A stretch of 47,325 bases of DNA, from the NCBI GenBank assembly GCA_016210245.1, contig JACQUR010000063.1, positions 1 to 47,325 of the forward strand, in the 5' to 3' direction. Of the stretch, positions 1 through 47,325 are shown piece by piece (the stretch's first letter is position 1; every line of letters begins with the position of its first letter). The position numbers and the translations under genes were made by a program. Origin of the DNA: Chloroflexota bacterium (GTDB lineage: Bacteria > Chloroflexota > UBA6077 > JACQUR01). A model generated the notes under the pieces. It ran no database searches and had not been told where the DNA came from. It saw only the letters and a program-made list of their open reading frames with translations.

Positions 1-60
1 CAGGTCCAGGGCTGCCAGCACCTCCTGCGGCGGATCGGGTCGCTGCTTCCCTACACTCAT
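1..60 (-). CDS. possible 5' end of a gene running off the left edge (MSVGKQRPDPPQEVLAALDL...)
   Basis: ATG at 58-60 (minus) with an open frame to position 1. Only 20 codons are visible, so no family call is possible. Confidence 0.15.
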   Translation of the reverse strand, partial: MSVGKQRPDPPQEVLAALDL

Positions 61-103
61 GCCTCAAGTATACCCAGCCGGGCCGGCCTCCCCCGGATTA
101 TTG

Positions 104-246
104 AGGAGATACCTGCTGTTGTCTGAGCGGCAAGGCCCGCGAGAGGATGCCTACGGGCCTGAAAGGGCTGATTTCGGGAAAAGGGGTCACCCGCAAGCGA
201 GTGCCTTCCAAGCAGGTTGTCGCGGGTTCGAATCCCGTCTCCTGCT
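104..246 (+). ncRNA. tRNA-like structured element (canonical T-arm plus closing helices); not a standard tRNA or tmRNA
   Basis: T-arm GCGGG-TTCGAAT-CCCGT at 222-238. Helices AGGAGAT(104-110)/GTCTCCT(237-243) and CCTGCT(112-117)/AGCAGG(211-216). D-loop-like GAGCGG at 125-130. Hairpin GGCCCG/CGGGCC at 134-159. Followed by hairpins at 247-274 and 282-303. Confidence 0.35.
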
Positions 247-357
247 CCTTTTGGCGTCCGGATGCCAGAAAAGGCAGGTTGGGCGGAGAAAAATAGGTCC
301 GCCGACAACCTACCTTTTTACATTTCCCTCGTTAGCGATTTCACCTGCCTGCCAGAG

Positions 358-642
358 TCAGCCGACCTTCTCGTTAGTCCCAACCGCGAACACGGCGTCG
401 GCGAACATGCCGGGTTTCAGCCGCAAGTCGCCATTGGGCACTCGCAGCTTGAGGGCGTACACGCTCTTGACACAGTCCTCCTTCGTCTGGACGTTGCGCG
501 GCGTGAACTCGGCCTGGGAGGCGATAGAGGTGACCGTGCCGGCGAAGGCCTCGCCCGGATAGGCGTCCACAGTGATGCTGGCCGCTTGCCCCAGCGCCAC
601 CCGCCCGAACTTGTCTTCGGGCAGGTACACCTTCAGCGTCAA
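358..642 (-). pseudogene. HlyD-family membrane-fusion protein, C-terminal ~90 residues only
   Basis: The translation LTLKVYLPEDKFGRVALGQAASITVDAYPGEAFAGTVTSIASQAEFTPRNVQTKE... matches the C-terminal beta-barrel/lipoyl region of HlyD/YhiI-type adaptors. The N-terminal ~250 residues are absent. The fragment abuts the truncated permease. Confidence 0.6.
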
Positions 643-644
643 CC

Positions 645-1558
645 CCGAGCCCCACCGCGCAAAAGACGAACACGGCCGAGGCCACCAGAAACAGCGGCAG
701 GCTGCCGCGAAAGGGCACCTGGAACCACAGCAGGCCCGCCGCCAGCACGATCAGCACGTCGACGAAGGCGAGCATCCCATAGAGCAGGGCCTTGCCCAGG
801 ATGAAGGCGGCCGGATGGACCGGCGCCACCAGGATCTGCTGGATCGAGCCCCGCTCGCGCTCGCGGACGATGGCCAGGCTCGACAGCAGCGGCGCAAAGG
901 TCATCAGGATGATCGAGAACAGGCCCGGGACGACGAGGTTGACGCTTCTGAGCTCCGGGGTGAACCAGACGCGCGGCTCCGGAACGACCGCCGGGCCGAG
1001 GAGGGCGCCTTCGCCGACCGAGTCGTGGAGCAGGCGATGGCTGTAGAAGGCCGCCGCGGCATCCAGTTGGGCCAGGGCAGCCCTGGCCTGGGGTGGGTAC
1101 GAGCCATCGACCAGGAGTTGCACGGAGGTCGGCTGGCGCTCCAGCAGCGTTCGCTCGAAGGCCGCGGGGACGATCACGCCGAGGTCGATGCTTCCCCGGT
1201 CCAGCCACACGCCCAGCTCGGCGGCGCTGCCGGCCCAGGCCACGACGCTCAGGTCGCCTGAGGCGGAGAGGCTGGCCAGATAGTCTCGGCTCGCCGCGCT
1301 GCGGTCGAGGTCGTAGACCCCCAGTCGCACCGGTTGCACGTCGAAGTTCAGGCCGTACGTAAAGAGCACCAGCAGCACCAGGGGCAGCACGAGCGCCAGT
1401 GAGAGGGACGTGGTACGGCCATAGCGCTTGCCCCACCCCGCAGCGAGGATGCAAGTTCGGGCCGGGTGGACGCCGCCCCCATTGTCTTGAGCATAGCGCT
1501 TGCCCAGCCCCGCAGCGAGGATGCAAGGCCCGGTGGCGTCCTGCGAATCGTGACTCAT
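645..1558 (-). pseudogene. ABC-2 type transporter permease, truncated (C-terminal TMs missing, N-terminus replaced by repeats)
   Basis: LVLFTYGLNFDVQPVRLGVYDLDRSAASRDY...SIILMTFAPLLSSLAIVRERERGSIQQILVAPV... is typical of YbhS/YhhJ-like ABC-2 permeases. Sensible sequence stops at ...FVFCAVGLG (~650), where the frame runs into the HlyD fragment. Confidence 0.6.
1419..1527. repeat. two copies of a 37-nt direct repeat (34/37 identical), period 72 nt
   Basis: ccatagcgcttgccccaccccgcagcgaggatgcaag (1419-1455) and gcatagcgcttgcccagccccgcagcgaggatgcaag (1491-1527). On the minus strand they translate as CILAAG(L/W)GKRY twice. Confidence 0.85.
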
Positions 1559-1651
1559 GCCAGGTTGCTCCAGGCCGCCAGGGCTGTCCGCCTCCAGGCT
1601 CTGAGCACTTTCCGCAGTTCCCCGTGCCGCTGAGCCCGGTTGCCGCTCGTC

Positions 1652-1703
1652 CTGAGCCTGTCGAAGGACGAGCCCCCGTCCGCCCCTGCTTCGACAGGCT
1701 CAG
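1652..1703. repeat. REP-like hairpin with 15-bp perfect arms
   Basis: CTGAGCCTGTCGAAG (1652-1666) pairs with CTTCGACAGGCTCAG (1689-1703). It lies between the ABC-2 remnant and the SRPBCC gene. Confidence 0.85.
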
Positions 1704-2317
1704 CATGAGCGGACTCCCGGTCGCCTCAAGCACCGCCGATGGCGCCATACGCCCGTCCCGTCGGGCTGCCACCGTTCGGCCTCCACTTGCTGCCGGAGGT
1801 TGGCCACGACCTGCTGCAGGGCCAGGGCCTCCAGCCAGCCGGGGATCAGCCTGTTCCACGGCCAGGGCAGCCGGTACTCCAGCGTGAATACGTAGTGCGT
1901 GCCGGTTGGGGCGGACAGGAACTCGCCCTTCGCCCGCATCTCCCAGCCGCTGATGGCTCGATAGGCGATCCTGCGCCCCTCCTCCCACTCGGTGACCGCC
2001 TCGTCGAAGCGCAGCATGGGCCAGAGCGGCAGCGTGAAGCTCCAACGATAGATCGTGCCCACGCCCCTGTTCTGAGGCGAGCCAAGCTCCATGTGCATCA
2101 TGGGGTTCGAGGTGAGAAACGGCTTGCGGGGATCGGTGACGGCCGCGAAGACTCGCTCGGGGCGAGCAGCGAAGTCCGCCTGATACTGCACCTGTCGCAT
2201 CCCTTCGGCGGTGAACTCGCTGCGGCAAGCTGCCATAGCCTCTCGAACACGCCGGCCGGCCCACCATGCCGCGGTGGCCAGCAGAGCCACCAATAGCCAT
2301 CTGCTTCTCGCGTTCAC
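1700..2317 (-). CDS. SRPBCC (START/polyketide cyclase-dehydrase-like) family protein with N-terminal signal/TM
   Basis: 205-aa ORF. ...FAARPERVFAAVTDPRKPFLTSNP...WEEGRRIAYRAISGWEMRAKGEF... is SRPBCC-like. The start overlaps the upstream stop (ATGA at 2314-2317). Confidence 0.6.
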   Translation of the reverse strand: MNARSRWLLVALLATAAWWAGRRVREAMAACRSEFTAEGMRQVQYQADFAARPERVFAAVTDPRKPFLTSNPMMHMELGSPQNRGVGTIYRWSFTLPLWPMLRFDEAVTEWEEGRRIAYRAISGWEMRAKGEFLSAPTGTHYVFTLEYRLPWPWNRLIPGWLEALALQQVVANLRQQVEAERWQPDGTGVWRHRRCLRRPGVRSC

Positions 2318-3723
2318 GTCAACCTCCTGTCAGCTCCGGGAACAACCCCCTCTCCACGTCCTGCTCCTGCGCCGCGTGGAGGCAGGTTGGACTTGATCAG
2401 GGGCGCCTTGCCGCTGGCAGCCCGGGGAATGGCGGCCACGCGCTGCACCCGCACCTCGGGAACCAGGGCGTCCTGAGCCGCCAGGTCCCGTCGCAGCCGC
2501 TCCACCAACGCGCTGTCCTCGAGATCCTCGCGCACGCCGGACAGCAGCACCGTCAGCCCGTCCGGCTCCTGCACCACCTGCCACCCGCTGCTGGGAACCG
2601 TGTCCATCACGTGGTGGAACGTGTTCGGATGCACGGCCACCTCGCCGCCCGTGGCGGTCGGGAAGCGGAGTACCTCCTCCATCCGCCCCTGAACGTCGTC
2701 GATGAGCACGAAGGGGCGGCCGCAGGGGCAGCTCCCCTCCGCCAGTCGCAGGCTGTCGCTCACCTCGTAGCGGATCAGCGGCTGGGTGCGGCTGGAGAAC
2801 AGAGTAAGCAACACCTTGTCGCCGTACTCCCCGGGCGGGACCAGGCGGTTGCGTTCGTCCACCACCTCCAGCAGCGCCAGGTCCTCCATCACGTGCATGC
2901 CCGTGTGGCGCTCACACTCGGCGGCCAGCCCACCGCCCTCGGTAGCCCCATACTGGTTGAACGGCTGGTGGCCCCAGGCTTCCTCGGCCAGCCGCCGCGT
3001 CTCGGCGGTCAGCACCTCCGAGCTGGTGAACACCAGGTGGGGCGCGATGCGGAGTCGCCCGGCCCGTTGCTCCTCGGCCAGCAGGCGGGCCATGGAGGCG
3101 TAGGCCACCAGCATCTCCGGCTGGAAGGTGTTGAGCTGCTGGACCAGGCGCTCCAGCGGCTCGGCCGCCTCCAGGCGCAGGGCCGGCATCCACCAGCTCC
3201 GCAGGGTCGCCGCCACCTGGGCGGACATATGCCAGGGATTGGTGGAGGCCACCGCGGCCATCTTCATCCGGTGGGTCAGGCTCACCTGCAGCCCGGCCCA
3301 GTCGTGGGCGCGGGCGAAGGAGGTCAGGATGGCCAGCCACTCGGATCGGTCGAACAGGAACAGGCCCGGACGGCCGGTGCTGCCCGAGGTGCTGCTGACC
3401 CAGTAGCGCCCCAGGAAGAGCTTCTCCGCGCCAGCGTTGGCCAGGTGCGCCCTGACCGCCTCCAGTCGAACCTGCCGGTCCGTCACCAGCTCATCGAAGT
3501 GCTCCATCAGCGTCGCCTTGGTGAGCACCGGCAGCTCGTGCAACGGCCGGTCGGCCAAGCCCTGGTGGAAGCGCTGGTAGAAGGGCGAGCGAGCGTAGGC
3601 GTACACGCGCAGGCGGCGCAGCGCCTCCGCCTGGTGGGCCTCCAGTTGCTGGCGGGTCCACCGATCCCGCCAGCGCAGCCGCGTCAGGTCCCAGAGCAGT
3701 TGCAGCATGAGCAGCGTGTTCAT
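2314..3723 (-). CDS. phenylacetate-CoA ligase / coenzyme F390 synthetase-like adenylate-forming enzyme
   Basis: 469 aa. P-loop-like SSTSGSTGRPG, NQYGATEGG and IRYEVSD motifs are typical of the PaaK family. GGAGGGAGGG RBS upstream. Confidence 0.75.
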   Translation of the reverse strand: MNTLLMLQLLWDLTRLRWRDRWTRQQLEAHQAEALRRLRVYAYARSPFYQRFHQGLADRPLHELPVLTKATLMEHFDELVTDRQVRLEAVRAHLANAGAEKLFLGRYWVSSTSGSTGRPGLFLFDRSEWLAILTSFARAHDWAGLQVSLTHRMKMAAVASTNPWHMSAQVAATLRSWWMPALRLEAAEPLERLVQQLNTFQPEMLVAYASMARLLAEEQRAGRLRIAPHLVFTSSEVLTAETRRLAEEAWGHQPFNQYGATEGGGLAAECERHTGMHVMEDLALLEVVDERNRLVPPGEYGDKVLLTLFSSRTQPLIRYEVSDSLRLAEGSCPCGRPFVLIDDVQGRMEEVLRFPTATGGEVAVHPNTFHHVMDTVPSSGWQVVQEPDGLTVLLSGVREDLEDSALVERLRRDLAAQDALVPEVRVQRVAAIPRAASGKAPLIKSNLPPRGAGAGRGEGVVPGADRRLT

Positions 3724-3777
3724 CGTTGCCCTCCCTCCATCCTCTGCATCAAGCCGGTTGTGGGCTCATGGCCGCGC

Positions 3778-5253
3778 TCATCGACCGCTGAATCTCCGCC
3801 AGAGCCGCGCTAACCGAGCCAGCCGGGCACCCCACGTGGCGACGCCTTGGCTGGGATAGCGCTCGAGCCAGGAGGTCGTCGGCGGCGTCGCTCCGTCGGG
3901 TCCCAGTTTCCATCCGCCACGACGGTACAGGTCCGCCCGGGCCTCAGCCGCCGCGGCCACGATCTCACGCTCATCCACGGTGAGCAGACAGCCGTCGCGC
4001 ACCACGACGCGACCATCAACCAGCACCGTCTGGACATCACCCCGGCAGGCGCCGTAGACGAGCATGGCCGGGACATCGGATGACGGCTGGACCGGCGGCC
4101 GATCGAACTTGAGCAGGATGATGTCCGCCCGCTTGCCGACCTCCAGCGAGCCGGTTTCTCGCTCCAGCCCCAGCGCCCGCGCGCCGTTGATGGTGGCCAT
4201 CCGCAGCACGTCCATTGGCTGCAGCACACCGGCGCCATACAGGAAGCTGCTCATCAACGCGCAGGTTCGCATCTCCGTGAACAGGTCGGCGCCCTCGATC
4301 CAGCCGCCGGCGCTGTCCGTCCCCAGGACGATGGTGACCCCCGCTCGGTGGAGCGCCTTCAGGGGTGGCCAGCGACGGGGGCCGATCCCGACGTTCATCC
4401 AAACCGACGGGCAGTGGACCACGCTCGCTCCCGCCCTGGCCAGCGCGGCGACGTCGCCGCCCCTGGCCGCGAGGACATGCACTGCCACCAGGCGCTCATT
4501 GAGCAGGCCGCCCGCCTTCAGGAGGCCGAGCGGCGAGCGGCCGCGCACGAGCCAGGTAACGGTGGCCATCGGCCAGCGGGGGAAGACATGCATGTGAGTG
4601 ATGAGCTGCTCGCGCTCCGCTAGCGCCGCGAGACGCCGCATCGTCTCCAGCGACGTAGTGACCTCGCCTGCCGGGCTGGGCGCGACGCGGATGCGCCCCT
4701 CGAACGCGCCGTGGTATTCGCGGACGAGCCGTTCCGCCTCGGCGAGCTGGGCCTCGCCAGTCAAGCCGGTCGGCCCGAAGATGTCGGCTACCATGGTCTG
4801 CACGAAGGCTTTCAGCCCCGCCTGTCCAAGCCCCTCGGCCGTCTGGCGAGCAACCTCGAAGGTGACCGCATCCCCCGCCACGTTGGCGAGCGTGATGCCC
4901 GAGCGGAGCATCTCAGCAGCCGAGAGGCGCGAGGCGGCCAGCATGATGTCCGGTGTGGCAACGCCACACAGCGCGATGTCCTCGCCCGCGGTCCGGTCGA
5001 ACCCGAACCCGCCCATCGTGCCCTTGTAGAGCGCAGTGAGGACGTGGATATGGCCGTTGACCAGTCCGGGCAGGGCGACCATTCCGCGCGCGTCGATCAC
5101 CTCGCGAGCCTGGTGTTCGGCGCTCACGACCTCGGTGGGCCCCACGGCCACGATCTGGCGTCCACGAATCGCGATCGATGCGTCGCGGAGGACGCGGTCG
5201 AGTCGATCCACCGGCACGACTGTGGCATTGGTGATGAGGAGGTCGTCCATCAT
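3778..5253 (-). CDS. amidohydrolase-family protein (chlorohydrolase/aminohydrolase-like)
   Basis: 491 aa. PGLVNGHIHV metal-binding HxH motif. ...GTDSAGG... and ...GSLEVGKRADIILL... are typical of the amidohydrolase superfamily. The start overlaps the upstream stop (ATGATG/TGA at 5248-5253). Confidence 0.8.
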   Translation of the reverse strand: MMDDLLITNATVVPVDRLDRVLRDASIAIRGRQIVAVGPTEVVSAEHQAREVIDARGMVALPGLVNGHIHVLTALYKGTMGGFGFDRTAGEDIALCGVATPDIMLAASRLSAAEMLRSGITLANVAGDAVTFEVARQTAEGLGQAGLKAFVQTMVADIFGPTGLTGEAQLAEAERLVREYHGAFEGRIRVAPSPAGEVTTSLETMRRLAALAEREQLITHMHVFPRWPMATVTWLVRGRSPLGLLKAGGLLNERLVAVHVLAARGGDVAALARAGASVVHCPSVWMNVGIGPRRWPPLKALHRAGVTIVLGTDSAGGWIEGADLFTEMRTCALMSSFLYGAGVLQPMDVLRMATINGARALGLERETGSLEVGKRADIILLKFDRPPVQPSSDVPAMLVYGACRGDVQTVLVDGRVVVRDGCLLTVDEREIVAAAAEARADLYRRGGWKLGPDGATPPTTSWLERYPSQGVATWGARLARLARLWRRFSGR

Positions 5254-6149
5254 CCGCCTCCGCCGACGCGCGTCTCCCCTACCGGATGGCGTGCAGGCAG
5301 CCCGTTCGATTCAGTGTCCGTTGCGTTCGCCAGGAACTCCAGAATGTGTCGGTTCACTTCCTCTGGCTTCTCCTCCTGGAGGAAGTGCCCGCACTCCGGG
5401 ATCGTCTTCAGGATGGAGCCCGGGATGTTCCGATGGAGCCGCAGGGCGGCTGAGGGCGGGAACAGCACGTCGTTCTCGGCCCACAGGATCAGCGTGGGCA
5501 CTCGCACGTTATGGGAGTTGTGCTCCACTGCGCCGGTGAGGCCGGCAATCCCGTTGGCCGACAGCACCCGCAGATCCGTCAACCGTGTGTCCCTGTTCAG
5601 CGTCCGGTAGGTGGCGACCAACTCCCTGGTGACCAGGCTCTTGTCGTGGAAGGCGAGGGTGACGAACGTGTCGGTCCGCCGAACGGCGAGCTCCCACACC
5701 AGACGGTTCAGGGGATCGCCGAACACCAGGAGCCGGTAGAGGAGCCCGTAGAGCGCGGCCCACAGCAGGTACTTCACCGGCGGGAGATAGGCGAAGGTGT
5801 CCAGGATGATGAGCCGCGAGACCTTCTCAGGAGAGCGCCCCAGGAACCCAAGCCCGATCGCCCCTCCCAGGTCGTGGACGCCAAGGACGACCTTCTCGAG
5901 GCCGACCTGCGCCAGGAATTGGTGGAGGCACTCCACGTAAGATCTGATCGTGTAGTCGAAGTCACGGGGTTTGTCGGAAGAGCCCCATCCCAGGAGATCC
6001 GGTGCGTACACTCGGAAGCGGCCCGAGAGCGCCTCGATCTGCCTCCTCCAGATAAACGATGAGGTCGGGATCCCGTGGAGTAAGAGCACGGGGTCGCCCT
6101 CTCCCTGGACCTCGTAGTGGATATTCCAGTGGTTGACTTGTGCCCACAT
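5250..6149 (-). CDS. alpha/beta hydrolase (haloalkane dehalogenase-like fold)
   Basis: 299 aa. VLLLHGIPTSSFIWRRQI..., nucleophile elbow VHDLGG, C-terminal ...CGHFLQEEKPEEV. GGAGG RBS. Confidence 0.8.
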   Translation of the reverse strand: MWAQVNHWNIHYEVQGEGDPVLLLHGIPTSSFIWRRQIEALSGRFRVYAPDLLGWGSSDKPRDFDYTIRSYVECLHQFLAQVGLEKVVLGVHDLGGAIGLGFLGRSPEKVSRLIILDTFAYLPPVKYLLWAALYGLLYRLLVFGDPLNRLVWELAVRRTDTFVTLAFHDKSLVTRELVATYRTLNRDTRLTDLRVLSANGIAGLTGAVEHNSHNVRVPTLILWAENDVLFPPSAALRLHRNIPGSILKTIPECGHFLQEEKPEEVNRHILEFLANATDTESNGLPARHPVGETRVGGGG

Positions 6150-6265
6150 GAGTATGCCTCCAGCTCACGCGTGGTGCGATGGCTCCCCACGCCGCGTTCC
6201 ATCTTCGCCTTGAGGTCGTTCAAGCACTTCTCCACCCACGCTTCGAACAAGCGCTTGACCGGGGC

Positions 6266-6910
6266 TCAAAGCTCCTGAAAGCGAACGAGAGCGATCTCCT
6301 CTCGAAGCGACCGCAGCCGGGCCTCAAGCCAGTGGACGCGCCGGCACTGCAGCGCGACCAGCACCCGCCGGCCCGGATCTCGGCGCACCGCCCACAGCAG
6401 CCGCTCCAGGATGCGCCCGTTGGTGGCCTCCCACGCTCGCCGCCCGACCTCGCCCCCTGCCGCCGCTTGCAGATCGCACACGGCCCCGCACAGATGGCCA
6501 AACAGGGCGCTGTTGACCCCTTCGGGGCCATCGACGGTGCGCTGCAGGCCGGCCAGGAAGCGGTCGGCGGCGCCCACCAGGCCAGCCCGCGCCCGTCTCG
6601 CCAGCCCACTGCCAGTAGGCGGTGCCAGCTCCAGGGGAGATGGGCCGCCCAGCGGGACAATCACCGTGTTGGTGCGCCAGGCCGCGGGCACCAGCCCCTC
6701 CCGCACCTCGACCGATACCCCGCTCAGGTCCTGCTGCTCCCAGGCCTGCGGGTCGATCTCCACGCCCAGCAGGTCCGGCTCCAGCCGCTCCACCAGCGAG
6801 CGCAGGCAGGCCAGGTCGTAGCGTAGCCCCTCGGTGTGCAGATGTCCCAGCGTGCCCAGGAGGGCCAGGCGGGTCTTCCCGTCGCTCCCCGAGTTCACAG
6901 TGGTGCTCAT
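6266..6910 (-). CDS. hypothetical protein (weak TraB/GumN-like N-terminal pattern)
   Basis: ORF 6266-6973. The internal ATG at 6910 has a GGAGGG RBS. LALLGTLGHLH...PDLLGVEI resembles the TraB/GumN GTxH...VEL pattern only loosely. Confidence 0.45.
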   Translation of the reverse strand: MSTTVNSGSDGKTRLALLGTLGHLHTEGLRYDLACLRSLVERLEPDLLGVEIDPQAWEQQDLSGVSVEVREGLVPAAWRTNTVIVPLGGPSPLELAPPTGSGLARRARAGLVGAADRFLAGLQRTVDGPEGVNSALFGHLCGAVCDLQAAAGGEVGRRAWEATNGRILERLLWAVRRDPGRRVLVALQCRRVHWLEARLRSLREEIALVRFQEL

Positions 6911-7019
6911 CCGTGTCCCTCCATCCACAGCGTAGGCCAATCGATGGGTTGGTGACAGCGACGGATCACTCATCTTCGGGTGAGTGAAAACCCCTATCGC
7001 GTGCCTCCAGGACGCCCGC

Positions 7020-7048
7020 TTGACGGCGCCGCGTCTTCCTGCAATAAT
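7020..7048 (+). promoter_or_regulatory. sigma70-like promoter TTGACG-N17-AATAAT
   Basis: TTGACG at 7020-7025, a 17-nt spacer, AATAAT at 7043-7048. It lies upstream of the 7081 ORF and the 7331 gene. Confidence 0.45.
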
Positions 7049-7080
7049 TCCGTTGTGGAATCGTTCGGTGATGGTAGGAA

Positions 7081-7323
7081 GTGACGGCCAGGCCAGCGCT
7101 GGTGCGACAGACGATGCGACTCGCGGCCGTGTGGGAGGATTTCGTCCGCCTCGAGCCGCGGCTCAAGGTCGTGCTGCTGGAAGCCGTGACAGGGAGATAC
7201 TTCCAGAAGCTACAGTCGGTTCCGTCGTCCAGGGCGTCCTATGACACGGCTGCCGCCGCCCGACTGTGGCAGGGTGAGCGCCGAGATGACCGGACTGCCT
7301 CTTCGTTCTCGGTAAAGGGCTAG
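7081..7323 (+). CDS. small hypothetical protein
   Basis: 80-codon ORF about 33 nt downstream of the predicted -10. No recognisable family. Confidence 0.25.
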   Translation: MTARPALVRQTMRLAAVWEDFVRLEPRLKVVLLEAVTGRYFQKLQSVPSSRASYDTAAAARLWQGERRDDRTASSFSVKG

Positions 7324-7330
7324 CGTTACC

Positions 7331-7894
7331 ATGCGCTTCCAACGCTTCGTCTATGGCACGCGCGGCCTCTATCTGCTGGCCGCCCAGGTGGCGATCCTGT
7401 GGCTCAAGCACAGCACAGGAGGGCGAGTATCCTCGCCCGTCTACTTCTCGCTGCTGGTGTTGCTGATCGCCGCCCAGCTCTTCCGCACGTGGGCGGCTGG
7501 CTTCGTGGGCACCGCGGGCCGCGAGCGAGAAACTCGCGCCGAGGCGCTGCTCACGGCCGGCCCATATGCCTACGTACGCAACCCGATGTACCTCGGCGGG
7601 CTGGTCGTTACCACCGCGTTGGCGGCAATGTCCGGTCTCTGGTACGCGGCGCCGATCGCATGGGGCGCCTACCTCTTCGTCTACGCCAACGTCATCCCCT
7701 TCGAGGAGGCTTTCCTGCGCCAACGGTTCGGCGACGAGTACCTGGCGTACCTCAGGGCGGTGCCCCGCTTGCTCCCGACCTTGCGCCCCTATTCCGAGCG
7801 GCAAGGGAAGTTCCGTCTGCGCGAGGCTTTGGCCAACGAGGCGGCTGCCTGGACAGGGACACTGTTGATGGCCGGGCTCTTCTACGTACTGTAG
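7331..7894 (+). CDS. isoprenylcysteine carboxyl methyltransferase (ICMT/PEMT) family membrane protein
   Basis: 187 aa, multi-TM. GPYAYVRNPMYLGG and EEAFLRQRFGDEY motifs. Confidence 0.75.
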   Translation: MRFQRFVYGTRGLYLLAAQVAILWLKHSTGGRVSSPVYFSLLVLLIAAQLFRTWAAGFVGTAGRERETRAEALLTAGPYAYVRNPMYLGGLVVTTALAAMSGLWYAAPIAWGAYLFVYANVIPFEEAFLRQRFGDEYLAYLRAVPRLLPTLRPYSERQGKFRLREALANEAAAWTGTLLMAGLFYVL

Positions 7895-7920
7895 AGGGTA
7901 GCCACCGCCAGGCTGGACCG

Positions 7921-8033
7921 ACACCCCACCCTTGCTGCATGGCCATCACCGCCGCCTCGGTCCGGGGTCGGACGCCCAGCTTGGCATAGATGCTGGCCAG
8001 GCCAGTCTTGACAACCGCACTGGAAGCGGGAAG
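7921..8033 (-). pseudogene. LuxR/GerE-type HTH remnant (last ~37 residues)
   Basis: Minus-strand translation LPASSAVVKTGLASIYAKLGVRPRTEAAVMAMQQGWGV, preceded by an in-frame TAA (8034-8036). No receiver or N-terminal part is present. Confidence 0.5.
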
Positions 8034-8289
8034 TTATTCCTTGACGACCACTTAGCTCACCGTCGGCCGACCGAACCGCAGGATGAAGAGGCTGTCCTGC
8101 CCACTCTACGTGGTTCTCAGCCAGTCCTCAGCAGGGCCTCAGCATCCGTTCAGGAGAGGCGGGTAACGTATCTTGGACGACAGCAAGACATGCGACGCGC
8201 GCGTCCATACGGAGGCATGGTACTCACTTCAGCAGCTCAGGGGAGCAACCCAAGGCGAGGCACGTGGGCGTGCCGGAGCGGGTGTTCCG

Positions 8290-9030
8290 ATGGACACGGT
8301 AGAGGTGGCATCCGAAGCGCTGGCTGAGCACTTCGCTGTGCGGGGCATGACCTGCGGCTCGTGCGTGCGCCACGTGACAGCCGCCCTCACGGCCGTGCCC
8401 GGCGTGCAGTCCGCCCAGGTCGATCTTGCGGCTGGCACCGCCACCGTGCGGTGTGATCCGGCCACCGCCTCGTTTCAGGCGCTGCAAGAGGCGGTAGCCG
8501 CGGCTGGCTACGCCCTCGATCAGACGGTGGAGCAGCCCCGCACTGGCCCATCGTGGCGCCCGTTCGCCTTCGGGCTGCTGGCTGCGCTGGCACTGCTGGG
8601 CTTCTACCTGGGCGTCATCACCCTGGCTCAGGGCTGGACCCATGCGGTACAGCAACTGGGCGAGGACCGCTGGTTCATCGCCGCCATCGCGACCGGGTTC
8701 GGCACCCAGTTGGGCCTGTTCACCGCCCTGCGAGGCCTGCATGCCGGACGGACAGCGACTGGCGTGGCCGCCAGCACGGGCACCAGCACCGCCGCGATGC
8801 TGGCCTGCTGCGCCCACCACCTGGTCGACATAGTTCCGATCCTCGGCCTGTCTGCGGCCACCCTGTTCCTGAGTGAATACAAGACACCGTTGCTCTGGCT
8901 GGGGATTGGGATGAACCTGGCCGGCATCGCCTATCTCCTGTGGCAGCTTCGCCAGCAGCGCACGATGGCCTGTCTCAGCAATGGTGGGCTGGCTATTCTC
9001 GGCGCGGTGCTCGGCGGCACCCTGAGGTGA
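8290..9030 (+). CDS. HMA (GMTCxxC) domain fused to a 4-TM membrane domain with a CCAHH motif; the 3' end runs into an lgt remnant
   Basis: FAVRGMTCGSCVRHVTAAL...ATVRCD is an HMA fold, followed by TM helices (...AAMLACCAHHLVDIVPILG...). ATG at 8290. The last 15 residues GGLAILGAVLGGTLR are lgt-derived. Confidence 0.6.
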   Translation: MDTVEVASEALAEHFAVRGMTCGSCVRHVTAALTAVPGVQSAQVDLAAGTATVRCDPATASFQALQEAVAAAGYALDQTVEQPRTGPSWRPFAFGLLAALALLGFYLGVITLAQGWTHAVQQLGEDRWFIAAIATGFGTQLGLFTALRGLHAGRTATGVAASTGTSTAAMLACCAHHLVDIVPILGLSAATLFLSEYKTPLLWLGIGMNLAGIAYLLWQLRQQRTMACLSNGGLAILGAVLGGTLR

Positions 9031-9291
9031 CCGGCGATGCCCTGGGGCCAGCTACGGACGGAAGCTGGGGCATCGTCTACCTGAACCCGGGCGCCATGGC
9101 GCAGCAGCTCGGCGTGGCCTATCAGCCCACCTTCCCTGCGCATGGAGACCGTCTGGTTCCTGGGCCTCCAGGAGGCCCAACTCCTGGCGCTGGGTAGCAT
9201 CGCCCTGGCTGCCATCTGGGCCACCTGGCGGCGTCGGCCCGTGCCTGCCCGCGCCGTGCGCAGGCGCAAGCTGGCGCGGGGAAGGGGCTGA
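8980..9291 (+). pseudogene. lgt: prolipoprotein diacylglyceryl transferase remnant (three collinear segments in different frames)
   Basis: NGGLAILGAVLGGTL / VTGDALGPATDGSWGIVYLNPGAMAQQLGVAYQPTF / ETVWFLGLQEAQLLALGSIALAAIWATW match, in order, residues of the intact Lgt encoded at 18231-19037. Confidence 0.75.
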
Positions 9292-9371
9292 GTGCCAACC
9301 TGAATAGGTTGGAACGGGCCGACCTACTGGCACGGTTGCTGGCCCCGGAGGCCGCCGCCGGCCGGTGGGAA

Positions 9372-9444
9372 GCGGGGGCTTGTCCCCCGCCCCGCGCCCC
9401 GCAGGCTGGGTGCCCACGGGCGGGGGACAAGCCCCCGCGCTACG
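9372..9444. repeat. pair of inverted GC-hairpin REP units (GCGGGGGCTTGTCCCCCGC ... GCGGGGGACAAGCCCCCGCGCTACG)
   Basis: 9372-9390 and 9420-9444. The 25-mer at 9420-9444 recurs identically at 45447-45471. Confidence 0.85.
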
Positions 9445-9651
9445 GGTCGCAGGCGATGCTTGGATCCTTATGCAGCGATCAGTAGATAGGCGTCACGTGC
9501 GGGAGCTCGTGCAGCGCCTGGGGGCGCTGGAGGGCTTTAACCGGCCCGGTCGCGACCAGCAGCTTGCCCTCTTTGATCTCGAGCTGAAGGTCGCCTGAGC
9601 GTTCGCTGAGGCAGAGGGGGTGACTGCGCTGTTCAGGCAGGTGGTTGGCGA

Positions 9652-11073
9652 TCAGCTCTCCAGAGGCAGCCGTACCGTCGCCGTCGTCCCCTGGTTGGGC
9701 GCGCTCGTCAGTGTGATCTTGCCCCCGTGCTGCTCGGCGATCCAGCGCGCGATGGACAGGCCCAGCCCGGTGCCGCCCGGATCGCGGGCGCGGGCCGGGT
9801 CGGCGCGGTAGAAGCGCTCGAAGACGTGCGGCAGGTCCTGGGACGAGATGCCCACACCCGTGTCGCAGACGACGATCTCCGTCGCCGCGCTGTTGCGCTC
9901 GAGGCCGACGGTGACCCGCCCGCCGTCGGGAGTGTATTTGAGGGCATTGTCCATCAGGATGAGCAGCAGTTGCTTCAGTCGATCCGGGTCGCCCCGCGCC
10001 AGGGCCGGTTCGAGCCTCGCCACCTCGAGTCGCTGGCCCTGTGCCAGGTGGCGCGCCTCGCCCAGCGCGTCCAGCAACACCCGATCCAGCTCCACGCGCT
10101 GGTGACGCAGCGGCTGGCCGGCGTCGGCGCGCGCGAGCGCCAGCAGGTCGGCCACCAGGCGCGCGAGGCGGTGGGCCTCGTGGCTGGCCTCATGCACCGC
10201 TTCCTGCCGCTCAGCCGGCGCCATGTCGGGCTGACGCTCGAGCAATTCCAGGTTGGCCTGGATGGCGGTGAGCGGCGCCCGCAGCTCGTGCGAGGCGTCG
10301 GCCACGAAGCGCTGCTGGGCCCGATAGGCCCCCTCCAGGCTGGCCAGCATCTCGTTGAACGTGGCCGCCAGTTGCCCCAACTCATCGCGCCGGGCGCCGA
10401 CCGGCACCCGCCGGCCGAACTCGCGGGAACGCTCGATGGCCGCCGCGGCCTCGGTGAGGGTCGCCACCGGGCGGAGGGCGCGCCCGGCCAGGAGCCGGCC
10501 TGCACCCAGGGTCACCGCGGCCGCGACCACTGCCAGCAGGGGCACGAGCTGGCGGAGGCGTGCCAGGGAGGCGTCGATCCCGCCCAGCGGCGCCATCGCC
10601 ACCAGGTACTGGCCTGCTCCATCGAGCGGCAGCACATACAGGCGCCAGCGGCTGCCCTCGGAGCCGGCGAGGAGACCAAAGGCTCCGGGCCCGGCGCGCA
10701 CGGTCGCGAACGGCGGCGCGAGCCCCGCCAGCGCGTCGTAGGCCGGTCCGGATGGGCGAGTCAGCGCGGTGTCTGGGTCGACCGACGGAGCCGGCGCGTC
10801 GTTGGACGATGCCGCCAGCACCTGGCCGCCTGGCCCATAGATGCGCATCACCAAGCCGGGGAGGATCGGCGTTTCGAGCATGGTCGCCAGCTCGTCCGAG
10901 GTACGCGCAGCCACGTACGTGCCCGCCGCGTGCTCGACCGCGCCCTCCAGCGCCTGGTCCAGGTCGTCGTACTGGATACGGCTGAAGATGGCGTAGGCCA
11001 GCAGTCCCGCCAGCAGAACGATCAGGCCGGTCAGCCCGCCGTACCAGAGCGCCAGGCGCAAGCGCAGCGACAT
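9652..11073 (-). CDS. sensor histidine kinase (TM-HAMP-HisKA-HATPase_c)
   Basis: 473 aa. H-box ADASHELRAPLTAI, N/G boxes ...DNALKYTP..., ...DTGVGI..., ...GTGLGLSIA. Confidence 0.9.
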   Translation of the reverse strand: MSLRLRLALWYGGLTGLIVLLAGLLAYAIFSRIQYDDLDQALEGAVEHAAGTYVAARTSDELATMLETPILPGLVMRIYGPGGQVLAASSNDAPAPSVDPDTALTRPSGPAYDALAGLAPPFATVRAGPGAFGLLAGSEGSRWRLYVLPLDGAGQYLVAMAPLGGIDASLARLRQLVPLLAVVAAAVTLGAGRLLAGRALRPVATLTEAAAAIERSREFGRRVPVGARRDELGQLAATFNEMLASLEGAYRAQQRFVADASHELRAPLTAIQANLELLERQPDMAPAERQEAVHEASHEAHRLARLVADLLALARADAGQPLRHQRVELDRVLLDALGEARHLAQGQRLEVARLEPALARGDPDRLKQLLLILMDNALKYTPDGGRVTVGLERNSAATEIVVCDTGVGISSQDLPHVFERFYRADPARARDPGGTGLGLSIARWIAEQHGGKITLTSAPNQGTTATVRLPLES

Positions 11074-11076
11074 CGG

Positions 11077-11751
11077 CTAGGCCTCCCGCAGCACGTAGCC
11101 GGAGCCGCGCAGGGTGTGGATCAGGCGCGGCTCGCCCTCCGCTTCCAGCTTCTGGCGAAGCTGCCGCACGTACACCTCCAGCACGTTGCTGTTGCCGCCG
11201 AAGTCGTAGCCCCAGACGCGGTCCATGAGGAACTCCTTGGGCAGCACCCGCTGGGGGTGCTCCAGGAACTGGCGAAGCAGGTCGTATTCGGTGGTCGTCA
11301 GGTCGATCTCGCGCGCTCCCCGCCGTGCCCGCCGCGCGCCGGTATCCAGGCTGAGGTCGGCAAAGCGCAGCACGGCGGGGCGCTCGGCTTCGCGCCGCCG
11401 CAGCAGCGCCCGTACCCGGGCCAGCAGCACCTCGAAGGTGAAGGGCTTGACCACGTAGTCGTCGGCGCCCTGCTCCAGCCCCTGCACCTGGTCGGCGGGA
11501 GCATCCCGGGCCGTCAGCAGCAGGACCGGAAGCTGGCCATCGGCGGCCCGCAGCCGCTGGAGCACCTCCAGGCCGTCCGGGCCGGGCATCATGACGTCCA
11601 GGATGACCAGGTCCGGGTAGCGGTCGCGGGCCAGGGCCAGCCCCTCCGGCCCGGAGGCGGCGGTGTCGACGGCAAAGCCCTCGTAGGCCAGGCCGCGCTT
11701 GAGCACGCTGGTCACGGCCGGATCGTCGTCGATCACCAGGATACGCTGCAT
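11077..11751 (-). CDS. OmpR-family response regulator
   Basis: MQRILVIDDDPAV...DLVILDVMMPG...VKPF... receiver plus a winged-helix C-terminus (...LIHTLRGSGYVL). The ORF extends to 11772; ATG 11751 is preferred. Confidence 0.9.
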   Translation of the reverse strand: MQRILVIDDDPAVTSVLKRGLAYEGFAVDTAASGPEGLALARDRYPDLVILDVMMPGPDGLEVLQRLRAADGQLPVLLLTARDAPADQVQGLEQGADDYVVKPFTFEVLLARVRALLRRREAERPAVLRFADLSLDTGARRARRGAREIDLTTTEYDLLRQFLEHPQRVLPKEFLMDRVWGYDFGGNSNVLEVYVRQLRQKLEAEGEPRLIHTLRGSGYVLREA

Positions 11752-11983
11752 GCCGCTGCTCCTCCCCCTCATCGCCTGGCTCCTGCCTGCTGGCCTCCAG
11801 GTGGCCTGGAAGCCGTGCGCGATGGCTCCTCGCTCCCCATCGCCCGGGGCCCCAGGAGTAGACCCGTTGCAGATCGAGCCGGCCAGACCGACGGCCCCAC
11901 TGACAAAATGGTAGAGGCTGTCGAGGCGCGAGACAATCCTCTCGACGGGAGGCGCTCGGCGTGCGCCCCGAGGCTGCTCAACC

Positions 11984-12823
11984 TCAGCCCGGCCGCCCCG
12001 GTTTGTGCAGCATGGCCACCGCGGCTGTGGTCAAGGGACCGGCGAAGCGCTGGGCCGAGACCAGCCCCGGGAAGCGGCGGTACTCGGCTTGGCGGAGCAG
12101 GTGCGCGCTGAAGAAGCGCCAGACTGGCTCCAGCAGACGCGTGCGCCAGGTCTCGGACTCGACCTCAAACAGCAGGAGCACGTAGCCGCCAGGACGCAGT
12201 CGTTCCCAGGCCTTCCCTACCACCCGCCCGGGGTCGGGCAGGTGCTCGAACACGTAGGTCGAGACGACGAGGTCGAAGGGCCCTTCCGGCAGCGGGTCGC
12301 GCAGCAGGTCCAATTGCTGGAAGCGCGCGTTTGCCCGGTGGCCGAACTTGGCCCTGGCACGGGCCAGCATGGCCTCGGAGAGGTCGACTCCGGTGTAGCA
12401 GCCGAAGGGCAGGCCCTGGGCCAGCAGGCGCTCCAGGTTGGCGCCGGTGCCGCAGCCCAGGTCCAGCACCTGGCCGCCGGGCAGCAGGTGCGTCGCCAGC
12501 GCCCGGTCGAAGGCGCGGTGCGCGTCGCGGTCGAGCCAGTCTCGCCACAGCCAGCTTGCAGCGTCGTAGACGCCAGCGACGGCGTGGTAGAGCGACCGCA
12601 CGTCCACCGGCGCCCGGGCCAGGGCGGCCAGCCCCAGGCCGGCTTCGGCCGCTCCGGCGAGGCGGAGCAGCCAGGGCGGACGTCTGGCCAGCCACTCGAT
12701 CGCACGGCGGTAGCGGCTGGGGGCGGCGCCGACCCACCACTGCCGTACATAGGCGCGGCCAGCGACAAGCAGGAGGAGCCCGTCGAAGAGGAGGAGCGCG
12801 CCAAGCCAGCGGAGCAGCGACAT
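11984..12823 (-). CDS. class I SAM-dependent methyltransferase with N-terminal TM segments
   Basis: VLDLGCGTGAN motif I, ...FDLVVSTYVFEHL..., ...LRPGGYVLL.... ATG at 12823. An alternative GTG at 12967 overlaps the upstream stop. Confidence 0.75.
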   Translation of the reverse strand: MSLLRWLGALLLFDGLLLLVAGRAYVRQWWVGAAPSRYRRAIEWLARRPPWLLRLAGAAEAGLGLAALARAPVDVRSLYHAVAGVYDAASWLWRDWLDRDAHRAFDRALATHLLPGGQVLDLGCGTGANLERLLAQGLPFGCYTGVDLSEAMLARARAKFGHRANARFQQLDLLRDPLPEGPFDLVVSTYVFEHLPDPGRVVGKAWERLRPGGYVLLLFEVESETWRTRLLEPVWRFFSAHLLRQAEYRRFPGLVSAQRFAGPLTTAAVAMLHKPGRPG

Positions 12824-12963
12824 CTGCGCCGTGGGCTCACCCCAGGAAAGGCGCGCCACCTCGGGCGTCTTGCTGAGACGATCCGGTACTGCGGCCACTC
12901 CGGTGGCCGGGCTGACGACGGCGCCCTGGATGGCAGGTGCGCGAAGAAAGCCAATGACGTAGT

Positions 12964-13392
12964 TCACGGCTCCTCCCTGGCCTCGCGCGCCTCGAGTGCC
13001 TCCGGGAAGGGCAGCATGTGCGCGGCCAGCGCCTCGGTCTGCTGCGCGATGGCCCAGCAGTTGCGCTCGTCGTCGTCGATGGTCAGGTGCAGCGCCTTCT
13101 CCCGCACGACCTGCGCCTTGAACTCCGGCACGGTTCCAGGCCAGTCGTTCGGGCGCATCACCAGCTCCGTGTAGCGGATGCCCAGGGAGGCGAGGAACGC
13201 CTCGGTCTCCTGGCGACGGCGCTCCCACCGACCGGTGACGATGTAGGCTTGGTCACCGTGCGCCAGAAGGGCGTCGATGAGCCGCTTGAAGTGGCGCGGC
13301 GCCTGGGCGATGGTCCCATCGATATCGATACCAAAGCGCAGCCCCTCGCGGGCCTCTACCGATCGTTTTGGCGGCAACGTTGGCTCTGACAC
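12964..13392 (-). CDS. HAD-superfamily-like phosphatase/nucleotidase
   Basis: FGIDIDGTIA (DxDxT) motif. A GTG start at 13392 avoids overlap with the upstream gene; the ORF extends to 13530. Confidence 0.5.
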   Translation of the reverse strand: MSEPTLPPKRSVEAREGLRFGIDIDGTIAQAPRHFKRLIDALLAHGDQAYIVTGRWERRRQETEAFLASLGIRYTELVMRPNDWPGTVPEFKAQVVREKALHLTIDDDERNCWAIAQQTEALAAHMLPFPEALEAREAREEP

Positions 13393-13481
13393 GTGCTCAC
13401 CATCCCGGCTGGTCGTGGGGTGAGCGCTCGTCTTCCGACTCGCGTACAGCGGTGCAGGCCGGCTGCGGCATCGGACCGCGC

Positions 13482-14090
13482 TCAGCTCCCAAGCGTGCTC
13501 CTGAGCTGCTCGCCCGCGTGGGCCATCCATTCACCGGCGGCGGTCACCCGCTGGCCCAAACCCATCATCGTCTGGCCGTCCTCGGCAAGCCAGCCGGCCT
13601 CCTCCTGCATCGACCCATCGCCGGACGCTGCGGCCCGCTCGCGCATCGTCCCCGCTTGCTGGCGCATGTCCTGGCCATGCTCCTGAAGGGCGCGCCCCTC
13701 ATAGACCATCGCCTTGCCGTCGCCGATGAGCTTGATCACGTCCCCGGCCGCACTGGGTGGGTGCCGCATCCCCCAGGCGCTCTGCGCCATCCGCCCGGCC
13801 AGCGCCAGCAGCGCCTGACCACCCTGCTGGAGGTGCCGCCCGTCGTCGATCCAGCCAGCATTGCCCAGGCGTTCACCAGTCGCCACCAGGCGCTCGCCGT
13901 GGCTGATCATGCGCTCCGCGTGGGTCTTGGTCGCCTGCGCCGCCTCAGTCATGGCCTGGCCGTCGGTGGGCGCGGCTGCCCGTGCCCCGGCCGTCTCGGG
14001 GCTCGGCGTCGGGGCAGGCGCCGCGGCCGGGGCGCAAGCGGCCAGCATGGCAGCGCCAAGGATCAGCATCAACCCGGTCTTGATTCGCAC
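13482..14090 (-). CDS. Met/His-rich helical-repeat lipoprotein
   Basis: Signal peptide with lipobox ...LGAAMLAAC. The mature part is built of repeats such as HAERMISHGERLVATGERL / GRALQEHGQDMRQQAGTM / DGQTMMGLGQRVTAAGEWM. Confidence 0.55.
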   Translation of the reverse strand: MRIKTGLMLILGAAMLAACAPAAAPAPTPSPETAGARAAAPTDGQAMTEAAQATKTHAERMISHGERLVATGERLGNAGWIDDGRHLQQGGQALLALAGRMAQSAWGMRHPPSAAGDVIKLIGDGKAMVYEGRALQEHGQDMRQQAGTMRERAAASGDGSMQEEAGWLAEDGQTMMGLGQRVTAAGEWMAHAGEQLRSTLGS

Positions 14091-14341
14091 CTGGTCCAGG
14101 CCTCGCTTTCCTGGGATGCAAGAGGCACGGCGCGCAGCACGCACAGCGCCGGCGTCGAAGGCCTTTCCGTCGCCGCTATCTCGTCGGCTAGCCCTCGGTA
14201 TGCAGGACGGGGACCAGCCGGAGCCGCTGCAACCTGCGGTCAAAGCTCGCCATGGCGAGCACGGGATATGCAGGGTGACGAGTCGGGGCAGCCGGGGCGG
14301 ACGATGTCCCGCCTCGATGGCTGTCCGGCTGGGAGGTGGCC

Positions 14342-14554
14342 GTGCGCGTCTTTAGCCGCGGGCCTCTGCGTCAGGCGCTTCTCACGCCCCTGGCGCTGGC
14401 GCTGCTGCTCTGGCTCTGCAGCCTGCCGCTGCTCGCGCTCATCGCCCTGCCCCTCCTGGGCGAGCGTGCTACTCTGGTCCTTGCCCTCGCCCTGCTGGGG
14501 GGAGAGTTGCTGCTCTGCTGGTTCCTCTGTTACGGGCGCCGGCGGCTGCCATAA
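14342..14554 (+). CDS. small hydrophobic (2-TM) hypothetical protein, antisense to the dead tail of the copA remnant
   Basis: GGGAGG at 14331-14336, then GTG at 14342. Leu-rich TM-like sequence. No family assignment. Confidence 0.25.
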   Translation: MRVFSRGPLRQALLTPLALALLLWLCSLPLLALIALPLLGERATLVLALALLGGELLLCWFLCYGRRRLP

Positions 14555-15680
14555 CGGAGGGCGTTGATCCGGGTGACCGTGCTCGTCGAGGCGGGTGATC
14601 CTTGCCCCTGCCCGCTCGTCCTGACATCGACTCGTCCACCGCCGAGTAGCCCTCCAGGACAGTCCCATCCACCGGGATCTGCTCGCCCGGGCGCACCACG
14701 ATGACGTCCTCGACCTGCACCTGCGCGGCCGGGACCTCCACCTCCTGGCCGTCGCGGAGCACGCGGGCGATCCTGGGCCGCAGCTTCAGGAGCTTGCGGA
14801 TGGCCTCCGAGGTCTGGCCACGGGTGAGCGCCGCGAGGTAGCGGCCCAGGATGATGAAAGCCGTCAGCAGCGCCGCTGCCTCGTAAAAGGTCGCCCGCTC
14901 GCCTCCCAGGCCGAGCTGCGGCCAGAACGTATTGATGACCGCGATGAAGTACGCGGCGCCGATGCCGGAGGCGTACAGGAGGTTCATGTCCCGCACGCCG
15001 TGGCGCAGCCCCTGGTAGGCGTTGACGAAGAACTGGCGCGCAGGGCCGAACACGATCGGTGTGGTCAGGAGGAACAGCACCCACCGGTAGCCGAGGAACT
15101 CCGGCACGATGGCGGGCAGGATCCAGTACTCCCAGAAGGTCCCCAGCATCACCAGGAGGGCCAGGGGCCAGGAGATGAGCATGTTGCGCCCCTGGCGGGC
15201 GATCTCCCGCCGACGAGCCTCCCGCTCCCGGTCGATGGCCTCGGCCTCCTTGACCTTCTCGGCGGCCTCGTAGCCCAGCTCGCGGATGACCTGGAGCATC
15301 TCGGCTGGCCCTGTGACCCCTGGGTAGTACTTGACGGTAGCGGTGGCCGCCGGGAAGCTGACGCTGGCCCTGGTGACGCCCTCCATCTCTCTGAGAGCCC
15401 GCTCGACGAGCTGAGAGCAGTGCTCGCTGCTCATCCCGAAGATGGACAGCGCCACCTCCTCCTGAGGAACCGAATAGCCGACCTCGGCGATGGCCTTCAC
15501 CAGGGCCAGCGGCCTCACCCGGTTGGGGTCGTAGACGATGGTGGCGCTCTGGGCGGCAAAGTTGACGCTGGCCTCGGCCACGCCCGGGAGGGCCTGGAGG
15601 GCCCGCTCGATGGTCCGGACGCAGGAGGCGCAGTCCATGCCGCCCACCGGCAGCACGAGGCGCCGGGTGGCCACCGTCAT
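14469..15680 (-). pseudogene. copA: copper-translocating P-type ATPase, N-terminal ~350 residues only
   Basis: Two HMA domains (GGMDCASC; degenerate GMSSEHC) and TM1-4 up to ...VDGTVLEGYSAVDESM. Homology ends near 14622, before the TGES/CPC/DKTGT regions, and the frame then runs into nonsense. Confidence 0.75.
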
Positions 15681-15982
15681 GCCCGCGCCTCCCGAGCCCC
15701 GCTCCAGGCGTTGTAGAGCAGCGCCCAGACCGCGCCGAACAGCCATGCCCCGATCGCCACCGTCACCAGGCCGATGATGAACTGGGGCAGCGTGACGAAC
15801 AGCCTGCCCGGGACGAGCGCTGATGCGTCCAGGAAGAGCCAGGCCCCGTACAGGGCCAGCAGCGGCCCCGGAGCGACCAGGACCAGGAACGCTCCAAGCG
15901 CATAGCAAGCAGCTCCAACCACCGCCAGGGCGGTGGCGAAAGGCGCGACCGCGATCGCGGCCCGTCGCTCAACGCTGATCAT
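15677..15982 (-). CDS. small 3-TM membrane protein translationally coupled to the copA remnant
   Basis: 101 aa, hydrophobic. GGAGG RBS. The stop overlaps the copA ATG (ATGA at 15677-15680). Confidence 0.5.
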   Translation of the reverse strand: MISVERRAAIAVAPFATALAVVGAACYALGAFLVLVAPGPLLALYGAWLFLDASALVPGRLFVTLPQFIIGLVTVAIGAWLFGAVWALLYNAWSGAREARA

Positions 15983-16032
15983 GACTAGCCTCCTTGCACT
16001 CGCGTGAGAGTGTGCTCTCAGCCTCTACTGTC

Positions 16033-16049
16033 TGGCATCGGGCATGCCA
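16033..16049. promoter_or_regulatory. candidate operator TGGCAT-N5-ATGCCA
   Basis: Perfect 6-bp inverted repeat about 50-65 nt upstream of the 15982 start, in the only intergenic gap before the membrane-protein/copA unit. Confidence 0.3.
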
Positions 16050-16122
16050 CAACTGACAAATCCTCACCTGTTGTTCGGGTTCTTCAGGTAACCCTCAGCT
16101 CGGCGCTGGCGTCGCCGGGCCC

Positions 16123-17937
16123 TCAGTGGTGGCCGCGCCGGAAGATGGCGAAGATCAGCCACAGAGCCAATCCAAGGCCTCCCGCGAACCCTGCTCCAAG
16201 GAGCCAGCCGACGAGCCAGTGCAGTCCCGCCGCGTGGGAGATCTGCAGGAGCAGGGCTATCCCCACGATCAGTCCGGTCGCCAGGATGCTCAAGATCAAG
16301 TGGTTGACCATGCGGTTCAGCGTATCCAGCACGTGCTCCGTCTCCTGGACTCGCATGTTCAGCGCGATGGTGCCTCGCTCCGCTTGCCCGAGGAGCCGAT
16401 CGACGCGCCGTGGGAGCGTGACCAGCAACTGACTCAGGTCCAGGAAGGATGGGAGGAGGCGCCTTCGCCAGCGCTCGGGCTGCAGGTAGATGCGCCAGGC
16501 CAGCTCCCGCGCGTACGACGCGAGCAGCTCGGAGAGGTTGCACTCGGGATCGAGCTGGCGGGCCAGTCCATCATGCATGATGACGGTCTTGCTCATGAGC
16601 GTGAGGTGGGCAGGGACGTACAGCCGGTGGCGACGCGCCGTGGCCAGGAACTCCTCCAGGATGCGCCGGATGTCGATCTCCCTCAGCGGCAGACCCCAGT
16701 AGAGCGAGATGAGGCGATTGAGGTCGCGCTTGAGGCGCTCGAGCTGGAACGCGGTGCCCACGATGCCCAGGGCCGCGAGCCGGTCGACCACCCGGTCGAG
16801 GTCCTGGTCCACGATGGCCAGGAACAGGTAGAGCAGGTGCTCCCGCGTCGCCTCGTCGAGTTGCCCGACCATGCCATAGTCGAGCAGGCCGATGACCTCG
16901 CCCGGCTGGATGAGAAAGTTGCCCGGGTGGGGATCGGCGTGGAAGAACCCGTCCTCCAGGATCATCTTCAGGACGATGCGCAGCCCGGTGCGAGCCAGCT
17001 TGGGGCGATCGATCCCGGCCGCTTCCAGCCCTGCGAGGTCGCTGACCTTGATGCCCTCGAACCGCTCCATGGTGAGCACGCGCCGGGTGGTGTAGCGCCA
17101 GGAGATAGCAGGGACGTGCAGGGCCGGCTCGCGCGCGAAGCTGCGGGCGATGCGCTCGGCGTTGCGGCCCTCGCGCACGTAGTCCAACTCGCCGCGCAGC
17201 GTCTCGGCAAACTCCTCGACCATGCCCGGCAGATCGTAGAGCTGGCCCCAGGCGGTGCGCGCCTGCGCCAGTCGGGCCAGGTCCATGAGGATGACCAGGT
17301 CGGCCTCGACCAGGTGCTCTACCCCGGGCCGCTGGACCTTGACCACTACCGCCTCGCCCGTCGGTAAGACGGCGGCATGCACCTGGCCGATGGAGGCGGA
17401 GCCGAGAGGCTCCGCGTCGAAGCGCGCGAAGAGGCGTGCTGGTGGCTGGCCCAGCTCCTGGTCGATCTGGCGCTCGATCACCTTCACGGGTTCAGGCGGA
17501 ACGGCATCCTGCAACCTGGCCAGTTCGGCCACGAAGTCCGGGGGCAGCAGATCGGCGCGCGTGGAGAGGATCTGCCCCAGCTTGATGAAGGTCGTGCCCA
17601 GCTCCTCGAAGGCCAGACGCAGGTGCTCGGCCTGGGTGTAGGGCATGGGGCGCCGACGATGCCCCAGCAAGCCCCAGTGGAAGGGCACCAGATGCCCCAG
17701 GCCAAGCTGGTTGACCAGGTAGCCAAAGCCGTGCCGGACGAGGATCTGCACGACCTGGCGGTAGCGGTCGAGGGTGCCGTGGGGCGGGTGGGCTGCACCC
17801 ACCGCTTCAACCTCCCCCTCATCCACAGTGTCCGGGGCGTCGTCGGCGCACGATGCGTGCCCCAACGACAGCCCCAGTCCCTCGATGGCGGGGGCAGCGA
17901 GTGCCAGGACCGGGGAGCAGGAGAGCCGGCAATCCAT
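16123..17937 (-). CDS. ABC1/UbiB-family atypical kinase with C-terminal TM segments
   Basis: 604 aa. ...FIKLGQILSTRADLLP..., ...PLGSASIGQVHAA..., ...VVKVQRPG..., ...FFHADPHPGN.... Confidence 0.85.
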   Translation of the reverse strand: MDCRLSCSPVLALAAPAIEGLGLSLGHASCADDAPDTVDEGEVEAVGAAHPPHGTLDRYRQVVQILVRHGFGYLVNQLGLGHLVPFHWGLLGHRRRPMPYTQAEHLRLAFEELGTTFIKLGQILSTRADLLPPDFVAELARLQDAVPPEPVKVIERQIDQELGQPPARLFARFDAEPLGSASIGQVHAAVLPTGEAVVVKVQRPGVEHLVEADLVILMDLARLAQARTAWGQLYDLPGMVEEFAETLRGELDYVREGRNAERIARSFAREPALHVPAISWRYTTRRVLTMERFEGIKVSDLAGLEAAGIDRPKLARTGLRIVLKMILEDGFFHADPHPGNFLIQPGEVIGLLDYGMVGQLDEATREHLLYLFLAIVDQDLDRVVDRLAALGIVGTAFQLERLKRDLNRLISLYWGLPLREIDIRRILEEFLATARRHRLYVPAHLTLMSKTVIMHDGLARQLDPECNLSELLASYARELAWRIYLQPERWRRRLLPSFLDLSQLLVTLPRRVDRLLGQAERGTIALNMRVQETEHVLDTLNRMVNHLILSILATGLIVGIALLLQISHAAGLHWLVGWLLGAGFAGGLGLALWLIFAIFRRGHH

Positions 17938-17957
17938 CGGCGGCCCCCTGCCCGGTC

Positions 17958-18188
17958 TTACCGCGCCAGGGCCTCGCCGGCGCGAAAGCCCACGCGCTCA
18001 ACGGCCGCGATGAGCTGGTCTGGGCACGCCAGCGCGGGATCGTACTCGACGTAGGCCATCTCGGTCGCCGGGTTGACGTAGACCCGTGCCACGCCGGGCG
18101 CCCGCGCCAGGGCACGCTCGACGATCAGCGCGCCGCCGCCTCCGCATCCCAGGTCGTAGATCGCCATGGTCAGCCGCTTCGTGCTCAT
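17958..18188 (-). CDS. HMA-fold small protein with a degenerate metal site (DLGCGGGG instead of GMxCxxC)
   Basis: 76 aa. MAIYDLGCGGGGALIVERALARAPGVARVYVNPATEMAYVEYDP... follows the ferredoxin-like HMA pattern. Confidence 0.5.
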   Translation of the reverse strand: MSTKRLTMAIYDLGCGGGGALIVERALARAPGVARVYVNPATEMAYVEYDPALACPDQLIAAVERVGFRAGEALAR

Positions 18189-18230
18189 GATCGGCTCAGT
18201 CCAGTGCTCCGTTCGTCGATGCCTCTGGCT

Positions 18231-19037
18231 CTAGCGACTCGACCTCGGCGCCCGGGCGCGAGGGGTACTGGATCCGCCCCAGGCAGCCCAGGCGATGGCC
18301 AGGGCGAGGGCGGCCAGGGCCAGGAACTGCGCTTCCTGGAGCCCCCAGAGCCAGACGGCCTCGGTGCGCAGAAAGGTGAGCGCGAACTTGCCCGCGGCGT
18401 ACAGCCCGAGATACAGCGCGAAGAGCCGGCCCTCGGCAGGCAGGCGCTGGCGCAGCAGCCAGAGCAGGGCGAAGATGGCCAGGTCCCAGAACTGCTCGTA
18501 CAGGAAGACGGGCTCATAGGCCACGCCAAGCTGGGGCACCAGCGCTCCTGGATTCAAGTAGACCAGCCCCCAGCTCCCGTCGGTCGGCCGGCCCACGGCG
18601 TCGCCGGTCACCAGGCAGCCCAGGCGGCCGATGGCCTGGCCCAGCACCAGGCCCGGCGCGGCAGCGTCGGAGAGCGGCCGGACCGGCAGCTCCTGGCGCC
18701 AGGCGACCAGTCCACCGGCCAGGGTGCCGCCGAGGACCGCGCCCAGGATGGCCAGACCGCCGTTCTGGAGAGCGAGGATCAGGCCCGGGTTGGCCGCGTA
18801 GAAGTCCCAGCGATCGAGCACGTGCAGCAGGCGCGCCCCCGCCAGCCCGCCGACCACGACCCACACCGCCAGGTCGGCCACCGCCTCGGTCGGGAGGCCC
18901 TTGCGCCGGGCCTCCCGCAGCGTGAGCCAGACTCCGACCAGCACCCCCGCCGCCACGGCCAGGCCGTACCAGGAGAGGGCTACCGGCCCCAGGTGAACCA
19001 GCACCGGATCAATGTTGATGGTCAGCAAGGTTACCAC
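18231..19037 (-). CDS. lgt: prolipoprotein diacylglyceryl transferase
   Basis: ...LSWYGLAVAAG..., ...GARLLHV..., ...GGLAILGAVLGG..., ...AIGRLGCLVTGD..., ...LYEQFWDL.... GTG at 19037 lies 4 nt after GGAGG; the ORF extends to 19058. Confidence 0.85.
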   Translation of the reverse strand: MVTLLTINIDPVLVHLGPVALSWYGLAVAAGVLVGVWLTLREARRKGLPTEAVADLAVWVVVGGLAGARLLHVLDRWDFYAANPGLILALQNGGLAILGAVLGGTLAGGLVAWRQELPVRPLSDAAAPGLVLGQAIGRLGCLVTGDAVGRPTDGSWGLVYLNPGALVPQLGVAYEPVFLYEQFWDLAIFALLWLLRQRLPAEGRLFALYLGLYAAGKFALTFLRTEAVWLWGLQEAQFLALAALALAIAWAAWGGSSTPRARAPRSSR

Positions 19038-19103
19038 TGTACCTCCGCGTGCCTGCATGCGATCGCGGGCTCACTGGGAGGGAGCCCCAGCAGTGCATCG
19101 AGC

Positions 19104-19808
19104 TCACAGCGTCGCCAGGAGCAGCAACCCCATCGCGACCGCCACCAGGCCGAGCCCCAGCTTGAGCTCCCCGCGGTGGTGGAGCTGCCAGCGGCCCAGG
19201 CGGTTGAACACCGGGCGCGAGCCGGCCACGGCCAGCAGCAGCACCAGCGGCAACACGAACAGCAGGTTGTACAGGACCAGGTAGGCAAGCCCGGTGAGCA
19301 GCGTGGCCTGGGTGGCCAGCAGCCCCAGCACCGCCAGGTAGATGGCCCCGGAGCAGGGCACGGTACACAGGCCCACCAGCACCCCTGCGCCAAACACCGC
19401 GGGCACCGTCGCCCGGCCGGTCAGGGCGTGGAGGCGGTCGTCGAGCCTGTCCGGCACCTTCAGGCGCAGGCCCCACTCCGGCACGAGCGCCTCCTGCAGC
19501 GCCAGCAGCCCCAGGCCGATGGCCCCGAGGGCCGCGGCGCGGCCAACCCAGTGGGTCTGGCCCAGCACGCTGGCGAAGGAGAGCAGCCCGAGCCCGAGCC
19601 CCAGGTAGGTCAGGAAGACGCCGCCCACGTAGACCAGGCCGGTGCGCCAGAGCAGCCAGCGGGCCTGGAGGCCCCTGGCACTGGCCCGCTCGGCCAGGAC
19701 CAGAGTGGCGGCGATGAAGGTGAGCAGCACGGCGAAGGCGCAGGGGTTGAGGCTATCGACCAGCGCGGCGCCGACGACGAGCGGGAGAGTCAGCTCTTCG
19801 CCGCTCAC
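19104..19808 (-). CDS. ccdA: CcdA/DsbD-family thiol:disulfide transmembrane electron transporter
   Basis: ...GAALVDSLNPCAFAVLL... and ...GLCTVPCSGAIYL... are the two conserved Cys-containing TM motifs. The GTG start overlaps the upstream stop (GTGA at 19805-19808). Confidence 0.8.
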   Translation of the reverse strand: MSGEELTLPLVVGAALVDSLNPCAFAVLLTFIAATLVLAERASARGLQARWLLWRTGLVYVGGVFLTYLGLGLGLLSFASVLGQTHWVGRAAALGAIGLGLLALQEALVPEWGLRLKVPDRLDDRLHALTGRATVPAVFGAGVLVGLCTVPCSGAIYLAVLGLLATQATLLTGLAYLVLYNLLFVLPLVLLLAVAGSRPVFNRLGRWQLHHRGELKLGLGLVAVAMGLLLLATL

Positions 19809-20293
19809 GCCTGCACTCGCAGGGTCCCCTGCATGGTCGGATTCTCCTTGCCGCCGCAGCAGATGTCGCAGTAGAACGGATAGTCGCCCGGCTCTGCGGC
19901 CGGCAGCTCGACCACGGTTTCGCTGCGCGGGGCGACCCGAGCGTCGATGCCGAGGGCGGGAATCGCAAACTGGTGCCAGCCGTTGCCATCGGTGTGGAAC
20001 TGGCTGTCCGGGTTGACGAGGCGCACGCGGAGCGCCTGCCCACTCTGCGCTGTGACCACGGGTGCGCTGAAGCCGTTCATCGAGACCTCGAGGCTCTGGT
20101 CGACCGGCCCCGCCTCTCCGCCCCGAGGCCAGAGCAGGAGGCCGACGGCTCCGAGGCTGGCGACGGCGAGGGCGAAGAACACGAGGGCGCGAGCGCGCAG
20201 ACCAGCGCGCACCGGAGCGCGAGCGCTCGCTCTGGCTGGCGGGTGATGCTGATTGGCGCGCCCGCGCCGTGGTGTGCTGTGGGAGCGGGGCAT
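19805..20293 (-). CDS. membrane-anchored cupredoxin-like domain protein
   Basis: 162 aa. N-terminal TM, then ...RVRLVNPDSQFHTDGNGWHQF...GDYPFYCDICCGGKENPTMQGTLRV (Cupredoxin_1-like). GGAGG RBS. Confidence 0.65.
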   Translation of the reverse strand: MPRSHSTPRRGRANQHHPPARASARAPVRAGLRARALVFFALAVASLGAVGLLLWPRGGEAGPVDQSLEVSMNGFSAPVVTAQSGQALRVRLVNPDSQFHTDGNGWHQFAIPALGIDARVAPRSETVVELPAAEPGDYPFYCDICCGGKENPTMQGTLRVQA

Positions 20294-20368
20294 GAGGCAC
20301 CTCCTGTGCGTGGGCCGGAGTAGTCCGTCGGGGGCATAGTGGACCGTGACGCGACACTTGACGAGTTC

Positions 20369-20430
20369 TATCCGAGCCGCGACCGTGAGGGAGCGCGGCC
20401 CTCCGCTCCCTCACGGTCGCGGCTCGGATA
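20369..20430. repeat. REP palindrome, 27-bp perfect arms (TATCCGAGCCGCGACCGTGAGGGAGCG / complement)
   Basis: 20369-20395 pairs with 20404-20430. The same core recurs at 36914-36973, 37551-37733 and 42341-42378. Confidence 0.9.
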
Positions 20431-20586
20431 GTCGACCCGGCGAATCAGGAGTCACAGTGTACTGGCGCGCACCCTGTCAATAACCAGCGTACCGTCCGGT
20501 CCTGAAGGGTGCCTGAGCCCCTCCTGAGGGCTGGCTGAAGAAACGAGTCACTTAACGGGTTCCCGTCGTCTCCGCTGAGCCAACGG

Positions 20587-21156
20587 CTAGCGTGTCCATT
20601 GGAACACCCTTTCCGGCACACCGGCCACGTCGCGGATGACGAGCTCGACGGTGCGCGTGTCAGGCCCGATCAGTGGGCGGCCCTCGGCGGTGGTCGTGGG
20701 AAAGGCGAGCGTGCCGCTGCGGTGATGGCCGCCCTGCGGAGCATCCCAGCCGCTCGGCAGCGCCTCGAGCCCCTGGTCGGTGCGCAGCCTGGCCAACTGT
20801 CGCAGGTCGTACCGGTCCAGGTCGACGGAGTGGGTATCCAGCACGACTGCGAACACCGGTCCGGCACCAGGGTTGGTCCACGTCACCGCGACCGTGACCT
20901 GCTGCGCCTCCCTCGTCTGCGTCGCCGTGCTGAACGGCGCGACCGCATCAGCGCTGGCAGCAGGGGACGGTCTGGCGCTCAACGGCCTGTCCCGGGTGGG
21001 AGGTTCCACAGCAGCCGGGCTCTCGCTCTCTGGCGCGGGTGTAGCGGCGCTGCTGCAAGCCGCCAGCGCCAGGGTAAGGAGCGCTGCCAGACCGACCAGT
21101 GCCCGCGGCCCCAGGCGCTGTCCTCTCCTGCAGCGGTGCCTTTGTAGACTTCCCAT
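20587..21156 (-). CDS. lipoprotein of unknown function (beta-rich C-terminal domain with a GGHH motif)
   Basis: Signal peptide plus lipobox LTLALAAC. ...VTVAVTWTNPGAGPVFAVVLDTHSVDLDRYDL...WDAPQGGHHRSGTLAF.... ATG at 21156 follows GGAGG. Confidence 0.55.
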   Translation of the reverse strand: MGSLQRHRCRRGQRLGPRALVGLAALLTLALAACSSAATPAPESESPAAVEPPTRDRPLSARPSPAASADAVAPFSTATQTREAQQVTVAVTWTNPGAGPVFAVVLDTHSVDLDRYDLRQLARLRTDQGLEALPSGWDAPQGGHHRSGTLAFPTTTAEGRPLIGPDTRTVELVIRDVAGVPERVFQWTR

Positions 21157-21292
21157 CACGCCTCCACACGCCTGCAAGGGATCGCGGCTCGCACCGCGTC
21201 CAAGAGCACGGTAGCGCCCTCTGCTGAGCGGAGGCTGAGGCGCGCCTGAGCGCGGGCTGAGGGCGAGGCGGCGGCGGGATGGCATGTTGAGA

Positions 21293-21311
21293 CTACTATG
21301 GGGTCATAGGA
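21293..21311. promoter_or_regulatory. candidate operator CTACTA-N7-ATAGGA upstream of the blaI-like gene
   Basis: Same architecture as the sites at 24175-24193 and 24270-24288. It lies just upstream of an extended -10-like TGGTATTAT (21316-21324). Confidence 0.4.
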
Positions 21312-21343
21312 GACCTGGTATTATGAGCAGTAGGGAGGGGTGG

Positions 21344-21772
21344 ATGAAACGCACCTACCAGAAACTCACGCGGCCCGGTGAGGGGCTCGACAAGCTGTTG
21401 GGCGAGCTCGAGCGCGAGATCATGGAGATCATGTGGGACCGTGGCCAGGGCTCGGTGCGTGACGTGCTCGAGACGCTGAACGCGAGCCGTCCCGAGGCGC
21501 AGCGGCTGGCCTATACGACGGTAATGACGGTGATGGCGCGGCTGGCCGAGAAGGGACTGCTGCGGCGTGCCCGGGTGGGCAAGGCCCACGCCTACGAGGC
21601 GGCGGAGAGCCGCGAGGCCTTCCTGGCCCGCGCCTCCCAGGAGATCGCGCGCCAGCTCGTCGAGGACTTCGGAGAGGTGGCCATCGCCGGCTTCCTGAAC
21701 GTCCTGGAGCGGGTTGCGCCCGAGCGACTGGCGCAACTCCGTCGTCGAGGGCAGTCGCGTGGTGAGCCCTAA
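21344..21772 (+). CDS. BlaI/MecI/CopY-family winged-helix repressor
   Basis: ...LGELEREIMEIMWDRGQGSVRDVLETLN...AYTTVMTVMARLAEKGLL.... GGGAGGGG RBS before ATG 21344. No C-terminal Cys motif. Confidence 0.8.
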   Translation: MKRTYQKLTRPGEGLDKLLGELEREIMEIMWDRGQGSVRDVLETLNASRPEAQRLAYTTVMTVMARLAEKGLLRRARVGKAHAYEAAESREAFLARASQEIARQLVEDFGEVAIAGFLNVLERVAPERLAQLRRRGQSRGEP

Positions 21773-22676
21773 TCGTACCTTTGCCCTGCTGGTCGTGCTG
21801 AGCAGCGGGCTGATCGCGGTCATCGGCTGGTCCGCCCACCATTTGCTGCTGGCGGGCGCGCCGGCGCTGGCCAACGCCAGCGCGTGGCCGAGCGCGAGCT
21901 GCCTCCTGCTCCCGCTGGACGGAGACTACCTCCCGCACCTGGCGAGCTACCTCTTCCTCCTGGCCATCGGGGCGGGGACGCTCGTTGGCCTGCGGGCGCT
22001 GGTGCAGCAGCAGCGCCAGACGCAGGCGCTGCTGCGCGCCTGCCTCGCCGCGCGGTCCCGCCGCCGACGGGCTCTCGATCGCCTGGCGTGGCGCCTCGGC
22101 CTCGAGGGGCGGCTGGACCTGGTCGACCTCGCTGCGCCGGTGGCTTTCTGCTACGGCTACCTTCGCCCCCGCATCCTGGTCAGCACGGGGCTGCTCACCC
22201 TGCTCCCTCGCCCGGAGTTGGACGCCCTGCTGCTCCACGAGCGCGAGCACCTGCGCCAGCGCGACCCACTCAAGGTCGGCCTGGGCAAGCTGCTCGCCTC
22301 GGCGGCCTTCTTCGTCCCCGCCCTCGGCGCCCTCTACCGGCGCTACCTGGTGGAGAAGGAGCTCGCCGCCGACCAGGCCGCTATCCGGGCGCAAGGCGGC
22401 ACCACGCCTCTGGCCGCAGCGCTCGTCCGCCTCCTGGACCACGGAGCGTTCCCCAATCCGGTGTGGTCCGCCGGGGCGAGCGAGGCGATCGAGGCGCGCA
22501 TCGACGCCTTGCTCGGCGATCCGGTGCGGCTGCGGCTGCGCGTCGGCCGCACCCCCCTGCTGGGCAGCGTAGCCGTCGCCCTGCTGGCCGCGCTCCCGCT
22601 GCTGGCTTCGCCGCTGCTGCTCGAGGCCGCGGTCTCGAGCCAGAACGTCACGGCCGGCTGCCACCTGGCGACCTGA
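21759..22676 (+). CDS. BlaR1-like M56 family membrane metallopeptidase without an extracellular sensor domain
   Basis: HExxH as LLLHEREHLRQRDPLK. N-terminal TMs and a C-terminal TM. The GTG start overlaps the end of blaI. Confidence 0.75.
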   Translation: MVSPNRTFALLVVLSSGLIAVIGWSAHHLLLAGAPALANASAWPSASCLLLPLDGDYLPHLASYLFLLAIGAGTLVGLRALVQQQRQTQALLRACLAARSRRRRALDRLAWRLGLEGRLDLVDLAAPVAFCYGYLRPRILVSTGLLTLLPRPELDALLLHEREHLRQRDPLKVGLGKLLASAAFFVPALGALYRRYLVEKELAADQAAIRAQGGTTPLAAALVRLLDHGAFPNPVWSAGASEAIEARIDALLGDPVRLRLRVGRTPLLGSVAVALLAALPLLASPLLLEAAVSSQNVTAGCHLAT

Positions 22677-22764
22677 CGGTGGCCCGCTGTCTGGGCATGA
22701 CCTACGACGACGCGCTCTGGTTCTGGAACTGGGCCGAGATCGGGACGCGGGTGGCCATCCGCCC

Positions 22765-23178
22765 CTAGCTACGCTGCTGCCCTTCTTGATCGGACTGGGC
22801 CCGCGTCTCGGCCACGCGGGCAACTGCCTCGGCCTCGCGCACCGCCGGGGAGGTGGCGGCTTCCAGGGCCGCGATCTCTCGGGCAAGGGCCTCCTGCCGG
22901 TCTTGCAGGCTCGCTAGCTGCGCCTTCAACTCGACCAGTTGCTCGTCGCGCGAGACTTCCTGGCCGGCGGGCCGACCCGTCCGGGCCGGCTCGGTGCTGC
23001 AGTGGCCGCCGTGCCCGCCGTGCCCGCCCCGCATCATGAAAAGCATCATGAGCGGACAGGCGGCCACCAGCAGCAGCGGCAGCACCGAGCCTACCAGCCC
23101 GGGCGCCACGGCGAGGACGACCAGCCCCGCCACCGCCAGCCCCAGCAGAATGTTTCGGTTCATCGAGATGCCACGCAT
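22765..23178 (-). CDS. DUF2933-like small membrane protein with a His/Gly-rich segment and coiled-coil tail
   Basis: ...LLLVAACPLMMLFMMRGGHGGHGGHC... followed by ...QLVELKAQLASLQDRQEALAREIAALE.... Confidence 0.55.
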   Translation of the reverse strand: MRGISMNRNILLGLAVAGLVVLAVAPGLVGSVLPLLLVAACPLMMLFMMRGGHGGHGGHCSTEPARTGRPAGQEVSRDEQLVELKAQLASLQDRQEALAREIAALEAATSPAVREAEAVARVAETRAQSDQEGQQRS

Positions 23179-23307
23179 TGCTCCGTACCTCCCGTGTGCC
23201 CTGTTCGCGTGCGCACTGTTCTGTCGCCCGCGCCAGTATGCCTGTCGAGCGACGCCCGTCTTGTTTTCCGCTTGCCCTCCTTGCACCTGGCGTGGGCCTC
23301 GGCCCGG

Positions 23308-24069
23308 CTACAGGAACCAGTAAGTCACCGTGTCATTGAGCCCGGCCAGCACCAGCACCACCGCCGCGGCCGGGCGAAGCCAGGCGTCGACGCGGCGCGC
23401 GCCCGCCAGGTAGCCTTTGGTCGCGCCAACTCCTGCCGCCAGCAGGCCGGCCAGCCCGAGCAGCGGCAGCGTCGTGCCCAGGGCGAACAGCCCCGGGTAG
23501 ACCACGCCAACCGGCGAGCTGAGGGCCAGCGGGATGGTGAGCCCAAAGAAGAGCAGGAACAGGGTAGGACAGAAGGCCAGCGAGAAGGCGATCCCGAGCA
23601 GGAAGGCGCCGCGGGTCCCGGAGCCGGCCCGGTCCTCCAGCCAGCCGGCCACGCCCTGGCCGAGCGAGAAACGCAGGTGTACCAGCCCGAGCAGGTACAG
23701 GCCGAGCAGGATCATCAACGGCCCGAGCGCCTTGCGCACCACGACGATGGCCGGGATGGAGCTCTGGGCGAGCTGGCGGCCGGCCAGGAGCACCGCCAGC
23801 CCGAGCAGCGTGTAGACCAGCACCTTGCCCAGCAGGTAGGCCAGGGCGCCGCGGGCGACGGCGCGCCGGTCGCCGGCCTCGCGGGCCACATAGGCCAGGG
23901 CGCTGGCGTTGGTGGTGAGCTGGCAGGGGCTGGTGGCCCCGATCAGGCCAAAGAGCAGCGCGCTCACGAACGGCAGGCCAAGAGCGTCGGCCAGGACGCG
24001 CAGCGGCTCCGCCACCGCGGCGTTGAGCGTGCTCAGCAGCGCGTACCACTCGACAACCAGCTCTCGCAT
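23308..24069 (-). CDS. DsbD_2/CcdA-like cytochrome c biogenesis-type transmembrane protein
   Basis: 253 aa, about 6 TM. ...LLFGLIGATSPCQL... and ...GIAFSLAFCPTLF... Cys-containing TM motifs. Confidence 0.6.
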   Translation of the reverse strand: MRELVVEWYALLSTLNAAVAEPLRVLADALGLPFVSALLFGLIGATSPCQLTTNASALAYVAREAGDRRAVARGALAYLLGKVLVYTLLGLAVLLAGRQLAQSSIPAIVVVRKALGPLMILLGLYLLGLVHLRFSLGQGVAGWLEDRAGSGTRGAFLLGIAFSLAFCPTLFLLFFGLTIPLALSSPVGVVYPGLFALGTTLPLLGLAGLLAAGVGATKGYLAGARRVDAWLRPAAAVVLVLAGLNDTVTYWFL

Positions 24070-24174
24070 CTCCCGGTGCTCCTGAACTCACCTGAGGAGT
24101 TAGGCCTGGTCGTCCTTCTCGACGCGGAGCAGGCGCTTGCGGGCCAGGCGCGCCACGGTGCTCATGGCCGCAGT

Positions 24175-24193
24175 CTACTACAGATGCGTAGGA
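24175..24193. promoter_or_regulatory. candidate operator CTACTA-N7-GTAGGA
   Basis: In the divergent intergenic region between the DsbD_2 and tlpA operons. Same spacing as the sites at 21293 and 24270. Confidence 0.4.
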
Positions 24194-24250
24194 AAAGCAA
24201 CAGGTGTCGCCTCGGCACCCGGTCCTGGCCGCGGGCCGGCCATTGGGCCA

Positions 24251-24288
24251 TTGAAAGGGCCAGCCCATACTACTATAATGGCGTAGTA
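24251..24288 (+). promoter_or_regulatory. sigma70-like promoter TTGAAA-N17-TATAAT overlapped by operator CTACTA-N7-GTAGTA
   Basis: TTGAAA at 24251-24256 and TATAAT at 24274-24279. An 8-bp inverted repeat CATACTAC/GTAGTATG (24266-24273 / 24283-24290) brackets the -10. Confidence 0.55.
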
Positions 24289-24464
24289 TGTTCACCGGGC
24301 GGGCTGGAGGACGGTGAGGCTGGGCATGACGGCGTGCTCGTCCGAAAGTGGATTGGCCCGATCGGCGAACGCGAGCTCAGCGGCGCACTCGCGGAGCTGG
24401 GACTGTGACCATCGACCACCTCCTCCACCTCGGGTCCCCCGTCTCTGCTCCGACGAGGGGATCG

Positions 24465-24986
24465 ATGCGGCGCCTCTCCCTGGCCGGGGGGCTGGTGCTG
24501 GCGGCCCTGGCTGTCCTCGCGTACCTCGCCCTGGGCACGAGCGCGGCCCAGGGACCCACCGCCGATGCGGGGCCACGGCCGCTCGCGCCGGATTTCCTTG
24601 CGCCCACCTTCAGCGGGGGAGCCAGCCGCCTGTCCGATTTCCGGGGCCAGCCTGTGGTGGTCAACTTCTGGGCCTCCTGGTGTCCACCCTGCCGGGCTGA
24701 GGCCCGCGAGCTTGAGCACGTCTGGCAGGCGTACCGGGACCGGGGTGTTGTCTTCCTCGGCATCAACGTCCAGGACACGGAGGTCGGGGCACGGACCTTC
24801 CTGGACGAGTTCGGGGTGACCTACCCTAACGTCCGGGACGTGGCCGACGAGGTGACCGCCGCCTACGAGGTCAGCAGCATCCCGACTACGGTTTTCATTG
24901 ACCGGAACGGGCGTATTGTCAGCTATCGGCTTGGGCAGGTGAGCGAGCAACAGCTTGTGGCGCGGCTCGAGGAGTTGCTGCCATGA
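24465..24986 (+). CDS. TlpA/ResA-like membrane-anchored thioredoxin-fold thiol:disulfide oxidoreductase
   Basis: N-terminal TM, ...VVVNFWASWCPPCRAE... (WCPPC). GAGGGGA RBS before ATG 24465. Confidence 0.85.
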   Translation: MRRLSLAGGLVLAALAVLAYLALGTSAAQGPTADAGPRPLAPDFLAPTFSGGASRLSDFRGQPVVVNFWASWCPPCRAEARELEHVWQAYRDRGVVFLGINVQDTEVGARTFLDEFGVTYPNVRDVADEVTAAYEVSSIPTTVFIDRNGRIVSYRLGQVSEQQLVARLEELLP

Positions 24987-25065
24987 CTCGCGCGGCTGGC
25001 GCTCGTGCGACGCGCCCGCGAGACCGGGGCGCTCGGCTCGAGCGCCCGAGCGCTGGGGGGCGGGG

Positions 25066-25575
25066 ATGGAGCTGATCTGGGGCCTGCGCGGCCAGCTCCT
25101 GGCCGCGCACTGGCTGCCGCTGGCGAACCTCGCCATGGCGCTCACCCTGGCCGGGGCCGTGGCCGCGCCCGCCCTGCGCGCGGTCGAGCTCGATGTCGCG
25201 GCCGAGGCGATCTACACGCTGTACCTGTTGCTCTGTCCCCAGCGCCCGAGCCACTCGTACTTCCTCTTTGGGTACCAGCTCGCGCTGGAACAGCGGCCGG
25301 TCGCCATGGTTGCCGTGCAGCTCGCCGCAGGGCTCGCCTACATCCTGGTCCGCGGCCGGCTCCGCCCCCTCGATTGGCGCTGGCTGGCACTGTTCAGCCT
25401 GCCGCTCGCCTGGGACGGCTTCAGCCAGATGTTCGACCTGCGCGACTCGGACTGGCTCACCCGAAGCTGGACCGGCGGACTGTTCAACCTGGCCCTCGTC
25501 TGGTGGGCCTACCCGCGCCTGGACCGGGCACTCCTGCCCGCGCCGACGCTGAGGAGGGATAAGGCTGAGTCCTGA
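25066..25575 (+). CDS. DUF2085-family membrane protein
   Basis: ...LLLCPQRPSHSYF... resembles the DUF2085 CHQRPERSF signature. 4-5 TMs. Confidence 0.6.
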   Translation: MELIWGLRGQLLAAHWLPLANLAMALTLAGAVAAPALRAVELDVAAEAIYTLYLLLCPQRPSHSYFLFGYQLALEQRPVAMVAVQLAAGLAYILVRGRLRPLDWRWLALFSLPLAWDGFSQMFDLRDSDWLTRSWTGGLFNLALVWWAYPRLDRALLPAPTLRRDKAES

Positions 25576-25647
25576 GTGCTGAGTGCTGAGTCCTGAGTGA
25601 AGCCGCGGGACCTCTACTCAGCACTCAGCACTCAGCACTCAGCACTG
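25564..25647. repeat. heptamer-repeat hairpin: (CTGAGTS)x5 - loop - (CACTCAG)x4
   Basis: The left arm 25564-25599 starts in the last codons of the DUF2085 gene. The right arm 25614-25647 ends 5 nt before the ccmE RBS. About 31 bp stem with two C:C mismatches. Confidence 0.9.
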
Positions 25648-25661
25648 AAGGAGAGAGGAGG

Positions 25662-26117
25662 ATGGAGATGGCGACCCTGGAGGTAACCTGCGCGCCGAGC
25701 GAGGTCGCGCGCGCAGGACGGCGGTTCCCGCTCAAGATCGCGAGCGCTGGCGGGGTCCTGCTCCTGGCCATGGCGTACCTCGTGCTGACCGCGACCAGCT
25801 CCTCCACCGTCTACTACCTGACCGTGCCGGAGCTGCGCGCGCAGGGGATGGCTCCTGGGAAGCTCGTCCGGGTGAGCGGGGACGTGGCGGAGGGCAGCAT
25901 CGTCCGCGATGGGACGCGGGTCCGCTTCGCCATCGCCGACTCGTCCGGTGACCTGCCGGTGGCCTACGCGGGCGTCGTGCCTGACATCTTCGGCGAGAAC
26001 GTCCAGGTGGTGGTCGAGGGCCGCCCGGACGCCGAGGGCACCTTCCAGGCCACGACCCTGCTGGCCAAGTGCCCGTCGCGGTTCGACTCGGCGCCGGATG
26101 CAGGGCCACAGGCATGA
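25662..26117 (+). CDS. ccmE: cytochrome c maturation haem chaperone CcmE, Cys-variant (LAKC instead of LAKH)
   Basis: TM anchor, ...VYYLTVPEL..., OB-fold pattern ...VRVSGDVAEGSI...VRFAIAD.... The haem-binding position reads TTLLAKCPSRF (Cys codon 26070-26072). Confidence 0.8.
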   Translation: MEMATLEVTCAPSEVARAGRRFPLKIASAGGVLLLAMAYLVLTATSSSTVYYLTVPELRAQGMAPGKLVRVSGDVAEGSIVRDGTRVRFAIADSSGDLPVAYAGVVPDIFGENVQVVVEGRPDAEGTFQATTLLAKCPSRFDSAPDAGPQA

Positions 26118-26755
26118 CGGTCGGTAGCCTCGGCCCGCTGCTGCTCGTCCTGCTGGTGGTGCTGGGGGTCGGTCCCCTGCTGGCCTGGCGGCGGACCTCG
26201 GCGCCGAGCCTGTGGCGCAACTTCCGCTGGCCGCTGCTGGTGGCCGGCCTGGTCGGCCTGGCGCTCCTGGCGCTGGGCCTGGGCCAGGTGCTGGCCGTCC
26301 TCGCCTTCGCGAGCACAGCCTTCGCCCTGGCCACCATCGGCCTCGAATACTGGCGGGGGGTGCGCGCGCGCCACCAGGCCGCCGGCGAGCCATACCCGCT
26401 TGCGCTGGTGCGTCTCGTCCGCCGGGCACCTCGCCGCTACGGTGGCTACCTGGTACACCTGGGCGTGGTCTTCATCGCCCTGGGTGTCATCGGCTGGTCC
26501 TTCTACCAGCGCCAGGTCGCCGACACGCTGGCCATTGGCGAGAGCCTGACCGTCGGACGCTACGCCTTCACCTACCAGGGTCTGTTCGAGCAGCCGGAGC
26601 CGGGCGTCCAGGTGACCCGGGCGCGGCTGACGGTGCGCGCGGACGGTGCCAACCTGGGCGAGCTGGAGCCCGAGCGGCGGGTCCACCGCAACTGGGAGCA
26701 GCAGCCGGTGACCGGGGTGGCCTACCGCAGGGAGGTGGTCGCCAGTGAGGTCTAA
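26114..26755 (+). pseudogene. ccmF: ccmF, only the C-terminal ~210 codons (in-frame internal deletion, or an unusual split gene)
   Basis: ATGA overlap with ccmE. ...GPLLAWRR..., ...RRYGGYLVHLGVVFIALGV..., ...ERRVH... match the last third of CcmF. The WWD/haem-handling N-terminal ~430 residues are absent. Confidence 0.6.
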
Positions 26756-27362
26756 GATGCTGGCTCTGGCCCTCGCCCGGGCGCTCCTGGCCGCTGCCGG
26801 ACGGGGACTGTGGGGGCAGCCACAGGGGGCGGCCCCTGGGCAGCCACAGGGGGCGGCCCCTGGGCAGCCACAGGGGGCGGCCCCTACGCTCGCCCTCGCC
26901 CTGGCGCTCCTGGCCGCGAGCGGACCAGGGGTGGCGCTGGCGGACAGCCACCTGGAGCGCGAGGCGTGGGAGATCGCCAGGCTGCTCCGTTGTCCTATCT
27001 GCCAGAACCTGTCGGTCGCCGACTCCCCCTCGCAGCTTGCCCAGCAGATGCGCGACCTGATCCGCAAGCAGCTCGAGGCCGGCCAGACGCGGGAGGCGAT
27101 CCTGACCTACTTCGTGGAGCGCTCCGGCGAGGAGGTGCTGCTCGACCCGCCCAGGACCGGCTTCAGCCAGGTGATCTGGTGGGGGGCGGCGGCAATCCCG
27201 CTCGGCGGGGCAGCGCTGGTGGCGCTCCTCCTGCGCCGGTGGTTGCGGCGCCGGGCCCCGGACCCCGGCCCGGAGCTTGGCCTCTCCCAGGAGGAGCTCC
27301 AGGAGTACGAGGCGGTGCTCGAGCGTGAGCTGGAGCGTTCGGAGGAGAGGAGCGTGTGGTAG
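26745..27362 (+). CDS. ccmH: cytochrome c maturation thiol-oxidoreductase CcmH (LRCPICQ) with a repeat-expanded signal region
   Basis: ...EIARLLRCPICQNLSVADSPSQLAQQMRDLI...ILTYFVERSGEEVLLDPP... plus a C-terminal TM. GTG 26745 lies 9 nt after GGAGG; an alternative ATG is at 26757. Confidence 0.8.
   Translation: MRSKMLALALARALLAAAGRGLWGQPQGAAPGQPQGAAPGQPQGAAPTLALALALLAASGPGVALADSHLEREAWEIARLLRCPICQNLSVADSPSQLAQQMRDLIRKQLEAGQTREAILTYFVERSGEEVLLDPPRTGFSQVIWWGAAAIPLGGAALVALLLRRWLRRRAPDPGPELGLSQEELQEYEAVLERELERSEERSVW
26814..26885. repeat. 3 perfect tandem copies of a 24-bp unit GGGCAGCCACAGGGGGCGGCCCCT inside ccmH
   Basis: Units at 26814-26837, 26838-26861 and 26862-26885. They are in frame and encode (GQPQGAAP)x3. 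Each unit contains the hairpin CAGGGG-GCGG-CCCCTG. Confidence 0.95.
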
Positions 27363-27898
27363 AGCTCTTCGCCGTCCTGCTCGCGGCCGTGGCGCTGGGC
27401 ATGGTGGCGCTGGTCCTGGCCCCGTTGCGCCGCCCGCCCACCCCGGGCCTGGAAGCCGCCGACCCGGCCGCGGACCTGCTGGCCGCGCGCGAGGCCGCGC
27501 TCCAGGCCCTCCGCGAGTTGGACTTCGACTACCGGCTCGGCAACCTGGCCGAGACCGACTACCGCGCGCTGCGCGAGCGCCACAAGCTCCAGGCGATCGC
27601 GCTGCTGAAGGCGACGAACGGTCGCTCGGAGGGAGAAGCAGACGCGCTGGATGCGGAGATCGAGCGGGCGGTGCGCGCGCCTCACCCTGGAATTGCGGGG
27701 CCTGCCTACCCGCCCTCCCTGGGGAGCGGCCCTCGACCTGGTATCCGTGCCGCTGTTCGCCCCCGCGGCGCTCGCTCTGGCCCTGGCGGTCGGCGTCGCC
27801 TGGACGCTGCACGCCCGGCGGGCAACCACTCCCGTGGCTGGCGGACCCACGGCCGAGCTGGAGCGCGAGACGTTGCTGGCCGCCCTGGTCGACCTTGA
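27356..27898 (+). CDS. CcmI-like N-terminal module (TM + helical region); 3' boundary uncertain
   Basis: MVELFAVLLAAVALGMVALVLAPLRR...REAALQALRELDFDYRLGNLAETDYRALRERHKLQAIALL. Sense is lost after ~27690. The start overlaps the ccmH stop. Confidence 0.4.
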   Translation: MVELFAVLLAAVALGMVALVLAPLRRPPTPGLEAADPAADLLAAREAALQALRELDFDYRLGNLAETDYRALRERHKLQAIALLKATNGRSEGEADALDAEIERAVRAPHPGIAGPAYPPSLGSGPRPGIRAAVRPRGARSGPGGRRRLDAARPAGNHSRGWRTHGRAGARDVAGRPGRP

Positions 27899-28046
27899 TG
27901 ATGTCTTCGCGGCCGGCCAGGTCACAGAGCCGGAGTACCGCGAGCAGCGAGCGATGCTCCAGACCAAGCTGCGGGCGCTGCTCGCGGCCGACGCCGAGGC
28001 GCGTAGCTCCTTGCCTTCGGGAACCCGATCACGCCGGGGATTCTGA
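27651..28046 (+). CDS. second CcmI-like module (TM + helical region) in another frame; 5' boundary uncertain
   Basis: ...LVSVPLFAPAALALALAVGVAWTLHARR...RETLLAALVDLDDVFAAGQVTEPEYREQRAMLQTKLRALL parallels the first module. Confidence 0.35.
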   Translation: MRRSSGRCARLTLELRGLPTRPPWGAALDLVSVPLFAPAALALALAVGVAWTLHARRATTPVAGGPTAELERETLLAALVDLDDVFAAGQVTEPEYREQRAMLQTKLRALLAADAEARSSLPSGTRSRRGF

Positions 28047-28093
28047 AGGGGACAAGCGGAGAAACCGGGCATGGTCCCCCATCGTGAAGTGGA

Positions 28094-28290
28094 TCAGAAG
28101 TGGATCAAGGGCTTGCGATCGGTCACGTCGCGAGTGACCAGGACGACGGTCTCGACTGTGCCGTCGGGCGCGGTCTCCGGTGCGAGGCGGGACTGAAACC
28201 ACCTGGTGCCCGCCGGGGCCACGTCTTTCCACTTGCGTTTGACGCTGCCTCCGAGTGCCGTTACTATGGTGTGGGCGCCAGGCAGAGCTC
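28094..28290 (-). pseudogene. PAS-domain remnant
   Basis: Minus-strand frame reads ...GSVKRKWKDVAPAGTRWFQSRLAPETAPDGTVETVVLVTRDVTDRKPLIHF*. This matches the C-terminal PAS pattern (kDG..w......p..dG.v.g.v.v.rDiTerK). No start codon and no kinase part. Confidence 0.45.
28239..28267 (+). promoter_or_regulatory. sigma70-like promoter TTGACG-N17-TACTAT
   Basis: TTGACG at 28239-28244 and TACTAT at 28262-28267, about 115 nt upstream of the 28382 ATG. Confidence 0.45.
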
Positions 28291-28381
28291 TCGAGTTGTC
28301 GAGTCATCCCCCCTCCACTCCAGTCTCCGGGAGAGGCACGGCGTGCCGTGCCCGCACTCCAGGCACGAGTTGGTTACCCGC

Positions 28382-30256
28382 ATGAGCAGCTTGCAAGGTC
28401 TGACCGCTCTCGTCTACGGTGCCGTGTTCGCTCTGGCGCTCCTCGGCTCCGCTGCGCTCACGCCGCTGGTCGGGCGCCTGGCCACCGCGCTCGGGGTGGT
28501 CGCCCTGCCCCGCCGCGATCGCTGGCACAAGGCGCCCACGCCGCTGCTGGGCGGAGCGGCGATCTACGCCGCCTCGGTCACCGCGATCCTGACCTTCGCG
28601 GTCGTCGACGTGCGCATGGCGGCCGTGCTGGCGGGCGCCTCGCTCCTGTTCGCCACTGGCCTGCTGGACGACATGTACCGCCTGCGTCCCCACACCAAGC
28701 TGCTCGTCCAGATCGGCGCGGCGTGCGTGCTGATCATCGGCGGGGTCAAGGTGGAGAGCGTCACCCTGGCGGCAGTCGCGGTCCCGCTCACGATCTTCTG
28801 GGTAGTCGGGCTGACCAACGCCTTCAACCTGCTGGACAACATGGACGGCCTGGCCGCGGGCATCGCCTCGATCACGGCGCTGGTGTTGTTCGTGTTCAGC
28901 GCCGGCCTGGGCAACGGCGCCACCGCCATCCTGTCGCTGGCCGTCATGGGCGGCGCCCTGGGGTTCCTGGTCCACAACTTCCACCCGGCCCACATCTTCA
29001 TGGGCGACTCCGGCAGCATGTTCATCGGCTTCGTGCTGAGCGCCATCACCTTGCTGGGCACTCGGGAGATGGCCTCGGACGTGATCCTCACCCTGCTCGT
29101 GCCGGTGGCCATCATGGGCCTGCCGATCTTCGATACCACCCTGGTCACGGTCGCCCGCAGCCTGAGCGGGCGGTCGATCGCCCAGGGAGGGCGCGACCAC
29201 ATCTCCCACCGCCTGGTCGCCCTGGGGCTGAGCGAGCGCCAGACGGCGCTGGTCCTCTACCTGATCGCCGCCGCCTTCGGCACCCTGGCGCTCCTCTCCC
29301 GCTCGCTCGGTCTGTGGCCGACGGTTGGCCTGGCCACCGTGATGCTGGCCGCGACCGCGGTGTTCGGCGCCTTCCTCGGCCAGGTGCGCATGTACTCGGA
29401 GGACCGGCTCTTGCGGCAGGTCGACCGCGATCCCGGGTCGATCCAGACCACCATCGGCGGCGCGCGGTTCTACAAGCGCGAGGTCGCCCAGGTGCTGCTC
29501 GATGCGCTGCTCGTGGGCGCGGCCTACCTGGGCGCCTTCCTGCTCAAGTACGGCCTCGCGTTCACCAGCCAGGACGTTGCCGCGCCCGGCCTGCCTATCC
29601 CCTGGCCGCGTCTCTTCGCCGAGTCGCTGCCCCACGTCCTCCTGCTCCAGGTGGTGGCGCTGCTGGTCTGCCAGGCCTATCGCGGCATGTGGCGCTACGT
29701 GGGAGTGCGCGACCTGCTGGTGGTCCTGCAGGCCACCACCCTTGGCGCGCTCGTCTCCGTGGTGCTGGTGCCACTGCTCCTGCGACACGAGGTCTTCCCC
29801 CGCTCGCTGTTCGTCATCGACTGGCTGCTCCTCTCGGTGCTCCTGGTCGGCTCTCGCGCTTCCTTCATCATCCTGGCGGACCTGTTCCGCCGAGTGCGGC
29901 GCTCCCTGGCGCCGCGGGTGCTCATCGTCGGCGCCGGCGACGCTGGCGAGATGGTGCTGCGCTTCATGCTCCGCACAGGGCGCCAGACCTATTACGCGGT
30001 GGGGTTCCTGGACGACGACCCCGCCAAGGGACGCCGCGCCATCCACGGCGTCGAGGTGCTGGGTCCGGTCGAGCAGTTGCCCGCCATCATCGCCCAGGAG
30101 CAACCCGGCCTGGTCATCGTGGCCCTGCCCCCCCACTCCGCGGCCAGCGAGCGGGTGCTCAGCTACTGCGCCGCCCAGGGCATCCCTTCGTACGACGCCG
30201 CCGCCTTCGTGCAGCGCGAGCTGAGCCTTGTACCAGCGCCTCCGCATCGGAATTAG
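28382..30256 (+). CDS. WecA/MraY-family (GT4) polyprenyl-phosphate sugar-1-phosphate transferase fused to extra TMs and a CoA-binding/Rossmann-like C-terminal domain
   Basis: ...GLLDDMYRL..., ...NAFNLLDNMDGLAAG..., ...FMGDSGSMFIGF.... The C-terminal part ...VLIVGAGDAGEMVLRFM...YYAVGFLDDDPAKGRRAIHGVEVLG... resembles the N-terminal domain of CapD/WcaJ-type enzymes. Confidence 0.8.
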   Translation: MSSLQGLTALVYGAVFALALLGSAALTPLVGRLATALGVVALPRRDRWHKAPTPLLGGAAIYAASVTAILTFAVVDVRMAAVLAGASLLFATGLLDDMYRLRPHTKLLVQIGAACVLIIGGVKVESVTLAAVAVPLTIFWVVGLTNAFNLLDNMDGLAAGIASITALVLFVFSAGLGNGATAILSLAVMGGALGFLVHNFHPAHIFMGDSGSMFIGFVLSAITLLGTREMASDVILTLLVPVAIMGLPIFDTTLVTVARSLSGRSIAQGGRDHISHRLVALGLSERQTALVLYLIAAAFGTLALLSRSLGLWPTVGLATVMLAATAVFGAFLGQVRMYSEDRLLRQVDRDPGSIQTTIGGARFYKREVAQVLLDALLVGAAYLGAFLLKYGLAFTSQDVAAPGLPIPWPRLFAESLPHVLLLQVVALLVCQAYRGMWRYVGVRDLLVVLQATTLGALVSVVLVPLLLRHEVFPRSLFVIDWLLLSVLLVGSRASFIILADLFRRVRRSLAPRVLIVGAGDAGEMVLRFMLRTGRQTYYAVGFLDDDPAKGRRAIHGVEVLGPVEQLPAIIAQEQPGLVIVALPPHSAASERVLSYCAAQGIPSYDAAAFVQRELSLVPAPPHRN

Positions 30257-30261
30257 ACCGA

Positions 30262-30324
30262 GTCGACAGTCAACAGTCGACAGTCGACAGGTGGACTCTC
30301 GACTGTCGACTGTTAACTGTCGAC
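30262..30324. repeat. heptamer-repeat hairpin: (GTCRACA)x4 - loop - (TGTYRAC)x3+
   Basis: Left arm GTCGACA GTCAACA GTCGACA GTCGACA (30262-30289). Right arm cTCGAC TGTCGAC TGTTAAC TGTCGAC (30298-30324). It starts 6 nt after the upstream stop codon. Confidence 0.9.
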
Positions 30325-32503
30325 TAAGGCACGATCGCTGGCTGGTCGCGCTGCTGGTCGGCGTGGCCATCGCCTCCCGCGTCTTCACCCACCCGCTGTA
30401 CGCCAACGAGCCCAGCTCGGACGAGTACTTCTACGGCTTCTACGCGATCGAGCTGGCGCGAGCGCTGCTCGGCCTGTCCGACCACGGGCTCAACGACCTG
30501 GCCGCCAACAGCCGCTTCATCGGACTCCTGGTCGCCTCGGCGCTGCCCATTGTCCCGCTGGACCCCATCTCCCTGGGGCGCACGCTCCAGGCGCTGTGCA
30601 ACGCGGCCACCGTCCCCCTGGTCTACGCCCTCGGGCGCGCGATCGGCTTGCCACCCCAGCCCAGCTTCGCCGCCGCCGTGCTGCTGCTGGCCATGCCGGA
30701 GACGTGGGAGACGGCCTGGCGGTTCTGGCCGGATAGCCAGGCCGCCTTGCTGGCGCTGGCCAGCCTGCTGGCGCTGGTCCGCCTGGTCCAGCGCCCGGGC
30801 CTGGCCCGGGCGCTCGTGGCGCCGCTGCTGCTGGCAGCCACCTTCCTGACCAAGGAGTACGCGGCCGTTGCCACCCTGCCCGCGCTCGTGGGCGGCGGAG
30901 GCCTGGCCGCGGTCTCGTTGCTGCTCGGCGGCCGGCGCAGGAGTGGCCGGCGCGCGCTGCTCGCGCTGGCCCTGGTGGCCCTCCCTGTGGTGCTGGCCGC
31001 CATGGCGCTGCTGGGCGCGCCTCGGCTGCTGGATCTGCTCAAGCCAACCCCGCTCTACGGTCCGGCTGCGCGCACCCTGCTGCCCGCCAACCGCCTGCTG
31101 GCTCAGCTCGCCTCGCTCGACGAGCGCCTGCCCGACTACCTCGCCGCCCTGAGCCGCCAGTTCGGGCCGAGCGCCTTCGGCGCCGGCTTCGTCCTGTTCT
31201 GGGCGATCGGCACGGTCGTCCTTGTTGCGACGGCCGCGCGCGCCCTCCTGGCCGGGCGGACTCGCCCCTGGCGCGCCGCGCTCTGGGCGCTGGTGCTGGT
31301 GCTCTGGGCGCCCGGGCTCTTCTTCGGCTGGGCGCTGGCGTGGGAGCTGGTCCAGGGCTCGGTGGTGGCCCTGGCGATCCTGGTCCTGGGCGCGGCGCTC
31401 GCCAGCGCGAGCGCGTTCCGGTCGGCGCAGCCGGCCTCTTCCCCGGAGGGCTTCAGAGCAAGTTCCGGAGGGGTCGAGCCCGGCCCGGTGGGGCGGGCGT
31501 CTCTGCCCGCCCATCGCGCTCGCACCCGGCACGTGGCCGACCAAGTCGTCGAGCCCGCCCCACCGGGCCGGTGCGTCCGCCCCATGCCGCCGGGCTCGAT
31601 CCATACGAGAGCCGCTCCGGCGGCAACGTCGGGGATGGAGTGCAGCTCCCTTTCGGGCTGGCGGTGCTGGGGGCCTTCGTCTCCACCTTCGTCCTGCTGC
31701 GCTTCATCGTGTGGGCCGCCCCCAACCTGTTCGCGGCCTTCACGCCGCGCCCATTCCAGCCCACCTTCCCCGCGCTGGCCCTCCTGGCCGGCTGGGGGCT
31801 GGCCGCCACCGCCGGGGCCCTGGCCTGGCCCCTGCAGCGGCTTGCACACACGGGCTCACCCTCTCGACCGACTGCTGGGGCGCGCTGGCTGCCCGGCCTG
31901 GACGCGCTGGCGCAGTCGGTGATCTTCGCTGCCTTGATCGTGGGCACGCTGGTCGTCCTGATGCCAGCCCGCGACCACCTGGGCACCGCCTCCCTGCTCG
32001 GGCGGCGCGCCGACCGCGTGGGTGACCTGCAGACGGCGGAGGGACTGCGGATTACTGCGCTGGTCGAGGCGGAGCGCTGGCTGCAGGCCAACCTCCAGCC
32101 CAGCGACAGCGTGCTCACCAGCATGCCCCGCCACCTGGCCTGGTACGCCCGCACCGGCGTGGACGGCTACCTCAACACGGTCACCACCGGTGAGTTGGCC
32201 CGCGAGTGGCCGGAACGGTGGGGCAAGATCCTCCAGTTGCTCGCCCAGCCCTCGGCCATCGATTACGTGATCGACTTCAACCTCGACTGGACGCGCCCCC
32301 AATCGAGCGAGGCGCGCGCCTGGTACGCCCTCTACCGCTGGCTGCGCACCCGCCCCTACCTGGAAGAGGTCTACAACCGCCCCGACCCCAACGGGCGCGT
32401 CGTCTTGTACGCCTTCCGCAACCACCGCTGGGCGCTGTCCCCCAGCTATGAGGACCGGGAGGAGGCGAGGGCAGCGCAGTTGGCGGCGGGTCGGGAATCG
32501 TAG
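30291..32503 (+). pseudogene. GT-C (ArnT/PMT_2-like) membrane glycosyltransferase whose frame changes across an internal palindromic insert
   Basis: N-part (frame of 30228): ...THPLYANEPSSDEYFYGFYAIELAR... plus many TMs, up to ~31420. C-part (frame of 31340): ...LPFGLAVLGAFVSTF... TMs plus a soluble tail to 32503. The two are separated by a repeat-rich ~200 nt. The start codon is uncertain (GTG 30291). Confidence 0.55.
31480..31571. repeat. nested palindromes inside the GT-C gene
   Basis: CCGGCCCGGTGGGGCGGG (31480-31497) pairs with CCCGCCCCACCGGGCCGG (31554-31571), 18 bp perfect. Inner palindrome GGGCGGGC-gtctct-GCCCGCCC at 31491-31512. Confidence 0.85.
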
Positions 32504-32604
32504 AGGGTCCTGGTGCTACGGTCTTCGTGCCCGGGTTGAACCGCACCGCTTCCCCGCTCGGCACTGCTGGGTGCAGACGACGATCTTCATGCCCCTCCAG
32601 CCTC

Positions 32605-32799
32605 GTCCCGGAGTCCTGGGAGGAGACCGCCGAGGAGCTACTGGCCCAGCATGACGACCAGGACTTCAGCTACGTGGACGCGACCTCGTTCGTCGCGATG
32701 CGCCGTCTCGGGCTGCAGGACGCGTTTGCCTTCGACCACCACTTCGCCATCCTCGGCTTTGCCCTCGTCGGCGACCAGGGCCGAGGCCACGGTCTGTGA
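32605..32799 (+). pseudogene. PIN-domain (VapC-like) toxin, C-terminal half only
   Basis: ...SWEETAEELLAQHDDQDFSYVDATSFVAMRRLGLQDAFAFDHHFAILGFALV matches the C-terminal half of PIN toxins. The N-terminal acidic-residue half and an antitoxin gene are missing. Confidence 0.55.
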
Positions 32800-32921
32800 G
32801 GACCGCGGTCATTGGGCGCGCCGCTCGTGCTCCCTGCTCTTGCGCACCAGGTCGGCGGCGGTCAGTGGAGAGCATCGGTGGAGGTCTGGCAGGGCGAGGT
32901 GCAGCCTGGCAAACCGCCGCT

Positions 32922-34573
32922 ATGCTCTTGAAAAGGTTCTGTCCGTACCTGAACGCGCTGGTCGCCTACAAGAGCCGCTGCTACTTCATGGCCTGCGGTA
33001 AGGTGGGCGAGCGTTACGGCATCGACAGTTGGGCGACGGGGGTGGCCAACGTCCGCGGCGCGGAGGGTACCTGGCGCGACGCCGTGGACGGGGCGCTGGG
33101 GCGCAACCCCATCGCCCACGGCTCGGTGGACGGGACCATTGCCCTGCACGTGGACGTGCCGCCGGGTGGCACGGAGGTGGTCCACCACTGGCTGTGCGCC
33201 GCAGTTGGCTACTTCGAGGCCGAGGCGCTGGAGAAGCTGGTGCGGGAGCGGGGGCCGGAGCCGCTCGAGCAGCGGAGCCGTGACTACTGGCGCCTGTGGG
33301 CCAACCAGGAGGCGCGCGACTTCGGCGGGCTGTCCGACGAGCTGGTCGAGCTGTACAAGCGCAGCCTGCTCGTTATCCGCACTCAGATCGACAACCGCGG
33401 CGCGATCATCGCCGCCAACGACTCAGATATCACCGAGTACGCGCGCGACACCTACAGCTACATGTGGCCGCGCGATGGCGCCCTGGTGGCCATGGCGCTG
33501 GACCGCGCCGGCTACCACGAGGTCGCCCAGCGCTTCTTCACCTTCTGCCAGCAGATCGTCTCCCCGGAGGGCTTCTTCTTCCACAAGTACACTCCCTTCG
33601 GGGCGCTGGGCTCGAGCTGGCACCCCTGGATCGACGTCCAGGGGCGGCCCCAACTGCCGATTCAGGAGGACGAGACCGCCCTGGTGCTGGTGGCGCTGTG
33701 GCACCACTTCCAGCACACCCGCGACGTGGAGGTGATTCGCCCCTTCTACCGACCATTGATCCGCGGCGGGGCGGACTTCCTGGTCGGCTTTCGCGACCCG
33801 CGCACCGGACTGCCCACCCCGTCCTGGGACCTGTGGGAGGAGCGGCGCGGCGTCCACGCCTGGACCGTGGGCGCAGTCTGGGGCGGCCTGCAGGCCGCGG
33901 CCGAGTTCACGCAGGTGTTCGGGGACACAGCGCTGAGCGAGCGCTACCGCGACGCGGCGGCGGAGATCAAGGCCGCGGCGCGGGCCTACCTGTATGACCC
34001 GGCGCAGGCCCGCTTCACCCGCACGCTGATCCTGCGCGACGAGGGCTTCGAGCGCGACACGACGCTGGATAGCAGCATCAGCGGGCTCTTCCTCTTCGGC
34101 ATGTTCGAGCCCCACGACCCGATGCTGGCGCGCACGATGGCCCAGTTGCGGGAGCGCCTGGGGGTGAAAACGGCCGTGGGGGGCGTGGCGCGCTACGAGG
34201 GCGACTCCTACCAGCAGGTGAGCCGCGACCTGGCCCAGGTGCCCGGCAATCCCTGGTTCATCTGCACCCTCTGGCTGGCCGACTACGACATCGCCACCGC
34301 CGAGCGCCTGGAGGACCTGGCCGGCCCGCTGGAGGTGCTGGAGTGGGTGCGCTGCCACGCGCTGCCCAGCGGCGTGCTGGCCGAGCAGGTACACCCCTAC
34401 AGCGGCGCGCCAGTATCGGTCTCGCCACTCACCTGGAGCCACGCCGCCTTCGTCAACACCATCCACCTCTACCTGGACAAGCGCCGCCTGCTGCTGCGCG
34501 CCCGCCTGCACCAGGGCCTCCAGAGCGACGACGCCCTGCTGGAGGCGCTGCGCAGCGTGGCGCCGGAGCGTCA

Positions 34574-34577
<4 letters not shown>
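32922..34577 (+). CDS. glycoside hydrolase family 15 (glucoamylase/glucodextranase-like), lacking ~150 N-terminal residues
   Basis: ...[17 protein letters not shown]..., ...[12 protein letters not shown]..., ...[10 protein letters not shown]..., ...DLWEERRG..., ...ARYEGDSY.... The first in-frame ATG (32922) falls inside what is normally the N-terminal beta-sandwich domain. Confidence 0.75.
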
Positions 34578-34700
<123 letters not shown>

Positions 34701-34783
34701 GTCCTCCGCCCCCCGGCCCCCATTCTGCTATCATGCCCCAGGACGCCGCGGCAGCGACCCAGTCAACTCGGGGGTGGGGATCG

Positions 34784-36004
34784 ATGACCATCAACTGGCA
34801 GCAGCTCTTTGCCGAGCGGACGGCCCGCATGCAGGCCTCCGACATTCGCGAGATCCTGAAGGTAATCGCCCAACCAGACATCATCTCCCTGGCCGGGGGC
34901 CTGCCGGCTCCGGAGCTGTTCCCGGTGGACCACTTCCGCCGGGCCTTCGAGTGGGTGTGGGAGACCAACGGCCAGGCCGCGCTGCAGTACAGCATCACCG
35001 AGGGCTACCCGCCGCTGCGCCAGTTCCTGGCCGCTCGCATGGCCCGCACCTTCGGCATCCGGACGACTGCCGAGGAGATCCTGATCACCAACGGCTCGCA
35101 GCAGGGCCTCGACCTGCTGGGCAAGATCTTTCTCGACCCGGGTGACAAGGTGGCGCTGGAGAGGCCGAGCTACCTGGGTGCTATCCAGGCCTTCGACCAG
35201 TACCAGGCAGAGTACGCCATCGTCCCCATGGACGAGGACGGCATGCAAACCGAAGCGCTGGAGGAGCTGTTGCAGCGCGAGACGAGGGTCAAGCTCATCT
35301 ACGCGGTGCCGAACTTCCAGAACCCGAGCGGTCGGACCATGAGTCTGGAGCGCCGCCAGCACCTGGTCCGTCTCTCGGCGAAGTTCGGGGTGCCCGTCGT
35401 GGAGGACGACCCCTACGGCGAGCTGCGGTATGAGGGCGAGCCCCTGCCCAGCCTGAAGTCGCTCGACACGGCCGGGAGCGTGATCTACCTGGGCACCTTC
35501 TCGAAGATCCTGGCCCCGGGCTTTCGCCTGGGCTGGGTGGTCGCCTCCGGCGCGGCCTACGAGCAGTTAGTGCTGGCCAAGCAGCCGACCGACCTGCAGA
35601 CCGCCACCGCCTCCCAGATGGCCTTCTACGAGGTGTGCAAAGACGGCTTCGTCGACCAGCACGTGGAGCGGATCAAGGAAGTGTATGGCGAGCGGCGCCT
35701 GACCATGCTGCGCGCCATGCAGACCTACTTCCCCGAGGGCGTCCGCTGGAGCAATGCCCAGGGCGGCCTGTTCTTCTGGGTGATGCTGCCCGAGCACATC
35801 GACGCGCGCGAGCTGCTGGTGGACGCGATCAAGGAGAAGGTCGCCTTTGTGGCCGGCCAGGCCTTTCACGCGGACGGCAGCGGCAGGAACACCATGCGCC
35901 TGAACTTCTCGAACGCCACCCCCGAGAAGCTCGAGGAGGCGATCAAGCGCCTGGGCCGGACGATCGAGCGGCGGGTGGGCGTCACGAACGTGGTGAGGGG
36001 CTGA
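34784..36004 (+). CDS. PLP-dependent aminotransferase, class I/II (2-aminoadipate/aromatic aminotransferase-like)
   Basis: ...ASDIREILK..., ...[14 protein letters not shown]..., ...[11 protein letters not shown]..., ...[15 protein letters not shown]... (PLP lysine), ...RLNFS.... Confidence 0.85.
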
Positions 36005-36105
36005 CGACTCGCAAGTTGGCGAAGCCGGTTTTCACTGGTGTGCCTCCTTCTCCAAGCTGGAGTCGTCCGAGTACTCGATCGGTCATGGATTGCACCTCTC
36101 CTCTC

Positions 36106-36588
36106 TCAATTCAGTCCGCTCAGGTCCAGGGTGTCCAGGAAGGCAACCAGCGGGCCGCCCAGCGACTCCGCCTCGGCTCTGGCCGGCGGGAACAGGGCGC
36201 CGTCTGCCAGCAAGGGCAGTTTGAGACACACCGCGAGCGCCAGCGCTTGCCCGGGCTCGGTGGGCACCTCGATCGAGCCGCTCGCTATTTCGATCGCGAG
36301 CGACGCGCGCAGCAGGCCCGCCCCGTGCGCCGCCAGATGCACGGCCGCGAGGCGGCCGCCGAGCGCCTCGGCGATGCGGCTGGCCAGGCGCAGGGCCTGG
36401 CTTCGGCTCGTCTCCTGGTCGCGCAGCTCGTGCAGCAGCGCATGGCCGTCGCTGGCGCAGAGGCACAGGCACAAGACCCCGCCATCCGAGGAGGAGCCGC
36501 GTCGGACCACGTGCGCCATCGCCTGCCGCGGGTCGCCGACGCACATGCGGACGCCGCGCACCTCCACCTCTGACCAGCCCGGGCGCAT
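36106..36588 (-). CDS. bifunctional nuclease (BFN/DUF151)-like protein
   Basis: 160 aa. ...EVEVRGVRM...VLCLCLCASDGHALLHEL... and ...LRASLAIEIASGSIEVPTEPGQALALAVCLKLPLLAD... follow the DUF151 pattern loosely. Confidence 0.45.
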   Translation of the reverse strand: MRPGWSEVEVRGVRMCVGDPRQAMAHVVRRGSSSDGGVLCLCLCASDGHALLHELRDQETSRSQALRLASRIAEALGGRLAAVHLAAHGAGLLRASLAIEIASGSIEVPTEPGQALALAVCLKLPLLADGALFPPARAEAESLGGPLVAFLDTLDLSGLN

Positions 36589-36746
36589 TACTCAACCTCC
36601 CAGGAAACGGAGGTGGCCCGGCGGAGGACGGCAAGCCGCCTCTGAAGCCCACGGGCGATGGCGGCCAGGCGCGCCGCAACGGCGGCTGCCGGCGTGTCCC
36701 GGACGGAGCGCAATGGGAGCTGGAGCATGCCTTGAGCGCGATACAT
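36588..36746 (-). CDS. 52-aa hypothetical protein translationally coupled to the BFN-like gene
   Basis: GAGGGAGG RBS, then ATG at 36746. MYRAQGMLQLPLRSVRDTPAAAVAARLAAIARGLQRRLAVLRRATSVSWEVE. TAATG overlap with the next start. Confidence 0.4.
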   Translation of the reverse strand: MYRAQGMLQLPLRSVRDTPAAAVAARLAAIARGLQRRLAVLRRATSVSWEVE

Positions 36747-36785
36747 GAGAACCTCCCTCGGCTCGGGAGAGCCGGTCCAGATGAG

Positions 36786-36819
36786 TAACGGCTAACGTTA
36801 CAAGTTAGCATATACTAAC
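36786..36819. promoter_or_regulatory. AT-rich cluster of overlapping inverted repeats (GTAAC/GTTAC, GCTAAC/GTTAGC, GTTAG/CTAAC)
   Basis: gtaacGGCTAACgttacaaGTTAGCatataCTAAC lies 40-75 nt upstream of the 36746 start. A possible TGTACA-N16-TAGTAT promoter is on the minus strand. Confidence 0.35.
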
Positions 36820-36913
36820 CCATCGGACTGCCGTGTACACCCGCCACATGGACGGTTTTTCGCAGAGTGCGCTCTGGTGCTCTGCGACTGGTGATTCGCA
36901 GGGTACGCTGGTT

Positions 36914-36973
36914 GTCCGAGCCGCGACCGTGAGGGAGCGCGGACCTCCGCTCCCTCACGGTCGCGGCTCGGAC
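36914..36973. repeat. REP palindrome, 26-bp arms, same family as 20369-20430
   Basis: GTCCGAGCCGCGACCGTGAGGGAGCG - cggacctc - CGCTCCCTCACGGTCGCGGCTCGGAC. Confidence 0.9.
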
Positions 36974-37535
36974 AGAATCCTTCGCGGCTCGGCGTCTCCG
37001 CGCTGAGTCGTTGAGTGGTGGCGCTCGCGATAGCCGATCAGCCGCGCGGCGTTCAGCACCACTGCTACGGTGCTCGCGTTGTGGACGATGGCGCCCACCA
37101 GGGGCGACATGAGGCCGACGGCACTGAGGGTGATGCCCAGGACATCGACGCCGATGGCGGCGGCGCGGCGCTCAGCAGCGCCCCGCCGGCCAGCAAGCGA
37201 CCTGCGAACAGGCCGCCCAGGACGACGCCGCTCACCGTGAGGCGGAGGAACTGTCCGACCAGGCCAGGCTCCTCAGGGCCGGTCCGCCGCGCGGGCAGTT
37301 GGGTCGTCGGTTGAGCGCTAGCAACCGCGCGGGCGATCGCCTCCACGCCGATCGCCCGCGGGTCGAACTCCACCAGCACGCGACCGCTGGCCGGGTTCGC
37401 CTGCACCCGGCGCACCCCGCGCAGGGCCGCCACGGCCAACTCGATGCCCCGGGCGCGCTCGGCGCTGGCCCACAGCCCCGCTACTTTGAGCCGCGCTCGG
37501 CCGGGTAGGGCGGCGACCACTACCACCTGGCGCAT
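36955..37535 (-). pseudogene. P-type ATPase reduced to its N-terminal HMA-like domain plus its last TM/C-terminus (large internal deletion and frameshift)
   Basis: N-part: MRQVVVVAALPGRARLKVAGLWASAERARGIELAVAALRGVRRVQANPASGRVLVEFDP.... C-part in another frame: ...IGVDVLGITLSAVGLMSPLVGAIVHNASTVAVVLNAARL.... Everything between is missing. Confidence 0.65.
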
Positions 37536-37560
37536 GCTTCCCTCCCTGGCCTCGCTGCCT

Positions 37561-37733
37561 CACGGTCGCGGCTCAGCCAGCGGTGGCACAGGCGAGCTGC
37601 CTGTGCCACCGGACGGTCGCGGCTCAGCCAGCGGCAGCACAGGCGAGCTGCCTGTGCCACCGGACGGTCCTCCTGGTGGCACAGGCGGCTCGCCTGTGCC
37701 GCGACCTCCGCTCCCCCACGGTCGCGGCTCGGA
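37561..37733. repeat. composite repeat block: two ~52-bp tandem units, each carrying GGTGGCACAGGC-gagct-GCCTGTGCCACC, plus a third variant and a REP half-site
   Basis: Units at 37561-37613 and 37614-37664, with a variant at 37665-37733 ending in CCACGGTCGCGGCTCGGAT. Confidence 0.9.
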
Positions 37734-37785
37734 TTACACCCATCCCTCAGATGACGATCGACAGACCGCTGTGGAGGAAAGGTAC

Positions 37786-38022
37786 TCAGCCGCCCGGGGG
37801 CCGCCGCAGCCAGCGCCACAGGCCGACGATGGCCCGCGCCGCCAGCGCCGCCCCGACGGCCACGGCGAAGATGCGCGCCAGGGAGGCGGTCCGCTCGACC
37901 GGACGGCCCCACTGCTCCCAGGGGATCGTGGCCTCCTCGCCGCCCTGGTACCCCCGCGCTCGCGCGCTCATCGCGGCCGCCTCGTCGCCCATGCGGTCCT
38001 GGGCGCGCTCAGCTCCGGACAT
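37786..38022 (-). CDS. small hypothetical protein with a C-terminal TM
   Basis: 78 aa. GGGAGG about 11 nt upstream of the ATG. ...IFAVAVGAALAARAIVGLW... is a TM segment. Confidence 0.35.
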   Translation of the reverse strand: MSGAERAQDRMGDEAAAMSARARGYQGGEEATIPWEQWGRPVERTASLARIFAVAVGAALAARAIVGLWRWLRRPPGG

Positions 38023-38107
38023 GGTTCAGATGCCTCCCGGTGAGATCTCGCCCTGCTCGGCGCCACGCCCCGACAGGTGGACGGTTTCTCGAACGAAGGG
38101 CGCCGCC

Positions 38108-38323
38108 TCAGCCCTGGTGCGAGGCCACCAGGCCGTGTTCGTGGGCGTAGACGGCCAGTTGCACGCGCTCGCTCAGCCCGAGCTTCTGGAGGATCTGGCT
38201 GACGTGCCACTTGGCCGTCGTACGGCTGACGCCCAGGACGCGGGCAATCTCGGCATTGGTATGGCCCTGGGCGACGAGGGCCGCCACCTCGCGCTCGCGC
38301 GGCGTCAGTGCGGCGAGCGACAT
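38108..38323 (-). CDS. stand-alone LuxR/GerE-type HTH regulator
   Basis: MSLAALTPREREVAALVAQGHTNAEIARVLGVSRTTAKWHVSQILQKLGL.... The ATG at 38323 lies 4 nt after the fbpC-like stop; the ORF extends to 38359. Confidence 0.75.
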   Translation of the reverse strand: MSLAALTPREREVAALVAQGHTNAEIARVLGVSRTTAKWHVSQILQKLGLSERVQLAVYAHEHGLVASHQG

Positions 38324-38327
38324 CGTT

Positions 38328-39413
38328 TCACTCGCCCCGCTCATCGGGCGCGGCACCACCGCGCGCGGCCGGAAAGACCACCGCCTCGCCCTGGACCTCC
38401 ACCCGCACTCGCTGTCCGAGGCGCAGGGCGCTCTGGTGGCGGCGTCGCCCGACCAGCGAGCGCAGGGTGGCGCCCGAGTCGAGCTGGAGGGTGAACATCT
38501 GCTCGTGGCCGTAGAACTCGCGGGCTACCACCCGGCCATTGCCACTCTCGTCGGCGATCGGCAGGATCATTTCGGGGCGGAGCATCAGGTCGACCGCGCC
38601 CTCGGGCGCCTCGGGCGCGGCGACCGTGCCCAGCTCGCACACGACGGCTTCCCCGTGCGCCCTGCCTGGCAGGAAGTTGGCGTCGCCCACGAAGGCAGCC
38701 ACCTCCCGGGTGGCCGGGCGGCGATACAGCTCCTCCGGGCTGGCGAGCTGGACGACGCGGCCGGCCCAGAGCACCGCCACCTCGTCGGCCAGGCTGAGCG
38801 CCTCCTCCTGGTCGTGGGTCACGAAGATGGCGGTCGCTCCGGCCGCGCGGAGGATGTCGCGCACCTCGGCCCGCACGCGGGCGCGCAGGTCGGCGTCCAG
38901 GTTGCTGAACGGCTCGTCCAGCAGCACCACGGCTGGATTGGGCGCCAGCGCCCGGGCCAGGGCCACCCGCTGCTGCTGCCCCCCGGAAAGCTGGTGCGGA
39001 TAGCGGCGCTCGAAGCCGGCCAGTCCCACCAGCCCGAGCAGTTCCTGCACGCGGGCTCTGCGCGCGCCGTCGCGCCCGTTCAGGTGGTGGAGGCCAAAGC
39101 CCACGTTCTCGGCTACGGTCAGGTGAGGGAAGAGGGCGTAGTCCTGGAAGACCATGCCCACGCCCCGACGCTCGGGCGGCACGTACACGTCCTGGCCGGC
39201 CACCGGGCGCCCGGCCACCCGGATCTCGCCCGCCTCGGGCTGCTCGAAGCCAGCGATCAGGCGCAGCACAGTGGTTTTGCCGCTGCCGGACGGGCCGAGC
39301 AGCACCACGATGTTGCCAGCCGCGACCTGGAGCTGCAGACGGTCGACGGCCAGGACGCCGCTGGCGAAGCGCCTGGTGACGCCCCGGAGGTCGATGACTG
39401 GGCCAGGCGCCAT
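38328..39413 (-). CDS. ABC transporter ATP-binding protein (Fe3+/polyamine importer type)
   Basis: Walker A GPSGSGKTT, Q-loop, signature LSGGQQQRVALARAL, Walker B VVLLDEP, and a C-terminal TOBE-like domain. Confidence 0.9.
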   Translation of the reverse strand: MAPGPVIDLRGVTRRFASGVLAVDRLQLQVAAGNIVVLLGPSGSGKTTVLRLIAGFEQPEAGEIRVAGRPVAGQDVYVPPERRGVGMVFQDYALFPHLTVAENVGFGLHHLNGRDGARRARVQELLGLVGLAGFERRYPHQLSGGQQQRVALARALAPNPAVVLLDEPFSNLDADLRARVRAEVRDILRAAGATAIFVTHDQEEALSLADEVAVLWAGRVVQLASPEELYRRPATREVAAFVGDANFLPGRAHGEAVVCELGTVAAPEAPEGAVDLMLRPEMILPIADESGNGRVVAREFYGHEQMFTLQLDSGATLRSLVGRRRHQSALRLGQRVRVEVQGEAVVFPAARGGAAPDERGE

Positions 39414-39414
39414 G

Positions 39415-41061
39415 TCAGCCCAAGGCTACCGGACTGGAGCGCGGGCGTACCAGCAGCACGGCCAGCCAGCCCAGCCCCACCAGGGCGATCAACAGCAATG
39501 CCACCACCGAGGCCCGCGGGTCGACCCCGACGTCCATGGTATGCACCCAGATGCGCACCGGCAGAGTATCGAAGCCGGGCGGACGCAGCACCAGGGTGGC
39601 GGCCAACTCGCGTATCGAGAGGATGAAGGCCATCAGCCAGGCGCCGGCCAGGCCGGGCGAGGCCAGCGGGAGCACCACCTCGCGGGCGGCACCCAGCGGA
39701 GTCCGGCCCAGCACCCGCGCGGCCTCCTCCATCGCGGGGGCGATCTGGCTCAGGGCCGCCTGGGCCGCCTGGTGGGCCGGCCCGGCAAACAGCACCAGGT
39801 AGGCCACGGCCAGCAGGGCCGCGGTGCCGTAGAGACCGGGCAGGAGCGCGAGCGAGAGGCCCACCAGGCTCAAGCCAAGCACCGTGCCGGGGATAGCATA
39901 GCCCGCCTGCAAAATGGCCCCGGGCAAGCCGCCGCGGCCCTTCCACTGCCCCCAGGCGGTGACCAGCGCCAGCCCCAGGGCCAGCCAGGCGCCCGTAGCG
40001 GCCACCGCGAGCGAGTTGCGCACGAAGGGCCACTGCTCGGCCAGGAAGCCAGCCGCCACCAGCGGGCCGAGCTTGGATGCCTGGGTGGCGAGGACGGCCA
40101 GCGGGAGCGCCAGGGTGAGTGCGACCGCGCCCAGCAGGTAGGCGAGGGCGGCGAGCTTCCAGCGGCCCAACGGCTGGCGCCGCGATCCCAGGCCGACGGA
40201 AGAGCGCTGGCTGCCCACCTGGGTGTAGCGCGCTCCGCCCAGGCCCCAGCGCTGCACCAGCAGCAGCAGCAGCCCCACCATCACCAGCAGGGCCAGCGAC
40301 GAGCCGGCCGAGTCGGGCAGGCTCAGGCCGGCTAGCAGTTGGTTGTAGATGACCGTGGTGAAGGTGCGCACCCGGAGCAGGGAGACGACCCCGAAGTCGA
40401 CCCAGGCGTAGAGGAACACCAGGAACCCGCCGGCCAGCAGGGCCGGGCGGAGCAGTGGCAGGGTGACCCGCCAGAAGACGCCGGCAGGGGAGAGGCCCAG
40501 GCTGCGCGCGCTCTCCTCCAGGGCCGGACTCGAGCGCTCCAGCGCGCTCTGGACGGTGATGAACACGTAGGGCGCACTGAAGACGCCCAGCACGAAGGCT
40601 GCGCCAGCGGGGCTGTACAGCAGCGGCGGAAAGAGCACCTGGCTTGTGGACAGCCCGACCAGCCTGGCCAGTCCCTCGTGTACCAGGCCGGTCGGCGCCA
40701 GCAGCGCCGCATAGGCGATGGCGCCCACGTAGGGCGGCACGGCCAGGGGCAGCGGACCGAGCGCCTGGAAGAGGCGTCGGCCGGGCACGTCGGTGCGGGT
40801 CACCAGCCAGGCCCACGGCACGGCCAGGGCGAACGCCAGCAGGGTGGCGCCGCCGGCCAGCAGCGCCATGCGCAGCACCAGGGTTGGCAGCTCCATACGA
40901 GCCAGCGTCAGGGCCAGGTCTGGCAGCCGGGCCTGCAGCGCCAGCCAGACCAGGTACCCCAGCGGCAGCAGCATGGGCAAGGCCAGCACCGCGGCCGGGT
41001 CCGGCAGACGGCCGCGGTGGACGCTGCGGGTCAGTAGGCGGTAGTGGAGCGCGAGCGCCAT
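39415..41061 (-). CDS. iron(III) ABC transporter permease, duplicated (two-domain) type
   Basis: About 548 aa with two BPD-transporter halves (...EESARSLGLSP... and ...MEEAARVLGRTP...). ATG 41061 is preferred because the longer ORF runs through the repeat hairpin. Confidence 0.85.
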   Translation of the reverse strand: MALALHYRLLTRSVHRGRLPDPAAVLALPMLLPLGYLVWLALQARLPDLALTLARMELPTLVLRMALLAGGATLLAFALAVPWAWLVTRTDVPGRRLFQALGPLPLAVPPYVGAIAYAALLAPTGLVHEGLARLVGLSTSQVLFPPLLYSPAGAAFVLGVFSAPYVFITVQSALERSSPALEESARSLGLSPAGVFWRVTLPLLRPALLAGGFLVFLYAWVDFGVVSLLRVRTFTTVIYNQLLAGLSLPDSAGSSLALLVMVGLLLLLVQRWGLGGARYTQVGSQRSSVGLGSRRQPLGRWKLAALAYLLGAVALTLALPLAVLATQASKLGPLVAAGFLAEQWPFVRNSLAVAATGAWLALGLALVTAWGQWKGRGGLPGAILQAGYAIPGTVLGLSLVGLSLALLPGLYGTAALLAVAYLVLFAGPAHQAAQAALSQIAPAMEEAARVLGRTPLGAAREVVLPLASPGLAGAWLMAFILSIRELAATLVLRPPGFDTLPVRIWVHTMDVGVDPRASVVALLLIALVGLGWLAVLLVRPRSSPVALG

Positions 41062-41066
41062 CGCTC

Positions 41067-41132
41067 GTTGGAGGTTGGAGGTTGAAGGTTGGAGAGAGCT
41101 CTCCAACCTTCAACCTCCAACCTCCAACCTCC
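41067..41132. repeat. heptamer-repeat hairpin: (GTTGRAG)x4 - GAGC loop - (CTYCAAC)x4+
   Basis: 29 consecutive Watson-Crick pairs (41067-41095 with 41100-41128). The variant unit GTTGAAG is mirrored by CTTCAAC. It lies between the fbpA-like stop (41132-41134) and the fbpB-like start (41061). Confidence 0.95.
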
Positions 41133-42214
41133 TATCCGCCGAGCACCGGCGTGAACATCTGCACCGCGCGCTTCTCGGCTTCGGACAGCTTCACCCAGTC
41201 CATTTGCGGGCGTTTGATCTGGTCGATCGGCTTTACCCCGGGGGCCGTGGCCGCGCCCAGGGCCACGCCGGGCACCAGCGGGAACTCCTGCTCCTGGGTG
41301 GTCAGCGGCTCCTGGCCCGCCGGGCTGAGCGCGAAGTCGACAAACGCCCGGGCCTGGGCGCTGTTGGCCGCACCCTTCAGGATGGCCACGGTGAGCGGCG
41401 TCACCAGCGTGCCGATCTCGTTGGCCCCCTGGTCCGGGTAAATCAGCCCCACCGACGCCCCCTCCTTCGCCTTGGGCACGTAGTAGTAGTGGTTGACCAG
41501 CCCGACCGCCGCCTCGCCCCGGGCGACCGCGTTGGCCACCTCGGTGTGATTGGCCAGCACCTTAACCCCGTTGGCTTTCAGGTCGTCCACGTACTTCATG
41601 GTGAACTCCTCGCCCCGCTCGAGCAGCAACGACGCCAGCCACAGGCGCACCCCGCCCTCGCGGATGGAGGCCATGGCCACCTTGCCCTTCCAGCGCGGCT
41701 GGGTGAGGTCGAACACCGACCCGGGCGTGTCGCCGGCGGCCACCTGGGTGGTGTTGAACATGATGTTGCGGGAGCGGCCGATGACGCCCGTCCAACTGCC
41801 ATCGGCAGCTTTGAACTCGGGCGGCACCTTTGCGGCGTTGGGCGAGGCGTAGGACTCGAGCAGACCCTTCTGGCGCAGCAGCTCCGTGCCGGCCGCATCG
41901 GTGGTGAAGAACACGTCGCCGCGCGGGCTGCCCTTCTCCTGCTCGATCAGCAGGGCCAGCTCGCCGGGCGCGCCGCTCTTGAGCGTCACCTGGACGCCGC
42001 TCGCCTGCTGGAAGGCCGACACCAGCGGCTTCATCAAGTCCTCTTTGCGGGCTGAATAGACGGTCAGCGTGCCGCCGAGCTTCTCGGCCGGCTTCGTCTC
42101 GGTCGTGGCCGCCTTGCTTGCTGGCGGCGGGGTCGCGGGAGCCGCGGTGGTGCAGGCCGTGGCCAGCAGCATCACGGCCGCCAACCAGACGCGAGGCGTG
42201 AACAGACGAACCAT
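41132..42214 (-). CDS. Fe(3+) ABC transporter substrate-binding lipoprotein
   Basis: Lipobox LLATAC. ...LTVYSARKEDLMKPLV..., ...DVFFTTDA..., ...GLVNHYY... typical of FbpA/AfuA-type binding proteins. GAGGAGG RBS. Confidence 0.85.
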   Translation of the reverse strand: MVRLFTPRVWLAAVMLLATACTTAAPATPPPASKAATTETKPAEKLGGTLTVYSARKEDLMKPLVSAFQQASGVQVTLKSGAPGELALLIEQEKGSPRGDVFFTTDAAGTELLRQKGLLESYASPNAAKVPPEFKAADGSWTGVIGRSRNIMFNTTQVAAGDTPGSVFDLTQPRWKGKVAMASIREGGVRLWLASLLLERGEEFTMKYVDDLKANGVKVLANHTEVANAVARGEAAVGLVNHYYYVPKAKEGASVGLIYPDQGANEIGTLVTPLTVAILKGAANSAQARAFVDFALSPAGQEPLTTQEQEFPLVPGVALGAATAPGVKPIDQIKRPQMDWVKLSEAEKRAVQMFTPVLGG

Positions 42215-42217
42215 AAG

Positions 42218-42290
42218 TCCTCCTCAAGCAACGAGCGCGGGCGCTCTGAACCTACAAGATAGCGTCTACGTAGCCAGGCTATGAGGCTGC
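42218..42290 (-). promoter_or_regulatory. conserved ~73-nt 5' leader (copy 1), shared with 45116-45190
   Basis: Minus strand: AGCCTcATAgCCTGGCTacGTAgAcGCTATCTtgtAgGtTCAGAGCGCCcGCGCTCGTTGCtTGAgGAGG. About 75% identical to copy 2, with the same distance to the SD. Confidence 0.5.
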
Positions 42291-42340
42291 ACGAACGTAC
42301 GGCGTTCGCCGGCGCTGGCCAACAGGGGCGTCAGGGTACA

Positions 42341-42378
42341 CCGAGTCGCGACCGTGAGCGAGCGGAGCGCGGCCCTCA
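42341..42378. repeat. REP half-copy (CCGAGTCGCGACCGTGAGCGAGCGGAGCGCGGCCCTCAC)
   Basis: Variant of the 20369 family. It overlaps the 3' end of the FTR1 gene. Confidence 0.7.
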
Positions 42379-43884
42379 CCCAGACACTGGCGCTTGTCCG
42401 GTGCGCTCGCGCTGCGCGGGCGCATGGAGCCCGCTCGCAACGAGTACGGCCAGCGCGGCCAGCAAGAGCACGCCCTGGACGGCGGTCGTCTCCCAGGTGG
42501 GGAACAGGCCCAGCAGGTCATTGCTGGGCAGGTAGCCAGACGGGGTGGCTCCCAGGACGCCGGCCACCTGCAGGGCGTGGATGCCGGAGCCGACGAACTT
42601 GAAGGCCAGGTAGTAGATCAGCACGCTGGTGCCCAGGAAGAACGGCCGGATCGGCACCCGCACGCCGAAGACGAGCATCAGCACGCCGAGCACCGCCAGC
42701 CCGGCGGCGCCGAGCCCCAGGCCGAGCGCCAGGTCGCTCAGGGCGATCGCGGGGGCGATGCCGAGGTAGAACAGCACCGTCTCGGCTCCCTCCCGGAAGA
42801 CGGCCAGGAAGGCGATCAGCGCCAGCGACAGGAGGCCGTTGCGGGCCAGGGCGGCAGTGCTCTGGTCGTGAATGTACCGCTGCCAGGCGCCCAGGCTCGC
42901 CTTGGAGTGGAGCCAGTAGCTCACGTAGACGAGCATGGCCGCGGCTACCAACCCCGTCAGTCCCTCCAGCAGTTCCCGGTTGGCCCCGGCGGACGCCTGG
43001 GAGAAGACCAGGTTGACGACAAAGGCGACCACGAGGCTGGCCGCGATGCCCGCGCCGCTGCCAGCCCAGATCCAGCGCGTCTTATCGCCGTGATTCGTCT
43101 TCCTGAGGAAGGCCAGCAGCGCCGCGACCACGAGCAGCGCCTCCAACCCTTCCCGCAGCAGGATGATCGCGGCGTCGAACACGCCGTAGCGGGCCTCCGC
43201 CTCGGCAAACGGCGCCAGGTCCGCCTTCATGCGAGTCAGCGTGCTCCGCGCCGCAGCCGGGTCAGGCGAGGCCTGGGTGAGCAGCGCGTACGCCTTCGCC
43301 ATGTTGTTCTCGGTGTCGGCATACGCCTGGGCCGACTTCACCTTGACCAGCCCCTCCACCTCGGTCCAGTCGCGCCGGAAGGCGTCGACTTCGGCAGCCG
43401 CGCCGGCCAGGTCGTTGGCCGCCAGTCTGGCCTGGGCCTGGTCCAGGTGGGCGACGAGCGTGGGGAGCGTCACCGGCCCCTGGGACACGGCTGGAGCCGG
43501 CGGAGCTGCCGCTGGCTGGCCGCCGATGAAGGCGGCGCACTGCGCCCGCAGCGCCTGCAACGCGGCCCGCGCCCTGGCCGCGTCGAACGGCTCGGCCTGC
43601 AGGGCGTACCTGGCATCGCCCATCGCGTCCTCGATCGCCCGGTAGCTGGCCCTCGACTGGGCGCGGATGCCGTCCTCGATCTCGAACCAGCCATCGTCGA
43701 AGGCCCGGTACGCCGCCTGGGCGCCCGCGCGATCGCCCGACTCGAGTCGGGCGATCGCGCCATCGACCTGTCTCGCCAGGTCGGCCAGTTGCTCGGCCGG
43801 GGTCGCGGCCATGGCCAGCGTCGGAAGGAGCAGGAGCGCCAGCGCCACCAGCGCTGGAACCCATCGCCGCATAGCACACATCAT
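42376..43884 (-). CDS. FTR1/EfeU-family iron permease with a ~220-residue N-terminal periplasmic helical domain
   Basis: Signal peptide. Two helical modules (...AYRAFDDGWFEIEDGIRAQSRASYRAIEDAM...; ...VDAFRRDWTEVEGLVKVKSAQAYADTENNM...). Then 7 TM with LREGLEAL and FREGAET (REXXE) motifs. Confidence 0.85.
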   Translation of the reverse strand: MMCAMRRWVPALVALALLLLPTLAMAATPAEQLADLARQVDGAIARLESGDRAGAQAAYRAFDDGWFEIEDGIRAQSRASYRAIEDAMGDARYALQAEPFDAARARAALQALRAQCAAFIGGQPAAAPPAPAVSQGPVTLPTLVAHLDQAQARLAANDLAGAAAEVDAFRRDWTEVEGLVKVKSAQAYADTENNMAKAYALLTQASPDPAAARSTLTRMKADLAPFAEAEARYGVFDAAIILLREGLEALLVVAALLAFLRKTNHGDKTRWIWAGSGAGIAASLVVAFVVNLVFSQASAGANRELLEGLTGLVAAAMLVYVSYWLHSKASLGAWQRYIHDQSTAALARNGLLSLALIAFLAVFREGAETVLFYLGIAPAIALSDLALGLGLGAAGLAVLGVLMLVFGVRVPIRPFFLGTSVLIYYLAFKFVGSGIHALQVAGVLGATPSGYLPSNDLLGLFPTWETTAVQGVLLLAALAVLVASGLHAPAQRERTGQAPVSG

Positions 43885-43902
43885 CTTCTCGCCTCCCCTC
43901 GC

Positions 43903-45111
43903 TCAGCGCAGGCCTGGCAGCGCGTCGTCTACCGTCTGGTCGAGCTGCTTGAGCGCGGCCGTGGCCCTGGCGTTGTCCGGCTGCTCCGCCTTGAGCAGCG
44001 TCGCCTTGACCTCGTCCATCGCCTGCTCGATCTTGCGGTAGGCGTCGCGCGACTTCGCCCGGATGCCGTCCTCGATCTGCTCCCAGCCCTCGTCGAACTC
44101 CTGGTACTGGTGTTTCGCTTCCTGCAGGTTGCTGGCCTTGAGCGCGTCCATGGCCTGGTCGAGGCGCTTGGCCAGCGCTTGCAATTGGCCGGCCGAAGAG
44201 CTGTCGCTCGCGGCCTTGATGGACGCATCGAACTCGGTGGCCTCGGCCAGTTCCTTGGCCAGCTTCCTGGCCCAGGCCTCAACCTGCTCGAAGGGGACTG
44301 CCCTGGCGGGCGGAGCCACGGCTGGCAAGGCGGTCTTGAGGTGGTCGAGCTGCTCCTCGATCTCGTCATACTCGTGGGGCGCTTTGGCCTTGACCTGGTC
44401 CTCGAAGCCGCGCCAGAGGGCCCGTACGCGCTGGAAGAACCCGTACGCGTCCTGGTACTCCGTCTCGACCTTCACCCGGTCGCCGTCCACGCTGGCCGCG
44501 TACTCGTCAACGCTGGCGTCGAGCAGGACCGCCAGCACGTTGCTCTGGAAGGCCAGCCCGCCGTCGGCGGTCGAGGGGAGCAGCACCCGAGCGACCTCAT
44601 CCAGCACCTTGTTGGTGTCCGCGACGCTCGCCTCGAACTGCCTGGCATCGGCCTTGTCGTCGAGCAGTTTGAGCTGGCCCACCAGGGTCTGGGCGGTCCT
44701 GGTCGCCAGTGCGGGGTCTCTGGCCTTGAGCGCGGCCTCGATCGCCGGCCAGTTCTCCTGGATCGGGTGCGCGGCGTGCGTCCTGGCCACGTCCATGTTG
44801 CCGCCCTGGGCTTTGGCGAGGGCGGCGACGAGGTGGCCGCGCACCTGTTCGAGCTTCACGGCCTGCTGGACCTGCTCGGGCGAGTAACGACCGGGAGCCG
44901 CAGCGGGCTGCTGCGGCCTGGCCACCGCAGTTGGCGGCAGTGCGGGCGCCGGCTGTTGGGACGCGGCCTTGGCGGGCGCGGCCGTGGGCGCAGGGGCCGC
45001 GGCGGGCGTGCAGGCCACGAGCAGCGCTGCACCCACCAGGCAGGCGAACAACATTGGTTTGGCCGGTCGTCTCCGGACCGGCTGGGCACGAGAGGGCAAC
45101 GCAGGAACCAC
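43903..45111 (-). CDS. periplasmic helical lipoprotein sharing the FDxGWxxIEDGIRAxSRxxYRxIExAM module with the FTR1 N-domain
   Basis: Lipobox LLVAC. ...QYQEFDEGWEQIEDGIRAKSRDAYRKIEQAMDEV... near the C-terminus. GTG at 45111 lies 4 nt after GGAGG; an alternative ATG is at 45054. Confidence 0.7.
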   Translation of the reverse strand: MVPALPSRAQPVRRRPAKPMLFACLVGAALLVACTPAAAPAPTAAPAKAASQQPAPALPPTAVARPQQPAAAPGRYSPEQVQQAVKLEQVRGHLVAALAKAQGGNMDVARTHAAHPIQENWPAIEAALKARDPALATRTAQTLVGQLKLLDDKADARQFEASVADTNKVLDEVARVLLPSTADGGLAFQSNVLAVLLDASVDEYAASVDGDRVKVETEYQDAYGFFQRVRALWRGFEDQVKAKAPHEYDEIEEQLDHLKTALPAVAPPARAVPFEQVEAWARKLAKELAEATEFDASIKAASDSSSAGQLQALAKRLDQAMDALKASNLQEAKHQYQEFDEGWEQIEDGIRAKSRDAYRKIEQAMDEVKATLLKAEQPDNARATAALKQLDQTVDDALPGLR

Positions 45112-45115
45112 ACGG

Positions 45116-45190
45116 CCTCCTTCAAGGCAACGAGCGCAGGCGCTCTGAGCGTGGGAGATAGCCTGTACACAGCCAGGTTATTAGGCTGTG
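45116..45190 (-). promoter_or_regulatory. conserved ~73-nt 5' leader (copy 2)
   Basis: Minus strand: AGCCTaATAaCCTGGCTgtGTAcAgGCTATCTcccAcGcTCAGAGCGCCtGCGCTCGTTGCcTTGAaGGAGG. Confidence 0.5.
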
Positions 45191-45258
45191 CTAATGTACC
45201 GCGTTAGCCCGTACTTGTCAAGAGGGGCCAGCGACCCAATTTTCTTTCGGTCCTGGCT

Positions 45259-45320
45259 GGTGGGGGCTGCCGCCCTGGAGGGCGGACCCAGGCCCGCCCT
45301 CCAGGGCGGCAGCCCCCACC
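45259..45320. repeat. REP palindrome with 27-bp perfect arms (GGTGGGGGCTGCCGCCCTGGAGGGCGG / complement)
   Basis: 45259-45285 pairs with 45294-45320. Partial copies (CAGGGCGGCAGCCC) occur at 45352-45365 and near 47305-47318. Confidence 0.9.
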
Positions 45321-45446
45321 GGGTGCGTCGGATTATTTCCGCAACCTTCACCAGGGCGGCAGCCCAGGCCACGGCAAGGACAACGCCCCGCGGGTCCCGG
45401 GGCTTGCGCAGCGGATGAAAGGGGATAGGACCAACCCCAAGCGGTG

Positions 45447-45471
45447 GCGGGGGACAAGCCCCCGCGCTACG
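45447..45471. repeat. second identical copy of the 25-mer GCGGGGGACAAGCCCCCGCGCTACG
   Basis: Identical to 9420-9444. Internal hairpin GCGGGGG-acaa-GCCCCCGC. Confidence 0.9.
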
Positions 45472-45584
45472 CTCCTCCGTACGCAACGAGGTTGGGAGCT
45501 CCATGCAGCGCTCAGTGGAGCTTGGCGCAGAACTACACCCCGGGGCAGGTGCGGCAAGGGCTCCGAGCGGCAGTCAGCCCGCAC

Positions 45585-46331
45585 TCACTGCGCGGCCGAC
45601 ATGCCCCTGGCCGGGTCCACCAGCCGCGCCCGCAGCTCGCGGGCGTTCTGTACGGCGTAGCCGCGCTCGTCGTTGTTGAAATAGGCCCAGACCGCCACGC
45701 CCTGCTCCAGGAAGGCGCGGATCTGTTTTGCCCAGGCGGCCAACTGCTCGGCGGTGTAGTCGCCCGCCCGCGCGCCCTGGTGGAAGCGCAGGTAGGTCCA
45801 GTTGGCGGTCAGGCGCAGCGCCCGGGGCAGGTGGGGGCTCTCGGGGATGCATAGCGCTGCGCCGTGCTCGGCCAGGCGCTGGAACACTGGCTCCGCCAGC
45901 CAACTCTCGTGGCGGAACTCGAGCGTGTGCTGATAGGTCCGGGGCAGGGCGGCCAGGAAGCGTTCCAGGCGCTCGTCGTCGCGCCGGAAGTCGGGCGGGA
46001 GCTGCCACAGCACCGGCCCGACGCGATCACCCAGCCCGGCCAGGCGCTCGAAGAACAGGGCCACGTGCGGCTCCGGCTCGAGCAGGCGCTTGAGGTGGGT
46101 GATGAAGCGGCTGCCCTTGACCGCGTAGCAGAAGCCGGGCGGGGCGCGCCGTTGCCACGCCTCGAAGGTTTCGCGCCCCGGCAAGCGGTAGAAGGTGAAG
46201 TTGACCTCGACCGTGTCGAAGTGCTGGGCGTAGAACTCCAGCCACTCCCGCTGGGGCAGCCCCTCCGGGTAGAACACCCCCCGCCAGTGGCGGTAGATCC
46301 AGCCGGAGGTGCCGATGCGCAACTCGCTCAC
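45585..46331 (-). CDS. DUF72 (UPF0759) family protein
   Basis: MSELRIGTSGWIYRHWRGVFYP...FDTVEVNFTFYRLP...LWQLPPDF...YLRFH... are hallmark DUF72 motifs. Confidence 0.85.
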   Translation of the reverse strand: MSELRIGTSGWIYRHWRGVFYPEGLPQREWLEFYAQHFDTVEVNFTFYRLPGRETFEAWQRRAPPGFCYAVKGSRFITHLKRLLEPEPHVALFFERLAGLGDRVGPVLWQLPPDFRRDDERLERFLAALPRTYQHTLEFRHESWLAEPVFQRLAEHGAALCIPESPHLPRALRLTANWTYLRFHQGARAGDYTAEQLAAWAKQIRAFLEQGVAVWAYFNNDERGYAVQNARELRARLVDPARGMSAAQ

Positions 46332-46379
46332 CCCTACGCCCCTCGGTGCATGCTCACTCTCTGGGTAGACTGCCTGGCA

Positions 46380-46823
46380 TCACCGAGCACCCTCTCGGCC
46401 GCCTCGACCCCCGTCCAGCATAGCCAGGAAGATGGCGGGGCCGAAGATTGGTATGCCCTCAAACGGACTGAGGACCAGCAGGTCATCATCCCCGCTGACG
46501 ATTACGTCGGCCTTTCCGTCTGTGGCCGCTTCCAGCACCTTGTTGTCCTTCGGATCCCGACATGCGGTGATGCTGCGATCAGGCGCCACCGCTTCCCCGC
46601 ATCGCAGGATCACCCTCAGTGCCGCCCCCACGTCTTCGTGCGACAGACGATACTTGTCTCGAATGCGAGGCCGGCTGAGCACGTCTACCAGTTCCGCCAG
46701 CAGCGGCTTGGAGTAGAGCAACGTGTAGTTCCGATTTCGCAGGCGTTTGACGACTGGCCCTACGGTTCCCTCCGGCCTGATTATGGCGCGCACCAGGATG
46801 TTGGTATCTACTACGGCACGCAT
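46380..46823 (-). CDS. PIN-domain toxin (type II TA, TIGR00305-like)
   Basis: MRAVVDTNILVRAI...DPKDNKVLEAATDGKADVIVSGDDDLL... with the conserved acidic residues. Confidence 0.8.
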   Translation of the reverse strand: MRAVVDTNILVRAIIRPEGTVGPVVKRLRNRNYTLLYSKPLLAELVDVLSRPRIRDKYRLSHEDVGAALRVILRCGEAVAPDRSITACRDPKDNKVLEAATDGKADVIVSGDDDLLVLSPFEGIPIFGPAIFLAMLDGGRGGREGAR

Positions 46824-47104
46824 TAGCCTTGGAGTTCCGCTCGAGCCGCCTCGACATCCGCGGCCACCTCCTCCTCGCTGTAACCGGCATTCTCCGCGGC
46901 CATACGAGCCAGCAAGCGGTCAAAGCGGGCAAAGACCTCCTGCTCATCCAGCTCTTGAAAACGGAGGAAGTCCGCGTAGGACAGCAGCACGGCTTCAGGG
47001 CGGCTGCCGCGGGTGAGGACGTAGGGAATGCGCTTGTGGGTAACTTCGTCCAGCACTGCCCGGAACCGCCGCTGAAGCTCCGTCACGCCGATGATCTTCT
47101 GCAT
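46823..47104 (-). CDS. Phd/YefM-family antitoxin
   Basis: MQKIIGVTELQRRFRAVLDEVTHKRIPYVLTRGSRPEAVLLSYADF.... GAGGAG lies 6 nt before ATG 47104; the ORF extends to 47131. 1-nt overlap with the PIN gene. Confidence 0.75.
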   Translation of the reverse strand: MQKIIGVTELQRRFRAVLDEVTHKRIPYVLTRGSRPEAVLLSYADFLRFQELDEQEVFARFDRLLARMAAENAGYSEEEVAADVEAARAELQG

Positions 47105-47227
47105 GTCCTGCTCCTCACGATCGAGACTCATATTCCACTTTGTATTCTACCTCGGATGCCCCCCGCTGCTCTGGCGAGGCTGCCATGTGGGCTGGCGGGA
47201 TCTGCCCAGTACTGGTGCGTGGAGGAC

Positions 47228-47302
47228 GTAGGGGCAGACGGCCCGGTCTGCCCGCCGCCTGCCTTCATCTGTAGGGGCAGACGGCCCTGTCTGCCCGCCG
47301 CC
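47228..47302. repeat. two copies (period 43) of GTAGGGGCAGACGGCCC(G/T)GTCTGCCCGCCGCC, each with the GGGCAGAC/GTCTGCCC hairpin
   Basis: Copies at 47228-47259 and 47271-47302. Confidence 0.9.
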
Positions 47303-47325
47303 CCGAGGGCGGCAGGGCGTGGTGC

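Follow-up and report, generated by a model that had tools for sequence, protein, structure and literature searches.

The closest functional precedent for the locus studied here is PetRP, the copper-triggered system of the cyanobacterium Synechocystis sp. PCC 6803, in which a repressor of the BlaI/CopY family undergoes copper-dependent degradation by an M48/M56 protease lacking a sensor domain. PetRP acts as a cytochrome c6/plastocyanin switch, and loop residues of the protease have been proposed as ligands. In Staphylococcus aureus, BlaI is cut at N101-F102 by its cognate M56 protease (PMC9834060). The BlaI regulon of Mycobacterium tuberculosis (Mtb) has ties to respiration and to energy metabolism, not to beta-lactamase alone (cited in PMC13492132), and members of the BlaI family are known to control their own genes by way of inverted hexamers with a gap of about 5 nt (PMC8457756). 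According to the literature, absence of the penicillin-binding domain is the norm in the BlaR/M56 family. CenIR from C. difficile and PvmSR from P. aeruginosa also consist of a BlaI-like repressor and an M56 protease without a transpeptidase domain; their regulons are small or envelope-related. CopY from Enterococcus, Streptococcus and Lactococcus belongs to the same DNA-binding family and has a copper-related output, but it senses Cu(I)/Zn(II) directly by a C-terminal CxCx4CxC motif and works without a partner protease (PMC11672702).

The window, that is, the whole stretch of 47,325 nt of Chloroflexota DNA that was analysed, carries a pair of this kind on its plus strand; its sequence was found solely in DNA metagenome runs. 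The blaI-like gene (21344..21772) encodes a repressor of 142 aa, residues 19-133 of which matched the winged-helix and dimerisation-helix family profile Penicillinase_R (PF03965, E 1.7e-22, 80.4 bits, cut-off 22.6). The M56 (BlaR1-like) membrane zinc protease gene (21762..22676, 304 aa) starts with a GTG at 21762, or an alternative GTG at 21759, and overlaps the end of blaI (stop 21770-21772) by 11-14 nt. The order blaI then M56, co-oriented, was the same in 10/10 loci of the closest clade. The protease scored 40.6 bits for Peptidase_M56 (PF05569, cut-off 31) and 33.2 bits for M48, and its HExxH and ExxxD residues (H159, E160, H163, E200 and D204) were invariant in 49 sequences. No match was obtained by sequence for the protease in the PDB, and the best fold matches of its AF2 model (pTM 0.78) were the S. 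aureus BlaR1 structures 8exs and 8exq. The BlaI/M56 pairing proposed in an earlier sequence-only reading was thus borne out by both profiles.

The locus shares with S. aureus BlaI/BlaR1 and MecI/MecR1 the two protein families, the gene order and a HExxH...ExxxD zinc protease in the cytoplasmic/re-entrant region. It differs from them in having no penicillin-binding sensor, no beta-lactamase/PBP2a target and other operator half-sites. By Pfam, the 304-aa protease has no C-terminal penicillin-binding domain; it ends 17 residues past the last TM helix. The M48/M56 protease without such a domain, its start overlapping the repressor stop and a repressor without the CopY motif are all features of PetRP as well. 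Furthermore, the BlaR of Mtb BlaI/BlaR (Rv1846c/Rv1845c) and of the M. abscessus orthologues also lacks a sensor domain, and those systems are autoregulating, as is predicted here.

Among PDB sequences, the only match of the repressor was 2g9w (E 1.9e-12), deposited as a 'conserved hypothetical protein', which we take to be Mtb Rv1846c/BlaI. The 142-aa repressor contains no Cys and one His, and therefore neither CxCx4CxC nor CxC of the CopY type is present, as the sequence-only reading had held. The clade orthologues are essentially free of Cys as well. The region ...AIAGFLNVLERV, which aligned to the S. aureus BlaI cleavage site, was kept in the clade, where the form aligned to N101-F102 was DFGEAAVAGFL[NS]VL.

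The motif CTACTANNNNNNNRTAGKA was found three times on the two strands of the window (21293-21311, 24175-24193 and 24270-24288), at the places already noticed, compared with 0 matches in 100 dinucleotide-preserving shuffles of the window. The exhaustive hexamer scan, left undone earlier, gave eight copies of CTACTA/TAGTAG, just three of them with the partner half-site, and no further site. The dyad is better described as TACTAY-N6-RTAGKA than as CTACTA-N7-RTAGKA. For an independent test, 101 sites located 5' of blaI homologues, all in other genomes, were used to construct a half-site matrix. The three window sites scored 29.6, 24.5 and 20.0 bits and ranked first to third in the 47-kb window, while the maxima of 200 Markov-simulated windows had a mean of 8.1 and a highest value of 17.5 bits. 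When each intergenic region was itself dinucleotide-shuffled 5000 times, P for reaching at least 20 bits came to 0.0002 for one region and to 0/5000 for the other. By the shuffles and the matrix, the motif is real and does not depend on its original post hoc definition, and the three dyads are genuine candidates for sites bound by a BlaI-type repressor.

Each of the three operators overlaps or abuts a predicted promoter. Operator 1 (21294..21311, TACTAT-GGGGTC-ATAGGA, an N6 dyad, 20.0 bits, third in the window, local-shuffle P = 0.0002) stops 33 nt short of the start codon of the downstream blaI-like gene. The putative extended -10 of the blaI-M56 operon, TGgTATTAT (21316..21324, plus strand), was read from the sequence 4 nt 3' of this operator; no full -35/-10 pair was detected at this promoter by a consensus scan of 21100-24500. 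Operator 2 (24176..24193, TACTAC-AGATGC-GTAGGA, 24.5 bits, second in the window, 0/5000 local shuffles as high) occupies the spacer of a predicted minus-strand promoter, TTGCTT (24200-24195)-N17-TAGACT (24177-24172), and overlaps its -10; this promoter spans 24172..24200 and may serve a mini-ORF-dsbD_2 operon. It was read from the sequence as a putative promoter and did not reach the cut-off of the consensus scan. Operator 3 (24271..24288, TACTAT-AATGGC-GTAGTA, 29.6 bits, the top of the window) lies 95 bp from operator 2, centre to centre, and overlaps the -10 TATAAT of the tlpA-ccm promoter TTGAAA-N17-TATAAT (24251..24279, plus strand). This promoter agreed with the consensus at 11/12 positions and was the sole promoter-like match in 21100-24500 (shuffle mean 0.0 matches). 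Its TATAAT (24274-24279) is flanked by an 8-bp perfect inverted repeat, CATACTAC (24266-24273) and GTAGTATG (24283-24290); the repeat, which encloses operator 3, had been described before and proved exact. For operator 3, TACTAT-N6-GTAGTA, the register of every clade site, is probably the working one, rather than the 8-bp/N9 repeat. A short-spacer inverted-repeat operator is also found in PetRP, where that of PetR lies between the -35 and -10 of the repressed promoter. However, the operator core there is GAC-N5-GTC, and petRP mRNA is constant with copper, whereas an operator is present here at the system's own promoter.

On the minus strand, the first gene behind operator 2 is a mini-ORF of 21 aa (MSTVARLARKRLLRVEKDDQA, 24100..24165, read from the sequence), the ATG of which lies 6 nt past the predicted -10, so that a leaderless transcript is predicted. 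It is followed by dsbD_2 (23308..24069, minus strand, Pfam DsbD_2, E 6.8e-21), whose CcdA-like product is a membrane thiol-disulfide electron carrier and has the motifs SPC and FCP. A DUF2933 membrane protein with the His-rich stretch GGHGGHGGHC is encoded downstream (22765..23163, minus strand, E 2e-10), and its operon membership is uncertain because of a 144-nt gap to dsbD_2; its link to the switch, like that of the divergent lipoprotein brought up in the sequence-only reading, is tentative. On the plus strand, operator 3 precedes a gene for a tlpA-like membrane-anchored thioredoxin-fold reductase with WCPPC (24465..24986, AhpC-TSA E 5.8e-26, Redoxin E 4.1e-24). The rest of this operon-like cluster (25066..27898, plus strand, by Pfam) comprises DUF2085 (25066-25575), ccmE (25662-26117), a ccmF_C-like gene (~26069-26755), ccmH (26745-27362) and, at its end, an ORF of no assigned family (27356-27898). 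With one strand and gaps below 90 nt, tlpA-DUF2085-ccmE-ccmF_C-ccmH would be co-transcribed. Elsewhere in the window, an HMA protein, a cupredoxin, a second CcdA-like protein and Lgt were observed, together with a P-type ATPase that is an HMA-bearing, truncated fragment.

In 93/157 related loci a dyad was present close to the blaI start (-200..+10), and in 62/112 loci across phyla a second operator followed just 3' of the M56 gene. Perfect dyads peaked at spacings of N5 (54) and N6 (12), and the dyad accompanied blaI-M56 pairs over many phyla and a broad GC range. Among the first genes past the post-M56 operator in 58 loci, Pfam recognised seven FtrD-like, five DsbD_N, three HMA-DsbD_2-cupredoxin and three redoxin genes, and one each of SCO1, CcmE and MerB. 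In the closest clade (10 loci from Chloroflexota MAGs, sites counted at 15 bits or more), 22/22 sites were N6-spaced and all 22 were intergenic, with none inside called genes. Six of these loci had operators upstream of blaI, and two (L163 and L166) had them upstream of TlpA-like redoxins adjoining blaI/M56. Moreover, the L163 DsbD_2 orthologue, 59% identical to that of the window, has an operator 22 nt 5' of its start. Since the closest relatives share 68% (M56) and 55% (BlaI), conservation of the sites applies to the clade and the family and not to single bases. Other clade operators precede YtkA-DUF4396-multicopper oxidase (L161), DUF305-P-type ATPase and YHS (L167), and CsoR together with a GNAT gene. 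The regulon also includes genes whose connection to copper or thiols is not obvious: GNAT, methyltransferases and MacB-type permeases. Together with the matrix ranks, the promoter overlap and the operators of the DsbD_2 orthologue and TlpA-like redoxins in relatives, the 93/157 loci support the view that the dyads are repressor operators tying blaI to the dsbD_2 and tlpA-ccm promoters, a view that stood up to every computational test applied.

The half-site TAC(T/G)AC, which probably agrees with the Mtb operator, was found in actinobacterial and other loci. The N6 spacing of this clade differs from the Mtb case and from the N5 of most of the family. The targets that a 2009 study by Sala et al. 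reported for Mtb (ATP synthase, blaC-sigC and membrane proteins) also differ from those found here. PetRP controls petE, petJ, slr0601 and slr0602, a set of four, whereas the regulon here consists of thiol-reductant and ccm genes and, in relatives, copper-detoxification genes; the two have a link to copper and c-type cytochromes in common. CenIR and PvmSR differ in their extracytoplasmic parts, CenR having a disordered C-terminal domain; one of the two has a peptidoglycan hydrolase regulon and the other a virulence and iron regulon, and neither a Cys/His cluster nor a thiol/copper regulon has been described for these two systems.

The term "sensor-less", applied earlier to the protease, held as far as the penicillin-binding domain is concerned; it did not hold for the outer face, which carries a conserved Cys/His cluster as a candidate sensor. 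The conserved residues are H26 and H27 (HH at the outer end of TM1), C47 in a WPxxxCLLLP loop, H59, and C300 and H301 in a C-terminal ...AGCH tail, where the window protease has Gln and most orthologues carry one more His. Among 53 family members, 92% had the loop Cys. In a clade alignment of 58 proteins, C47 and H59 were each found in 40 and C300 in 38, and all three were kept in nearly all orthologues with at least 53% identity. AF2 confidence was low at the loop (pLDDT ~50) and the tail (<50), and a proximity of C47 to C300/H301 is hypothetical. An extracellular loop ahead of the helix entering the protease is also found in BlaR1/MecR1, and the equivalent loop of BlaR1 transmits the signal. 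A short extracytoplasmic loop, proposed here as the sensing site, is shared with PetRP. In PetP, however, two Met of the TM2-TM3 loop have been proposed as ligands, and the present protease has a Cys/His loop with no conserved Met and a Gly-Cys-His tail. The conserved patch suggests that the signal is copper or thiol stress. Copper triggers PetRP, whereas copper dependence here is suggested by the genomic context, namely copper genes nearby and in the predicted regulon.

The same switch and regulon might respond to a periplasmic thiol-redox imbalance with no metal involved, the loop Cys and the C-terminal Cys forming a reversible disulfide that reports over-oxidation or a shortage of reductant. 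Such a signal is possible but rather doubtful. The two Cys co-occur over many phyla, in some members the last TM helix has the second one at its outer end and there is no His close by, and DsbD_2, TlpA and CcmH in the window, as well as DsbD, thioredoxins and SCO1 in the family, are targets of the expected kind. However, clade-invariant His residues (H26/H27, H59 and H301) stand beside the Cys, and one sub-branch (P0046-P0062; L106, L116) has His in place of Cys, so that metal ligation fits better than a disulfide. In addition, many of the targets are specific to copper, namely multicopper oxidase, P-type ATPase, YHS, CsoR, a CopC/CopD context, HMA and cupredoxin.

A further reading, in which cell-wall damage or beta-lactams are sensed indirectly as reported for Mtb BlaI/BlaR, and the thiol and ccm genes belong to a general envelope stress response, is quite unlikely. 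It draws on 2g9w as the nearest solved homologue and on clade operators that precede YkuD as well as LysM proteins bearing an NlpC/P60 or C39_2 domain. The Mtb BlaR has no sensor domain either, yet beta-lactams reportedly derepress its regulon in the 2009 study of Sala et al. In the window, the M56 gene is followed by a relic of a YkuD (L,D-transpeptidase) C-terminus of 29 codons (22679..22768, plus strand, Pfam YkuD 123-146 of 146, E 0.0057). In the relative L170 an intact YkuD adjoins M56 with an operator upstream, and the relic is outside the switch, a marker of ancestral synteny. No beta-lactamase or PBP genes were found beside operators in the window and the 10 clade loci, the cell-wall targets are all Cys-dependent and fit copper/thiol stress equally well, and the Cys/His cluster has no counterpart in beta-lactam sensing.

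It is very improbable that the dyads are merely promoter elements or sites of another regulator and that their co-occurrence with blaI is coincidental. TACTAT does match the -10 pattern TAnnnT, the sites coincide with promoters, and the operator role is a predicted one; but a strict two-fold dyad at a fixed N5/N6 is no promoter property, it tracks blaI-M56 pairs over many phyla and a wide GC range, and inverted hexamers about 5 nt apart mediate autoregulation in the BlaI family (PMC8457756). A repressor that senses metal directly like CopY, with a protease irrelevant to induction, is hardly credible in spite of the common Penicillinase_R family and the copper-rich neighbourhood, as the repressor has no Cys and a single His, its clade orthologues are also essentially free of Cys, the CxCx4CxC that defines CopY (PMC11672702) is absent, and the M56 gene, which overlaps blaI, is conserved alongside it.

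The reading we prefer, with a probability of roughly 0.6, is a BlaI/BlaR-type proteolytic switch acting on three operators, with a Cys/His cluster sensing copper, another thiophilic metal or oxidation. A dimer of the Cys-free repressor would bind the three TACTAY-N6-RTAGKA operators and repress its own blaI-M56 operon, mini-ORF-dsbD_2(-DUF2933) and tlpA-DUF2085-ccmE-ccmF_C-ccmH, so that in the resting state the envelope thiol-reductant and cytochrome c maturation genes would be held low. The protease, co-translated with the repressor, would carry the outer-face cluster in place of a penicillin-binding domain. Once the cluster bound copper or another thiophilic metal, or became oxidised, the cytoplasmic protease would become active, cut the repressor and thereby derepress the regulon. 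The operators, their overlap with promoters and the conservation of operator, target classes and Cys/His residues are established in silico, while DNA binding, proteolysis and the kind of signal are inferred. Points that tell against this reading are the regulon members outside copper and thiol chemistry, the Gln in the protease tail, the low AF2 confidence of loop and tail, the truncated P-type ATPase and the two promoters that fell below the scan's cut-off. The sequence-only reading had spoken of an uncharacterised proteolytic switch; the link between operators and regulon is supported in silico, but a switch of the same kind has already been characterised in PetRP. The regulon is judged to be real and coherent, and the system a variant of a switch type already known.

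The gene calls made in the sequence-only reading for the repressor, protease, DUF2933, DsbD_2 and redoxin genes were upheld by Pfam. The Penicillinase_R (BlaI/MecI/CopY) repressor gene occupied 21344-21772, and the start of the M56/M48 protease gene (GTG at 21759 or 21762, end at 22676) overlapped the repressor stop. The DUF2933 (22765-23163) and DsbD_2 (23308-24069) genes lay on the minus strand, and the TlpA-like redoxin gene lay at 24465-24986. On the same strand 3' of tlpA, and separated by short gaps, were genes for DUF2085, CcmE, a CcmF_C-like protein and CcmH, together with one unknown ORF. The sole CcmF-related gene of this cluster encoded a 228-aa CcmF_C-like protein (about 26069-26755, plus strand) between ccmE and ccmH, and no full-length ccmF or ccmABCD was found beside ccmE/ccmH in this cluster. 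Short CcmF_C-like homologues also co-occurred with ccm genes in five loci of other genomes (L025, L029, L056, L113 and L121). The minus strand upstream of blaI carried genes for a lipoprotein, a cupredoxin, a second CcdA-like DsbD_TM protein, Lgt and an HMA protein. Genes for an ABC1 kinase and for a P-type ATPase fragment with HMA domains lay farther away. The latter, a P1B-type ATPase ORF (14469-15908, minus strand), contained two HMA domains and just the beginning of the E1-E2 ATPase domain, and an 817-aa relative aligned to it over residues 2-313 only. The copper pump of the window is truncated, a pseudogene or rearranged.

The motif CTACTA-N7-RTAGKA had been noticed three times, and it was recovered at 21293, 24175 and 24270, with no occurrence in 100 dinucleotide-preserving shuffles. 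Of eight CTACTA/TAGTAG occurrences in the window, only these three had the partner half-site correctly spaced. A shift of one base turned the motif into a two-fold dyad: TACTAT-N6-ATAGGA at site 1 (21294-21311), TACTAC-N6-GTAGGA at site 2 (24176-24193) and TACTAT-N6-GTAGTA at site 3 (24271-24288). The 8-bp perfect inverted repeat CATACTAC/GTAGTATG flanking TATAAT at site 3 was present as described.

Since the motif had been defined post hoc, evidence was sought from other genomes. From genome and metagenome contigs of many phyla, 160 loci with repressor homologues of at most 55% identity were retrieved. TACTAC-N5-GTAGTA-like palindromes were evident upstream of the blaI homologues. Perfect dyads were spaced by N5 in 54 cases and by N6 in 12, with 1-4 for each other spacing. 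A site was found between -200 and +10 of the blaI start in 93 of 157 loci, and a second site directly 3' of the M56 gene in 62 of 112. A half-site matrix was trained solely on 101 blaI-upstream sites from other genomes. With this matrix, the three sites scored 29.6, 24.5 and 20.0 bits and ranked first, second and third in the window; the best scores in 200 Markov-simulated windows had a mean of 8.1 and a maximum of 17.5. When the two intergenic regions were shuffled with their composition kept, the probability of at least 20 bits was 0.0002 in one, and no such score arose in 5000 shuffles of the other. Taken together, the three dyads are very probably operators of the BlaI-like repressor (probability about 0.85).

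A fourth candidate, TACTACGGCACGCATTA at 46809 (13.2 bits), spanned the start codon of a vapC-like PIN gene and was attributed to chance. This gene belonged to a vapBC-like toxin-antitoxin pair (46380-47131, minus strand), in which the PIN-domain ORF overlapped a Phd/YefM-like antitoxin ORF. An N9 register at site 3 was also considered and rejected. The repeat itself is real, yet most N8/N9 matches in the 160 loci were shifted N5/N6 sites. For this reason, and because all 22 sites of the protease's orthologous clade were N6, N6 was taken as the working register for site 3. Most of the family had N5 spacing, and N6 was seen in the window's Chloroflexota clade and some others, such as L007. The dimer geometry of the repressor seems to differ between lineages.

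The clade was sampled as ten contigs (about 115 kb, 64-72% GC) at a cut-off of at least 15 bits with the same matrix. None of the 22 sites lay inside a called gene. They preceded blaI in six loci, TlpA-like redoxin genes divergent from blaI in L163 and L166, and in L163 a DsbD_2 gene whose product was 59% identical to the DsbD_2 of the window. In addition, sites preceded YtkA-DUF4396-multicopper oxidase genes in L161 and both DUF305-P-type ATPase and YHS-blaI genes in L167. Sites also preceded CsoR along with a GNAT gene, and YkuD and two LysM proteins with Cys-peptidase domains. Genes for CopC/CopD, HMA, cupredoxin, Lgt and DUF2085 proteins were likewise present on the clade contigs. A lack of conservation in orthologous promoters, one of the outcomes that the sequence-only reading had named as counting against its proposal, was not seen: the operator recurred before the same gene classes. 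The GNAT gene (Acetyltransf_1, about 345 aa) was operator-preceded in five of the ten clade loci (L165 at 5338, L166 at 8984, L168 at 9318, L170 at 6827 and L172 at 8906), and no homologue of it was found in the window. Following the M56 gene of the window, a 29-codon ORF tail ending in ARCLGMTYDDALWFWNWAEIGTRVAIRP (22679-22768, plus strand) matched the final 24 positions of the YkuD L,D-transpeptidase domain (E 0.0057). It is apparently the relic of a gene that in L170 is intact, adjoins M56 and has an operator upstream.

In the wider family, the first gene 3' of the post-M56 operator could be called in 58 loci. By Pfam assignment, the products were FtrD-like proteins (7), DsbD_N (5), HMA-DsbD_2-cupredoxin fusions (3), redoxins (3), SCO1 (1), CcmE (1) and MerB (1); MacB-type permeases and methyltransferases were also among them, and a Thioredoxin_3 protein and a plastocyanin-like protein were encoded by post-M56-operator genes as well. 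The MerB gene, encoding an alkylmercury lyase (E 1.1e-64), was found in a KSB1 MAG (L008, 2600-4390) and is another target tied to a thiophilic metal. Among the 160 loci, 20 held TlpA homologues and about six held ccm genes.

The near-consensus promoter TTGAAA-N17-TATAAT before tlpA was confirmed, with 11 of 12 consensus positions, and was the sole consensus promoter match in 21100-24500. Site 3 overlapped the -10 element of this strong plus-strand promoter. Site 2 occupied the 17-nt spacer and touched the -10 of a predicted minus-strand promoter, TTGCTT-N17-TAGACT, which was below the consensus-scan threshold. Its predicted start coincided with the ATG of a 21-codon mini-ORF ahead of dsbD_2 (MSTVARLARKRLLRVEKDDQA; 24100-24165, minus strand). 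Because this ATG is only 6 nt past the predicted -10 TAGACT, the transcript ahead of dsbD_2 is predicted to be leaderless. The region upstream of the L163 DsbD_2 orthologue held no counterpart of the mini-ORF. Site 1 ended 4 nt before a predicted extended -10, TGgTATTAT (below the scan threshold), and 33 nt before the blaI start codon. On its lipoprotein side, no convincing minus-strand promoter was found; the divergent lipoprotein (20587-21156) matched no Pfam family and did not significantly resemble YtkA or the relatives' other operator-adjacent genes. The centres of sites 2 and 3 were 95 bp apart, about nine helical turns, which would allow cooperative binding or looping. An Rfam search of 20500-25000 (E up to 1) gave no match, and no known riboswitch was found in the 180-nt tlpA leader.

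The protease had been described as sensor-less, and this description was rejected as such: a conserved Cys/His patch is predicted on its outer face, in a loop and a tail. The AF2 model (pTM 0.78), sound for the protease core and poor for loop and tail, had an N-terminal TM helix, a 23-residue loop, a long second helix into the core, and a last TM helix followed by a 17-residue tail. Its best fold matches were S. aureus BlaR1 structures, and a sequence-level PDB search gave no match. The loop and tail are predicted to be extracytoplasmic, given the basic residues after the second helix and the cytoplasmic HExxH domain in BlaR1. A loop Cys was present in 92% of 53 family members, and most had a further Cys at the C-terminus or close to it. 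Essentially all clade members shared H26-H27, C47 (WPxxxCLLLP), H59 and a tail of ...HN(I/V)VAGCH (C300, H301). A side branch of M56 proteins (P0046-P0062; L106, L116, L127, L132) had no loop Cys and carried the His motifs VPHAxHV and ...GGxHQVRLV instead, so its ligand set or signal may differ.

Derepression would probably proceed through M56-mediated proteolysis of the repressor. For the signal, the leading candidate, at somewhat less than even odds, is the binding of copper or another thiophilic metal to the Cys/His cluster. A thiol-redox (disulfide) change is less likely; the two readings overlap, as copper harms periplasmic thiols and Cys-dependent enzymes. The remaining probability falls to other signals, cell-wall stress included. 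A CopY-type direct metal switch is ruled out to within a very slim chance, since the repressor contains no Cys. The predicted regulon would presumably restore reductant flow (CcdA-like proteins, TlpA) and cytochrome c maturation, and in relatives also copper export and oxidation.

The closest functional precedent is PetRP of Synechocystis. Its BlaI/CopY-family repressor also has no CopY motif, like the Cys-free repressor of the window, and its M48/M56 protease, without a sensor domain, shows the same overlap of start and repressor stop. The PetRP repressor is degraded in a copper-dependent manner both in vivo and in extracts, with loop residues proposed as copper ligands. The only solved structure matched by the repressor sequence of the window was 2g9w, which is Mtb BlaI. 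The family half-site TAC(T/G)AC presumably agrees with the Mtb BlaI operator. The corresponding extracellular loop of BlaR1 transmits the signal (PMC9834060), and C. thermocellum BlaI-family proteins are autoregulatory and recognise inverted hexamers with a 5-nt gap (PMC8457756). As cited in PMC13492132, the partner of Mtb BlaI also has no sensor, and the regulon concerns energy metabolism.

All evidence was computational. The sequence was found in four DNA runs of groundwater metagenomes, and no RNA runs holding it were found. The closest named relatives in the protein search were Chloroflexi/Dehalococcoidia MAGs. The M56 orthologues in the protein database, the orthologous clade, were 53-68% identical. 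Neither contig scans with the repressor nor the protein database search with M56 found a near-identical genome in which the promoters could be compared base by base.

Switches of this kind are already known. What appears to be new is the N6 operator class, the thiol/ccm/copper regulon beyond cyanobacteria and the conserved Cys/His patch. Most annotated BlaR proteases have no beta-lactam sensor, and their input is an open question (PMC13492132); the role of such BlaR-type pairs in heterotrophs was also left open (PMC10141476). This locus and its relatives supply a defined operator, a few conserved outer-face Cys/His residues and a coherent predicted envelope regulon of thiol reductants, cytochrome c maturation and copper handling. 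Should the proposed model hold, the PetRP principle of copper-triggered repressor proteolysis would reach from cyanobacteria to Chloroflexota and other phyla, and copper/thiol stress would be tied to the control of cytochrome c biogenesis. More tentatively, a multi-phylum class of BlaR-like M56 proteases may use a minimal extracytoplasmic Cys/His cluster (loop Cys and C-terminal Cys-His) as a direct sensor of copper or thiol oxidation. Through the TAC(T/G)AY-N5/6 dyad, this class might control a conserved envelope regulon of DsbD/CcdA-like, TlpA and SCO1 reductant pathways, cytochrome c maturation, copper detoxification and Cys-dependent cell-wall enzymes. If true, the signal would become known for a large part of the >90% of BlaR homologues with unknown input.

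Follow-up and report, generated by a model that had tools for sequence, protein, structure and literature searches.

Four intergenic hairpins in a Chloroflexota contig are built from tandem copies of a 7-nt unit that face copies of its reverse complement across a loop, with a different unit at each locus. These heptamer hairpins are a real, highly non-random feature. We propose that they are palindromic heptanucleotide microsatellites that were made in place rather than arriving as mobile copies, and that they are transcribed and act in a manner similar to REP elements, a reading to which we give a probability of roughly 45%.

The window (the whole stretch of DNA that was analysed) is a complete contig of 47,325 nt with 69.9% G+C and was the sole part of the genome covered. 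NCBI lists its source as "MAG: Chloroflexi bacterium", with proteins including MBI4491666.1 (GT39) and MBI4491675.1, and the nearest public relatives are uncultured Chloroflexota and Thermomicrobiales. The 90% clusters of the fbpA-like protein, the ABC1 kinase, the GT39 protein and the permease contain one member each. Genes were called from third-position GC and Pfam, and several genes on the contig look broken or fragmentary. No tRNA or tmRNA genes were found in the window, and an Rfam scan of both of its strands gave no match at the gathering score.

Architecture and setting of the heptamer hairpins

Read directly, loci A–D each consist of approximately four copies of a 7-nt unit, a loop, and approximately four copies of the reverse complement of that unit (Table 1). 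This shared architecture, with one unit per locus, had been claimed in a preliminary description of the contig and was recovered at four of four loci, as was the statement that each unit carries four G/C in its seven positions. Tandem Repeats Finder resolves both arms at loci A, C and D, and scores locus B as a single array because GTCGAC is self-complementary. In an inverted-repeat search, the arms of locus D (41067-41096 and 41099-41128) are 30 nt long, 100% complementary and separated by 2 nt, and the corresponding matches cover 31 nt at locus A (94%), 30 nt at locus B (93%) and 34 nt at locus C (88%). RNA folding of locus D gives a 4-nt loop and a stem of 29 bp, the length reported earlier. 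Locus D also contains the mirrored variant unit noted at that time (GTTGAAG on one arm and CTTCAAC on the other, or GAAGGTT and AACCTTC on the sense strand). Locus B likewise has a mirrored variant (AGTCAAC and GTTAACT), and the two variant units of locus A are not mirrored. With the pair of a related contig (L002, see below) included, nine of ten arms span 4.0–4.9 units (28–34 nt); the exception is the 12.6-unit arm of locus C, a perfect array of 88 nt that is not reliably countable in a short-read MAG, where copy numbers of perfect arrays are uncertain.

The null model consisted of 200 dinucleotide-preserving shuffles of the window. Eight period-7 arrays are present in the window against a mean of 0.26 in the shuffles, and three strict reverse-complement pairs, besides locus C where one arm has decayed, against none in 200 shuffles. 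Scans of the window for periods of 5, 6, 8 and 9 nt returned no reverse-complement pairs. The RNA fold of locus D reaches -61 to -62 kcal/mol (z = -11.7 and -9.8), followed by those of loci B (z = -8.4), A (z = -5.6) and C (z = -4.9), and at no locus did any of 200 shuffled sequences fold as well.

All four arrays start inside the stop codon of the upstream gene or 0–5 nt past it. This onset, which had been pointed out before, is seen at every window locus and also in L002; the TAG stops among these sites are a post hoc observation. The intercistronic position that the preliminary description gave for two of the hairpins is confirmed, with a corrected count: all four lie between co-directional genes. 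They occupy nearly the whole of the spacer, and the next start codon follows after 5–32 nt or is located within the loop.

The flanking annotation is affected by the hairpins. At locus B, the GTG at 30291 is the sole in-frame canonical start before the first transmembrane helix of GT39, apart from a TTG in the upstream gene. With the GT39 start in the loop, the 3′ arm of locus B would be translated. A search for GT39 homologues gave two distant matches only, from which the comparison of the N-terminus and a probable frameshift are drawn. At locus D, the C-terminus of the solute-binding protein (FTPVLGG, followed by the stop) is conserved among relatives, and NCBI starts the permease at TTG 41106, within the 5′ arm. 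We place the permease start at ATG 41061 because the N-terminus that it yields (MALA...) is conserved in three relatives (L008, L009 and L010). Automated calls thus put two start codons inside hairpins, which is a hazard for annotation.

The window contains six more long palindromes, none of them built from heptamers and all but one intergenic, with stems of 19–29 pairs (27–29 pairs in four of the six). One palindrome, CCGAGCCGCGACCGTGAGGGAGCG, is present in two window copies (20363-20436 and 36913-36974) and is REP-like. By comparison, only five hairpins of at least 18 pairs were found in ~203 kb of relatives and Thermomicrobium roseum.

Table 1. Positions of hairpin arms, repeat arrays, neighbouring gene features and further palindromes in the window
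Feature	Position	Strand	Details
Locus A, 5′ arm	25564..25598	+	CTGAGTC, CTGAGTG x2, CTGAGTC, CTGAGTG
Locus A, 3′ arm	25616..25648	+	(ACTCAGC) x4.4, preceded by 17-nt loop
Locus A, arrays (Tandem Repeats Finder)	25565-25598; 25616-25646		7 nt x 4.9; x 4.4
Upstream stop TGA, DUF2085 gene	25573-25575	+	inside the locus A array
ccmE, ATG	25662	+	13 nt past the hairpin; Shine-Dalgarno sequence GGAGAGAGGAGG
Locus B, 5′ arm	30258..30290	+	AGTCGAC, AGTCAAC, AGTCGAC x2
Locus B, loop (GTGGA) and 3′ arm	30291..30328	+	variant GTTAACT mirrors AGTCAAC
Locus B, single array (Tandem Repeats Finder)	30262-30325
Upstream stop TAG, GT4 / CoA_binding_3 gene	30254-30256	+	locus B array 5 nt later
GTG, NCBI start of GT39/PMT_2 gene (MBI4491666.1)	30291	+	in the locus B hairpin loop
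Locus C, decayed 5′ arm	34572..34605	+	CAGTAGG x2, CAGAAAG, CAGAAGG, CAGCAG
Locus C, 3′ arm	34613..34700	+	(CTGCCTA) x12.6, 100% identical
Locus C, arrays (Tandem Repeats Finder)	34572-34602; 34613-34700		x 4.4, 87% matches; x 12.6, 100%
Upstream stop TAG, GH15 gene	34575-34577	+	inside the first unit of locus C
Aminotransferase gene after locus C, probable ATG	34733	+
Locus D, sense 5′ arm	41099..41132	-	GGAGGTT x3, GAAGGTT, GGAGAG
Locus D, sense 3′ arm	41067..41096	-	CTCTCC, AACCTTC, AACCTCC x2, AAC
Locus D, arrays (Tandem Repeats Finder)	41067-41094; 41101-41132		x 4.0; x 4.6
Solute-binding-protein gene (fbpA-like; iron-type; SBP_bac_11/6/8/1)	41135-42214	-
TAG of the solute-binding-protein gene	41132..41134	-	locus D array directly after
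ABC permease (BPD_transp_1), ATG	41059..41061	-	5 nt after the locus D hairpin
Non-heptamer palindromes	1643-1712; 9372-9438; 20363-20436; 36913-36974; 37634-37702; 45257-45322

Occurrence in relatives and kinship with known repeats

The sample of relatives comprised ~153 kb from genomes with 64–88% amino acid identity in two marker proteins. Heptamer pairs number four in the 47-kb window versus one clean pair in these ~153 kb. In L002 (a Thermomicrobiales MAG from another project), (AGTCGTC)4.4 and (CTGACGA)4.3 flank a 46-nt loop; this pair is located 2 nt past the TAG of a PLD-like gene and is followed by a co-directional dehydrogenase gene. In L010, the contig starts within an (AGTCAGT)4 array. 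No heptamer pairs were present in further contigs from 73–87% relatives or in ~200 kb of distant metagenome contigs, two unrelated members of which carry single (CAGNAGG)n arrays. The Thermomicrobium roseum megaplasmid, scanned over its first 50 kb, yielded neither a period-7 array nor a hairpin longer than 18 pairs. A metagenome scan with the GT4 protein retrieved distant relatives only (at most 47% identity, GC 41–71%) and no orthologous junctions for loci A–C.

The spacer at locus D, between fbpA and fbpB, is the site that tells most; its orthologues could be compared directly, as the codons flanking it align cleanly among relatives. L008 (88% amino acid identity) has an imperfect period-7 hairpin (CTGAGCC CTGAGGA...) in this spacer, and so does L009 (82%; GGACTGC GGCCCGA GGCCTGG GGACTGA). 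No comparable hairpin is found there in L010 (75%) or L001 (72%), and in L011 (79%) the spacer is just 4 nt long. A hairpin thus occupies the same fbpA–fbpB site in three lineages, with its sequence turned over. RNAalifold on the three orthologous hairpins finds both partners changed in 18 of 30 pairs; we do not take this covariation as a sign of homology, since any hairpins aligned on their centres would yield it. In L009, a degenerate period-7 hairpin (1121-1181) begins at CAG TAG and exactly fills the convergent gap between a TPR gene and a DtxR-like gene. In L040, ccmE is preceded by a 37-nt spacer that follows a different, non-homologous gene. With this short ccmE spacer, and with three relatives having no comparable hairpin between fbpA and fbpB, the hairpin is dispensable. 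Overall, the trait is present in independent assemblies, restricted to a lineage, quick to turn over and unusually dense in this genome.

The units had been described as unrelated to each other. This is correct for the four window units, which match at three to five of seven positions, as random heptamers do; it does not extend to the related contigs, where near-alike units recur that are one to two bases apart: AGTCGAC (locus B), AGTCGTC (L002), AGTCAGT (L010) and AGTCAGC (L009). Across the window and its relatives, five of seven units contain CAGT/ACTG against ~5% expected, a post hoc count. Several units of the cyanobacterial STRR heptamers and the TAACTGA repeats (see below) share this CAGT/ACTG core.

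Known since 1990, heptanucleotide repeats are over-represented in bacteria to a greater extent than any other long simple repeat. As in heptanucleotide LSSRs, at least three 7-nt copies are arranged head-to-tail outside coding frames at our loci; LSSR units recur, whereas the 47-kb window has four units at four loci. The preliminary description knew of no described class of such palindromes, which was too strong, as inverted heptamer pairs have already been reported in Xanthomonas (Rehm et al. 2015, PMC4692102). Two Xanthomonas genomes carry 183-186 (GGGAATC)n arrays each, including 70-75 convergent pairs per genome, with the two arrays on opposite strands. These arrays have a mode of four units, are mostly transcribed and are intergenic in 89-93% of cases, mostly between co-directional ORFs, with a strong bias to adjoin or overlap the upstream stop codon; their length and sequence vary between close species (PMC4692102). 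The window loci have the convergent arrays, the approximately four units and the adjacency to stop codons in common with the Xanthomonas pairs. In contrast to Xanthomonas, where one G-rich unit is used genome-wide, the unit differs per locus, no GGG tract is present, and every window array is paired. The authors of the Xanthomonas study read the repeats as formers of G-quadruplexes and i-motifs, and the preference for four units as G-quadruplex formation (PMC4692102). CTGAGTG, AGTCGAC, CAGTAGG and GGAGGTT all lack a GGG tract, and G-quadruplexes therefore cannot explain the four-unit arms seen here. What is new relative to Xanthomonas is a unit that varies from site to site and is not G-rich. 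Searches of the literature turned up no account of heptamer palindromes with locus-specific units in Chloroflexota.

Other repeat families are more distant. TAACTGA repeats of Beggiatoaceae, Cyanobacteria and Bacteroidetes are mostly located just upstream of start codons, with one inverted case among 170 sets (MacGregor 2015, PMC4679880). STRR and TAACTGA repeats resemble our loci in being intergenic tandem heptanucleotides that occur in lineage-specific bursts, and differ in being direct arrays of a few fixed units without palindromes. REP or BIME elements are often found after the binding-protein gene of ABC operons (malE–malF, hisJ–hisQ), where the hairpin protects the upstream mRNA. At locus D, an extragenic palindrome similarly follows a solute-binding-protein gene, a likeness that we regard as a functional analogy. 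REPs belong to families of conserved sequence that occur in many copies, carry a GTAG or CGTC tag and are mobilised by RAYT transposases (Di Nocera et al. 2013, PMC3733652). Each heptamer hairpin sequence, on the other hand, is present once in the window and is built of tandem units, and no transposase family had a Pfam match among the scanned window ORFs.

Possible origin of the palindromes

In the origin that we propose, a 7-nt unit in the short spacer after a gene would be amplified by replication slippage, upon which fold-back or intrastrand template switching would copy one arm onto the other. The expected product has perfect arms, nearly no spacer and mirrored variant units. Subsequently, each arm would slip or decay independently, resulting in a life cycle in which a palindrome is born, homogenised, expanded on one side and lost to decay, with locus C, the variants of locus A and the hairpins of L008 and L009 as candidate late stages. 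Because 7 is not a multiple of 3, such arrays survive only outside reading frames, and are therefore butted against a stop codon or supply it.

Template switching is an established process of quasi-palindrome correction. The 2-nt spacer at locus D suits a palindrome formed at the DNA level better than an RNA loop under selection, and the mirrored variants at loci D and B, each with a chance of ~1/84 per locus by our own estimate, argue for arm-to-arm copying or compensatory selection. The earlier proposal that one arm was copied from the other, as opposed to independent slippage, is thus upheld by loci D and B. It does not fit locus C, with 4.4 decayed against 12.6 perfect units, or the unmirrored variants of locus A, and from these two loci it follows that arms also slip independently. 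The window also has further perfect or near-perfect tandem duplications (24 nt x3 and 51 nt x2.1), which suggest that the lineage is slippage-prone. The confinement to period 7 agrees with the excess of heptanucleotide simple repeats reported for bacteria, which has been put down to polymerase slippage (Mrazek et al. 2007). Slippage alone leaves unexplained why nine of ten arms measure 4.0–4.9 units and why four of the six non-heptamer stems have 27–29 pairs.

Units that are local to a single locus, together with the absence of duplicated flanks and terminal inverted repeats, speak against transposition: at the four loci, we saw neither target-site duplications nor terminal inverted repeats beyond the arrays. 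A MITE was rejected as no duplicated flanks or second copies were seen. Integron attC sites have the order R''(RYYYAAC)-L''...L'-R'(GTTRRRY), carry extrahelical bases and follow cassette ORFs. They were rejected as well: GTTRRR / YYYAAC-like motifs are present at locus D alone and in reverse order, and its flanks are a conserved ABC operon, not cassettes.

It is also conceivable, if somewhat unlikely, that the hairpins are neutral mutational debris, where slippage and template-switch products with no part in RNA or DNA metabolism pile up in harmless short spacers of a lineage with a high rate of such events. The patchy distribution (four in 47 kb versus one clean pair in 153 kb of relatives), the fbpA–fbpB site that has no comparable hairpin in three relatives, and the further tandem duplications and the several fragmentary genes of the window all agree with this. 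The antisense fold is more stable than the sense fold at loci A, B and C and at L009-2, and the sense fold is the more stable one at L008 and L009-1. With the antisense fold often ahead, this comparison, which is sensitive to G-U pairs, gives no G-U signature of selection on mRNA structure, and for lack of such sense-fold support the neutral by-product stays a strong rival. Against it stand the tight clustering of arm length at approximately four units and the persistence of a hairpin between fbpA and fbpB in three lineages despite sequence turnover. In addition, all elements are located in tight spacers past stop codons (co-directional in the window and L002, convergent at L009 1121-1181) and not in the larger, promoter-bearing gaps.

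Assembly artefacts of the MAG, or mobile copies (MITE, REP/RAYT or integron attC), are scarcely credible: the contig does have several broken-looking genes, the 88-nt perfect array of locus C is uncountable from short reads and the L010 contig breaks inside a heptamer array, but the same architecture is found in assemblies of other projects (L002, and in degenerate form L008 and L009), the elements are internal with intact conserved gene ends on either side, and the units are unrelated between loci.

Possible effect on transcripts, and wider meaning

All four hairpins are within co-directional gene pairs and are therefore probably transcribed. Each RNA would then fold into a duplex of ~30 bp between cistrons. 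Within a polycistronic RNA, a duplex of this size holds up exonucleases well and is readily cut by double-strand-specific RNases. The likeliest effect would be REP-like: a barrier to 3′-5′ decay or an RNase III-type processing site, either of which would uncouple the two cistrons. In addition, the stems of loci B and D cover or adjoin the region of downstream initiation, and would partly occlude the start codon there and may dampen its translation. By analogy with REP elements, a role in mRNA stability or processing is plausible. Two further candidates were discarded, namely a SECIS- or PYLIS-type recoding signal, which is not applicable to all four loci, and an anti-Shine-Dalgarno decoy, as GGAGG (5′ arm) and CCTCC (3′ arm) are present at locus D only.

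The preliminary description considered a plain terminator unlikely, and we agree, as there is no canonical tail. A T-run is absent after the stem at each of the four loci, and terminators are not enriched: a consensus scan of 24000-43000 found two sites versus 4.6 expected, neither of them a long heptamer stem, and one terminator-like site is a 7-bp minus-strand stem in the loop region of locus C (34597-34618). Although intrinsic terminators also place a stable stem just past the stop codon, the window stems have 29–32 bp instead of 5–15 bp, lack a U-tract and are located inside presumptive operons. Another version of this reading, in which the hairpins are U-tract-free terminators or attenuators that set the read-through into the downstream gene, strikes us as quite improbable. 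In high-GC Gram-positive bacteria, long stems have been proposed to terminate transcription without a U-tract. The position directly 3′ of stop codons, the high stability of the stems (-50 to -62 kcal/mol over the heptamer hairpins) and the lack of enrichment of canonical terminators in the region would suit it, as would two hairpins in convergent gaps, one that spans its gap exactly (L009 1121-1181) and a non-heptamer one in the window (9372-9438). Besides the missing T-runs, it is opposed by two loci that split genes expected to be co-expressed (a solute-binding protein and its permease, and ccm genes), by the annotated downstream start in the loop at locus B, and by the start 5 nt past the stem at locus D, which leaves no room for a separate promoter.

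A role at the DNA level, as cruciforms or as a protein site (a ~30-bp palindrome or 7-bp-phased contacts) in supercoiling, replication or recombination, is very improbable. Folding as DNA is also strongly favoured (z = -13.3 and -8.2), loci D and B combine near-perfect Watson-Crick arms with spacers of 2–5 nt, pairing quality has no strand bias, and four of the six non-heptamer palindromes have 27–29 pairs, near the heptamer stems. However, no candidate binding protein is known, the differences in unit from site to site exclude a sequence-specific binder, and loops of 17 nt (locus A) and 46 nt (L002) disfavour cruciform extrusion.

The heptamer hairpins might belong to a wider class that is defined by structure and independent of sequence, in which perfect hairpins of ~28–30 bp are made from any stop-adjacent heptamer and the GGGAATC pairs of Xanthomonas are included. 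We consider so broad a class unlikely. If it were real, the four-unit rule would reflect the need for a duplex of ~30 bp, or a ceiling at that size, rather than G-quadruplex formation. The cause might then be a factor that binds double strands, of the RNase III type or another, or else a limit to palindrome stability, and the non-heptamer palindromes, of which four in six have 27–29 pairs, would be under the same constraint.

The loci offer a natural series in which to study how palindromic microsatellites are born, homogenised and lost, running from perfect hairpins through mismatched or one-arm-expanded ones to decayed orthologues. In Xanthomonas, heptanucleotide repeats have been read as G-quadruplex elements. 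Here, the same architecture arises from four unrelated units that are not G-rich, and the architecture is therefore separable from the sequence. This separability suggests that what these repeats have in common is the hairpin itself or the process by which it arises.

Long hairpins, palindromes and tandem repeats

Hairpins with stems of at least 18 pairs, all types taken together, number 11 in the 47 kb of the window versus five in ~203 kb of sequence from relatives and Thermomicrobium roseum. Besides the heptamer hairpins (an array of 7-nt units, a loop and the reverse-complement array), the window holds long near-perfect hairpins of other sequence, several of which have the same stem length as the heptamer stems. 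Slippage alone does not account for this match in stem length.

The window also contains a REP-like palindrome, whose arm (CCGAGCCGCGACCGTGAGGGAGCG) forms a stem of 27-29 bp and whose 8-nt loop is different in each of the two copies. A portion of this arm, ACGGTCGCGGCTC, is found again in the 51-nt tandem repeat. The palindrome is a genuine dispersed family, a trait that the heptamer hairpins do not share. The 24-nt and 51-nt repeats suggest a lineage in which tandem duplications arise readily.

Positions of repeats, hairpins and broken-looking genes
Feature	Contig	Position	Description
24-nt x3 tandem repeat	window	26814-26885	perfect; 8 aa x3, in frame within CcmH gene
51-nt x2.1 tandem repeat	window	37562-37669	96% matches; units hairpin-forming
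REP-like palindrome	window	20363-20436, 36913-36974	perfect; two copies, one sequence
Non-heptamer hairpins	window	1643-1712, 9372-9438, 37634-37702, 45257-45322	long, near-perfect; stems 21-29 pairs
(CAGNAGG)13 array	L021	9440-9531	unpaired; metagenome contig, 60% GC
(CCTTCTG)5 array	L032	1464-1500	unpaired; metagenome contig, 41% GC
GT39 gene	window	30291-31922	protein departs from homologues past residue ~440
CcmF gene	window	25985-26755	C-terminal part only; downstream of ccmE
Copper P-type ATPase gene	window	12964-15968	fragmentary; two HMA domains and first 54 positions of E1-E2_ATPase

Heptamer units across contigs

The units of the window were considered together with those of three contigs from related uncultured Chloroflexota/Thermomicrobiales (L002 5408-5513, L009 1121-1181 and L010 1-30). 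In a post hoc observation, CAGT/ACTG was present in five of the seven heptamer units of this clade, where ~5% would be expected, and four of these five are, likewise post hoc, one or two changes away from AGTCRNY. The cyanobacterial STRR units CCCCAGT and CAACAGT contain this core too. It is also common to the TAACTGA repeat (MacGregor 2015, PMC4679880). The two unpaired arrays come from unrelated metagenome contigs, and both draw on the unit family that window locus C has in its 5′ arm (CAGTAGG/CAGAAGG).

Broken-looking genes

Three genes in the window, encoding GT39, CcmF and a copper P-type ATPase, look broken, the cause being either gene decay or assembly errors. Judged from the protein comparison, the divergence of GT39 looks like a frameshift. 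A HAD-like piece of the ATPase sits in a separate ORF.

Stop codons, start codons and ribosome-binding motifs

TAG accounts for five of six independent stop codons adjoining hairpins (window 30254, 34575, 41132 and 25573; L002 5403; L009 1124), against a background of 12 of the 40 called window genes (p ~0.01, post hoc); in two of the hairpin-adjacent cases, it forms part of the heptamer unit.

Two start codons are placed within hairpins by the NCBI annotation: GTG 30291 of GT39 falls in the loop of hairpin B, and TTG 41106 of the permease inside the 5′ arm of hairpin D. Upstream of the first transmembrane helix of GT39, the only other canonical start is a TTG within the preceding gene. N-termini conserved among relatives favour ATG 41061 over TTG 41106 as the permease start.

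Locus D (window 41067-41132) is read on the minus strand, and the permease start that follows it lacks a Shine-Dalgarno sequence of its own. In the mRNA orientation, perfect Shine-Dalgarno motifs (GGAGG) follow one another along the 5′ arm of this locus, and CCTCC motifs resembling the anti-Shine-Dalgarno sequence do so along the 3′ arm. One possible origin of the locus D unit is a duplication of the original ribosome-binding site.
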